A stretch of DNA of 64,000 nt from Tubulanus polymorphus (GCF_964204645.1 NC_134033.1:1756131-1820130), one strand, 5' to 3'. Positions 1 to 64,000 are shown, counted from the first letter of the stretch. Numbers and translations are program-made. The notes: generated by a model from the letters alone, not told the origin.

Positions 1-1
1 G

Positions 2-502
2 CCGTACATAACTACCTACAAGTCTAGGATCACGTATCCATTGTTATCCATGGGTAAGCTATACCAGTGGCGCGTTTGGCTGTCGGAAGTTGTATTCTTC
101 TTTTCGATTTCCATGTTTGTACCGATGGTTGTCCTGTTGGTGACCAATTCGATCCTAGTCGGCGTCGTAGTCGTCGAGAAAATTCGCAGACGATACATCA
201 CGGCCGCGGCGGAAGAATCGTTCGCGAAGGAGTGGCGAATTCTACGAATGACCTTGACCGTCGTTATGGCGTACGTGCTACTGGAATTCATGGCGTTAAT
301 CGATCGAATGTCTACATTTAAAATCATTCACATCTCGTATACAAAAATTGTAAGACCGCTTCTCATAAGGAAGATCGGCATAGCGCTATCAATAGTGGAT
401 TCTTCGGTGAATTTTCTACTGTACTGCACCACAAACCGACAATTCATTAAAAATACGAAAGCCTTATTTTCATCGGGGAAATCCTTTCAGCAAGCCTCCT
501 GA
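2..502 (+). CDS. Rhodopsin-like (class A) GPCR, FMRFamide/peptide-receptor-like; 3' portion only (TM5-TM7 + helix 8), 5' end outside the window
   Basis: Frame is open from base 2 to TGA at 502. It contains TM5-like FSISMFVPMVVLLVTNSILV, TM6-like ILRMTLTVVMAYVLLEF and TM7 ALSIVDSSVNFLLYC followed by NRQF (helix 8), typical of expanded invertebrate peptide/chemoreceptor GPCRs. Confidence 0.8.
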   Translation, partial: PYITTYKSRITYPLLSMGKLYQWRVWLSEVVFFFSISMFVPMVVLLVTNSILVGVVVVEKIRRRYITAAAEESFAKEWRILRMTLTVVMAYVLLEFMALIDRMSTFKIIHISYTKIVRPLLIRKIGIALSIVDSSVNFLLYCTTNRQFIKNTKALFSSGKSFQQAS

Positions 503-1574
503 TGCCATGTTCAGGAGCCATCGTTCGACCGAAAAATACAGTTAAGTTACGTTCACTAAAGTTATGGATGCCAGCCGGTCAAGATAAACCTACGGTGAGA
601 CGTTATTAAAATCACACCGAGTATCCTAGCCGAGCATCGTTTTAGCACTGCCAATTACACTATTAATAATAGCGAATCGTGGATTCATAGATAGTTTAAA
701 AAATTCTTGAAGGGCACTAGATAATTCTCAAAGATTCAAATGACGACTCAATTCAAAAAGGGTAGACCAAAATTGTCAAAATATATACGATAAAGTGTGT
801 TACATTCTGCCAACAGTTCAGAATGAGCTCCCCGATATTTTGTTTAGATGACATTTCTCACGCCCGCACTAAAGAGGTTAAAGCAGCGGGAAATTATTAT
901 TCAGTTCTAGAATCCCTCGATTTGATACACAGAAAATGAACCATTTTTCCAAAGAATTTCATGGGTTTGGACACCAAACACCGGCGTAAAAGGGCTAAAT
1001 GGTTGGATGATACGACCAAATGATTTTTCGCGAATCCTCTTCAATATGCCTTGCCTTTGCCCCCGTCAGAAAATACACGTGCCCTTTTAATTAGTTCCAC
1101 CTGTCTGGATCCGCCCAAGTAATCGTTGGTCTATATATATTTTCCGGGGAAACCGACGATAGTATACTTGCAAGCCGAGTACGACAAATCACAAAAGATG
1201 GCGACGGGTAATAGAATTCGGAAAATCATTTGAAAGTATCTCCGAATCGTTTCTGAAAATCTCCACCTTATAGCACCAAGCAACTCTCGAATGAAATAAA
1301 ACGACTTAAACTCATCCGACGTTGTTCTCGATTTTGTCTTGTATATTCTTTCACGATCAAAACGTTCATAGCGTTACAATAACAACTTACGTTCCTGTTC
1401 AATGTGCTGCCATTTTGTGAAACACCGGGTACATACTCAGGTATGGGAACTTGCTACCCGGGTATGAACTCGGTCGTGCTCAACAGCTATAATCAAATAC
1501 TTACTTGGAATCAACTAAACAAGCTCATGAAAACAATAATCTATTAAAGAATTGCGCGAAAAGATAATAAAGGC

Positions 1575-1790
1575 TGAAAACATTTCCTTAAGCTAGTGGT
1601 GTTTATTCGACGTTTCGACTATATTCTTATAGCCATCTTGAGGAATACTGTTCACGGAGACTATACTAGAATAAAGTCGAAACGTTGAATAAACTACTAG
1701 TTAAAGGAAACATTTTCGGACTTGATATTTTTTTCGTTACTATTGTGGGAGTTTCTACATATTATCGTTACAACACGGATATTATAGTGT
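1575..1790. mobile_element. Penelope-like element remnant (inverted pseudo-LTR fragments) with a degenerate hammerhead motif
   Basis: Imperfect inverted repeat (tttattcgacgtttcgact ... agtcgaaacgttgaataaa). It shares attgtggga and acacggatatt with the 62.5-62.9 kb element. Hammerhead-like fold on the minus strand at 1604-1647. Confidence 0.55.
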
Positions 1791-2521
1791 TTTATCGATG
1801 GCTCTCGTCAAAACGCCTGAGGCCTGACACAAAACCCTACAGAATTGAGATCTCCGTCATAATTCTACAAGCCACCTTCGATGAAGCTTCGTCCAAATAA
1901 CATTGCGTCTCAAGCTGAACCTATATATAAATACTGCTGTGTGTGCTACAGGTGTTCACTGCGTAGGAATGCGCGTTATAAATCACACCTGGTCCCCGCG
2001 CAACATATTGTTAGATTAAGAATATGCTGTTCATGAAATGTAATTTAGAATTTTGTGTCATCAGTTTTTTTCTAATCTTTTCTTCGGCCGAATTAATTGC
2101 CAGATTTAATAGAAGAGTAGAAGAATTCACAAAGTCTTTATTACGTAATCGAGAACTGATCTCAGTTCTGACAACCAGGACTAAGGTCATAGATAATGAT
2201 GTAAAAATCTAGATGATTGAGAAAAGAAAAGCATTATGTACTACTAGATAAAGCTAGGCCAGTTTTCCAATTATGGTTTAGTTTTAACATAGGTCTAAGA
2301 CCATATTTGTTACAGTGCCAGTCTAATAGCTATAGGTGAGTCTTAAGATTTGAAGACCACTTTTTGACTTCAAATTACACCGTGCCCTAGTGTCGGTTAC
2401 ACTAAATTCTAAGACCATCCAAGTTCTGAAGCCAGTCTAATGATTTAAGACCACTTTTGGAGTAACGACTCAACTATGGAACGGTTCTTCGTGACCCAGT
2501 TCCGAAGTACTAACGACCATG

Positions 2522-2818
2522 AGGCCGGTTGCATAGTCATGGCTTAGACTTAAGACCGTTCTAAGAACAATTTAGTTCTATAGCCAATCTTACAACTTAA
2601 GACCAGTCTTAAGATTTAAAACCACTTTTGGACTTTTAAGTCACGACTGTGCAACTGGCCCCAGGGGCCAGTTGCATAGTCATGGCTTAGACTTAAGACC
2701 ATTCTAAGAACAACTTTTCATCTTAAAAACTGAAAAGTCTTAAGATTTAAGATTTTAAGACCAGTCTTAAGATTTAAGACGCACTTTTAGACGTAAGTCA
2801 CGACTGTGCAACTGGCCC
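2522..2818. mobile_element. Two tandem PIF/Harbinger-like MITEs (2522-2661, 2665-2818), family A
   Basis: Imperfect TIRs GGGCCAGTTGCA(T/C)AGTC(A/G)TG(G/A)CTT. The second copy is flanked by a perfect CAG target-site duplication (2662-2664 and 2819-2821). Confidence 0.75.
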
Positions 2819-3120
2819 CAGGGCATCAGCCAATCTGACTGGTAAAACGACCAGTCTTAGGATTTAACGCCGGCTGCTCTGAATTTCTTGAATGATAATT
2901 TCAAACAAGACAAAACAGAAAAAAAAGTTTCTGTGTCTAAAGTCACCGGTAACAGTTATGAATTAGGCGACGCAAACTGCACGTGTCATTTGCAGAACTG
3001 GAACTAGCCCACACAGAAGCGTCACATGTACCGAAAACAATATACGGCCATTTTTTATCGTGTCATTTGTTGACGATCGTTACGACTCGAATATTAATCA
3101 GTTATCGACTCTCTTGTGTA

Positions 3121-3180
3121 TATAAACCCGCGACGAGCAGACGGATTCTGTATCGAAAAAGCGGCGTTAGGTGTTTTCAG
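3121..3180 (+). promoter_or_regulatory. TATA box and short non-coding first exon of Gly-rich gene 1
   Basis: TATAAA at 3121-3126; donor CAG|GTAAGC at 3180/3181; acceptor tttacAG at 3627, just before ATG 3630. All four paralogues share this layout. Confidence 0.6.
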
Positions 3181-3629
3181 GTAAGCACAATATATAGAGC
3201 GACACAAGTCAGATACATACGTATGTAGGCCTACGCTGGATGGCTCCATTCCGCATTGGATGCAAACCGGATCCAGGGTTCGAAAGTTGTGAGTTGAGTT
3301 TTGAGTCAGAGTTAACATTCAACTAAACTTTAGCCCTGATCTGAGGAACTGGAGGCCGGTTCTTTCACAGTCGTGAGTTTTGACTTGACTCACTGACAGA
3401 GTTATTAATTCACAACTGTGGAACTGGATCCTGGGCTTCGCAAAAAATTCGCAAATTCTAAGTAATCTATCGGGAGCGAATTCAAATTTAAAAGATTCAA
3501 TAATTCGGAGTTGAACAATTTTTTTCCGGTGAAATTAGCCGAATTTTATCGATATTATCATTGTATTCTGGAGTTTCCTATTCTTGTGAAATTCTCAGAT
3601 CTCGAATCGTTATTTTCTGTTTTACAGCA

Positions 3630-5035
3630 ATGAAATTAGCGATCTTCGTCTTAGGCCTGGTGTCCGTCACCAGCGCCTCATACTACGGTAAACCATTCAT
3701 CCCCTTTACTGAAATACTCATTTCATCAACATCAATTCATATTTCCTTACGAAGATCCTTTAATAATAATCATGCTCATATCACAGTTAGAATTTTTTAA
3801 ACATTATTTGTATTCAGGCTACAGCCCTGGTTACGGCGGTGCGTACGGTGGTAGTCAGTACGGATATGGAGGAGCAGGAGCTGGATATGGAGGTGCAGGA
3901 TATGGAGGAGGCGGATACGGAGGAGGTGGATACGGAGGAGCAGGATATGGAGGAGCAGGATATGGAGGAGCAGGATACGGAGGTTAGTTGCAAGCCCCTA
4001 CGAGCAAATTATCCTATTGATATCAAAAGATGGTTGCTTATATCGTGTCAAATAGATATGCCTTGTTTCTTATTTCCGGGGGATGGAATATTGGCAGAAA
4101 TAAAAAGAGGGCGATTAGTTCCAACTAAGCCCAATTGGCGATTTTAGAAATAAAAACTGAGAATTCGCTGGCTTGCTAAAGGGGTCTTTTACTGTTAATT
4201 TTGTTTCCAACTTCACAAGATCGGCCATCGATAGCCGGGCCACCGAAATTGGAGGAAACGAAATTTTCGAAGAATCTGATGATCCACCCAGAAACATTTG
4301 AGTACCATATGATTTGTTCCGTCAACCAATTTCCTAAACCTTTTTGAGATAACGGTCTTATATGAGCACAACATTGTTTCTTTTGTTGATTGACTGAACC
4401 ATAATGTTCCTATTTCAGGATATCCTGGGTACGGAAATGGTGGATACTACTATCCGGGAGGACGCGGTGGTGGTGCTTATGGCGGAAACTACGGAGGCCA
4501 AGGATCCCAGGGCGGCTACCAGAACAGTGGAGGTGGCGGCTACCAGGGAGCGGAAGCTCAAAGCCAATACGGCGGCATTGGAAACCAGAACCAAAACACC
4601 TACAATCAAGGTGGTGCCACTGGTGCTCAGAGTAACTACGGAGGAGTTCAATCGCACGGTGCTATGGCTGGCAACAGAAATAAACAAGGCTACGGCGCTA
4701 TGCACGGTCAGGGATCGAGCGGAGGATACCACAAGACTACTGACACCGGTTGGGGAAGCCAAGGATCCATCGCCACCAAAGGAGGATACGTCGACCAAAA
4801 CGCTTATGCCGGCAATAATGCTTACGGTGCTGGAGGTGGAAGCCAATCTCACGGATCTAGCGGTCACGCAGTCGGAGGCGGAAGCCAAAACAACTACGCC
4901 ATGGGAGGCACTTCGCAAACTCAAAACCAAGGAGGTTATACCGGAGGTCAGTCTGCAGGAACCGGTGCACAAGGCAGTGGTGGTGGTAGCTATCACGGTA
5001 CTAACTATGGTGCCACTCCTGGTTACTATGGATAA
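3630..5035 (+). CDS. Secreted Gly/Tyr/Gln/Asn-rich protein, paralogue 1 (279 aa; GGAGY repeats + conserved DTGW domain)
   Basis: join(3630..3687,3818..3982,4419..5035), GT-AG, both introns phase 1, 840 nt. Signal peptide MKLAIFVLGLVSVTSA, then SYYG, (GGAGY/GGGGY)n and the conserved domain, ending PGYYG*. AATAAA at 5232. Confidence 0.85.
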
Positions 5036-6062
5036 AAAGCGCCAGATTTTAGTAAGTAGCGATCAACAAGCAGTTTATCTAACTAACTCAATACCAGTGG
5101 GAGCATTTCTTAATCACTCGCCCTCGGTAGGTTATACATTACCTAGGCTATGATCCATTTCAGGAGTGAACGTTATCAAAGAAAAGACGAAACAGCCAAT
5201 TACGATTTCAAAAATTGTTATCTATCAAAAAAATAAAATTGTTGAACCGCAAAATATCTTCGTATTCATGTGGCTCGTATGTTCTTGGCCAAACTGATAC
5301 TTTCATTTAAAATATGGAAAATTCCGCCAGTCACGATATCTCAAGACGAAAGCGTCTCTGCCCATATCAATCCTGAAACCCCCTCGAAGCGGTCGCAGGT
5401 TGGACAGGCCAGGAACCTGTTAATCCCTTAGAGCTGTAAATGCTGTGGAGTGCAGGATCCTTAATAGTCTGGAGCCACTCTCGCGAACAGTCGATACTCT
5501 ATCACCATTCTTAGTTATTCGGAGCCATCCCCTTAGAATTTACGGTACACTATCAGCATTCCAGGTATACAAGTCTCCGCCTCACACATTTCGAATCGCA
5601 AATGGAATACAAACGCATTATTGACTGTCAAGATATCATGGCAAACACCGAAGAAGCTTAAACTACAGAAACAAAAAAATCAATGAAATTGAACGGTTAG
5701 AACAAACATTTCACACAACAGACTCATATAGGTTGTTTCTACCAGAAAATCATCGCCATCTTTGGATAATTGGAAGGCCGAGGTCCAGACGAAATAATGG
5801 CATTTCTCGAAAAGAGTAGCCACGTTAATGGCCTCAATTGGGATTGCATCCTCGGTTTAAAATTTTTCCGAAGAGATTCATCCTAAAAAGATGCAGTTTC
5901 CAAGAGGATGAGTGCCAAATTCACGCGGTTTAACAATTTTCATCTGGACGAAAAAGTGCCACCTCAATGGGAAAGCAGGGGTCCGAACCCAACCCCTGAG
6001 ACCACCCCCTAAATCCGCCCCTACAATATCCACGAACCATGAAGACTGGAACAGTGACCGTA

Positions 6063-6176
6063 TCTAAAACTAGGACCTAATCTACAACTGACCACCGATC
6101 TAAAACTAGGACCTAATCTACAACTGACCACCGATCTAAAACTAGGACCTAATCTACAACTGACCACCGATCTTAA
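6063..6176. repeat. 36-bp tandem repeat, ~3 copies
   Basis: tctaaaactaggacctaatctacaactgaccaccga at 6063, 6099, 6135. Confidence 0.85.
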
Positions 6177-6481
6177 ACTGTCCCCTTCGGTCGACATACT
6201 GTTTACCGAACGCCATTAATCCTTACACCACGTTACGTAAGCACGCACTTTTAGTAAACGACTTCTCGGAAACAACAACACGTTTCACTATAATAATTGC
6301 CAGTAGTAAATCTTACCCGGTTAGAACCTACATCTTACAACATGTGATATTGAAATGAACTAAGTGGAATACAAGCTGCACGCTCGCACCAGCCGAATGG
6401 AGAAAAACTAAAACTAAAATCCCTTTGATTTATTCCACATATTGAGGTCATCGTCGAGCACATAAAAAAGATTCATGTCCG

Positions 6482-6617
6482 AACGACCATTGTCTAGTGC
6501 TGTCGGTAACAGCCCTTTCACACAATGAATCAACGATGTTTATTGATGCGAAATTGTATAAATACCCAGTGTTTGTTTCATTAGACAGTGACTAAGCGCA
6601 CACTACAGATCGTATAG
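6482..6617 (+). promoter_or_regulatory. Promoter block, TATA box and non-coding exon 1 of Gly-rich gene 2
   Basis: 31-nt block 6482-6512 matches 10544-10574 at 30/31; TATAAAT at 6557; donor AG|GTAAGT at 6617/6618. Confidence 0.65.
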
Positions 6618-6941
6618 GTAAGTTTGTAACGCTTCTTCCGTCGGTTATCAAGGACATCATTAGGCTGATGATACCTTCTTGATATAAAAAGCTGGACTCA
6701 GTTCCATAGTTGTGGATTTAATTTGAAAATAAGCCAAGTTTTCGTCACGGTAATGTGGGTTCAATTCGTCCACAGTGTTATGGGTTCAATTTGGCTCTGG
6801 AACCTCATCCACAGTTGCGTGGGTTTAATTTGGTTCATTTATATTCCTTAACGAACTATTTGACGACTCAAACTCTGACACCGGTAGAAATGGGTTCTTA
6901 TGTACTGTTATTGTGCGCTGGATTTGTTTCAGTTTCGCAAG

Positions 6942-8470
6942 ATGAAGTTGGCCTTGCTACTCGCAGCCCTCGTGGCCGGAATCAGTGCATCATACTATGG
7001 TAAATGACGTTTAAGAAAAAAATGTTCATTCAGTAACAACCAAAACTAACGAGGAGGGTAATCCTCGTCATCTCCTCAACTTGATTAATGTTGTCGTGAC
7101 GGTTTCCATATCTAACGGTTGAACGTAGGTAGACAAATAGTACTTTGAGGGTTAACTTGATTTTTATCCAAACGTTCGGGCTTAAAGCTATTATTAACTT
7201 CATCGGGCATATCGGCATCGAATACGGTCAATGCAGAAATAAAAACGGTAATTGTAGGAAGTTGAGACTAGTTAGAGAATATTGAGTGGGCGGAGTAATT
7301 ATGAATGAATATTTGAAGTAGCTGTCTGTCCTTCAGATTAACTGAATCGATGCAAGGTTAACACAGCTCATGTACAACACACTCATCGTATCTAACATTG
7401 GAAATAAAGTGTGAAAATACAAGAATCCTAGATTGACTAATGCCCCATTTACCTCTCCGTGAAGACTATTGTTCATTGGTCATGTTTACTGTCAATAACT
7501 GAATATCCTTATTTTTGCAGGGGGAATGGGAGGTGGATATGGCGGAATGGGAGGTGGAATGGGCGGATACGGTGTAGGAGGGGGAATGGGCGGATATGGT
7601 GTAGGAGGTGGAATGGGCGGATACGGTGTAGGAGGTGGAATGGGCGGATACGGAGTGGGAGGTGGAATGGGAGGTGGATACGGAATAGGAGGTGGAATGG
7701 GCGGTGGATACGGAATGGGAGGTGGAATGGGCGGTGGATACGGAATGGGAGGTGTAGGAGGTATGGGAGGTATGGGTGGTGGATACGGCATGGGAGGTGT
7801 AGGAGCAGGAACTGGAGCAGCTGGAGCTGGTACTGGAGGATATGGAGTGGGAGGAATGGGAGGTGCTGGAGGATACGGAGGTGTGGGAGGTGGTCTGGTT
7901 GGCGGTGCTGGAGGAGGATCTTATGGAGGCCAAGGCAGTCAGGGTGGATTCACCCAATCAGGAGGTGGAGCTCAAGGCAGTGCTGGTGCCCAATCCCAAC
8001 ATGGCGGTGTCGGAAGCCAAGGCCAGGGTGGATTCAGCAACGGCGGCGCTCAAAGCGGCCAAAGCAACTTCGGAGGAGTCCAATCGCACGGAGCTATGGC
8101 CGGTAACAAAAATCGCCAAGGCTTCGGCATGATGACAGGTCAAGGATCAAGCGGAGGATTCCATAGAAAGAGTGATACCGGTTGGGGAAGCCAAGGATCT
8201 ATCGGCACCAAAGGAGGTTTCGTCGACCAAGCCGCTTATGCTGCTAATAATGCTCACGGTGCCGGAGGCGGAAGCCAAGCTCACGGATCTCACGGTCACG
8301 CAGTCGGAGGCGGAAGCCAAAACAACTACGCCATGGGAGGAACCTCGCAAACTCAAAACCAAGGAGGTTATACCGGAGGTCAAACTGCAGGAACTGGTGC
8401 ACAAGGCAGCGGCGGTGGTTCTTTCGGTGCTAATAACTTTGGCGCCACTGGTTACGGTTACGGCCGTTAA
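6942..8470 (+). CDS. Secreted Gly/Met/Tyr-rich protein, paralogue 2 (335 aa; GGGMGGYGV repeats + conserved DTGW domain)
   Basis: join(6942..6999,7521..8470), phase-1 GT-AG intron, 1008 nt. Signal peptide MKLALLLAALVAGISA, then SYYG; ends GYGYGR*. Confidence 0.88.
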
Positions 8471-9383
8471 TAAGTTATAAAACAAACGTGTAAGTACGAA
8501 AAACAACTAAACCACAAAAACCTCAGAATTTCATCATCCAAATTCTAATTGTTTTTATCTAACATCGACATCATTAAATTATCTAATGATTCTATAGATA
8601 CGTTAAAGGCTACTTTCATGAAAGTGCCTATAACATCACGATATGGCTAACTGCCTTCGTTTAAAAGAAACAGCAGCCTCTACCAAACTCCCAACTCCCT
8701 GATTGATTCATCTAATGATTTTAACGCACTCTTCCACAAAGGATGGTTGACTCTGATCGCCCCAAGGCATCAAGAACTGATCCCTTCCAAGTATCATATC
8801 ACGGCCAGTACTTGTGGAAACAAGACAAAAAGAAAACCAATTTGAAAATGCTAGAGCCTTCCATAAGAAAATTGCCATTTACGTCATTATCAAACTTCTT
8901 GCCTTTCTCCAAAAATATTGTTACCACCATAACTATGCCTATGACATCGTTAAATTGTCAGTAATTGCATATAACGAAATAACTCGGGCAGCCTCATATT
9001 TGATTATTCTCATGTGCCCTGTGTTAATCTCTTTTCCAGGGTTAGTACACTTTTGATTCTCACTTCTTTCTCAGCACGGACACTACTCCTTAGTTCCGTT
9101 ATCGTGATGCGTGATGCAGTGTGGACGTTTCAGTCGTCGAACGTTTTCAATTGTGCACTCTCTTTCTTTATCTTTGGTCGTCTCAGAATGAGATAAATAA
9201 AACAAGAATTTGAATTAAAAAAAACTACGACGATGATATTCAGTTTGTTCAGTTGTTTTGATTTTCTGATTAAGTGGTGATTCGGCTTGAGGAACATGGC
9301 GACGACGTTGGTTGTACAATTCAGGAGCTCGAAACATTGAACAGCAACTTGATGACCTCAAAGGAAGGACAATCAATAAGCCG

Positions 9384-9830
9384 GGGCCATTTGCAAAGGC
9401 AGCGTAACTTAAGACCGTGTCTCAACTCATTTTGGTTCTATAACCGATCTAACAACTTAAGACCAGTCTAAGCTCATTTTGGTTCTATAACCAATCTAGC
9501 AACTTAAGACCAGTCTCGGCTCATTTTGGTTCTATAACCAATCTAACAACTTAAGACCAGTCTAAGCTCATTTTGGTTCTATAACCAATCTAACAACTTA
9601 AGACCAGTCTCGCAGCTCATATTGGTTCTATTACCAATCTAACAAGTTGAGAATATAGCCCAAACAATTCATGGTTCTATAGCCCATAACAACTTGAGAC
9701 CATGTTGTGCTCAATTTGGTTTTATAGCCAATCTAACAACCTAAGTCCAGTCTTAAAACTCACATTATTAGTTCTATAGCCAATCGAACAACTTAAGACT
9801 ACCCTTCGATTTAAACCAAATTGGGCGTAA
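9384..9830. mobile_element. Family-A MITE with an internal ~45-bp tandem array
   Basis: Starts gggccatttgca; about 8 units of ctcattttggttctataaccaatctaacaacttaagaccagtctaag. Confidence 0.65.
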
Positions 9831-10543
9831 TTAACTGTTTTATTCAATCCATTTCGACCCAGACAAAGCAGAAATGAGCTTCTCAGAGCTTAAACTTCAG
9901 CGGTACTGAAAACATGCCATGCCTCGTCAGCCGACACTTTTGTTAGTGTTGCACTCATCAATTAGTCTTGTAGATAAAATGTACTAAAAATGTTTAAAAA
10001 AGAGGTAGAATATGTCCTAGCTAGACGTGAGCATACGTCGCTTGGAGTGCCATGTTGGAAATAAACTATAACACGCCATTCAAGCAAATCATCTTGTCTG
10101 TCTGTAATTCCCAAACCTGTTGAAGGTTTCAGACGACTATAGACCGAAGCCAGCCTCAAACTCACGCAGGCGTGGGATACTGTATAACGGCTTAACGAGC
10201 GAAACGAGTGCGGTAAAACAATCATCACTGAGTCGCGCGATTTCAATCAAGTCTTTCACTAAACTAAATGGTTACCACGATCCGAGTTGTTCTATAGGTT
10301 AACTATCTTATTTGACGCACAAGCTTTCGCTAGGTAGAGTACAGTAGCTTCATCTGGTGAATGAGTGAGTGTGATATTCTACGAATCTATGACAATGTTG
10401 CTATCATTGAGAAACAGATATTTCGAAGTAAAGCACTCATTCGAAAGTGAACTACTCCTTTAAAGCGTCTGCAGAGAAATGAAAGGGGAAGAATGTTGTG
10501 GATTTATTACGCAAACGGAGCCCATTAAAGAAATTCGTGCCCT

Positions 10544-10680
10544 AACGACCATTGTCTAGCGCTGTCGGTAACAGACCTTTCTACCATGAATCAAGGCAAT
10601 GTTTATAGGCGGCAAATCGTATAAATACGACACCTTGATTTTATCTCATAGTGACGAAGCGCGCACTTTACTGAACATAG
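10544..10680 (+). promoter_or_regulatory. Promoter block, TATA box and non-coding exon 1 of Gly-rich gene 3
   Basis: Conserved block 10544-10574; TATAAAT at 10620; donor AG|GTAAGT at 10680/10681. Confidence 0.65.
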
Positions 10681-11067
10681 GTAAGTTGGCAAAATCTTTT
10701 CTAAAGGTAAAAAAGTAATTAAGTCGAGGTCCTTTTGGAAACGCAATCAAAATCGCGGGGTGATGTTCTGGACCCAGTGTGTGGGTTTTATTTGACTCGG
10801 GATCCAGTTCCACAGTTGTGTGGGTTTTAATTTCACTCTAAATCCAATTCGACAGTTATGGAGATTTGGTTTGCCTCTGGACTCAGTTCCACAGTTGTAT
10901 GGGTGTAATTTCACTCTAGATCCAATTATATAGTTTTTCTGGGCTTAATTTGATTCCAGTTTATTTTGATTATTCATTCTTTTCCTAGTCGAACATTTCA
11001 AAGTCTGCTTGATGTTTAGTACGAATGTGTACTTTAAAAAGGTGCAATTTTGTTTCAGTTTCACAAG

Positions 11068-12274
11068 ATGAAGTTGGCCTTGCTACTCGCAGCCCTCGTG
11101 GTCGGTATAAATGCTTACTACGGTACATACTGAATCTATAATCAGTCTTGGTCACTCTTAGACTAATGTTACAATGAACTATGATGGATACGCTACATCG
11201 ATCCGTGACATTGATCCTTTTTAAAATGTGAATGCTAAAATGTATTTTCGTTATTTTTCTACAGGCTATGGCGGAATGGGAGGTGGATATGGCGGAATGG
11301 GAATGGGAGGTGGAATGGGAGGATACGGAGTAGGAGGTGGAATGGGAGGATATGGAGTTGGAGGTGGAGGAGGATACGGAATGGGAGGTGGAATGGGAGG
11401 ATATGGAGTCGGAGGTGGAGGAGGATACGGAGTAGGAGGTGGAATGGGAGGATATGGAGTTGGAGGTGGAGGAGGATACGGAATGGGAGGTGGAATGGGA
11501 GGATATGGAGGTGGAGGAGGATACGGAATGGGAGGTGGAATGGGAGTAGGATATGGAGTCGGAGGTGGAATGGGATACGGAATGGGTGGTCAAGGTGTTG
11601 GAGCAGCCACCGGAGCCTCTGGAGCCGGTGTTGGAGGTTATGGAGTTGGAGGTGCTGGAGGAGTTGGAGGTGTTGGAGGATATGGAGGTGTAGGAGGTGG
11701 TCTAAAGGGCGGTGCTGGAGGAGGAACTTATGCGGGTCAAGGTAGTCAGGGTGGATTCAACCAAGCTAATGCTGGAGCTTATAATGGCGCTGCTGCCCAA
11801 GCACAATATGGCGGCGTTGGAAACCAAGCCCAAAACACTTTCAATCAAGGTGGTGCCACTGGCGGCCAGACTAACTTTGGAGGAGTCCAATCGCACGCTG
11901 CCCAAGCTGGAAACAGCAATAAACAAGGCTACGGCATGATGACAGGTCAAGGATCAAGCGGAGGGTTCCACAAGACTACTGATACCGGTTGGGGAAGCCA
12001 AGGATCCATCGCCACCAAAGGAGGATTCGTCGACCAAAACGCGTATGCCGCTAATAACGCTCACGGTGCCGGAGGCGGAAGCCAATCTCACGGATCTCAC
12101 GGTCACTCAGTCGGAGGCGGAAGTCAAAACAACTACGCCATGGGAGGAACCCAACAAACTCAGAACCAAGGAGGTTATACCGGAGGTCATAGCTCTGGAG
12201 GTGGCGGACAAGGTAGTGGCAGTGGTTCTGTTGGTGGTACTAACCACGGTGCCACTGGTATATACGGCCGTTAA
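11068..12274 (+). CDS. Secreted Gly/Met/Tyr-rich protein, paralogue 3 (354 aa)
   Basis: join(11068..11122,11265..12274), phase-1 intron, 1065 nt. Signal peptide MKLALLLAALVVGINA, then YYG, alternating GGGMGGYGV / GGGGGYG(M/V) repeats and the conserved domain; ends GIYGR*. Confidence 0.88.
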
Positions 12275-13623
12275 TAAGTTGTAAACAAGCGTGTAAGTAA
12301 AAATCAAAACAACACAGACCTCAAAAACCTTATCCTCATAATATCCATTATCGTTATCTACAATATACAAGTTTTTCTTATCTTATTGCGAAATTATCCA
12401 ATCGTCTAGCATCTATGGACTCTTCGAAAGCAGTCAGTTTTTTTATATTCAAATGTGGAAACAAAAACAGAAAGGAAAGGAATTTGAAACGCCTTCTCGG
12501 AAGAATGGCTGTCTGCGTAATCAAACTGTCTTTTTACTTTTCCCAAGGAGATGGGTACCTCATTAACTATATGCCTATAACATGATTGACTTGCCATTGA
12601 TTTCATACGATCAAGTCACTTCCATTTCTCGACCTCTTCCGGCAACCGCCTCGTAATTTGCGTATTCTGATGTGCCGTGTGACTGTCTCCTTTCAGGGTC
12701 AATTAACAGATGTTCTCACTCCTCTCAACACGGACGACTTTCGTCAGGTCTGTTTGCATGATGTGTAATGCAGTTTGGAAGTTTCTGTTCTCATTAAAAT
12801 GTTCGATCGCGCGCTTTCTCTAACTATGGTCAAAAATGAGTAGAATAAACTTGAACGTAACAAACACGATGTATTTCGTTATTTTACTTTACTGTTGCCA
12901 ATGACTGAGAACCTAAATCGGATGTGGCGATGTATCTGTAGGATAGTCGAGCCTCCGGAGAGGGCATTGTTTGATCTAGGTGTACCTCCTCTGAGAGCGT
13001 GACTCTATGATCTATGCACACCTTCTCTGTAGACCTGCAGTAAAACATGAAAGGCGTCGTGGGTTGGGACCTGAAAATAGCGACGAATTCAGTGATTTTC
13101 CTGATGACCATAACCAAGTTTTACTGTAGGCAGTCACTGTGGGTTCTATGCGTACTTTCTGTACTAGTTGTGAGGACCATTATGCTAACGACTTTGTTCA
13201 AACGACGATCTACACAAAAATTGAGGTTATAGTCAATGTAAGTGAACCTCCTGGAGTATCATTTATGTCGGGTAATTCTACTAAATCGTTTTCTCCCCGA
13301 GAATGACTTCATCATTAGTCAATAATCGTCATTTTATTGGAACCGGAATGAGAAATGGTTGTCAATACGTAATGTGCAAAACATAATTCAAATCGGTTTA
13401 GTTCTATTGAATTGTGGTCGTTGATGATATATAGAAATATGTCGCAACAAGTTGCCTTTCGGCGTCATTTGTTTCTGACGACTTTAAAAATCCAAAAATA
13501 TTTCCAAAAATGTAATTTTCGATCGCATTTCGGTGTTGGCACCTGCGGTTTATGTTCTGCGCTGTTTCAGAAAACGGTCACATGGTACGATATAAATTAG
13601 ACGCCATTTGGAGCTGTGTTACG

Positions 13624-13727
13624 TATAAAAAGGCCAAGCGCACATCACCAATCAGCTCAAATTCAAAACAACAGTACGATCTAAGAAAGTTCCGAGAGTC
13701 TTGTTGGTGGTTGTCTTGCTGATCAAG
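13624..13727 (+). promoter_or_regulatory. TATA box and non-coding exon 1 of Gly-rich gene 4
   Basis: TATAAAA at 13624; donor AAG|GTGAGT at 13727/13728; acceptor ttttAG at 14168, just before ATG 14170. Confidence 0.6.
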
Positions 13728-14169
13728 GTGAGTGCATCCGTTTGCAACATCAGAGATCAAGACAAGCGTTCGGTTTTTGAAAAGTTGCTTCCACACTGTA
13801 AGCAACTTCGAGCAGCTTGTCACTTAAAGCACTGAGTGAATGCAACAGAACCACGCCTTCTATCCAATTTAGCTACTGGGCAAACATTGTCTACCTCGGA
13901 AAAAAAGTCCTAGTTAAGCTCGGAAATTAAGAAAGGAAGCTAGAAAATAATTTCGTTTTTGTTCGAATTTGCCCTACCCGAGTTAGGCGATGTTTGACTG
14001 TAGCTACTGATGACGAGTTTCCAAACGCATTCAACACAACCTCGATTGTCAAAACACCAAAAGCTATTACATCCAGATAATTGGGGATGAGTTTCTTTGA
14101 ATCCTTTAGGAGCTTTCCAAATTCGTTTCATTCATCCATACATTGACTACAATCTTCATACATTTTAGG

Positions 14170-15275
14170 ATGAAGTGTCTTAGTCTTCTTCTGATAGGTG
14201 TTGTTGGTAGCGTTTCGGGTAAGTCGTACGCTTTTTCAAATTCTTGTATCGAGAACGAAGTCCTTTACATTTAGGAGGCAATGAATTCAAGGGAACAGTT
14301 TAGGTTCCGTAACCAATCTAACTTGGGACTGCAGCGCAAACACAGTATGGACGTATTGCTAGACGTAGATTAGGTCTGTCTAATATCATGTGATTCTAGA
14401 TCCTTAACCTATTGTAGGTTCCCTTTTCTGAACCCTAACATCTCAGGCTTAACATCTAAAAATGTTTTGCAATTCACTAACAAATACGTGTAGAAAGAAT
14501 TCCTATAAACCAAAGAACGTCTATGAAGGTTTTTCTGTGAGTCCCCACACGGAACCACCATTTGTTCAAATAGTGTAGGGTATCTATCTACTGCGTCAAT
14601 TTTCTGACTTTCTTTATTCAAATTTCTGTTGTAGCGTACTACGGGTATACGTATCCAACTTACGCTGGATACTACGGAAATCCTGGAAGAGGTGGTGGCG
14701 CCTACGGAGGTACTTACGGAGGTCAAGGAAGTCAAGGTGCTTACTCTAAAGGTGGCGAAGCGGGTTACAGCGACGCTGCCGCTCAAAGCCAATATGGCGG
14801 CATTGGAAATCAAGCTCAAAACACCTACAATCAAGGCGGTGCTACTGGTGCTCAGAGTAACTACGGAGGAGTCCAATCGCAAGGTGCTATGGCCGGTAAC
14901 AGCAATAAACAAGGTTTCGGCGCTATGGAAGGTCAAGGGTCGAGCGGAGGATACCACAAGACTTCTGATACCGGTTGGGGAACTCAAGGATCCATCAGCT
15001 CCGTAGGAGGCTTCATCGATCAAAACGCATATGCCGGTAACAACGCTTACGGTGCCGGAGGTGGTGGTCAATCTCACGGATCTCACGGTCACTCAGTCGG
15101 AGGTGGAAGCCAAAATAACTACGCCATGGGTGGAGTCCAACAATCCCAACAACAAGGAGGTTATGCTGGAGGCCAAAGCTCAGGAGGTGGCAGACATGGC
15201 GCGAGTAACAGTGCTAATGGTGGAGTGAATTGGGGACTTATGGGCGCTGGATTTGGCTGGCCGTATGGAAGATAA
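14170..15275 (+). CDS. Secreted Gly/Tyr/Gln/Asn-rich protein, paralogue 4 (229 aa; no long repeat block)
   Basis: join(14170..14218,14635..15275), phase-1 intron, 690 nt. Signal peptide MKCLSLLLIGVVGSVSA, then YYGYTYPTYAGYYGNPGRGGG and the conserved domain; ends GFGWPYGR*. Confidence 0.85.
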
Positions 15276-16849
15276 AAGGTTGGCAGTCCTTGATATTTTG
15301 CTAATTTCTGTTAGCCATAACTGTATGAAACACGTGTTTAAAGATAACAAATCCGACCTCAACAAACTGCTAGTTGAGCTGCAAAAATCATTTTGATATC
15401 GAAAAATTGAAGTAGAATTTTTCAATGAGTAATGATCGATTTTCAACCGCATGAAAAACAAAACTGAATGAATTATGTGCTTTGTTTTTGTTTCAGGAAA
15501 TTTAAAAAATGGATATGATTAAGAATTTTTTCTCAACATCTTTGGAAATGGTTTCATCAAAATTCGCAATTTTCTATCATTTGGATTCATATCTTATTAA
15601 TGAAATAAACAGAATCGAATTGAACATCTAAATGTTTATATATAGTTGAAATATGGATTTGATTCCTAAAGTGTTTCAGTTCGGGCTATCCAGACGACAT
15701 CTTGGACGAAAATTGGTCTTACTGCAATCCGAGTCTTTTCTGAGGCGCTAGGTCTCTGAAAACCACCACCATCTTACCGTTATCAACAACCGAACATCGG
15801 TCAGTTCGTTCGCTGTGGGGGCGAATTCAAATCTCCTTGGCGGCCATCTTGAATTGTTTTTTTATTCCTCATGCCGTAAATGAACATATTGAAACACGAA
15901 TCGATGACTCTCAAGCCGTACGATCAATGATCAGTATTTCCTCAGTTTCTCGGGATTCTTTTATACAGAAGTTTTGCAAATTCGCAAGCCGAGCTTTAAA
16001 CGAGATATAACAAATGACTGAAGCGGGAGCCATTTTGAAGAAAATAAAATCTGCTCTTTTGACGACCCATTCACGATGGTCGTGACCAAAAATATGTCTT
16101 CGCTGGTCTTACCAACGATTAGGGTGTAGCTGAATTTACAGACACAAACATTTAACTAGGTCCACCTTAACGTTGTTCTGGTACGTGCCATTCTCTCCGT
16201 CGTCCGTTCATCCTGGCAGCTGTCCAAAAGGAGACTGTTCCTATCAAACAGGCGGGGTAGATTTCCTCAGATTCCCATTATATAGCAAGACCTAGAGTTG
16301 ATATGGAATATACAATTAGTGAACTATACATCTTCTGCACTCAGTCTCACTGATGGAGACAGAATTGCCACAATCATCAACATCCAAGCTACAGTGCGAG
16401 ACTACTCACAGTTCAGGAGGTGGAAGTACTGGTAATGCAGGCGATCATAGTTCTCACGCGGCACTGCTCCAAGGTGGCCCAAAATGACTACACCCCACTG
16501 GAGCAACCTAACATAATGATACTTTTCGATACCCTTGATATCTATTCTAACTGACCCGGCCTTTGTTCGTCTCCAGACAGAGAAGACCAACAACAACCAC
16601 GACCTAATCCGTTTCTTCTTACGATAAAAACTAACCTACTTTGGGGTGTACCGGTGGTCATTATTCTTTGAGGATTCAATAAAGCATTAGACAACCACGA
16701 AACGACTTGCGTCTTAGTTCGATCGTCATGGTCTATTTGCGGCCAGGGTCCCTCTGGAAATAAGGAGTTTAATTGGAGAACATTTTTTCTAATATCGAGG
16801 AAGCGTCTGCATTATCTTCAAAATGAAATTAGAATCGAATGAAATAAAA

Positions 16850-17080
16850 GGAGTTACAAGCACCTTCAAAAGTACTTTCTGCGGACATTGAGGAGCTTCT
16901 TACACCAAATCAGATGCAGTCGACTGTGACGAGTCATACTCAAATCTTTAACCCGCCACCAGCTCTGGCAAAACTTCTCTCAAACACTAAGTCAGTCATC
17001 AATCTAACCCTAGCCCAGGACTCGAACCAACAGCCCGTAGACTACCAGCACCACACCATAACCACTAGACCACAGAACAG
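16850..17080 (-). mobile_element. Probable tRNA-derived SINE (degenerate tRNA-like head)
   Basis: Minus strand has A-box TGGTCTAGTGG (17062-17072) and B-box GGTTCGAGTCC (17018-17028) at tRNA spacing. The acceptor stem is poor, so this is not a functional tRNA. The 3' boundary is uncertain. Confidence 0.5.
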
Positions 17081-17490
17081 TAGTGATTCACCGCGTTTGG
17101 AAATTTGCCTGGTCAGTGTGTTGACCCATTGAATGCCCTCTCTAATATGTCCGCTAGTCTTTTGAATCCCTAGATTGAATGCCCTGACTTACGTTTGACC
17201 AGATACCATTTCATGGTTTGGGGTCGATCGAAACCCCTAGTCCTCTCACTATAAAGAGGACTGGTTCCTCATTTACATTAGCTAATTATCAGGAAATCAA
17301 CTCGAAGAAATCTGATTTATACAAACATGTTTTTTTTATTGAACTATAACAAATTTCATGCCGTTTTCTTTAGTGGAAATATCTTGAAACTTTACACCCT
17401 TCTGGTATTGAATATTGAATAAATAATAATATGTGCGAGTATCTGTCATCCCTTTAAAGCCATTGTCACTACTCTTCCAATTTCTTATTG

Positions 17491-17800
17491 TCCACACTCT
17501 ACATGTGTTCAGTACTTCAACCGGGACAATATTTTTGAAAATGAACTACAAACACCTGACATTAGACTTTTTATCAGCATCCTTTCAAAAACTGATCATC
17601 CACACTTCACATGTGTTCAGTGCTTCACCTGAGACAATCTTTTTGAAAATGAACTACAAACACCAGACATTAGACATTTTATCAGCACACTTTCAAAAAC
17701 TCATCATCCACACTTCACATGTGTTCAGTGCTTCACCTGAGTAAATCTTTTTGAAAATGAACTACAAACACCTGACATTAAACATTTTATCAGCACATTT
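17491..17800. repeat. 108-bp tandem repeat, ~3 copies (probable SHIP 3' UTR)
   Basis: Units start tccacact at 17491, 17599, 17707. Confidence 0.85.
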
Positions 17801-18516
17801 TTCCAGGACTGGGTTAACTTAGATGGGCCCTAAAAACCGCTAGCCATCACGCCTATTTCTCACTCTGGTGTTCTTGAGACAAGCATTCGTCAGCTGTCTA
17901 CGAAATTGCATTTGTTAATTGTTAACTCGAAAACGAACTGTTTTGGGTCAATATATGCAGTATATATAAATCTATAAAATTTCCATATAAAATATTGGAA
18001 TAATCATCATCAATATATTAGCACCAATATTATATACTCTTTCAGAAAGTATCAGGTATAGATATACAAAATATATATATATTTATGAATAATTTAATCA
18101 TGAATCTCACATGTGCATGTTTCATAATCAGTGTTGTGCTCGAAGAACGTATCACGGTGGACTTAACACAAATATAGAAACGATTTTTAGACATTTCTCA
18201 AAGCGAGCATTGCATAGGAAAATTTTTCAATGAGGGATCGAAGGGAACCCCTCGTTCTTCCAACTCTAATCCACGCGATAAACCATCATCGCTCCGATTG
18301 CCAGCCCCGCCAGAAAAACCGATCGGGTGCAAGCACAGAGTTTACTGTATCTTTTATGTCTAGTTCTTTGATGAGTCTTCAGTATCTTTAACTTATGTTG
18401 CACTGTCTAGAATAACATATCGTTTGGTTATTAAAATTCCGACTGAAACTGGGCCCGGATCGTCAAGGCGTCTAGAACAATCGGCAATTTTTTAGTTTCT
18501 GAATTTTTCTCATGTA

Positions 18517-21500
18517 TTACGTTTCGTCTGTCGATAAATCTGGCAGCGCCGACTTGCGCTGCGCCGGAGTCACCCGTCTCGGAAGAATAGGTGGCACTGT
18601 CAGTCCGTCCGGGGTCGGATTACGCGCTTTACGCGGTAACTGCGGGCAAGGACGGTTCGGCGGTGGAATTGAATTGTCGCCCGCGGATCCGCCCGCCGGG
18701 TTACCGCCGGTGAACATTGTTGTATGACGGCGACTGTCGGACGTCCTGCGGTTGCTGTCGACGCTCTGATACAGTGAATTTTCGACAGAATTCAGATTTT
18801 GGTCGTGATCGGTTTTCACGCATTCTAAAAGTAAAGAAATTGTTGTTAAAAACGCCTAGAATCCCTGACGCCTAATTTCGAAAAATATTCTTAAGGGTTT
18901 GTGTTGGCTTAATTTCTTTCTGGGGAACTGGATCCTAAGTCAAATTAAAACCACACAACTGTGGAACTGGGTTCAGAGTCAAATTTAACCCACATAACTA
19001 TGGAACTGGGTTCAGAGTCAAATTTAACCCACACAACTGTGGAACTGGGTTTAGAGTCAAATTAAACCCACACAACTGTGGAACTGGATCCAGAGTCAAA
19101 TTAAACCCACACAACTGTCGAACTGGATCCAGGGGCAACATTTAACCCATACAACTGTGAAACTGGATCCAGAGTCAAATTAAACCCACACAACTGTCGA
19201 ACTGGATCCAGAGTCAAATTAAACCCACACAACTGTGGAGCTGGATCCAGAGTCAAATTAAACCCACACAACTGTGGATCTAGATTCAGAGTCAAATTAA
19301 ATCCAAGTGTGGAACTGGATGAATACGTACCATAAATGCGTTGACTGCGTTGTTTGGTCAATAATTTGCTGCTAGCGCCCTCTATAGGAGCCGTTAGATG
19401 GATACTTCCTCGTATAACGCCCGATTCTACGGCTTGATGAGTCAATATATATTTAAACGGCTGCGGAAATGTACTGAGCACTGGTTTCAAAGCCAACACG
19501 CATTCACCTACAGAAAATAGCAGACGATCATCAAAGATCGATAAAATTCGTCCGTATGATCTGAAACTTTACACCAAATTTTACAGTCATGGAAACATGA
19601 TTGTTTAACTTGATTTATTTCAATAAATTGAGTCTCTTTTTTCTGATTCAATTTGATTAAAAGAAGTCCTTTTGGGCAATTCTTCAATACAATGGATTTA
19701 AAAGGCGATGTTTTAGTTCAGCAGCTCATTTTTGCTGGTTTGGTTAAGACCTGAGGTACGTACAACCAAAACTGACTGAGGTTTGGCATCTGACATGAAG
19801 ATTAAATAGACATTAAATCCAATGGGTCCTGGAGGAAACTGGGCCTACATCCGTTAGGTCCTAAAGGATGGACTGGGTTCTGGAGGCAACCGAAATCCAC
19901 AAAACTAACCGTACGACTCGTCCCCTTCGACCGATTTCACCATTATCAGAATATGTTGATCCTCGAGATACGACCAGTCGGCGACGATCGGCTCGAGTTG
20001 CGGCAGGAAATTACCGGACCATTTCGGACGACAGCTCGTCTCCTTCTGCTGCGCCTGCAGGAACGTCATGTTCGGTTTACTTTTAACCGGCGCTGAAATC
20101 ATACGAGGAAAAATAGAGAAATCATGAAAAAAAATGTTTGAAATAATATTGCCTGGGTTTCACAAAAAGGTTTAACCTATTCAGTGCGTCTACACCGCAG
20201 TGCAGTGTATGAATCAGTGAGGGACTTTGCTAGTACACTGCATCGTGGTGTACTGATGTTATCAGTTTCTATCTCTATTGAAAGATGGTAGCACCTGTCA
20301 AACATAGTGAAATATTACACAGCACCGTGGTGTAGTGCAATGCCTGTTATTCCACACACTGGGATGGAATTTTTTCTTTTCAATTTCAAATATCTCCAGC
20401 ACTTTCAGGTATTAATGAGTCAGCACTGAAAGCGTTAACTCTCAAATCGATTTGATTTTTAGTTTGCTATTACATACCTTCCAAACAGAGTGAATGGAAT
20501 TCTAACAGGAATGTCGATTTAGAAGTTGTTATCATCTGCAAAAACGAATGAATTACAGAAAAGATTTGAACATCGATGAAACGCTCTGAGCTCTGAGTCC
20601 GTGTTGTAAAGATACAATCCTGCACTAAGAATATGTTTCCTTCAGCTAATTCAGTTTATTCGATGTTTTGACTTTATCGTAAAAGTCATCTTCAGGAATA
20701 CCATCCTCAATATTCCCCAAGATGAATTAATCATTGAATGTACTATAGTAAACAGCATGTTTACACAAGATGCACATGTACTATAGTGCATGTTCATGTA
20801 TGTATAGTATATACATGTACATGTACTAAAGTACATATGCATGTTATATATGCTATAGCACATACGTGTACATGAACTATAACACAAGTGGATGTATATA
20901 ACATGCCCATGTACTATAGCGCATGTACATGTATGTACTATAGCATATATAACATGCACATGCACTGGAGTACAAGTACACGTAGTGCATAACATCCACA
21001 TGTATTATAGTACATGTACATGTATGTACTATAGCATGTACATGTACTATAGTACATGTACATGTGTGTACTATAGCATATATAGCATGCACATGTACTA
21101 TAGTGCGTGTACATGTATATGAAACACTAACCTCTGCGTCGATGTCGCCGAACACAATTTTCAGACCGTGACGCATTGAATCGTCTTTCTCCGACGGCGA
21201 CGTGGAGGAGACGTACTGCGTGGCGATCGCGACGTTAAAACTCGAGAAAACCGGTTTATGATCGCTGGATAGAATCTTATCGGAGCAGCCGTACGACGTG
21301 TTCACCACGTACGTATCCGGATACGACTTCCATAGAACTCGATCGCACCACGACGGTACATTGATACGCACCTTCAAATATACAAACAATAACAAGATAA
21401 TGATGGATTCCCCCTATGACATCACCATCAACGTATTAACTATTTAGCAGCAATGAATCAAGTGAACTGGTTATTTGATGGTGTTATAGGTGGATTGATG

Positions 21501-24500
21501 GAGGCAGCCATCTTCTCTCCAAGTTAACTTTCTATAGATAATGCCATCAGGCAAGTTTATGAGGTCATTATTGCCATCAGGCAAGTTCATGATGTCATAG
21601 GAGGATTTATGGAAATAGCCACGTTTGCTAGGAGAGTATAGATTGAATCATAAGATAATCTAATGTCATAAAGTGATTTATGGAAACAGCCATCTTGAAC
21701 TGTCCATGGATAATATAAAAAAGTTCTTGAAGGTAGCCATGTTTTTAGAAAGGTATATCATCCAATTCATTTTGATTTTTCTTTAATAAATAGACTCAGA
21801 TTTTGCACAGAGATTTTAGGGTTCACTTACACCGGTTTTCTTAAATTTTTGCCAGACGTATTTCGTGCCGTTGCCTTTTTCCAAACGATACGTCGGTGGA
21901 AACAGAATGTGTTCTTCATCTATACATGCACAATGTGTTTATTCCACGACAGCAGACGGAATAAATTCAATAAATATACGAAAACATGCTGTCAGTATTT
22001 TCAAATATTTGAATATGATTTCAGTTAGAATTTCATGCGAGGAATTTTTACGAGAGCCTGATTTCATAGACTTGATATCAAAGTAACCCTTAGGGGTAAA
22101 TCCTCAACCTAGGTGACAACGAACATTGAAAACACAGTAAACCTAGCCTTTCTCCAACGCAGCCATCTCGGACATTCAACTACCGGAAACTCTGACAAAA
22201 TGTAGATCATTTTTGTACCTGGCTGACATATTTTTCTTAGCCTTAACTCAAGACTTTCGCTTGCCCCAGTAAAATTTTGCCGGGCCCAGTTTGTCCGAGT
22301 TAGGTGAGGTTTACTGTAGTAATAACTGACTAATTCAAAATGTTCCCAGGGATTCTTTTGCCCAAAAATCTATGAAACTCAGCCAGAGGAATCATCACAT
22401 AAAATATCGATTTGAGGAAGGAAAATGCTTGGATCACAGTGAAAATTAATATAAATGTATTAATACATAAATAAGAAATTGCGTAAAACTGATGTATTAT
22501 TTTGGGGAGGAGACATTCTCGAAATCGGCGAAAATAAAAGACCGGCGATAAATTACCGAATAGATAAAACGCTTTCTTTTCCCGCTGCGTTTTGAGCAGT
22601 TGATCTTTCGCCAGCAACGGTTCGAAGTCTTTGTGCTCGATCTTTTTCAAAATTACCTGAAAACCCGGGAAAAAAATATGGATACAAAATAGTTTACGCA
22701 GGGGAGCACGGCAAATACGACTGTGGAACGAGGCCTAGTAGCTCATTTTTAGAAACCAGGCTAAGCTCATTCAGGTTTTAATTTAGAGGGGCCAATCTAT
22801 GGGGAGGCGGTCCAAAAATTGGACACCTTTTACTTAGAAAATATCGAAATTTCTTCAATGTTAACGAAAAGGCCCAAGACTGGTCTGATGACTTCCTTCA
22901 GTGAAGGCTAAGTCTTAACCAATTTTGGTCCCGTAAACAATCTAACAACTAAGACCAGTAGAAATGTAGGCGAAACAATGCCTCATTATTTATTACATGT
23001 GGATCGTCATCCAATCTATAGTTGAGATCTCCGAACCAGAAAACGTGATGGAACTGCTTCGTCAAGTCGAATTGACCGCTATGGACCTTCAGTTTCTGTG
23101 ACAGACAACGTAGAATATCCTTAAAATTCTGGATCCTCCTGGAAAATAAACAGCAAAAGCGAATAATATCAGATTCATCGATTCATTCGAAGATTATACT
23201 GAATACCTTAACATAATAAAAATCTAGTCATCCAGTAGACATGAGTCCAGGGTTCAGTTCCATAGTTAGGGCTCAGACTTAGACTGTTCTAAGACCAACT
23301 TAGTTCTATAGCCAGTCTAACAACTTAAGATCAGTCTTAAGATTTAAGACCGCTTTCGGTATAAAGTCTTGACTATGAAACCAGCCCCTGGGACTGCAGT
23401 TTCTCAAAATTTGGTTAAAAGTTAACTGTTGGACAAATCCCATTGTGAAATTTGAAATTACCATGGTATTTGTAAACTAAATTAGTCAATTTAGTCAACT
23501 GTAACCAACTTTCGAACAACCGACGAGTTAATATTCATTGATCAAACTTCGTAGGTTCAAGTAAGATCCGAATCTTCAATGTTTAAACGGGACTCATAGA
23601 TTTATACGCTTTTTTAATTGATACCTCGCATTCTTTTCTGCGCCCGACGTCAAGTGGCAGTTCACGAAACAAAACGAAGTTCCACAGAATGAGAAAGTAA
23701 TCGCTACAGCTCCTTTATTGCCTGCAACCGTAAACAAAGAGAGAACTTTCAAATTCCTAAACCTCTCTTCTGTTCTTAGAATCAAAAGGTACCAATCCTG
23801 GGGTCTAGATATACATGCAAGCCACTGAAATAAGCTGAGTTCCACTAAATTCAGGAAATGCATATAAATATAATAATATCAATATAAAACTTTATTTTAA
23901 TATGCGAATTCAATGATTTGAATATGCACATTCAAATATTTGAATATGTAAATTCAAAGATATGCAAATTCGAAGATTTCAATATGCAAATTCAACGATT
24001 TGAATATGTAAATTCAAAGATATGCAAATTCGAAGATTTCAATATGCAAATTCAACGATTTGAACATGCAAAATTCAATAATTCGTATAATACTCACCCA
24101 AGGTGTTAGCGATGCCCGTTTTAACCGATGCGCTTTCAATATGGCTGATTTTATTTTTGTGTTCGAGTCGCGCGAGAATCACGAGTCGAATGTCCCACAA
24201 TACGTGCGAAACGACCTAAAAATAAACCGCAAGAGGCAAGTGCTCATCAAAAACCAGGATGGAACCACTTTTATCTGACTTGCTTTTACCCTGACTATTC
24301 CCTGACATGCACGTTGTTTTCCCTGAATTGATCTGTTAAGAATCCGATCAATTAACACATTCAAATACATAAGACATAGACCGAAACTGTTTGATCTTAC
24401 ACGCGATCTAACAATCTCAACAAATTTCCCTGACTATTCCCTGACATGCTTGTTGTTTTCCCTGACTCGATCTGCTAAGAATCCGATCAATTAACACAGT

Positions 24501-27500
24501 CAAATACGTAAAAAAATAGACGGAGACTGATTGATTTTACATGCGATCTAGCTGTCTCAACATAGTTCACCGAATTTCCCTGATTTTTAGCTTATCAACA
24601 AAAAGTTTCTTAACGAAAACTTACGATATAAAAGTCGGAGAGGAATAGGCCTTCGAGTGAATTTTTTAAGCGCGACGCCCATTCTTTTTCCGTAAGCGCC
24701 GACTCCTGGAAAACCGCAAAAACAAGATTTCAATTCTTTTAATATTGATAATCGATAAGATGAATTCACAAGGGTCGATTTAGGACACGTGAGTATACCT
24801 GAGTGCCGATGATGTAAATGTCGTGCGAGATTTGCAGCAGGCAATGGTCTCGCGTTTTACCGGTTCCTTGAGATTTGAGCCACGTCGACAGGTTCCATTC
24901 CGGTTGACTATCAGCTGAAACGATGATAGGCATCGTTCAAATTTCACAAAAACGGTCACGGGCTGCAGTTGCTCAAAAGATTTTCGCCGAACAATTAGCT
25001 ATTTATCACCACCGAACTCTGACCACTCACCCATATTCCAGGTTCCGATGAATAGTGATATCGTGCCGATGTCAGTCGGCGACGATGAGTGCATGTTTTT
25101 CATCTGCTGCGCGAGTTGACAGAACAGCTCCCTCTGGCGAATGTCTTCGAAAACGTACGTCTCCTTTTGTTGACCTTCGATGAAAATGTCCAACTTGCAA
25201 TTGTTCGCCATATGTTTGACGAGCTGTTCAACTGAAAACAGAAAAACATGGCTTCCTCCATAAATCCTCCAATGACATCATAAGATTTACGATCTACAAA
25301 AGTCTGTCTGCCTCGATAAAACCCCCCAATGACATCATCAGATTTCCATAAACCCTCCAAGAAAAGATGGCTGCCTCCAAAAATCCCCCTATAGCACCAT
25401 GAAATTAGCTACTACCTATTTGATCTATAGACCCTCAACAAAAGGTGCCTGCCTCCATAAATTCTTCTGTGACCTGATCAATTGTTCAGTGATTAATTGG
25501 AAGATTAATAACTCAAAAGCTTAATTACTGTTACTTAATGTTAATTTGATGATGTCATAGGGTGATTTCACGGAGGTGGCCATCCCGTGTATATGCGACT
25601 TACTTTTATCGTGTAGGAATGTGTTACGAGAATCTAACAATTCTGTGTGAGGTTTGACGGCGAACAATTTCCCACCTTGCAAATCAATCGTCAACGTGAT
25701 TGCCTTCTGCTGCATCAACGATCCAATGACCTTCACCTTGATGTTATATAATAGCTATATTGTTGTATATTGTTTTGAAAAAAGCTTACCATAGATAAGC
25801 CATATGATACTGTTTTTCATCATCCATTTCATAGTCATCAGGGCCCAGTTGCACAGTCGTGACTTAAGTCCAAAAGTGGTCTTAAATCTTAAGACTGGTC
25901 TTAAGTTGTTAGATTGGCTATAGAACTAAGTTGGTCTAAGACTGGTCTTAAGTCTAAGCCATGACTATGCAACCGGCCCCTGGGCTCATAGTCCACTCTG
26001 TGTACAGAGCTACAGCCTTCAGGCTCTGGACGGGTCCTTCATGAGTTCATCTCAGTATCTTGGAATATTAGTGATTTGATTCATATTTGTAAATTCCAAG
26101 TAAAAAACGTCGTCCTTGTTTTAGTGTTATACGTACGTTGAACGATTTCTCCGGAATCGATGAACGTGGTTTCATCGACGGGTTCCTCGGAACGTTTTTC
26201 ATACTCGACGAAGTCTCCGCCGATTGACTCCTCATTGTCGTCGGCGATGATGCCCCCGCATTTTGAGGCCTCACTTTGTTGACTAAATCCGAGATACAGG
26301 TATTTGCCTGAAAATTTAAACATGAAAAAAATTGTTTTTAAGCCGTCATTCTATTTTCAAGTGGTGGTGATGTGAAAATTCATGGAAGATTCCGACCTAA
26401 GTGTGTTGAATAACGGGCACACCGCTACAGTGCATCTGCACTGCGGTGCGGTGTATCATTAGTTACTCATATCTAACTGTGTTCGACAGGTGCTGCCATC
26501 TTTCAATAGAGATGATAATAACATCAATACTAATAAGATGAATACACCACGGTGCAGTGTACTAGAAAATTACATCACAGATTTATACACCGCACTGCTG
26601 TGTAGACACACTGAAAGGGTTAATTTATTTTAATCATCATCATTTCAGTTTCTTATTTTTCTTTTAAAGCAGACGTATTTTTTGAATACGAACCAATTTT
26701 TCGACGGTTTGAATTTTTTTCCGAACTTCCTCGAATTTTTTGGATAAATCTTCGATCGTCATTTCATCCATTTGAGTTTCATTCTGATATTACAAAAAAA
26801 AAAAACATGTAAATAGATGAGTCCAAATGTCCGTATGAGCATGAAAGTTTACGACCCATGTACTTAGACATACAACATGTTCATGTAAATTGAACACATG
26901 TACGCACATGTAGAAACAGAGACAACTTATACAGGTACATTATATGGAGAAAAGATGTACAGAAATACACACAACATGCACATGTTTATAAACATGTAAC
27001 ATGTAAATGTTAACAGACATGTAATTTACATATTTATAGATAGATGACATGCACATGATTATAAACATAACATGCAAATGTTTAAAGAAAGACTGATTAC
27101 ATGAGCATGTTTATAAAGACAGATGACATGTACATGTTTAAGGACAGATGATAAGCACATATTTTCAGGGGAGATGACATACACATATTTTCAGACAGAT
27201 GACATGCACATGTTCATAGATGGATAACATGTACATGTTAATGATCGCACTGACCTCGTGAGAAGAAGGTGAAGTCGGTGAATTCTGATTGGTCGAGAAT
27301 AGATTACAACACAGTTCTAGTTTACTCATGTAGTCGGTTAAACTGCGGTGAACGGGTCTCGCCGCGTACGCGAGCAGACGGCGTATTTCCGTCTGGCTGG
27401 AATCATCACCGTCCCTCGAACCGCCGCGCTCCGTGTACTGACGCAACGCGTTCATGAAATCACCGTCGATACTAAAACAACGATAATCATAACTGTTTAT

Positions 27501-28727
27501 AATTCGAAATTTGAAACTTTTAAGCGCTGAAATTCTCTACGACCTACCAAGAGAAATCTAGTTGACTGAAACGATTGGTCAGTTCGCAAGTGACGAGATC
27601 ACAGTTCGAATTTGAGTCGTCTTCATCTTCTAAAATAGAAAACAAAACTCTCTAAGACTGGTCTTAAATCTTAGTAACAACTTAGGGTCAGCACAGGACC
27701 TGCGCAGGACCAAATTCTACAGTTTTGAAAAAAATTCTGAATTTTAAATTCAAAAAGATTTTTCTAATGAATTGCGATTGCGACTTTTCGGATTTACGAC
27801 GTACCTGATTCCTGGTCGCTGTCATCGATGGCTCGTTCGACCGGGAATCGTAAAGCGGTGACCAGTCCGTTACAACCTCCACGACGAATATAACCGGCTA
27901 TTAGTGAACACAGATCCGGGAACTTCCTCTCAGCCACGCCGGCTTCTGCCTGAATAGATGAATAATAATGTTGAAAATAACCCAAAAATACACCTCGCTA
28001 TAACAAACTATCTTCATAATGAGTAAGAATCCCACAATGTGTGGACGAATCTTAAAAGTTAGAAATATTTAGGGTCGTTGCTACCACCCTTCTTCGGTCT
28101 AAAATGGATATATATCCTCATAATGAACTGCTTTTCCTTATTAGTAAAATGTCCTAGTTCATTTACGAGTAAGAGAACCACTTTACAAAGAACATCTTTC
28201 TAGTAAGAACCACAGACACTTGAATATGGGCTTTTATACTGAAAAAAATAATTGATAACCCACTAGCGATAGTTTTTATGTCAGAGAGTCAAAAAGTTGA
28301 TTTTTGTGAATTTGAAAATGAATTTAAAAAATTGGTCAATAAATCTGCCAGATGGTCTAGCGCGAGTTTAAGTTAATACCAGTCCCTAGAATCCTGTCCT
28401 AGAAGGCAGGGTCTCTAACCTGTGTTGACAAAAAACCAGCTTCATCTGGTAAAATTCTGTACTGATGAATACGTCCTTGATGACTGAAAAAAAATGACAA
28501 AAATTAAATATAGCTGCCAGGCAGCAATGAAAGTTTCTGCAAACCACTCTCAATCCGCAGATGGTGACGGCGCTGCCTCCTGCTGGTACTCACAATAAAC
28601 AGAGCGTGTAAGCCCCGCTGATCGACTCGCTCGCCCGCACCAAGAACGAACCATCGTTTCCGTTGTTACGCAATAATTCTTCGGCTTCGAGGCGGCTGAT
28701 GCCACCGTGGTAGAACGGCAAATCCAT
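18517..28727 (-). CDS. INPPL1: SH2-containing inositol polyphosphate 5-phosphatase (SHIP; co-orthologue of INPP5D/INPPL1), ~981 aa, 21 coding exons
   Basis: Exons (minus): 28727-28594, 28483-28420, 27949-27805, 27629-27548, 27471-27255, 26783-26694, 26307-26137, 25736-25604, 25231-25031, 24914-24799, 24705-24625, 24215-24098, 23721-23625, 23138-22997, 22656-22557, 21919-21831, 21371-21132, 20535-20478, 20092-19910, 19507-19331, 18824-18517 (2946 nt, in frame). SH2 (FYHGGISRLEAEELL..DGSFLVRASES), 5-phosphatase motifs (IGTWNM, GIANTLGNKGAV, FWFGDLNYR, PSWCDRVLW, SDHKPV), C2 region, Pro-rich tail. Confidence 0.93.
18925..19320. repeat. 39-bp tandem repeat, ~10 copies (related to family-B MITE terminus)
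   Basis: Unit cagagtcaaattaaacccacacaactgtggaactggatc. Reverse-orientation arrays at ~6695-6830, 10770-10960 and 34500-34720. Confidence 0.85.
20176..20434. mobile_element. piggyBac-like MITE (family C)
   Basis: TTAA|CCTATTCAGTGC ... GCACTGAAAGCG|TTAA; homologous to 43584-43877, 53722-54005, 56726-56991. Confidence 0.7.
20735..21125. repeat. Degenerate (TACATG/TATAG)n simple repeat; similar tract at 26850-27240
   Basis: Runs of tacatg/catgta/tactatag; explains the His/Thr/Cys-rich spurious ORFs. Confidence 0.8.
22135..22317. mobile_element. Tc1/mariner-like MITE
   Basis: Imperfect TIR CAGTAAACCT(A/C)(G/A)CCT ... AGGTGAGGTTTACTG followed by TA. Confidence 0.45.
23915..24070. repeat. 60-bp tandem repeat
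   Basis: tgaatatgtaaattcaaagatatgcaaattcgaagatttcaatatgcaaattcaacgatt, exact at 23941 and 24001. Confidence 0.9.
25842..25979. mobile_element. Family-A PIF/Harbinger-like MITE (further copies 23251-23387, 30406-30731, 38570-38930, 39054-39191, 49432-49929, 51541-51900)
   Basis: cag|GGCCCAGTTGCACAGTCGTGACTT ... AAGCCATGACTATGCAACCGGCCC|ctg; internal aagaccagtcttaag motifs. Confidence 0.75.
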
Positions 28728-28979
28728 TTACAAACTGAACAACCTGGAATTCAAATAGACCGACAGTGATTGCTAATATCTGGAATTTGAATGATAAACT
28801 GGAGACGGATTATAGCAGGTTAGAGGCTGACGTTGTTGGTAAGAGGATACAGTGATCCGGCTTAGAGTTAAGTGAAGAAGCTTTAGATTCATGCCTATAA
28901 ATAGGATAGATGGCTACTTAAGGGGGAGAGGCTAAAATTAGGGGTAGACCCATCACACCATCAGTTGATAACTGTTTTG

Positions 28980-29112
28980 GGTAAAAGTGCAGATCCGCAC
29001 CTCTCCGTGTAAAAACGGTCAGTTACATTAAATATCATTGTTTCAGATTCAAAATTCAGCAATTTAGTACATTGCGTTTTTACACGGAGAGGTGCGGATC
29101 TGCACTTTTACC
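28980..29112. mobile_element. Young MITE with perfect ~38-bp TIRs and an 8(-9)-bp TSD (hAT/P/Mutator-like)
   Basis: GGTAAAAGTGCAGATCCGCACCTCTCCGTGTAAAAACG and its exact reverse complement; flanked by CTGTTTTG at 28972-28979 and 29113-29120. Confidence 0.8.
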
Positions 29113-29182
29113 CTGTTTTGGGCTTTTAGTGTCATGCAATGGTCTAAAAGCAATCAGCACATAACGATAAACACCTCCTTAC

Positions 29183-29388
29183 CACACATACATTATCACG
29201 GAGAGCTGAAATGAGTTGAAAAGTTGCTAAAAACTCAGGAAATTAACGAACGCGGAAGTAAAAACACTCGGGAAAAACCCAGAATTTCGTTGATTTGTTC
29301 GCGCGCGGCTGTAACGAAACCGCAGCTAACCAGGAAGTGAAAAATCTGGTCAATTTTCCGGGTGATTTCTTCTTCTGCAGGCTTGAAA
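29183..29388. promoter_or_regulatory. Bidirectional promoter SHIP(-)/ATG3(+)
   Basis: The SHIP 5'-UTR exon donor (GTAAGG on minus at 29182) lies ~200 bp from the ATG3 ATG. ETS-like CGGAAGT at 29253 and CAGGAAGTG at 29331. Confidence 0.55.
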
Positions 29389-32300
29389 ATGATGCAAAAC
29401 GTGATAAACACGGTGAAAGGGAAAGCGTTAGGAGTAGCCGAATATTTGACACCAGTTTTAAAGGTAAATTCAGCGACTATTCGACCTTAAAGAGTCCTCA
29501 TCAATTCAATCCAACTCGATTCAATTAAGATATATTGTCCATTCTTAAGTTGTCGATTTGATCGGAATTCGCCGCGTCTAAACTAAAACTGTGCGTTCTG
29601 CGATCAGTCTTGTTTTTGATGTTCTTTATTACGCAATCAGTAATTTATTCTATTTTTTTTAGGAATCGAAATTTAAGGAGACTGGAGTCATAACCCCTGA
29701 AGAGGTAGGTTTCTGAAGCCCATCTATTTATACTAGGCTTAGCAAATGACTACTGATTTGTTTCTAATGCTCTGCCAGGTCCTTGTCTCTGGCCATTATT
29801 GGTAAGCCCTGCCCTATGACCACTGCTAGGCCCTAGTCTATGTACAACTTGCTAGGCCCTGGTCCATTATCACTGCTAGACCCTGGTCCATTATCACTGC
29901 TAGACCCTGGTCCATTATCACTGCTAGGCCCTGGTCCATTATCACTGCTAGGCCCTGGTCCGTTATCACTGCTAGTCCCTGGTCAATTATCACTGCTAGA
30001 CCCTGGTCCATTATCACTTCTAGTCCCTGGTCCATTATCACTGCTAGTCCCTGGTCCATTATCACTGCTAGGCCCTGGTCCATTTACTGCTAGTCACTAA
30101 TCCCTGACTGTTCTGCTAGATCTTGGTCTATGAACAATTTGCTAGGCCATCGGCTATATGACTAATGGTTGCTCTTGTTTCAAACTAATTTTTATCAAAA
30201 ACTCCGTTTTTATGAAATGATTTAATTTTCGTCGGTGCGTTTTAGTTTTTAGCGGCCGGTGATCACCTGACCCATCACTGCCCGACGTGGCACTGGGCGA
30301 CCGGCGACGAATCCAAAGTGAAAAGTTATTTCCCTAAAGAGAAGCAATACCTCATCACGAGAAACGGTGAGTTCAGCGTCACTGATCACTGATCATATTA
30401 GTGTGGGCCCAGTTCCATAGTCATGGCTTAGACTTGAGACCAATTTAAGACCATCTTAGATTTACAACCAATCTAACAACTTAAGACCAATCTAAGCTCA
30501 TTTTGGTTCTATAACCAATCTAACAACTTAAGACCAGTCTAAGCTCATTTTGGTTCTATAACCAATCTAACAACTTAAGACCAGTCTAAGCTCATTTTAG
30601 TTCTATAACCAAACTAACAACTTAAGACCAGTCTAAGCTCATTTTGGTTCTATAGGCAATCTAACAACTTAAGACCAGTCTTAAAATCTAAGACCATTTT
30701 TGGACTTAAATCTCAACTGAGGAACCGGCCCCTGATGGTTTAAGACTGGTCCTAGGCTAAGCCATGACTAAAGAACTGGCCCCTGTTATCTTTAACCCTT
30801 GGATTAGAAATATTAGCTCAGCTATTAAACGGGCCTCTATTCTTGTGTGAGAAAATATATGTAAGTGGTGTTAATTTTTCAGTACCATGTTATAAACGAG
30901 TGAAACAAGTGGACAGTCATCAGGAAGAGTTTGAGAAAGTGATTGATGAAGATGATGGAGAGGGAGGCTGGGTCGATACTCATCACTTCGCCGGTTAGTT
31001 CTACTACTCCTACCGCTGTCAGTTCGACGATGATGTCATAGGGGGATTTATCAGCAACTATCATTCACTGGGAGACCTTATAGACCTAAATCAATCCGAT
31101 GATGTCATAGGGGGATTTATCAGCAACTATCATTCACTGGGAGACCTTATAGGCCTAAATCAATTCGATGATGTCATAGGGGGATTTATCAGCAACCATC
31201 GTTCACTGCTGGAAGACCCTATAGGCCTAAATCAATTTGATGATGTCATAGGGGGATTTATCAGCAACTATCATTCACTGGAAGACCCTATAGGCCTAAA
31301 TCAATTCGATGATGTCATAGGGGGATTTATATACATGTATTTCACTTTGCCGGTTAGTTCTTCCACTGTCAGGCAGCCATCTTTTCTGTGAATGGCAATT
31401 TGATGATGTCATAGGGGGATTTATGGTGGACAGCCATCTTTCCTCAAATAGTGTATAATTCAGTTAATTAGAGGATTTGATAATGTCAAAGGGGGATTGA
31501 AGGTGTCCGCCATTTTTCTAGAAGGTTCTCTATAGATAATTTTTTGTCCCTGTTCCTAAGTTACCTACGTTTGTAAATGATGATGTCATAAGGTGATTAA
31601 CGAATGCAGCCATGTTGTTTCATGTTATTGATATAGATTCCACGTTGACAGCCATTGCCGATCAGGTCGGTGAGATGACGTTATCGTCGTCCGCGGCGAC
31701 GGCTCAAGCAGACGCAGGAGCAGACGGACGGGTTACCGGCGACGCGAACGCAAACGACGATGACAGCGACGGCGATGATGACGAAGAGGCCGGCGATATG
31801 GATGAATTCGCGGATAGCGGTTTGTTAGAGGCAGAAGATAATGTGAGTATCTTACGATCAGGGTTTAGGGGTAGAGGTCAGTCGGTGTAGCGAGATACAC
31901 AGCAGTTTTTGGATCTGGATCCACTGTTAACTCTGGATACGAGGTGCACGGAGTTCTTTTACCAGTGAACTTTGAATAAGAACTCATATCAAATGAAAAG
32001 GCACTGGTCTAACGATCAACCAGGTCCGTGGAATGTAAAAACTAGACTTTGGTTTAAAAAGGTCTATTGCGGTGATTTTGTAAAGAGCTGATAGTGGTGC
32101 TATCATTCCAACCGGGGGGAAGACCAGAGTGCTTTGATTGACTATCGATAAGAAGCAGATCTATAGCAATAAAAGGCTTTGGCATAAACTAACCTGAAAA
32201 AAATGGCAAGAATCTGAACCTGATCTGGCAGAGTATGAAAGCTTCAGGCAGGATTTGAACCTGATCTGGCAGAGTATGAAGACCTCAGGCAGGATTTGAA

Positions 32301-34225
32301 CCTGAGTATGAAACAGGATTTGAACCTGATCTGACAGAGAATGAAGCAGGATTTGAACCTGAGTATGAAACAGGATTTGAACCTGATCTGACAGAGAATG
32401 AAGCAGGATTTGAACCTGAGTAAGAAACAGGATTTGATCCTGAATCTCTCAAATATTGCTTAAATACTTGTAATTTATGGTTGTAGGTGTTGCTAGACCT
32501 GGTGAGCAGGATTTGAATCCGAATATATCGATCTCTATTTCTAGGCGTTGTTAGACCCGGCGTCTGTTCAGAGTGAAGTGAAATCAGGTGACGCAGCAGG
32601 AGCAGACGACAGCGGAATATTACAAACACGCACGTACGATTTGTATATTTCATACGATAAATATTATCAGACTCCTCGACTCTGGCTGTACGGGTACGAT
32701 GAGGTAAGATGCATCAACGATTCATTACTGATGACTTCAATGATTCAATAAAATTATTATTAGTTACTTATGACTACCTTCTCATTGTAAATTTCGACAA
32801 TTCAGTAAAATTATAATTAGTTACTTGTGACAACCTTCTCATTCTCGATGACTTCAACGATTCAGTAAAATTATGATTATTTACTAATGAAGGTCTCATT
32901 CTACATGACTTCATTGATTCAGTAAAATTATGATTAGTTACTTATGATGACCTTTTTATTCTCAATAACCTCAATGATTCAATAAGATTTTAATAAGTTA
33001 CTAATGCCAACCTTCTCATTGTCAATGAGTTCAACAATTCAGTAAAATTATAATTATTTACTAATGAAGATCTTCTTATTTTCAATAACTTCAATGATTC
33101 AGTAAAATTATAATCAGTAACTAATGAAGATCTCATTCCCCATGACTTCATTGATTTAGTGAAATTATGATTAGTCACTTATTTCTGACCTTCTCATTCT
33201 CAATATGTTCAACAATTCAGTAAATTTATAATTAGTTACTAATGCCAACTTTCTCATTCCCAATGAATTCAATGATCCAGTAAAATTATGATTATTTACT
33301 AATGAAGATCTTCTCATTCCCCATAAATCCAACGATGCAGTAAAATTAAGATAACTGTTGTTTCTACTTCAGAATCGCCAGCCGTTGACCGTCGAACAGA
33401 TGTACGAAGATTTCAGCCAGGACCACGCGAAAAAAACAGTCACCATGGAAAACCATCCTCACCTGCCAGGGCCGCCGATGGCATCAGTACATCCTTGCCG
33501 GTGATACAACCGCCTAGAAATTCATTTGTAGTTTTCAAGAATTTGTCCAAAGTTGTGAATTTTTTATGTTTTCCTTTTGTTTTCAAAGGCACGCAGTCGT
33601 AATGAAGAAAATCATACAAACAGTAGCAGACGGAGGCGGTGAACTAGGCGTGCATATGTATCCTTTATACTTTGATTAAACGAAATTAATTTTTTTCCTG
33701 GGAAATCCGACTCTTTTCTTGAAAACCACAAAACTTGGGGGGTTTGAATTTTTGGCGTCCAGTGGTTCTTGCTGATGATGAGTGCGACTAGGACTGTCTT
33801 GAAAAACTGCCCACACTGAGGATATCTTATGAATTAATCGGAGAATATTTGCTCAAGGGTCAGGGAAATATCAGGACAATTGCCCCTGGACAATTGCCCC
33901 TGGACAATTGCCCCCTGGACAATTGCCCCCTAAATTAATCTTTTTAATATTATCAGGAGATTCTGTTTTCTTAAAAATCAGTGGAAAGTTGGGGAATTTG
34001 AATACTTGTGATAAGAAACAGCCCCAACTGAGGATACCTTGTTATGATATCTAATCAGGTAATTTTTGTTCAAGGGTCAGGGTAATATCAGGAAATTTTG
34101 GACCTGTCAATAGTTCATTCTCCTTGACCGCGTGTGGCTTCAGGTATTTGATGATATTTTTGAAGTTCGTTCAAGCTGTCATTCCGACGATCGAATACGA
34201 TTATACTCGCCATTTTACAATGTGA
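29389..34225 (+). CDS. ATG3: Autophagy E2-like enzyme ATG3 (~330 aa, 9 exons)
   Basis: join(29389..29463,29663..29704,30246..30366,30883..30993,31637..31842,32545..32703,33373..33500,33589..33657,34144..34225), 993 nt. [32 protein letters not shown], catalytic HPC, C-terminus [14 protein letters not shown]. Confidence 0.97.
29845..30085. repeat. 24-bp minisatellite, ~10 copies
   Basis: Unit ctgctaggccctggtccattatca. Confidence 0.9.
31025..31330. repeat. ~75-bp tandem array of the dispersed GATGATGTCATAGGGGGATTTAT repeat family
   Basis: Same core at ~21400-21750, 25250-25570, 44910-45250, 52880-53170 and 54510-55120. Confidence 0.8.
32210..32445. repeat. Composite tandem repeat (caggatttgaacctga core)
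   Basis: Repeated caggatttgaacctgatctg(g/a)cagag(t/a)atgaa and caggatttgaacctgagtatgaaa. Confidence 0.85.
32715..33350. repeat. Degenerate ~57-bp AT-rich tandem repeat, ~11 copies
   Basis: Recurrent ttcagtaaaattatgattagttactaatga...tctcattc. Confidence 0.8.
33658..34143 (+). other. U12-type (minor spliceosome) GT-AG intron, last intron of ATG3
   Basis: 5' splice site GTATCCTTT (33658-33666); branch site TCCTTGAC (34121-34128) about 16 nt before the CAG, with no polypyrimidine tract. Confidence 0.9.
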
Positions 34226-35087
34226 TCGTTTCGCGTGATTCTAGTCAAGTCTTCGTCGTCGTCTTCCCTTCGCTATAGGGGGCGCTGTGTGTGTCGTGTA
34301 AGTCGATTCATTCCGATTTTCTCAAATTGCGGCCGAATTTTTTTTGATTTTTCTGCGTCTATTGTTTGCGCGATGACGACGCTTTGTGGCTTCAACAAGA
34401 TACGTGATGTTTGTACAAAGAAAAATTGGCTTCGAAATAAACCTGGGACTGTTTTATAGACTTGGTATCAAATCCCAGCCCAACTCCCAGTTCTACAGTA
34501 CTGGCAGTTGACCCTTAATCCAGTTCCACAGTTGTGTGGGTTTAATTTGACCCCTGAACCAGTTCCACAACTGTATGGGTTTGACTCTGGAACCAGTTCT
34601 ACAGTTGTGGGGGATTAATTTGACTCCGTATCCAGTCCAACAGTTGTGGGGGATTAATCTGTCTCTGGATCCAGGGTCACAGTTGCGTGGGATTAATTTG
34701 TTCCTGGATAAAATTCCACATTTGTTTGTAACCACCAGACAACACGCAGCTGATTGGTTTCAAGTTTTTGGATTCGAAAAATAGAAACCAAAATGGGCTT
34801 AACTCGCTGCGGAAAAAGGCCCGGGAGTTTATAGGTTTTACCCAGTCTATAAAACCAGCCCCTCTACGCGCACTTTCTGACGATTAAGTGAAGTAAGCAA
34901 TCAGATGTGAAAGGGTTAATGATTATTTTTGTAAATAAGTAAATGTGCCGCTATCATCGCGCTGAATTTGTCGAAGTGAAAAACTATTTGAGTCGTTAAA
35001 AACATTCTGAGAGCTAAAACTGATTATGATAATATATTCCAGTAATGTTGATTTCTAAATAATTCAGTTCTTGGTTTGTTTTTGGAT

Positions 35088-35285
35088 TCCGTCTGTGCCC
35101 CTTGTATCCGTCTGCTCTGTTCCCCTTGTATCCGTCTGCTATTCAAATTCCCCCTTTTTCTGCTCTGCTCCCCTTTTATTCATCTGTTCTGCACCCCTTG
35201 TTTTTGCTCTGCTCCCCTTGTGTCCGTCTGCTCTGCTCCCCTTGTATCTGTCTGCTGTTCCCCTTGTTTTTGCTCTGCCCCCCCA
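35088..35285. repeat. ~24-bp CT-rich minisatellite
   Basis: Unit ctctgctccccttgtatccgtctg and variants. Confidence 0.8.
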
Positions 35286-35754
35286 TCTAGTTACATGAAA
35301 TTGAAGAAAGACCCAATTTCCAATTAAATGAGTGTCAATTTGTAGGTTTACTATCTTTCTTGATGAAGAAGGAAGGCTGGGCCTGGACCCCTACATCCGC
35401 CTCTGCTCGGGTTCCATAGTCTCCATCAAAAAAGTCTCAAATCTCAAGATACTGTACAAAATAGTAGACGATTCTTTATTCATAGAAAAATTACAATTAC
35501 AATAAATACAGAATGTTCACTTCATGATCATTCAGATCGACACTTTCCGAGAAAACCACCTTCACGGTATTTGAACTAAGAAGAAGTTTTCAAACAGCTC
35601 AATATCCGGTACATCAAACTATGTCGGCACTTTCCGAACAACATTTCCTCCCAAACTCGAACCAGAGTTCTCCGGAGTAAACTGTTTATTGAGGTTGGCC
35701 CCAATAACCCGTGTGTCATATACGTACAGTCCTTCAACTTCAATCCGTCTGCCG

Positions 35755-38700
35755 TTAAACTGCTGATAGTTGAGGAAACGGATTTTGTTTACTGACGACA
35801 AGTTTCTGATGTTGATGACTGATGTAGCCTTTTATTCGACCCTGAAACAAAAAACAAATTTCAAAATCATATTCTTCGGTTTCGGTAGCCATCGCCTCAT
35901 CACAGATACTTGAGATCAAAGGATTTCAAGTAAAACCAGGATCCAGTTCCACAGTTATGAGTTAAGAGTTAACTCCGAGTTAAAATCAGATCATTTTCAA
36001 TGAGTCAAATCTTAACTCGCAACTGTGGAACTGGGACTTGGTCTCTCTTCGAAGACCTCACATTTTATTAAAAAGTTTTTGAATTTTTGCTGAAAAACTG
36101 ATCCATCTTAATTGACCCACTTTAATAAGTTCAGTACTTACTTCATAGATAAGATTAGCCACAATGCAACAGACCTCATCACTGTCAATATCTTCAACCT
36201 TAAAAAACAAAAATAATTTTTTATTTTCCTAATTTTCAATTTTCTACGTGCTTTAGTACGAAGTACCTCAAATCGCGAGACATACCTTCATCATTTTCAA
36301 GGCGACCACGAAAGCGTCGATGGGCAGTTGATGGGTTCCCATTATCGCGTACCTAAAAATAAGATTGCAGATAACGCAGGATTTAAGTCTCAAAACGTAT
36401 CCTTCGTTTAGAGAATAGGAAAGAATATAAAAGAGTGAATTGGAAAAGCAACTTTGAAAATCCACAATCCACACTCCAGGAGCCAAATCTTAAAAAGGTC
36501 GGACATATTTTCTCGCTGTAACATTAGGAAAAGATCTTACACTTTTTTGAATAGATTTCGATACGTGATGATTTTCAGTTTTTCCAGGATCAGATAAATT
36601 CCGGATTTGATGAAAAATACTTCGTGTTTCTGCAACGCGTCGTTTAATTGCAGCAAATTACCAGTACTAGAAAAAATATAGTTAAATATTACTTCTGGAC
36701 TGCATCATCCAACTCAGTCTCAAGTCAAATTACAACCTAAAATCATCTCATTTGAAAATCTTTGTTTTAATACATTTACCTGACGGCTTTTGAAACGTCT
36801 ATAAATTGAGTAAGATCGTATTTTTTCAGTATTTCTAGTGTCGGCATATGACCCTGTAAACATGAAACATGTACATGTTTAAAGGGTGACATGCACATGT
36901 CGAATCATCTACATATCCACATGTTACGTTAATTATAGCGTCTGCTACTTACGAGCAACATTTTCACGGGCAGAAGATAAATCAGAATGAGGCGTTTGTT
37001 GACTTTTGAGGATTTGTGACACCGGTCGAACGCGAACATCAAACAATCCTCGGCTAGAGAAAGATATGAGCAGAATTTAGGATTAAGGAACTTACGGCGA
37101 GAAACTTGATGAAAATAAAAGGCAGGGGTCCAAAACTCCTCTCCCTATTTTCACTATTGAATACCTGTTTTAAAGTCGCCATCAAACATGGCCTTCCTTC
37201 CAACATAATATCTGAAATTTAAATCAAAATAGATGTATTTATTCAGATATTTAAAACCCGAATGATGCGTAATGTCAGTGCGCCCAACCCCTCAGGAGGT
37301 TCAACTCAATTGACTGTAACCAGAGTTTAACACTTTCACTGCATCTACACTGCACGGCGGGGTATTAATCGGTGATGGACTTTGCTAATACACCACGATG
37401 CGGTGTATTGGTGTTATTGGTTATTCTAAACATTTCTATTGATAGAAAGCAACACCTGTCAAACATAGTGAAATATTAGTAACTTACAATACACCGCACC
37501 ACAGTGTAGATAGCGGTATTATCTAGACAAACTGCAGTGGAATTTCTTTATTTTCAAATTATCTCCTGCATTTTCAATATTATTAACCATTCAGCTCTGA
37601 AAGATTTAAACCCCCCGGGCTCAAGTTAAACCCAGTTCACGCGGTGTATGCAGTACCTGTAGGTGATTAGTTGAGACAGAGAGAATTCATCTTTCATCGG
37701 CAGCGAGTCGACCGCCCGGATCAACGGTTTACACAAATGCATTTTATTGATCTGAAATTAACAACTAATTCTAACGACACGTAACGTGAAGGGGTCGACT
37801 TCGATCGGAGCGCGAAACACCATTTTCATACCGACCTTAAAATATATTTTGAATAGCTGATTGACGAGATGTAACATTCCCCATTTCTTCGAATCTTCAG
37901 ATGCAGCGCGACTGTAAATATTTCAAGAAAATTCTTTTTTCTCTCGTTTTAACGAGAAATAAAAAAAACAACCTAAATCATTAAATCGTGCCAATATTGG
38001 TTTTATGAAGTTTTGGATGAATTTTTGTCTTTATAAAACTCTTACTTGTCACTAGCACAAATTCGGAAACAGCCCATAATCAGGTCGGCAGCTTTCTCTA
38101 AAGTTTCGCCCGGCTTTCCACGACCTTTTTTAGTCAATTGAATATCGGCCTGTTTTCACAGAAAAAAATTGATTGAATTGATTTACGATGAATTGAAGTG
38201 ATGGAGAAATTGAATAGATTTACGAGTTTAATCTTTTCAACGAAATATAACTTGGTCAAAATTTGATTAGGCCTACATGTACACAGCAGGTTTGCAATGT
38301 TCATGGAAAATGAACTGATTTGAACTGGGTCAAATCAAACTTCCGAAAAAACTAAGCCACCATCGGCAGCATTATCTCAAAGCATCGCTGAACTCTGGCA
38401 AGGGAGGATGAGGAACTTACGCTGTTGGCGAACAGTCTCAAATCCAGACACACGACGAACATCACCGGTAACGACCAATTCTCATCTTTCTGACTCGATA
38501 ACGCTTTAGTGTACGCCCTGTGATAGTTCATCGTTAAACGAAATTAACATAGAGGCAGCTAGTTTTACAGTGAGTTACACAGTCTACACTTAGATCTAAG
38601 ACCAGTCTAAGCTAATTCTAGTTCTAAAGCCAATCTAACAACTTAATTCCAGTCTTAAGTCATTTTGGTTCTATGACCAATCTAACAACTTAAGACCAGT

Positions 38701-39816
38701 CTTAAGTCATTTTGGTTCTATAACCAATCTAACAACTTAAGACCAGTCTTAAGTCATTGTGGTTCTATAACCAATCTAACAACTTAAGACCAGTCTTAAG
38801 TCATTTTGGTTCTATAAACTGATGTAAAAAGTTGAGACCAGCCTCATTTTGTTTCTATAACCAATAATCTAATAAGACCAGTCTACATGTAAAAATAGAC
38901 CTGGACTTTAGTCACGACTGTGTAACTGGAGTCATGGCTCAGATTTGAGACCAGTCTAAAACGAACTTAGTTCTAATTCAACAAATTAAGATTTCTTAAG
39001 TCTTAAGATTTAAGAGCACTTTTAGACTTTTTAGTCATGAGTGGCACAAGGATGGGCCAGTTGCACAGTCGCGCCTTAAGTCCAAAAGTGCTCTTAAATC
39101 TTCAGACTGGTCTTAAGTTGTTAGATTGTCTATAGAACTAAGTTGGTCTTAGACTGGTCTTAAGTCTAAGCCATGACTTGGCAACCAGCCCGTGGTTTGT
39201 TAAGTCGAAGCTAAGGTTAGGACACGTAAAACCCTTAAGTCTAATTTAGGGATTCAGGTTAAAGAAATAAAAGGATACTGTACGAGGACTGTTTGACAGG
39301 TGTAGGCTTCGATGAAATCATGATCGTTCACGGCCCAGGTACATCTGAAAAAAAGCAAAACAACCAAAAATTACGGTAATTTCAACTCGAGATTGGTCGA
39401 TAGAAATTACATTCGCGGCGGAGTTTCTGAATTTACCGTAAATGAGCAGCGACGATCTCCTCCCACAGAGGATCGAAACATCTTTGTTCGACCTGTGATT
39501 CGGGATTCGGTAAATGCAGCCGATAGTTGGCTATGTGAGGATCTTTGAACGACAATAGTTCCTGTGAGCGAGGAATAAAAAAGTTTTGAAGTTAATTTTG
39601 GATATTTTTAAAGACAATTCAGGAACCATTTTCGTCAATTTACCGATAAAGCTAATCCGTCTCTTTCAGCTAAACTATCTTCAAGCTAAAAAGATTAAAT
39701 AAGCAAAATATTGAAATCAGTTTTAGTCGACCCATTTCGGTAATTAGTACGAGTGATGGAGTGAAAAATCGATATTCTACCTGTTTTAAATAGTTGTTTA
39801 AAGACAAAGTCACCAT
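35755..39816 (-). CDS. PCID2: PCI domain-containing protein 2 (TREX-2 / Thp1 homologue), 399 aa, 15 exons
   Basis: Exons (minus): 39816-39781, 39685-39644, 39561-39437, 39344-39279, 38517-38421, 38149-38046, 37911-37836, 37751-37657, 37211-37165, 37053-36953, 36853-36780, 36666-36541, 36352-36286, 36198-36142, 35841-35755 (1200 nt). Motifs [32 protein letters not shown] and [20 protein letters not shown]. Confidence 0.95.
38518..39278 (-). other. U12-type GT-AG intron (PCID2 intron 4)
   Basis: 5' splice site GTATCCTTTT on minus at 39278; imperfect branch TTCGTTTAAC ~15 nt before the CAG; no polypyrimidine tract. Confidence 0.8.
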
Positions 39817-40378
39817 TTTATCGCGAGTTAAGACCCGAAGATTGCGAAAATTGAGCTTTTAGAGTTTTTATGCCCCTATAGACGAGAAAATCAACTTTGA
39901 GGCGAAGCGGTTTAGATTTTTTATTCCGAAGATATGATCAACGACCTTGAGATTTACGGCGAAGAGATGGCCGTATTTCTACTAGGAAAAGAATAGGATG
40001 TCTTAAATAACCTAGGAATCGTAATATCATTTTAAATTTATTTTCACGGAAAAGCGTAACATTATTACAAGTTAGAAAATATATAAATTTACAAAATAAA
40101 TCGCTGCAACGCTGTTAGTGTTGGTGCGGTAGATTTGAGTGAGGAACTGACGATGGCCAAAAATCAAGATCACATCTCCTCGAAATGATACCATGTAAAT
40201 TACGTAAGAAGCAATGAATTAAATTTTCAGGCATCTATATGCAAGAAAAAAATTAGTTTAGGTTGCTTGAAAAGAAACAATAAATCGCATTGAATGGGAT
40301 TCGAACCCACATTCAGCGACCAACATTAATTCAAATTTAGAATTTATTGACTCTTCATTAGCACCTGACGTTGCGAAA
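39817..40378. promoter_or_regulatory. Bidirectional promoter region PCID2(-)/TXNDC17(+)
   Basis: Start codons are 562 bp apart, head-to-head; YY1-like GATGGC motifs near 39966 and 40152. Confidence 0.5.
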
Positions 40379-42373
40379 ATGTCTAAAGCCAAGCAAATAG
40401 GAGTAAATAGCCTGGACGAATTGATGAAAGCGGTCGATGACAACAAGGAGAAGCTATTGTTCGTATTATTTACAGGTGCCGCTGATCCGGCGTCTGGTGA
40501 AAGCTGGTGCCCCGATTGCGTAAAAGGTAAATTTCAACAGAGCCAAAAAAATTAAATTGGCCCAAAAAAAGCCGCGGAAGAGGACCCCGGTCCGGCGGAA
40601 CAATCTTAGGCCTAACAATGGCAACGGTTTTACGTCTAAATTTATATTTTTTATCTTTTATTTTTTAAGTACGGTAATATATTTTTATTCCCCAGGTTGA
40701 AAATATGCAGAGCCAAACACAAAAGCGTCAAACTGCATTTTTGAATTAGACTAATCATTAATTTTATGCTGTTTCTGTTGAAAGTGTTTAATATTTTCAG
40801 TTCCCAAGTCAATCCTATAATTAATCTATTTATTTTGCAGCTGATCCTGTGATTGAACGAAATTTGGCTCATCTTCCCGAAGATTCTGTGTTTGTTAAAT
40901 GCATAGTTGGCGACCGCCCAACGTAAGTCACTTGTAGCTCAACCGGCACCCCCACAACCCTCCCCCTTTCAATAAACCAGTCAGCCGCATAAACCACATG
41001 GGCTCGCATTTGAAGCTTGGGGCTGAAGATCGCTTAGATCGTCCAATATCCAAGGTACTTTCTTTTTATTGAGTAGGCCTACCTTAGATATTGGATGATC
41101 TAAGCAACAGTTCACCTTCAAACTTCAAATTCGAGCCTCTGTTGCATAAACCATCTGATTTTAGGCTAGGAAATGATACCTGTTTCTCCTAATTAATTTG
41201 TTTGTGATTGTGTTGTGATTTTTTGTTTTTAACTTTTTTTCTCCAGGTGGAAAGATCCTCAAAATGAATTTCGTAAGCACCCGAAAACGTTGATAAAAGG
41301 AATTCCAACTCTGCTGAAATGGGGCACTGTAAGTACATAGTTCCTCCGGAGGCTGGAGCCGGAGCGACACGAGGAACCTCTTGATAAGAAACAGTCCTCA
41401 CTGAGGATATCTTATAATTTAATCAGGCAATTTGAATTTTTGGTGTCTTGTTGTTCTTGCTGGTGACGAGTGGCACGAGGAACCTCTTGATAAGAAACAG
41501 TCCTCACTGAGGATATCTTATAATTTAATCAGGCAATTTGAATTTTTGGTGTCTTGTTGTTCTTGCTGGTGACGAGTGGCACGAGGAACCTCTTGATAAG
41601 AAACAGTCCTCACTGAGGATATCTTATAATTTAATCAGGCAATTTGAATTTTTGGTGTCTTGTTGTTCTTGCTGGTGACGAGTGGCACGAGGAACCTCTT
41701 GATAAGAAACAGTCCTCACTGAGGATATCTTATAATTTAATCAGGCAATTTGAATTTTTGGTGTCTTGTTGTTCTTGCTGGTGACGAGTGGCACGAGGAA
41801 CCTCTTGATAAGAAACAGTCCTCACTGAGGATATCTTATAATTTAATCAGGCAATTTGAATTTTTGGTGTCTTGTTGTTCTTGCTGGTGATGAGTGGCAC
41901 GAGGAACCTCTTGATAAGAAACAGCCTTCACTGAGGATATCTTATAATTTAATCAGGCAATTTGAATTTTTGGTGTCTTGTTGTTCTTGCTGGTGACGAG
42001 TGGCACGAGGAACCTCTTGATAAGAAACAGCCCTCACTGAGGATATCTTATAATTTAATGAGGGAATTTGAATTTTTGGTGACGAGTGGCACGAGGAACC
42101 TCTTGATAAGAAACGGCCCTCACTTAGGATATCTTATGATATAATCAGGGAATTTTTGGTCAAGGGTCAGATGAATATCAGGGAATTTCGCATTCCATGA
42201 TATATTGTAAGAACCCTGAATAATGTTGATCTAGATCAACCAAACTGAAGTATTTGTAAAAAAACTGAAATGATTCAAATTCAAACTGATGTTTATTCCT
42301 GCAGGCTGAACGGTTAGGTGATTCACAGTGCGCTAACGATGATTTGGTGAAGATGTTGTTTACAGATGAATAA
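40379..42373 (+). CDS. TXNDC17: Thioredoxin domain-containing protein 17 (TRP14), 126 aa
   Basis: join(40379..40526,40841..40922,41247..41328,42305..42373), 381 nt. Active site SWCPDC, VGDRPTWKDPQNEFR, IPTLLKWG. Confidence 0.95.
41371..42140. repeat. 106-bp tandem satellite, ~7 near-identical copies; inverted array of the same unit at ~55545-56050
   Basis: Units begin gaggaacctcttgataagaaacag at 41371, 41477, 41583, 41689, 41795, 41901, 42007. Confidence 0.92.
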
Positions 42374-42900
42374 TTCTGTGCCGGAGCTCGACAGGAAACA
42401 AATAAAAACCTTTAGCAAAATAATCCATTCCTTGTATGAAATATTGGTTTTTAAACCGCATACCGAGTATCGTTTTGGTGCTGTCTGAAAATAAAACTGG
42501 TATTTATCTCAATTACATCGAAAATCATTTGTCTTTTCTTTACTTCTGTGGAAAACTGGATCTTGGATTTAACTAACTCACAACTGGGATAGTCCACCAG
42601 GGTTAATTCTAGCCGTGCACAAACTGTGTGACTGGAGAGTTAACTAACTCACAACTGTGAAAATGGATCTTGATTACTTATTTGCCGGACTGATATGTCA
42701 CGAGCTTATATTCAGGTGAGGCACGTGAGAATTCACTGAACTGTGACGATTTTCTGCCGTGATTGGTACCGACAAACCGATGACCGTCAGGTGCTGCCGC
42801 GACGGCCGATTCGTTAACTAATGCGGAAGTGAATTGAACCGGGGAAATCCGAAATCATTTTTTGGGGCTGAAAATAATTCAGTTATTTGCAGTTTAGTCG

Positions 42901-45900
42901 ATGATGGACGCGTTTTTTAAAGGTGGACGACCGTCTGCGCCTAAAGAGAAAACAGACAAATCTAAAACTGAACCGAAACATGTTCCGTGGGTCGAGAAAT
43001 AGTAAGTGAAATTTGAAATACGCCATAGGTCGGCCTAAAAATTGAAAGTAACGAGTGTCTACGACTACGTGCTCTGAACTCTATACTATGTCTAGGCCCG
43101 TCGGTTTCGAATGAACCCCCCTCCCCACAAAAAGAAGGTCTGCAGTAATGTAAGGGTCTGTGGGCGTGGCCGTGCTGTAGGCGAAAAAAATGCTGATTTA
43201 GTTTAGTTAGGTCCACTAGTAGTGCCGTGGTTTAGCTTATATCGCACCCTTTTCACCCCTTGATTTTATTAGGCCCCACTTGATGATGATTTGTTTTTTG
43301 TTCAGTCGACCGCGAACCATCGACGACGTTGCTCAACAAGATGAAGTCGTTGCTGTCTTGAAGAAAACCCTTCAAGGATCAGATGTAAGTAGGACTAAGT
43401 GAACAAAATGAGTAAATTCCGACCTGCATGCCGAGCCCGGGTTTAACTTTTCCGTCTTATCGTTGGTAGGTGCCCAACATGTTGTTCTACGGGCCTCCGG
43501 GGACGGGAAAAACATCCACGATTCTAGCAGCGTCTCGTGAATTATTCGGGTAAGAACTCCTCATTGATTCGCCCTGAAATTAACCTTTTCAGTGCGTCTA
43601 CACCGCAGTGCGATGTATAAATCGATGATGGCCTTTGCTAGTACATCGCACCGTGGTGTAATATGTGATGTTATTAGAAATAAGTTTTTATGTGTATTGA
43701 AAGATGGCGACACCTGTCGAACAGTGACATATTAGTAAATAACAATACACCGCACCTCGGTGTAGACCAAGTATAGCCCAATTATGCCTCTTATACAACA
43801 CACTGAGGTGGAATTTTTCAAAAATTTTCAAATTATCTCCAACACTTTCATGTATTAATTAGTCAGCACTGAAAGGGTTAAACAAATTTTACTGATTGTC
43901 AGTTATTTTTGTGATAAATGATTTTGTGTTCTTTTTTTCACGGCAGTGCGGATATGTTTAAAAGTCGGATATTGGAATTAAACGCGTCGGACGAACGAGG
44001 AATCAACGTCGTACGCGAGAAAGTTAAAAATTTCTCCGAGGGAGCGGCGAGTTCAAAACGACCCGAGTAAGTTCACTAATCTGCCAACAGATGGCGCATC
44101 ATTGTTTTTGGGGGACGTGTAAAAATATTTCGTTCATGATATTTCTGCATTTTCTCATTCTAAATCATGACAAGAAAAATGTTTTCAAAATTGCATTGCT
44201 GCATCTTGTTGAAATTGATTTCAAAATTTCTATATTTCCAGCGGTAAACCGTGCCCGCCATTTAAAATCGTAATTCTCGACGAGGCGGATTCTATGACTA
44301 ACGCTGCCCAGGTAGGCTGCCTTTTACTCAATTTGAATCAGAGAGATCATCGTGAAATCGCTTGAGTTTGAATATTGTTAAATAAACCCTTTCAGTGCTG
44401 ACTAGTTAATAGCCTTTAGTGCTGGAGATAATTTGAAAATTTTTAAAAATTCCACCCTAGTGTGTTGAATAACGGGCATACCACTGTAGTGCGTCTACAC
44501 CGCGGTGCGATGTTACTCATATTACACTATGTTTGACAAGTGCTGCCATTTTTCAAGAGAGATAATTACTAATTACATCAATACACCGCAGTGCGGTGTA
44601 CTAGCAAAATCCATCCACTGATTTATACACCGCACTGCAAGGGTTAAACCCACATTGACCCCTCTGTCTCGAAAGCGGATCCGATAAACGATAGATAACA
44701 CTAATTGTAGGCGGCGTTGCGACGGACTATGGAGAAACAAACGCGTACGACTCGGTTCTGTCTGATCTGCAACTATGTGTCACGTATAATCGAACCGATC
44801 ACGTCGCGGTGCGCCAAGTTCCGTTTTAAACCGCTAGATGGCGTCGTGTTGGAGAATCGCCTGAAATACGTCGGCGGCAAAGAAGAAGTTAAATACACCG
44901 AACAGGTAAATATGGCCGCCTCTATGGATCCCCCTATGATGTCATCAAATTTATCTACACTCTCGACTAGCATAGCCTCTGTAAATATAGCCATATGGCC
45001 GCCTCTTATCAATCCCCCTATGATGTCATCAAATTCATCTAAACTCTCGACTAGCATAGATGGCTGCCTCTGTAAATCCCCCTATGACATCATCAAATTG
45101 ATCTAAAGGCCCTTCCAAGATGGGCGTCTGCCTTCACAAATCCCCTTATGTCATCAGTGTTTTTGATTAATTGGTCAATTGCATAAAGAGAGCTTATTTT
45201 ATTCATCCCCCTATGACATCATCGATGCTCTATAAACCCCCTATGATGCCATCCATCTAATTGCCTAAAAACTATCAGAAGAGATCACCGATCACTGCCT
45301 GCATTTTCATTGATAATTACCAACCCTTCTGGATCCAGTTCCACAGTTCCGAGTTAAGATTTGACTCTGAGTGAAAACATCGAAAATGAACTAATTTTAA
45401 CTCTAAGTTATCCCTAACTCACAACTGTGGAACTGGGCCTGGCTGGTAAAATGGCTACCACCGCCGTTAATTCCCCCTATGACATCGTTGTATTTTGCAG
45501 GCTATAAAGAAGTTGATGCAGGTGTCTGAAGGTGATCTACGTAAAGCGATCACGTTGTTACAAAGCGCTCATCGACTGAAAGGCGAAACGGGAATCGACG
45601 AGATCGATATCTCGGAAATTGCCGGAGTAAGTCGTGATGATCAACTGAGAAACTTTCTAAATTCTTCCTGAATTTTTGTACCATCCGCACTTCATCCGTA
45701 GAAGTCGAATGAAACACTCTTATTTGTGTACACTGTACATAATCGAATAGGTCCCACAATTCGAATTTTATATGAAATAATTTATTAAAACGAAACTACA
45801 ACATTTCGGCTGTTGACTGACATCAGGTGGAATGACCAGAAAACAGAAGTAACCTAGCATATAAACTTACGGGACTTCATCTGTATTTGTAGTTAGTTAC

Positions 45901-47476
45901 CTAATCCTTGGTGGTCAGCTTTTTATAATCGGATGGGCTTATACCAATATATGTGGTTTGTGAAAATATCCGATCGTGAAACTAAACCACAGTCAGGTTG
46001 CTGACTACTGTATTTGCAACTGTGTTGATAAAAAGTGAACTCGCTATTATTTTCCTTGCTGTAGACGTAATTAATTAATTAATTAGTTTGCGCTTGTTGT
46101 ACTCGTCTATAGGTAATACCCGATGAAGTAGTGTCCGATTTGGTAACGACCTGCGAATCAAACTCTTACGAAAAACTGGAAACGTGCGTCAAAGTGAGTA
46201 TCTAAATGAATCGGCGCCGAGAATGGCGTCGATTACCGGGAAATCTGGGGGGAAAAGTCGGGGAAATTTCGTTTCTTTAAACAAAGTCGGGAAATTTTGT
46301 AGAATAAGGCTAAAAATCTGGGAAAAGTCTAGAGAAATATGTTAGAATTGCTAGGCGTAAAATCAATCAAACAGTTTTTGTCTATGTTTTATGTATTTGA
46401 CTGTGTTAATTGATTGGATTCTTAGCAGATCAAATCATGGAAAACAACGAGTATGTCAGGGAAATTTGGTTAGATAGATATCTGTCTATGTTTTACATAT
46501 TTGACTGTGTTAATTAATTGGATTCTTAGCAAATTAAGTCAGGGAAGACAATGCGCATGTCAGGGAATAGTCTGGGAAATTTGGTTAGATAGATTGCGCA
46601 TAAAATCAAAGAAATTCGGTTTATATTTTTTTAAGTATTTGTTTGTGTTAATTAATTGGATTCTTAGCAGATCAAGTTAGGGAAGACAATGCGCATGTCA
46701 GGGAATAGTCAGGGGGAAAAGCATGAAAAAATCAAAATGGCCACCGTCCCTGTATCGGCAGAATTTTCCAGAAATGCGAGGGCCGGGTCCGGGGAGTTGA
46801 ATGGAATTAATCAGTGTATGATTTCCCCGTTTGTTGTAGAATCTAATCGCGGAAGGTCATTCGGCGTACACGTTGATTAATCAACTTCACGATGTCATCG
46901 TCTTTAAAAACGAGCTCAACGACCATCAGAAATCAGTGATCTGCGAAAAAATCGGGGTAACTATTAATAAGGGATCATTCATTTATTACCATTAGGGGAG
47001 GGGGAAGGGGTCAGTGCAATTGCGCACTGTAATGCTTAATGTATATGAAAAAATGGCCGATTTTGCATACAGAGGGGGAGGGGGGTTGAAAAAGTGAAAT
47101 TTTATGTGTACGTAATAAATGAATGATCCCTAAGGGTATTAACATTTGACTAGAGATAACTCAATGTTTGAACCCAGCTTTAACTCAGGGCCCAGTTACG
47201 CAAAAAAGTTTAAGCCTAAAATGGTTAAGTTTGAAGTGTTGTCCTCATTGAAAAACATTAAGTAACCAAAATAGCAATCAAACAAAAAATCGATTTTAAC
47301 TTTTCTCGAAGTGTTGTATTAACTAGTTTCAGGGTTATTTCAAGGTTAGTTATTTGTTGGTTGTTACGTTGTAGGTCGTCGACAAGCGTCTGATGGACGG
47401 AGCGGACGAATATTTACAAGTAATGGATCTCGGTTCGGTGATCATGCAACAAATCTGTTCGCCGGATAAAAAATAA
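42901..47476 (+). CDS. RFC4: Replication factor C subunit 4 (37 kDa), ~356 aa, 10 exons
   Basis: join(42901..43001,43306..43384,43470..43549,43947..44066,44242..44311,44711..44905,45501..45626,46113..46193,46840..46956,47375..47476), 1071 nt. PWVEKYRP, Walker [42 protein letters not shown] motif. Confidence 0.96.
43584..43877. mobile_element. piggyBac-like MITE family C (also 44387-44643, 37331-37605, ~26380-26620, ~59950-60410)
   Basis: TTAA|CCTTTTCAGTGC ... GCACTGAAAGGG|TTAA; internal palindromes of type tacaccgcagtgcggtgta. Confidence 0.8.
45330..45440. mobile_element. Family-B short MITE (also ~3270-3432, 35940-36036, 42550-42670)
   Basis: TIR ccagttccacagtt(c/g)(c/t)gagtta ... taactcacaactgtggaactgg. 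Confidence 0.6.
46971..47130. mobile_element. Tourist/PIF-Harbinger-like MITE with TAA TSD
   Basis: TAA|GGGATCATTCATTTATTAC ... GTAATAAATGAATGATCCC|TAA. Confidence 0.8.
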
Positions 47477-48171
47477 ATCGAGAGCGTTCAAATCAAGCGC
47501 TGAGAAAAAATATCAGTTAGCTGTAACGAAGCATTTATGTATATAGTTGAAAATAAAACATTTGTATAAAATGATCTTATAGAATTGTTTGAAAATTTGT
47601 ACGGGCTGAAAGGTTTTATGGTTGATATTGACCCTCCCCGATTAGGAGGGGCATTCTTTATAAGTTGCCTACCCTACACATGGTTTGTAGCTAGTCTATT
47701 AAGAGCTACTTTTCGCGAGAAAGTGTTATTTTTTTTACTTGAACAAGTTTTTGAAAATGTCACATTCGTAATTCTGATACTTAGTGTTGATCAAATAATC
47801 AAAAGCTAAGGACACTGATCACTTCTGGGCAATTGATTCGTCCTAGCTCTTGAAACAGCATAGATATACATGTACTGTCAAAATGATACGTCAAATTTTT
47901 ACCCGTCAAAGTTACACTTTAAAAATGACCCTTCAACTCTGCGTAAAAATGCATTTCAAAAGATCATATTTGGCGCGTCGAATCCGATCTTGGATTTACT
48001 ATCAGAACCGAGGTCATCATCGTGGATATTCTGTCAAAAGACTGTATTCATTTGATGCTACAAAATTGATATTGTAGATATTCTGTCACTGGTGAAGTTC
48101 CCAACCCATGTGAAGTGTGGACACACGTGAAATGGAAGAATGATGTCTCCTGTGTGAGTTACATATTCCTA

Positions 48172-48800
48172 GCTGAAGGGGTGCAGGGTCCAGGCTGAAG
48201 GGGTGCAGGGTCCAGGCTGAAGAGGGGCAGGGTCCAGGCTGAAGGGGTGCAGGCTGAGGAAGGTGCAGGGTCCAGGCTGAAGAGGGGCAGGGTCCAGGCT
48301 GAAGGGGTGCAGGCTGAGGAAGGTGCAGGGTCCAGGCTGAAGAGGGGCAGGGTCCAGGCTGAAGGGTGCAGGCTCCAGGCTGAGGAAGGTGCAGGGTCCA
48401 GGCTGAAGAGGGGCAGGGTCCAGGCTGAAGGGTGCAGGCTCCAGGCTGAGGAAGGTGCAGGGTCCAGGCTGAAGAGGGGCAGGGTCCAGGCTGAAGGGGT
48501 GCAGGCTCCAGGCTGAGGAAGGTGCAGGGTCCAGGCTGAAGAGGGGCAGGGTCCAGGCTGAAGGGTGCAGGCTCCAGGCTGAGGAAGGTGCAGGGTCCAG
48601 GCTGAAGAGGGGCAGGGTCCAGGCTGAAGGGTGCAGGCTCCAGGCTGAAGGGGTGCAGACTCCAGGCTGAGGATGGTGCAGGGTCCAGGCTGAAGGGGTG
48701 CAGGGTCCAGGCTGAAGGGTGCAGGGTCCAGGCTGAAGGGGTGCAGGGTCCAGGCTGAGGGGGTGCAGGGTCCAGGCTGAAGGGGTGCAGGGTCCAGGCT
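48172..48800. repeat. GC-rich ~22-bp minisatellite with variant units
   Basis: ccaggctgaaggggtgcagggt / ccaggctgaggaaggtgcagggt / ccaggctgaagaggggcagggt. Confidence 0.93.
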
Positions 48801-50829
48801 GCATATTGATCTGACAGTCCAAAAACCATTCTAGTCAAAAACACGAATTTGAAACCAAGATACAGTTAGTTTATTTTGTGTAACAATCATATACAAATAT
48901 TTATATCGTATTATATTATTTTATTAAAGAATTAAGAATATAAATTTCAATATATATATACGAATAATTATATCGTACAATAATAATAAGATATTAATGA
49001 GTAAACATACCGCGAAAAAGAAGTAAGAACGACTTTAAAACAAAATAATTCAAACCGACTGTCTCGCCGAAATTGGGACTAAGTTGTTGAAGATATTTCC
49101 GAGGGAAAGTTGGACCCCCGAAATTCTGAAGCCTTACCCGGTTCCACAGAGGTGGGTCGACAAAATTGTCACTCGCGGAATTAAGCGATTTTGAAAATGG
49201 CCTAATTTTAATTCCGGAGTTGAATCCGACCTTGCGCAACTGTGGAATTTATTACCGAAAATCTAGATTTAGGAATAAAATTATTGCTAATTTCCATACA
49301 TGGGCAATGAAGAGTTTTTTTTGCAACCAAAATAGTAATTTTTCGATTATGAAATATATATATACGGCTAATGATGGCAACTTCAGAGACTTAGGACCTA
49401 GTTCTAGAGTTTTATGGTTAAAATTTGACTCTAGTTCCATAGTCATGGCTTAGACTTGATATCAATTTAAGACCATCTTAGATTTACAACCAATCAACCA
49501 ACTTCAGACCAGTCTAAGCTCAGTTTGGTTCTATAACTCATCTAACAACTTAAGACCAGTCTAAGCTCATTTTAGTTCTATAGCCAATCTAACAACTTAA
49601 GACCAGTCTAAGCTCATTTTGGTTCTATAACCAATCTAACAACTTAAGACCGGTCTGAGCTCATTTCAGTTCTGTAGCCAATCTAACAACTTAAGACCAG
49701 TCTAAGCTCATTTTGGTTCTATAACCAATCTAACAATTTAAGACCGGTCTGAGCTCATTTCAGTTCTGTAGCCAATCTAACAACAACTTAAGACCATCTT
49801 AGTTCTATAGCCAATCTAACAACTTTAAGCTCGTTATGGTTCTATAGCAAGTCAAACAACTTTAAAACCAGTCTCGAGATTTAAGATGATTTTTGGATTG
49901 GACTAAAGTCTCGACTATGGAACCGGCCCCAAGGATTCAAACATCAGGAATGGACTAATTTTAACTCCAGTCAAACAACTGCAGAACAGGGTCCGGTCCT
50001 CTCAACTTGTGGGCTCCGATGCAACTGTGGAGACAAATTCAATGATAAAACTGTGAAACCCACAACCGGAGAACTTGGTCTCGATTTCAAATAGATAAAT
50101 GCCAAATTAGCCAAAAAAAGCCATTCAATTATTATAATATTGCTTCTTCAATTCCTAAAAGCGCTAAGAATGTATGTCTACAGTTCATGGAACGAAGGAC
50201 TAGGCAAAAGGTTCGATTTCTCATAGTATTTTCTATCGGAAAGTTTATGTGTATTCTATTATCATTCCCAATGAAAAACAGATTCTCCCGAAGAAAATGT
50301 ATTTCGAACCCAGAAAGGGTATAAGTAGCGAAGAAAGTCGTAGTACTAGCTAGCGTAGGAAGTGGGACAAAATATGACGTTTTTTTTTTGTGGTGGTTGG
50401 TTACAACGTAAAAATCGTGAGAAAATAACTGATTATAATTAATTAACCGTAATAATGAAATATTGTGAATTCTGGCATTGAATTTGTAAGTTATCGCAAC
50501 AAGGTTCTGTATATAATTCCCGGCAAACACAAAATCATAACAATAATCTCTAACTCTTACCGTTTTACTCCTAACAGTCCCGGGCAATTCGGGGCACAGA
50601 GCCCGGGGTCGGTTCGGTTTAGAGAAAGGAAAAACACAATATTTACGGTAAATAAAGAGGGGTGCGATGTGTTGAAATGGAACCAAAAACAAAATTTCCG
50701 CACTTTTTTCAGAATCCTCGCATTTCAGCATAAAACGACGAACCACAAATTCTAAAACGTAGTTATATCCCTGCGCGCGTAATCGCCGACGATCTCCACG
50801 GTTACGACGACAATAAACACGCGGCGGAA

Positions 50830-53800
50830 TTAAACGACGTCCGCAGCGTCATCGTCGTGGTTACTGTTACATCCGCCTGCGCGATCGTCCGATCGTTTAA
50901 TCAATACTTCCGTTTCTATCGGCAACGAGCGCGACATCTGTTCATTGTTTGTTCCGTCTGCCGCGTTCAAGGTCGACGACCTCTTTTGCTTCTTCTTCTT
51001 AGCAGACGTTTTATTTTTCGGTTTGGCAGACGGCGTCGACTGTCGACTTCCCGACGAACTGGCCGAGTTTTCTTTGTCATCTTCGACGCCTCCGACGGCA
51101 CCGCTTGAGCTAAAATCCGGATCCGGCGTGTTTGCTGAATTCGTAAGTCCGTGAACGGGCGCCGGAGGTTCCTCCTCGCTGTGACCGTCGACGAACCCGT
51201 TCAATCGAAGCGGCTCCTGCGAACAAGCGGCGGGAGTTTTTGATAAAATGGAAACGAGGGTCGGGCGTTCGTCGTCGTCGTCGTCGGAATAATCATCGTT
51301 GATTGTTAAAACTTGATTTCTGAACGCGGCCGGTAAACCTAGAAAATATCGACGCAAAATATTTATATTTCTCATTGCAGACTTTTGTGGCTTAAGGTCC
51401 ACTCTTACTAGGTGGCCACTCTTATTTGACTTGACTATTCCCTGATATACACCTTGTTTTCCCTGACTTGATCTGCTAAGAATCCAATCAATTAACACAG
51501 TCAAATACATAAGACATAGACGGATACTGTTTGATTCAACTGGTCTGAAGTTGTTAGATTGGCTAAAGATTTAAAATGACCTTAGACTGATCTTGGATTG
51601 GCTTAAGAACTAAAATCAACTTACACTGGTCTTAAGTTGTTAGATCGGCTCAAGAACTCAAGGCTCAAAAAAAATTAGCTTAGACTGGTCTTAAGCTGTA
51701 AGATTGTTTATAGAACTAAAATGAGCTTAGACTGGTCTTAAGTTGTTAGATTAGCTATAGAACCAAAATGAGTTTAGACTGATCTTAAGTTGTTAGATTG
51801 GTTATAGAACCAAAATGATCTTAGACTGGTCTTAAGTTGTTAGATTGACTATAGAACTAAAATGAGCTTAGACTGGTCTTAAGTTATTAGTTTGGCTTCA
51901 GAACAAAAATTCGCTTAATTGCCTGATTTTCCCTGATCTGTCAAAACCCTGATTTGAAAATCAATCAAAATCTACCAAAAATATTATCAAAAAATCGTAC
52001 CCGAACTTTCGAACGTGTTTCCGGCGCGAGCAGACGGAGCCGATAGTAACGGCGTCACCTCCGATACGCGACGCTCGTGGTCTTCATCCGAGTCGGAGTC
52101 CGTGTCCTCCGGGTCGTCGCCGGGGATTACCTTACGTTTACACACCGGACACGTCCGTTTATTGTTGAGTAACCACGGATCGACGCATTTTACGTGATAC
52201 GCTGAAAATAAGAGGAACACAATTACAAATCAGACATCAGTAATTTCTTTTTGGGGCAGCACATCAAACACTCGGGGATAGCAAACTTGTATTCAAAGAC
52301 AAGAAACTATATTCTTAAACTCTCCATGGCATTACAGCAAAACTATCTTCAAGCTCTGGATTGTCAGGGGAAAACTTTCTTCAAGGGGACCACGCTGGAC
52401 TGTCAGGGAACGACAAAATCTTTCTACAGGGACTCTCTCACAGTATTCAAAAACAGTAAACCACAGTTCTATGAGGGTCTATCAGCTCTATGAGGGTCTA
52501 TAAGCCATGCGAGGGTCTATCATCTGTGAGTGAGGGTCTATCATCCATGCGAGGGTCTATCAGCTCTATGAGGGTCTATCAGCTCTATGAGGGTCTATCA
52601 GCTGTGTTTGAGGGTCTATCAGCACTTACCGTGTGAACAGGGTAAAATCCTCATTTTATCTCCCTCCTCGTAGTCGTCGAGGCAGATCGCGCAGACGTCG
52701 TAATCGTCGCCCTTTTTGAACTTCTTCACCGGAATCTTCTTCAGATGTTGCGCAGATAAACGTGATTTTCGCCTCTTTCTGATGTCGCGAATCCATTTTA
52801 CGAGCTGCCATAAAAACAACCAAACAGACACAGATTACACTTTATTCCATATTATACCCCCCCCCTTCCAGAAAAGATGTCTACTTCCATAAACCCCCCT
52901 ATGACGTCATCAAATTCACCAAATTATAGAACAGATATATACACCCATAGATGCCCCTATACCTCAAATTCTAGGAAAGATGATTGCTTCCATATATCCC
53001 CCTATGACATAATTAAATAGAAAAGATATCTACTATAAATCCCCCTATGACATCATTAAATCTACCAAATCAAAGAAAAGCTACCTTCATAAATCCTCCC
53101 TATGACATCATTAAATCTACCAAATCAAAGAAAAGCTACCTTCATAAATCCCCCTATGACATCATCAGATTGCCGCCTAGTGTTTTTGATCAATCAAAAA
53201 ACGAACAGAATGTCGAATGATCCACACTTACCATGAATATGACCATTAATATGAAGCAGACGCCGACTACGATCGCGAACGGTAATAAATAATACTGCGG
53301 ATTCAAAGGCATCTCGCCATCTATAACTATCGTATAACTGTAAAAACAACAAACACGGAATTAATTCAAAGGGGATTAGTTGCATCAATTAACTTTCGGC
53401 TATTCGGGCCCCTATGCAGAGGATTTGATGAGACACCCGCCCCTACTATCAGGAGAAAGGGTTGATTTTTAAATTCCAAACGCCCTCTAACTTTGCGGCG
53501 GCGGCGTTTACATCAGCCCCTTGCACCCCCGCCCCCGTAATATCAATGATGAAGTATTTTCTTAAAACTGACCCGCTTTCGTAAGTGAACTGATCCATTA
53601 AACTCATACCGTCGTCTTCACCGATGAAACATGAGGGAATATCAACATCCAGATTACCTACGATAAAAATATTGAAAACATAGCTTAATTCACCCGACAG
53701 GTCTAAGTAAATACGGCTTAACCCTTTCAGTGCGTCTACACCGCAGTGCGGTGCATAAATCAGTGATAGATTTTGCTAGTTCACCGCACTGCGGTGTATT

Positions 53801-56503
53801 GATGTAATTAGTAGTAATTATCTCTCTCGAAAAATGGCAGCACCTGTCAAACATAGTGAAATATTAGTAACTAACAATACACCGCATCGTGGTGTAGACG
53901 CGCTATAGTGGTACGCCCGTTATTCAACACACTAAGGTGGAATTTTCTAAAATTTTCAAATTATCTCCAGCACTATAGGGTATTAATTAGTCAGCTCTGA
54001 AAGGGTTAATTCACCCTGGTTTAAGTAAATACGGCGAAGGCGGATTTAGATCCAGGGGGTCATGAGGGCTTCATGTTTAGACGATTACCTATTTTTGACT
54101 GGTCTCTTAACTTTTAACTGCCTTATCATATATAGAGAATCTTAAACTTCCCTGGGACAAGTTTTCTTCCTAAAAATGCTCTTAATATTGCGTCTAAGCC
54201 ATCTACAAATCTTATAATGCGACACATGCCTCCGAATGACTTTTCAATTATCGAAACATGTCCTTAAATGTGTCAGAAGACCTTCAAAATTAACCCTTGG
54301 ATTGGCCGTTAGGAGGTATAGAGATGATAGGTTTTCTAGGTTATTCTTACCGTGCATGTTTTTTATATCGTTTGAGCCGGTGTTATAAACAATAACTGCT
54401 TGATATCCGCTTTTCTGCGCGTTCAATACCTGCAATAATATCATTCACATAAACGTTCAATTCCTTTCATAGCTTTCACTTCCATATCATACTTCATCCG
54501 TAAACTCGATTTGATGATGTCATTGGGGGATTTGATGACGGCGGCCATCTTTTCTCGAAGGGTCTATAGATCTGATCAGTGGGCAATTTTCCGATTTAAG
54601 TGCAACATGTTAAATCAAAACTATTCTGGAGGGGTCTATGGATAAAGACACCAGTTGATTGTTAAATTTGATGATGTCATAGGGGGATTTATGGACGCAG
54701 CCATCTTTTCTAGAAGCGTCTATAGAACAAATCACTAGTAGACAGTTTGATGATGTCAAAGGGAGATTTATGGAGGCAGACATCTTTTCTAGAAGCGTCT
54801 ATAGAACAAATCACTAGTAGACAGTTTGATGATGTCATAGGGGGATTTATGGAGGCAGGCATCTTTCCTAGAAGCGTCTATAGAACAAATCACTAGCAGA
54901 CAGTTTGATGATGTCATAGGGGGATTTATGGAGGCAGGCATCTTTCCTAGAAGCGTCTATAGAACAAATCACTAGCAGACAGTTTGATGATGTCATAGGG
55001 GGATTTATGGAGGCAGGCATCTTTCCTAGAAGCGTCTATAGATCAAATCACTAGTAGACAGTTTGATGATGTCATAGGGGGATTTATGGAGGCCTTTCTA
55101 TTGATATACTTGATGATGTCATTGGATTTGTAGAGGTAACCATCAAAGCACTTTTAGGTTTTTCTCATTTCAGCTGAGTTTAAAAATTGACCTGTTTGGA
55201 CGCCTATCTACCCTCTACATATTACTCATGATCAAGCTAACAATAACAGACGCGGCAGAGAAATGAACTCGCCGATTAGGAGAAACAAGGTATCATTATT
55301 GAGCGTTAAATTATGTACCTTTATATCGAAGTTACAGTCGTGTCGTCTGACTAGTGCTATCCACTTGTAAGAATCTGTTAGATTGCGCGGGGGTGGTGGT
55401 TCTATCATTGTACACGCGTTCAGCGGATCAGCTATGACTAACAAACCCTGAAAACGAAATATAATCTTACAATTCTGGTAGCTTCACTGTTTGAAATTCA
55501 TGCAATTTACCAATATTCCCTGATATTTCTAACATTTCCCTGACCATAAATTAATGAGGGCTGTCTGTTATCAAGAGGTTCTTCGTGTCACTCGTCACCA
55601 GCAAGAACAACAAGACACCAAAAATTCAAATTCCCTGATTAAATTATAAGATATCCTCAGTGAGGACTGTTTCTTATCAAGAGGTTCCTCGTTTCACTCG
55701 TCACCAGCAAGAACAACAAGAGACCAAAAATTCAAATTCCCTGATTAGATTATAAGATATCCTCAGTGAGGGCTGTTTCTTATTAAGAGGTTCCTTGTGT
55801 CACTCGTCACCAGCAAGAACAACAAGAGACCAAAAATTCAAATTCCCTGATTAGATTATAAGATATCCTCAGTGAGGGCTGTCTCTTATCAAGAGGTTCA
55901 TTGTGGCACTTGTCACCAGCAAGAACAACAAGACACCAAAAACTCAAATTCCCTGATTAAATTATAAGATATCCTCAGTGATGGCTGTTTCTTATCAAGA
56001 GGTTCCTTGCGTCACTCATCACCAGAAAGAACAAGACACCAGAAACTCAAACCCCTGACTATTTCCTGATTTGAAAGAGAAGATTCGGAATTCCCTGTTT
56101 TTCCAATGCAGGGAAAAATAAATCTAGAATTCCCTGATTGCCAGTGATGCGTAAGAATCCCGTAGATGCGACCAATATGACCTTTTTGAACTATATTCAT
56201 GTATATTTACCCTGAAAGCGTTTCTACGGCCGAACGAAGGTCCGAAATCTGCCGGAGCGTCGAACATTTGATCGACGGTACGATTTTTCTGATTCAGCTA
56301 AAAAAACGAAATGAAAAAGCGAAAATCGTTAATCGTTAAATTTAAACCAGACAATCGTTAAAATGTTGCGACAATTCCCCCCGGTTACTTACGATCGTTA
56401 CGAAAGCCAACATCGTTTGGATTTGGCCGACGATCAGTCCGAGTAACAGCCAGTGCCGACATTTAGCAATACCCGACGACAACATATTCACCAGCAGCGC
56501 CAT
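50830..56503 (-). CDS. RNF13: PA-TM-RING E3 ubiquitin ligase RNF13/RNF167-like, ~493 aa, 9 coding exons
   Basis: Exons (minus): 56503-56393, 56297-56211, 55447-55319, 54429-54351, 53657-53573, 53337-53232, 52804-52630, 52201-52001, 51338-50830 (1482 nt). Signal peptide, PA domain ([21 protein letters not shown]), [20 protein letters not shown]2 [38 protein letters not shown] dileucine motif. Probable 5'-UTR exon ends at 57955. Confidence 0.93.
52470..52625. repeat. ~19-21-bp minisatellite
   Basis: Unit gagggtctatcagctctat. Confidence 0.85.
53722..54005. mobile_element. piggyBac-like MITE family C
   Basis: TTAA|CCCTTTCAGTGC ... CTCTGAAAGGG|TTAA. Confidence 0.8.
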
Positions 56504-56725
56504 CTGTACGCGTGTATCGGAATCAACTTCGGCTATTCAAATCAATAACAAATGAATAATTTTTTGATGTTTAGAACAAGTTTTGTATCCAGCCCAAGCT
56601 CCACGCGTAGAGGGTTCGAGGCTCAAGGCATTGAGAAGGGAGCTATCTCTGGGCAAGGTCCAGTTTTATGGGTAGTTAGAGAATCCAACTGCAGTCGAAT
56701 TCACAATTCCGCTAATGTTATTTAA

Positions 56726-56991
56726 CCCTTTCAGTGCGTCTAAATAGATCAGCGATAGATTTTGCTAGTACACCGCATTGGGGTGTAGTGATGTAATTAG
56801 TAATAATCTCTCTTGAAAAATGGCAGCACGTGTCAAACATAGTGAAATGCTAGTAACTAACGATACACCGCACCGCGGTGTAGACGCACTATAGAGGTAT
56901 TCCCGTTATTCAACATACTAGGGTGGAATTTTTAAAAATTTTCAAATTATCTCCAGCACTATAGGGCATTAATTAGTCAGCACTGAAAGGG
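56726..56991. mobile_element. piggyBac-like MITE family C
   Basis: TTAA|CCCTTTCAGTGC ... GCACTGAAAGGG|TTAA, perfect 12-bp TIRs. Confidence 0.82.
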
Positions 56992-57317
56992 TTAAGAATA
57001 AGTTGTTATGGTTAGGTTAGGTACTCAACCATTAGGGACACCTATAACTGCAGTCAATCAAGAGCTAAGTTTTAATTGTTCAAACAGTCCGGGAGTCTAA
57101 ATACTATATCTAAGTACGCACAGGCTTGAAAGCAGGGTCAGTTCATGAATAAATTAGATTTCGTAAAGCCTTCCATTGTCCTCTATGGCTCAGTGGGTAA
57201 GACTCCCGTATAAACATAGACATGGCCTTGAAATTGTTTTCCTTTTGGCAATGTGAAGAAATCAACAGCAATTAAGCCAAAAATATGAATTCTCGTGAAA
57301 ACTGGGCCACCCAGTCC

Positions 57318-57448
57318 CACAGGGGCTCGTATCAGAGTTGTAGGTAATGTAAAAACGATAATCTGTTAATCCAATGTCTATAGTATAGACATTGGATTAA
57401 CAGATTATCGTTTTTACATTACCTACAACTCTGATACGAGCCCCTGTG
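57318..57448. repeat. Perfect 131-bp palindrome (65-bp arms, 1-nt spacer)
   Basis: 57318-57382 is the exact reverse complement of 57384-57448. Confidence 0.92.
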
Positions 57449-57655
57449 CCGTCCCAGGACTCAGGGAATGTACGACTTTCTCAGTCTAAAAATCTGTTAT
57501 GTCTTATTTACTTACATTTATTAAGCCGCTACTAATACGGCTCTAGTTAGCCCGGCCTTTAGCCTGCCCTGGTAGGCATACTAGAGAAACCGTAAAATAC
57601 TACTAACTAAAAAAGGATTAAACAATTCTCTACTTGGGAATAATTCTCGGTAAGA

Positions 57656-57838
57656 TTCAAGAATAGGGGACTAGTGGTTAGGATTAGGGTTAGGATTAGG
57701 GTTAGGGTTAGGTTTAGTTCCCTAATCATCATTAATTACTATATACATTACTTATCATTATATCATCATTATCAATTACTAATTACTTAATTGATTACTA
57801 TCACTACATATATATTGCTATAGTCCCCTATTCTTGAA
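57656..57838. mobile_element. MITE-like element with 18-bp TIRs containing interstitial TTAGGG repeats
   Basis: TTCAAGAATAGGGGACTA ... TAGTCCCCTATTCTTGAA; (TTAGG[G/A])n at ~57678-57718. Confidence 0.65.
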
Positions 57839-57954
57839 AGATGGACCTACTGACCTAGAAAACCTGTCATGAATACGTCACACATACGACATAGCAATTA
57901 ATACGCTGGTTTTTCCATCAACGAAGACAAAAGGAATATTTTTCATGTACTTAC

Positions 57955-58627
57955 AGTTCTTGGGTTGGTCCGAATTCGGTGCCGATTTTCGCTTCAGTTC
58001 AAAAATATATGATCGTTAAGATTGTCATCTCGTCCCGAAAATCTATTCGAGGAAATAAACTGTTACTGATTAACTGTGGAAATAAACAGATATTAAGTCA
58101 CTAGGCTGTGACTTTGTTTACCAGAATAAATGGTGAAAGTCGACGTTCCGTCACAAGATGGCTGTGAGTCAACACCGAGGGTTCGAATCCCGTTAGTTCT
58201 CCTCGTGACAGCTATTAGGACAACTTGAACTTGAACTTGTACTTATTGCGCCGTGTATAACATTTACACATAGGTTAAGACATGCAATAATTAAATTGAC
58301 TGGACAAAACATTGAAGATAGGCATTTAGTTCGTACAAATTGGACAGTACAAACAAAGATTTTACGGAAAATGTCAGAAACAGGCAGAGTTCTAAAGATG
58401 AGGTCATTTCACTACTAAAATTTTTATGAACTTCGACTTTATTCCAAGGCAATCTAAAGTTGTTCTTCTTTGGAATTTTTTTAAGTTTGATCTAAAGGAG
58501 GCATCCTTAGCGTGAAACAGAACCAATAAGGCATTGCGCAATCACACCATGGATGGCAGCAGCTGCCGGTTTAGAAATTTGGGCGTTAGATGGCGCCACG
58601 TGACGGTTGGGAACGATAAGATTCAAT
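57955..58627. promoter_or_regulatory. Bidirectional promoter region RNF13(-)/CDC16(+)
   Basis: Head-to-head genes; YY1-like CAAGATGGC (58154) and AGATGGCG (58588); CCAAT at ~58523. Confidence 0.5.
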
Positions 58628-61600
58628 ATGGCGGGCGAAATCGAACTGGATAGCGGTATAATGACCAGTGCGGTGAATTTACAGCGATTACGCGACATGG
58701 TTCGGGGTTACATCGACAAGGTAAAATATTTCAGTCATTATAGAGAATTTTAGGTGAATTATTGTGTGGTCTGAATCGATTTAAAGTGATTTATAGCGGT
58801 CCAAAGTGCCCGAGGATGAACAAATTCAAGTCAAAAAAGCAATTTATTCATTGACATTTGTCTGGTCGAATTCTGTATTGTATTTATATTTTCAGCACCA
58901 GTATAACAGCGCTCTGTTCTGGGCAGATAAATTAGTTTCACTGTCAAAAGGTAAACATTCTGCAAAAATTCCCAATTCATTTGGATAATATTTTATTAAT
59001 TAATTAAAATAGGATCAGTAACTAAACATCCAGCCCAACAAAAAGTCTTTTTATGTATAGTACCTAGGATACTGGGTCAAAAACTGTTTTGTCGGGCACC
59101 TGCGGGGCCGGGCTAGAAGGGAATCAGAAAAGATGTGTTCCCCAGAAGAAAGTCATTATATCTCAAATTCTCAAAACTATCAATGATAAAATAGGCCTAT
59201 TAGCTATATTATTTCTGCTGGTGAGGTAGGCCTACACCCCCTCCCTCCTCTATTCTGCCTGACTAGATCAATATTCTTATGGTTTCAAAAATTGATTTTA
59301 GGTGAAACTCAAGATGTTTACTGGTACGCGCAGACTCAGTATCTGACCGGCGAATTTCACAGAGCAGCGAATTTAATCACTTCAAAAAAACTGCACAAGG
59401 TAAAAAAAACTTGAATAAACTCTTAAATTTCATAGTCTTGACTTCCCAGTAATTTGAGTAGAATTAGTTGATAGATATTTAACTTTTGAGTCAAGTTTTT
59501 ACCCGATTTAAATATATTCTTACAATGTACGTATGTATTTGTTATAACACTTGTATTCCTCAAGATGACTATGAGGATATGGCCAAAAAAAAGTTGAAAA
59601 AAATAAAAGTTGAAACTCTAAGAAATTTCCTATTTTTGTTATAACACTTGTATTCATGAAGATGACTATGAGGATATAATTTATATTTATAAAAACGTTT
59701 AAAAAATAAGTTAAAACTCAAAGAAAGCTATTTCTTCATTAAATGAGATTCAAGTCATTAGTCACACGCCGGATTCTCTGTTTTACTGAGATACAGAATG
59801 ATTTAAATCTTGTTTTCATTTTCAGACACACGTGGCCTGTAGATATTTAGCCGCCAAATGTCATGTAAGTTTTTTTTAATGTTCATAAATCATTTTAGTG
59901 CCGAAAGTTTTCATCCCCCGAAAATGCTGATAATTTTATATTAAAAAAGGTTCCACCCCAGTGTTGAATAACAGGCATAACGTGTTATTGCATCTACATC
60001 ACGGTGCGGTGTATCATTAGTTACTAATATTTCACCATGGTGCTGCCATCTTTCAGTAGAGATTAGATTTTAACTAAATAACAATAACATGGACACATCG
60101 CACCGCGGGGCAGGCACGATATAGGTTGCATGCACCGCAGGGTACATGTGTATTGAAAGATGAATAAATGAATAGAAAAAAATCTAAAAATTCCCTGAGA
60201 ACACTATTTGGACACATAGCACTGCGGGGCAGCCACAATATAGGGTGCATGCACCGCAGGGTATGTGTATGAAAGATGAATAAATGAAAAGAAATAAGTT
60301 AAAAAATTCTCTCGAGAACACTACATGGACACATCGCACTGCGTGGTCGCCACAATGAGGGTGGGTGGATTATACACCGCATTGCAAGGTACACATACTG
60401 AAAGGGTTGATGAATAAATATATATTTGATGATTGTGAGAACATTTAAGGAATAGAGGAAATTCTAGATTGGTTTTACTTAAATATTAGTTAATGTGTGC
60501 TATTTTCAGTATGAAACTAAAGAATACCAGGAGGCGTTGGATATACTGGATCTGGTCGAATCGACCGGTCAAAAAACGCCGGTCAACAACTCATCAACAT
60601 CATTAACATCATCGGCTTCTAAACATGAGAAAAGTATGGTCGTAGAGGAAGAGGCTGGCATACCAGTCAAAGGGGTCAGTTTCCTTATTATGTACTTATA
60701 CGATTATACGGCTTAAAAAGAAGTGATACCTTGTTTCTCCTATAAATCGGTCCAGGTCATTTTTGTAAACTGCAATAAAATTTATATTCAGCTCATTATA
60801 ACTGCCTGGTCTGTTATGGTTAGCTTGATCATGATTTTTAGAAATATAGGCAACTAGAAATGTTTGTACCGTAGCTGTCCGGTAAAGGATGCGTAAATCG
60901 ATTTTTCACCCAATTAGGCGCAAGAGTTGGAAGTAGGATCTATAAGGTCATTACCAAAATGAGAAACTGAGTTAAGGTAATGAAATTTTCTCACCGAGCC
61001 ACCAAATTATCGGTTTACCGAGAGATAAATAGTACCGACTTAGGAGGAGTCTACTGTAATTGAGATATAAAAGTGATGCAGACGCTTCCTCGAAAATTGA
61101 GATTTCCCCCAAATATTCTCCTTATATGGGAATGACTGATCTGATTACAAAACCACTGAATTATCAGTTTATTGAGATAAACAGTACTGATTGAGGAGGA
61201 GTCTACTGTAATTGAGATATGAAAGTGATGCAGACGCTTCCTCGAAATTAGAAATTTTCTCCTGGAATGTAGGGACCCTGCTATTATCTGTCCTTAAAAT
61301 TTCCGATTTCAAAATCAAACCCTCTGTTTCAGTCACTGCAGTAGTAACTGGTGGTGGTTATTTTTAATTGTCTGGTTTTTGTCGATATTTCAGATTTCCG
61401 CCTGTATCTGTTTGTTAAGAGGTCTCGTTTATTCGGGAATGGACAATCGTAATTTAGCCGCTGAATGTTTCCGCGAGGCGCTGCAACTCGACGTTCATTG
61501 TTACGAGGCGTTCGATTATCTGGTCAACAATCACATGCTCTCCGCGCAGGAAGGTGAGTAGATGTGTTTGAATCAATTATTGTACAGGGCCCAATTTCAC

Positions 61601-63197
61601 AAGATGGATAAAATCGATTTGATAATTATAATGATAATAATGCGATTTATATAGCGTTAAATCCAGCCAGGCTGCTCAGAGCGCTTTAAGATTTAACTCA
61701 ATTATTGAATAAATCGAATTGATTAAAGGGTCGAATCTTTTTCTGTGAAACTGGGCCCAGGTGTTAGATCGAGCTGAAAAAATAAAAATTGTCGAAAATA
61801 GCGTAAAATTGACGTGTGCTTAAAACAAAAGGAAAAAATCATGAAAATGTGTGAAAACTGATGAAAAAAGTGTGGTTCAGATTGATGTGAAAAATGGTCG
61901 TCTGCTTAAAAAATTTCAAAAAATATTGGAATTATCATGAAAATGCCCTATAACTTTGAGTGCAGAATCTCTATACACAAGCTACCTTGAAGTTTCATTC
62001 TCCAGATTGTGATCAGTGAAACCGCTAATGTTATTAATTATTGTACGTTGACAATTTTTCAGAACGCGATCTTCTCGAATCGTTACCATTCAGTAAACAA
62101 TGCGACCTAAACGAGATCGAGTTGGTTCGATTTCTCTACGAGAATAAACTGAAAAAGGTTCGTAAGCAAATGAAAATTATCAGTTTTAAGAGACTCGTAA
62201 CAGGCAGCTGCAATCACTACCACGTCAGATAATCAGACCAACAAATCGTCTGATGAATTTTGTCCTGTCCCAAAAAGTTGTACAATTCACTATTTATATT
62301 TTATTTTAGCCCATGGCGGACATATTTTTCTGTCGACCTTCGGAATTTTTTTGAAAACGGGGGAATTTCCACAAGGAAAGTGGTCCGAATGCATCTAAAT
62401 TTTCATTACGTTATGTTATGCATGTCCGTCAGTGTTGACCCAATCTTCCCAAAAGCTAGCCGCTTTAGCGAATTTTTGCATAACGAGAGAAATCCCACAA
62501 TAAATTCAGCCAAAAAAGGAGATATATATATGAGACGAGAAGATACACAATATCCGTGTAAGAAGATAACAAGAGAAATCCCACAATAAGTTCAGCCAAA
62601 ACGAGAAACTTGAATAGAAGAGTTATATGTATTTGCGCAACGTTTCGGCTAAAGACTATTAGCCATCATCAGGCGTACTGTCCAGTACGCCTGATGATGG
62701 CTTTGAGTACGCCTGATGATGGCTAATAGTCTTTAGCCGAAACGTTGCGCAAATATATATAACTCTTCTATTCAAGTTTCTCGTTTTGGCTGAACTTATT
62801 GTGGGAGATATATATATATATTTCGAGCAATGTTTCGGTTATATACCATTAGCCATCATCAGGCGTACCTGAGAACAGACTGAAATAACGGAATAATTAT
62901 ACAAGAATCAGACAATAGGATTAAGATTAAAGTAATTTAATTTAAGCCGGAGAACAAAGACGGCAAACAGCAAACTAGGGGTGAATATAATACGAGTTAA
63001 GGTAATTTAAAAACAAAGCCAGAAATTAAGGGTGATTAACGCGTTTCTTCTAATTATTTTCAGTACGATAAACCGAAAGATCTAGCGTTGCCGACGTCGT
63101 TGAGTAATCTGTGCGAGAATATCGACGTGATCATAAACCTCGCCGAACGTCATTATTATAACTGTGATTTCCGAGAATGTTTCAAAATTACTTCCAC
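58628..63197 (+). CDS. CDC16: Anaphase-promoting complex subunit 6 / CDC16 (TPR protein); 5' part, continues beyond the window
   Basis: join(58628..58720,58896..58950,59302..59399,59826..59864,60510..60674,61394..61553,62063..62157,63064..63197...). QYNSALFWADKLVSLS, ACRYLAAKCH, CLLRGLVYSGMDNRNLA, LAERHYYNCDF. Confidence 0.95.
61588..61757. mobile_element. Harbinger-like MITE with CAG TSD
   Basis: cag|GGCCCAATTTCACA ... TGTGAAACTGGGCC|cag. Confidence 0.65.
62490..62880. mobile_element. Penelope-like retroelement end: inverted pseudo-LTRs (101-bp arms 62579-62679 / 62706-62806)
   Basis: Near-perfect inverted repeat (1 mismatch); each arm carries a CTGATGA...GAAAC hammerhead core; further partial copies at 62684-62701 and 62830-62868. 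Confidence 0.7.
62708..62750 (+). ncRNA. Minimal type-I hammerhead ribozyme motif (mirror copy on minus at 62635-62677)
   Basis: cgc-CUGAUGA-U-GGCUAA(uagucu)UUAGCC-GAAA-CG-UU^gcg: intact core, 6-bp stem II, palindromic AACGUU stem III, 3-bp stem I. Confidence 0.6.
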
Positions 63198-63525
63198 GTA
63201 AGTCGGGGGTTTTTTTTGGACGCCGTAATAATCTTTACAATAACGTTTATATACGTTGATACCTAGTAACAATTGCAATTGTGAATTTTGAATCTCAAAA
63301 TTTACTGTCTCCAGCCTAAGTACTTTAAGTGGACGTTCATTTACTGTAGTCGCTGCTTCCCTTTGGAATAACGTTGATAAACCACCTGCGTAATATTCAC
63401 GATGTCAACCAGTTTAAACGTTCACTTAAACATCTACTCTTTCAACGTGCCTATACTTAGTGATTATGAACCATCGCAGTGCGCCGGTGAACTTATCTTT
63501 TAAGAAACAGGCGCCTTATAAATGT

Positions 63526-63569
<44 letters not shown>

Positions 63570-64000
63570 TTTGGCATTTATTTTGTAATTAAATTTGTTT
63601 AATAACTTTTTTTTATTTGATAAATTTTGATGATTATTTTTGGAAAGGATACTATTCGTGATCTAACGTCTGCTCCAGGACCTCGGCTTGACAATCATAC
63701 AGTGATTTTGCGAGGTCCTGGTGATTGTCATGTATTAACTAATTATGAATATCATGGTTCCCACAGAACAGGGAAATTGGGAAAAACTTGGGAATTTTGA
63801 AATAATAATTCGCGGTTTGGAAATATTTGGGAATTTGAAAAATATTCCTCAAAACAGGGAAATATTTGGGAAATTCATTACATTTCACACATTGCATTTG
63901 CCAAGGGCAACTTTATTAAGGGCAACTTTCTTCAGCGATTTCCCTGGAAAATCACCTTTATCAACCAGTCACAGCTAAAATGTTGGCTGTAGCATGATAA

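Follow-up and report, generated by a model that had tools for sequence, protein, structure and literature searches.

A tandem family of predicted secreted, silk-like proteins with a length-conserved low-complexity core in the ribbon worm Tubulanus polymorphus

The window analysed here, a stretch of 64,000 nucleotides from Tubulanus polymorphus (GCF_964204645.1 NC_134033.1:1756131-1820130), carries four paralogous genes, g1 to g4, which belong to a family of 15 copies in this genome. We lean towards the reading that g1-g4 encode a lineage-restricted, silk-like structural family in which a length-locked low-complexity assembly core is combined with variable elastic or cross-linking spacers; as judged from sequence, the 15 members appear to add a new family to the silk-like structural proteins, a broad class. 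The predicted proteins are modular: a signal peptide that would be cleaved off is followed by (S)YYG, by a repeat spacer whose length varies widely and by a core of fixed length (about 186-198 residues). They are predicted to be Cys-free, Pro-poor, mildly to strongly basic and rich in Gly, Tyr, Gln and Asn. Silks, elastomers, glues and biomineral frameworks are built from secreted Gly-rich proteins, and new design rules have come with every family added to these. In the present family, freely expanding elastomer-like repeats are paired with a low-complexity core whose exact length is kept through deep divergence, which suggests a sequence-defined assembly step within an apparently disordered sequence.

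Gene structure and predicted secretion of g1 to g4

All four genes are intact and reside on the same strand, and, as the first-pass annotation of this DNA had proposed, they share one layout consisting of a TATA box, a short non-coding exon with a GT donor, a signal-peptide exon, a phase-1 intron, a repeat block and the core (Table 1). This layout has to be amended in one gene, g1, where the repeat block forms a separate exon of 165 nt. The signal-peptide exons end with (S)YY and a split Gly or Ala codon, one nucleotide into the codon, directly before the GT donor. Contigs of a DNA run (X1) did not differ from the assembly over 3100-8309, within the pieces listed, and showed a single difference in the last piece (8381-8600); thus, the gene copies are not an assembly artefact. 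An Rfam scan of the whole window yielded no family at gathering score.

Table 1. Features of the four-gene array, in positions of the window.
Feature	Position	Strand	Details
g1 TATA box and 5' non-coding exon	3119..3180	+	TATA box 3119-3126; short exon, GT donor 3181; putative transcription start; read from sequence
g1 signal-peptide exon	3628..3687	+	ATG 3630; MKLAIFVLGLVSVTSA followed by SYY + 1 nt; phase-1 donor
g1 repeat exon	3818..3982	+	165 nt, phase 1 on both sides; GGAGY-type pentapeptides
g1 core exon and stop codon	4419..5035	+	conserved core about 4454-5032; AATAAA at 5232
g2 TATA box and non-coding exon 1	6557..6617	+	TATA box 6557-6564; donor 6618
g2 signal-peptide exon	6933..6999	+	ATG 6942; MKLALLLAALVAGISA followed by SYY + 1 nt
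g2 last exon	7521..8470	+	GGGMGGYGV-type repeats about 7523-7885; core 7886-8467; YGR + stop; ATTAAA 8573
g3 TATA box and non-coding exon 1	10620..10680	+	TATA box 10620-10627; donor 10681
g3 signal-peptide exon	11059..11122	+	ATG 11068; MKLALLLAALVVGINA followed by YY + 1 nt
g3 last exon	11265..12274	+	Met/Gly/Tyr repeats about 11267-11692; core 11693-12271; YGR + stop
g4 TATA box and non-coding exon 1	13624..13727	+	TATA box 13624-13631; donor 13728
g4 signal-peptide exon	14169..14218	+	ATG 14170; MKCLSLLLIGVVGSVS followed by split Ala codon
g4 last exon	14635..15275	+	short Tyr-rich linker; core 14679-15272; YGR + stop; AATAAA 15604

The signal peptides of g1-g4 were called by reading the leader sequence. 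The leaders begin with MKLA or MKCL, continue with a hydrophobic core and finish with SA-SYY, NA-YY or VSA-YY, and thus follow the pattern M-K-(L/C)-hydrophobic stretch-small-x-small, with small residues at -1 and -3. The N-terminal exons accordingly agree with the earlier prediction of secretory leaders on all four paralogues, and the products are probably secreted in vivo. That the genes are instead silent or decaying lineage-specific duplicates, or that their proteins are not secreted, appears highly improbable. Such a reading might draw on the absence of an RNA run from the three runs with the locus that were found, all of which behaved as DNA in that their contigs cross introns and intergenic DNA. 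However, none of the four genes has a broken reading frame, splice site or phase, the leaders have the typical hydrophobic stretch and small residues at the expected positions, and dN/dS remains well below 1 where dS is high (see below). The proximal promoter is also conserved between g2 and g3, with 79% identity over the promoter-proximal 158 bp, about 65% in the introns and nothing alignable farther upstream.

Family size, selection and the conserved core

The cluster of four genes stands as originally described but is part of a larger one, which spans about 45 kb and comprises at least 11 genes: two further type-A genes are located directly upstream of g1-g4, and five divergent genes of type B are found farther upstream on the opposite strand. 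Four additional copies reside elsewhere on the same contig, so that all 15 copies in the genome (7 type A and 8 type B) are on one contig. Type B is a second, strongly basic subfamily, which was absent from the earlier account. The layout of g1-g4 recurs in a type-B gene located 27 kb upstream, with a TATA box, a non-coding exon, a leader exon ending with SYY and 1 nt, and a phase-1 intron. Comparison of the type-A and type-B profiles by hhalign gave a probability of 92.9% and an E-value of 3.7e-7 over 114 gap-free columns, and an alignment of 13 type-A and type-B sequences contains no internal gaps at an A-to-B identity of 27-32%. Ten aromatic columns are common to both subfamilies (P = 5e-5 versus random placement).

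Within the array, the last exons share 72-77% protein identity with that of g1 and the cores 73-79% with the g1 core, and a core profile recovered each of the four cores in the genome at E-values of 1e-83 to 1e-87, a relationship far beyond chance. The core identities and genome profile matches thus confirm a real paralogous family with a common conserved core. The length initially assigned to this domain, about 176 residues, was too short, as the type-B comparison places its start about 12 residues earlier and extends it to the range given above; the five clustered type-B cores are each exactly 186 residues long. Among the six typical type-A copies, dN/dS is 0.26-0.38 at a dS of 0.44-0.94, and the core is under purifying, not diversifying, selection. 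Its sequence is rich in Gly, Gln, Asn, Ser and Tyr, of low complexity yet non-repetitive, with aromatic residues every 6-13 positions and one invariant Trp. The expected lack of Cys and scarcity of charged residues were also found: of the about 193 residues of a core, none is Cys, 0-2 are Pro and 7-11 are Asp/Glu/Lys/Arg. AlphaFold2 predicted disorder and no fold (mean pLDDT of 36.7 for the type-A and 32.7 for the type-B core), which is usual for silk-like proteins. A 'giant beta-hairpin', in which the aromatic residues would mirror each other across the central Trp, was considered and rejected, as the best centre gave 3 pairs versus 2.6 expected (P = 0.58).

The shared domain had not been recognised at first reading, and HMM and sequence searches of the core and the exons, in which each exon was searched singly, similarly found no relative in any library searched. 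When the four last exons were compared with Pfam-A by hmmscan, no family reached E <= 1, and thus no attacin, chorion, spidroin terminus, cuticle chitin-binding domain or RRM. A word-indexed search of 5.8 billion proteins gave no match for the g1 exon or the 13-sequence alignment, the type-A core profile, run exhaustively with HMMER against 1.84 billion representatives, gave none at E <= 0.001, where the composition filter may hide weak relatives, and a PDB sequence search gave none at E <= 1. In the ESM Atlas, type A reached 0.76-0.79 with clusters of arthropod hypothetical and 'spidroin-1-like' proteins, values which are below the useful range and indicate compositional look-alikes, and type B gave no usable match. 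In an exact-product look-up, the g2 open reading frame was not on record. With relatives detected in the ribbon-worm genome alone, the family appears to be lineage-restricted.

Resemblance to known glycine-rich proteins

Silk-like structural proteins have been defined by predicted secretion and at least 25% Gly in an 80-residue window; proteins identified by this criterion are mostly material proteins, and immune Gly-rich secreted families are known false positives (PMC4944945). In the present family, the maximum Gly fraction in an 80-residue window is 0.35-0.71, 98-100% of the windows are at or above 0.25, and a leader is predicted by reading. The proteins thus come under this operational definition, and they resemble the silk-like structural proteins described in 2016 by McDougall, Woodcroft and Degnan (PMC4944945), among them the pearl-oyster shematrins and KRMPs, with which they share the leader, windows of at least 25% Gly, low complexity and predicted disorder. 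A further likeness is the occurrence in lineage-specific tandem families with variable Gly/Tyr repeats. In contrast, the repeats are joined here to a non-repetitive core whose length is kept at 27-32% paralogue identity, and the material role is one that we infer. Shematrins have Gly/Tyr repeats and a basic RKKKY-type C-terminus; no such terminus is present in type A, which ends with YYG, YGR or FGR, or in type B, which ends with GGYY or GGWY.

As the silk-like criterion also catches immune Gly-rich families (PMC4944945), the proteins might alternatively be soluble defensive or antimicrobial Gly-rich components of the epidermal mucus, cationic and tandemly expanded in an attacin- or gloverin-like or Gly/His-rich manner and not load-bearing. 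The core pI of 8.1-9.7 in type A and 9.8-10.7 in type B would fit such a role, as would the predicted secretory leaders, the tandem clustering and the type-A ends, which are aromatic-Gly or aromatic-Gly-Arg and thus compatible with C-terminal amidation; in addition, many secreted proteins without annotation are found in the mucus proteomes of nemerteans (PMC12846013). However, the proteins are large (about 230-450 residues) and carry long Tyr/Gly/Met repeat blocks that are typical of elastomers and matrices, selection on the core is purifying and not diversifying, and neither attacin nor any other Pfam family was matched at E <= 1. We therefore regard a defensive function as quite unlikely.

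The GGAGY and GGGGY pentapeptides of g1 and the type-A copies A0 and Ad are reminiscent of lamprin, insect chorion and some spidroin and cuticle glycine-rich proteins, but Pfam chorion, spidroin or cuticle domains are absent here at E <= 1. Similarly, the sandcastle-worm cement proteins Pc-1 and Pc-2 are basic, Gly/Tyr-rich and secreted by a tube-building worm; they differ in that no homology was detected, that type A is low in Lys and that nothing here points to DOPA or to a partner rich in phosphoserine.

Putative assembly, material and repeat spacers

A plausible model for condensation of the core and for cross-beta contacts is provided, by analogy, by the FUS/hnRNPA-type prion-like domains. 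Type A resembles these in Gly, Ser, Tyr, Gln and Asn and type B in Gly, Asn, Phe/Tyr and Arg, and aromatic residues every 6-13 positions and predicted disorder are likewise shared, although the resemblance is compositional only. FUS/hnRNPA-type domains are intracellular, joined to RNA-binding domains and tolerant of indels, whereas the proteins described here carry a signal peptide, match neither an RRM nor any other Pfam domain and keep the length of their core fixed. Once secreted, the cores might bind each other via aromatic residues placed at regular intervals and via backbone contacts of Gln, Asn and Gly, and this association would lead to a condensate that could mature into a cross-beta-like or otherwise ordered solid, while the Gly-rich spacers would determine how elastic the material is and provide the Tyr that is cross-linked by oxidation. 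What results may be one of the worm's extracellular materials, e.g. a tube or mucous sheath, the pseudocnidae (extrusive secretory bodies), or an egg envelope or matrix. A point against this reading is that few candidate tough materials come into question, as ribbon worms are not known to possess a cuticle, nor Tubulanus a stylet. The structural compounds of pseudocnidae have not been characterised (PMC7897414). More generally, ribbon-worm secretions are molecularly almost unknown, and the 15-gene family thus provides concrete candidates for proteomics, in situ and recombinant material work.

The net positive charge and predicted disorder of the core, along with a composition akin to that of phase-separating low-complexity domains, might also point to a non-structural gel, glue or lubricant, e.g. 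a sticky proboscis or locomotory mucus which condenses with polyanions (acidic mucins) without forming a durable solid. We consider this possible but unlikely, since a gel former built simply of stickers and spacers would not be expected to conserve the length of its core so strictly. Returning to the structural reading, it might be speculated, again as an unlikely extension, that the core is a new kind of assembly module, disordered on its own and length-critical when assembled, which would form a ribbon-worm-specific secretion matrix together with a type-B partner. The assembled core could then adopt cross-beta, beta-solenoid or polyglycine-II packing with the conserved aromatic and Gly columns around the invariant Trp, and the core and the basic type-B subfamily might jointly constitute the matrix of, e.g., a pseudocnida or the tubulanid tube.

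With regard to neighbouring genes, no open reading frame or exon resembling a tyrosinase, peroxidase or laccase was seen by eye in six-frame pieces of the window and the 10 kb upstream, which, within this scope, speaks against the structural reading.

A variable Gly/Tyr/Met spacer next to the common core, as initially suggested, is evident from the repeat units, which differ between g1 (GGAGY-type, a 15-nt unit repeated 7.2 times), g2 and g3 (GGGMGGYGV-type, 27-nt units repeated 6.9 and 10.6 times, respectively) and g4, which has almost no repeats. The Gly/Met-rich GGMGG-type repeats of g2, g3 and the type-B gene B1 resemble those of abductin, the scallop hinge-ligament elastomer, which is also secreted (as is predicted here); neither of the two large protein collections, however searched, gave a match at E <= 0.001-0.01 that would indicate a relationship. 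The abductin repeat is a Gly-Met-Phe decapeptide with Phe, Asn and Ala, in place of which the repeats found here have Tyr and Val, and abductin is without a core comparable to the conserved one described above. The spacers had also been thought to be interchangeable, which has to be amended: their type mostly follows the gene tree, with GGxGY spacers in g1, A0 and Ad and Met-type spacers in g2 and g3, and they are therefore inherited rather than freely swapped, yet the Met-type repeats occur in both subfamilies.

Gene models and extent of the family

The first-pass annotation had described four same-strand genes with one common layout, and reading of the sequence together with translation of the long open frames bore this out for g1 to g4, the paralogues encoding predicted secreted Gly/Tyr/Gln/Asn-rich proteins, over 3119-15275. 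Downstream of the TATA box, each has a short non-coding exon that closes at a GT donor (plus strand, sequence read), a small exon beginning just 5' of the ATG which encodes a hydrophobic leader ending in ..SA/SYY, ..NA/YY or ..VSA/YY, and a large last exon; the leader-exon donor is in phase 1, a single nucleotide of the next codon preceding it. The repeat block of g1 (15-nt unit, 7.2 copies, GGAGY) forms an exon of its own with the same phase on both sides and could thus be gained, lost or skipped without a frame change. The repeats are joined to the core exon in g2 and g3 (27-nt units, 6.9 and 10.6 copies, respectively, GGGMGGYGV-like; all units from Tandem Repeats Finder) and are nearly lacking in g4. 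AATAAA or ATTAAA follows 100-330 nt past the stop in g1, g2 and g4, and the first polyA-type signal of g3 lies ~520 nt past its stop. Contigs of X1, a DNA sequencing run covering the locus, showed no difference from the assembly over 3100-8309 in the stretches covered by a listed piece and a single mismatch in the final one (8381-8600), an agreement indicating that the gene copies are real and not an assembly artefact.

Coordinates of features of the family and its surroundings (window positions, or positions on C9, the contig carrying the window, where so prefixed)
Feature	Position	Strand	Remarks
TATA boxes	g1 3119, g2 6557, g3 10620, g4 13624	+	sequence read
Leader-exon ATGs	g1 3630, g2 6942, g3 11068, g4 14170	+	
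g1 repeat exon	3818-3982	+	165 nt; phase 1 both sides
A00	C9:1750901-1751425 and downstream	as g1-g4	most divergent A-type gene; core 47% identical to g1
Five type-B genes	C9:1726230-1746804	-	opposite to A genes; six-frame inspection, 40 kb upstream
Second small locus	C9:576300-582323	-	one B-type and one A-type gene
Near-identical ~40-bp block	6480-6519 (g2), 10541-10579 (g3)		
39-bp unit, intron 1	3284-3467 (g1), ~6700-6850 (g2), 10778-10927 (g3)		satellite-like
39-bp unit array	18920-19305		9.9 copies
Intergenic tandem repeat	6057-6179		36-bp x 3.4
Intergenic tandem repeat	9406-9799		47-bp x 8.2
Intergenic tandem repeat	17491-17801		108-bp x 2.9
Open frame at left edge	2-499	+	
Housekeeping-type exons	20880-25277	-	presumably inositol polyphosphate 5-phosphatase-like (by eye)
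Housekeeping-type exon	40271-40552	+	presumably thioredoxin-fold, CPDC motif (by eye)
Housekeeping-type exon	44711-45103	+	presumably replication factor C small subunit (by eye)
Housekeeping-type exons	51990-55483	-	presumably RING-H2 (by eye)
Housekeeping-type exons	60483-61558	+	presumably TPR (by eye)
Overlapping long open frames	48086-48844	-	proline-rich repeat

The cluster of four proposed earlier stands, but it is part of a larger family of 15 copies, all on C9. A profile of the g1-g4 cores identified seven copies of this type (type A) in the 268-Mb assembly: g1-g4 themselves, two same-strand genes lying 2-5 kb ahead of the window (A0 and the divergent A00), and Ad, 1.2 Mb away; A00 carries an NYGN-type repeat block C-terminal to the core rather than N-terminal. 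Eight copies of a second type (type B) were retrieved with a profile of its tails: five in a cluster, one 5 kb from Ad, and two outlying ones on C9 in which the core is interrupted by an intron, one with an in-frame TGA within the match. The five clustered B paralogues have a strongly basic character (pI 9.8-10.7), are rich in Asn, Arg and Phe, and carry GGGGGYGAG- or GGGMGGGYGGG-type repeats. Their tails measure exactly 186 residues each, the final two being Tyr-Tyr, Trp-Tyr or Tyr-Ala; the copy B1, like g2 and g3, has Gly/Tyr repeats that contain Met. At the main locus, five B and six A genes are arranged head-to-head over ~45 kb. At the second small locus the two genes lie 5 kb apart, and both types thus co-occur at both loci.

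Types A and B are related, judging from a profile-profile match, a common gene layout and a gap-free alignment with common aromatic columns. The profile-profile comparison gave a probability of 92.9% (E 3.7e-7) across 114 gap-free columns and aligned the single Trp of the A core with that of the B core. A type-B gene has the layout of the A genes, with a TATA box, a non-coding exon, a leader exon ending in ..AA/SYY plus one nucleotide, a phase-1 intron and then the repeats. An alignment of 13 A and B sequences has no internal gap in the cores at 27-32% A-to-B identity, and ten aromatic columns are common to both types (chance P = 5e-5).

The conserved core

The shared core, put at ~176 residues by the first-pass annotation, is real in g1-g4; judged against the B tails, however, it starts ~12 residues earlier. 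Identity of g1 to the other three is 73-79% in the core and 72-77% in the last exon. The g1-g4 cores contain ~31-36% Gly, 11% Gln, 6-8% Asn and 8-10% aromatic residues, no Cys, zero to two Pro, and just 7-11 Asp, Glu, Lys or Arg in ~193 residues; the pI of type-A cores is 8.1-9.7. While spacer length ranges from near zero to ~250 residues, the core shows no gain or loss of a residue, which is unusual in low-complexity-looking sequence and argues for a length-critical role. The conserved aromatic positions are occupied by Phe in g2 and g3 but by Tyr in g1, g4, A0 and Ad, which suggests that it is the stacking of the rings that matters in the core, not the hydroxyl group; oxidisable Tyr is mostly located in the spacers. 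A mirror symmetry of aromatic residues about the core Trp was no better than chance (P = 0.58) and was rejected.

Queries with individual exons, the A-core profile and the A+B alignment agreed with the earlier remark that the domain is not recognised from lamprin, chorion, silk, abductin, sandcastle-worm cement or suckerin proteins. No match was found in Pfam at E <= 1 for the last exons of g1-g4, among PDB sequences, in a word-indexed collection of 5.8 billion proteins for one exon (g1) or the A+B alignment, or by exhaustive HMMER search of 1.84 billion representatives with the A-core profile; the ESM Atlas yielded nothing above threshold and just compositional look-alikes below it. As the protein collections are mostly microbial and metagenomic, homologues may exist in unannotated animal genomes. 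AlphaFold2, run with the family alignment, predicted disorder (pLDDT 36.7 for the A core, 32.7 for the B core).

Possible role of the proteins

Nei-Gojobori estimates for the six typical A copies gave dN/dS of 0.26-0.38 at dS 0.44-0.94, pairs involving A00 being mostly saturated; for most B pairs the ratio was 0.26-0.46, and among the youngest three of these copies it was 0.63-0.82 at dS 0.11-0.17. By these ratios the copies are old duplicates held by purifying selection. Signal peptides were called throughout by reading the sequence; that genes under such constraint are silent, or their products not secreted, seems highly improbable.

Silk-like structural proteins have been defined operationally as secreted products in which Gly makes up 25% or more of an 80-residue window, a definition which captured almost only material proteins in a silkworm test set and elsewhere also some immune Gly-rich families (PMC4944945). 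The family proteins combine a leader with this Gly content and, since the definition mostly selects material proteins, a material-forming role appears slightly better than an even chance. The core would then act as an assembly module, with Met/Gly spacers as elastic and Tyr spacers as cross-linkable segments. Candidate materials would be a tube or mucous sheath, egg envelope, extracellular matrix or pseudocnidae, the structural compounds of which are uncharacterised (PMC7897414). The proteins might instead be a non-structural component of a glue or gel, which we consider rather unlikely, and cationic defensive mucus proteins, a reading to be set beside the basic cores of both types and the immune families caught by the definition, are somewhat less likely still. 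By eye, no gene for a cross-linking enzyme was seen in six-frame pieces of the window and the adjacent 10 kb, and none is suggested among the housekeeping-type neighbour exons. The conserved aromatic-Gly(-Arg) C-terminus of the A proteins would allow amidation; at 30% Gly, such an end is weak evidence for it.

Promoters, repeats and neighbouring sequence

The 158 bp leading up to the TATA box share 79% identity in g2 and g3, a level similar to that of the coding core (81%) and above that of the introns (~65%). Farther upstream the two genes cannot be aligned, and the pattern points to a maintained promoter. The near-identical block immediately 5' of both TATA boxes, with a partial match only in g4 and none in g1, is a candidate shared cis-regulatory element.

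The open frame cut by the window's left edge resembles, by eye, an intronless rhodopsin-type G-protein-coupled receptor, of which it would be the C-terminal half. The two overlapping frames at 48086-48844 (..PFSLDPAPLQPGPCT..) are probably a tandem DNA repeat and not a gene. The 39-bp unit in intron 1 of g1, g2 and g3 (CTGTGGAACTGGATCCAGAGTCAAATTAAACCCACACAA and variants) is a very high-copy genomic repeat, as indicated by a word depth in X1 of 4788 in the bin covering its g1 copy versus ~29 in neighbouring bins.
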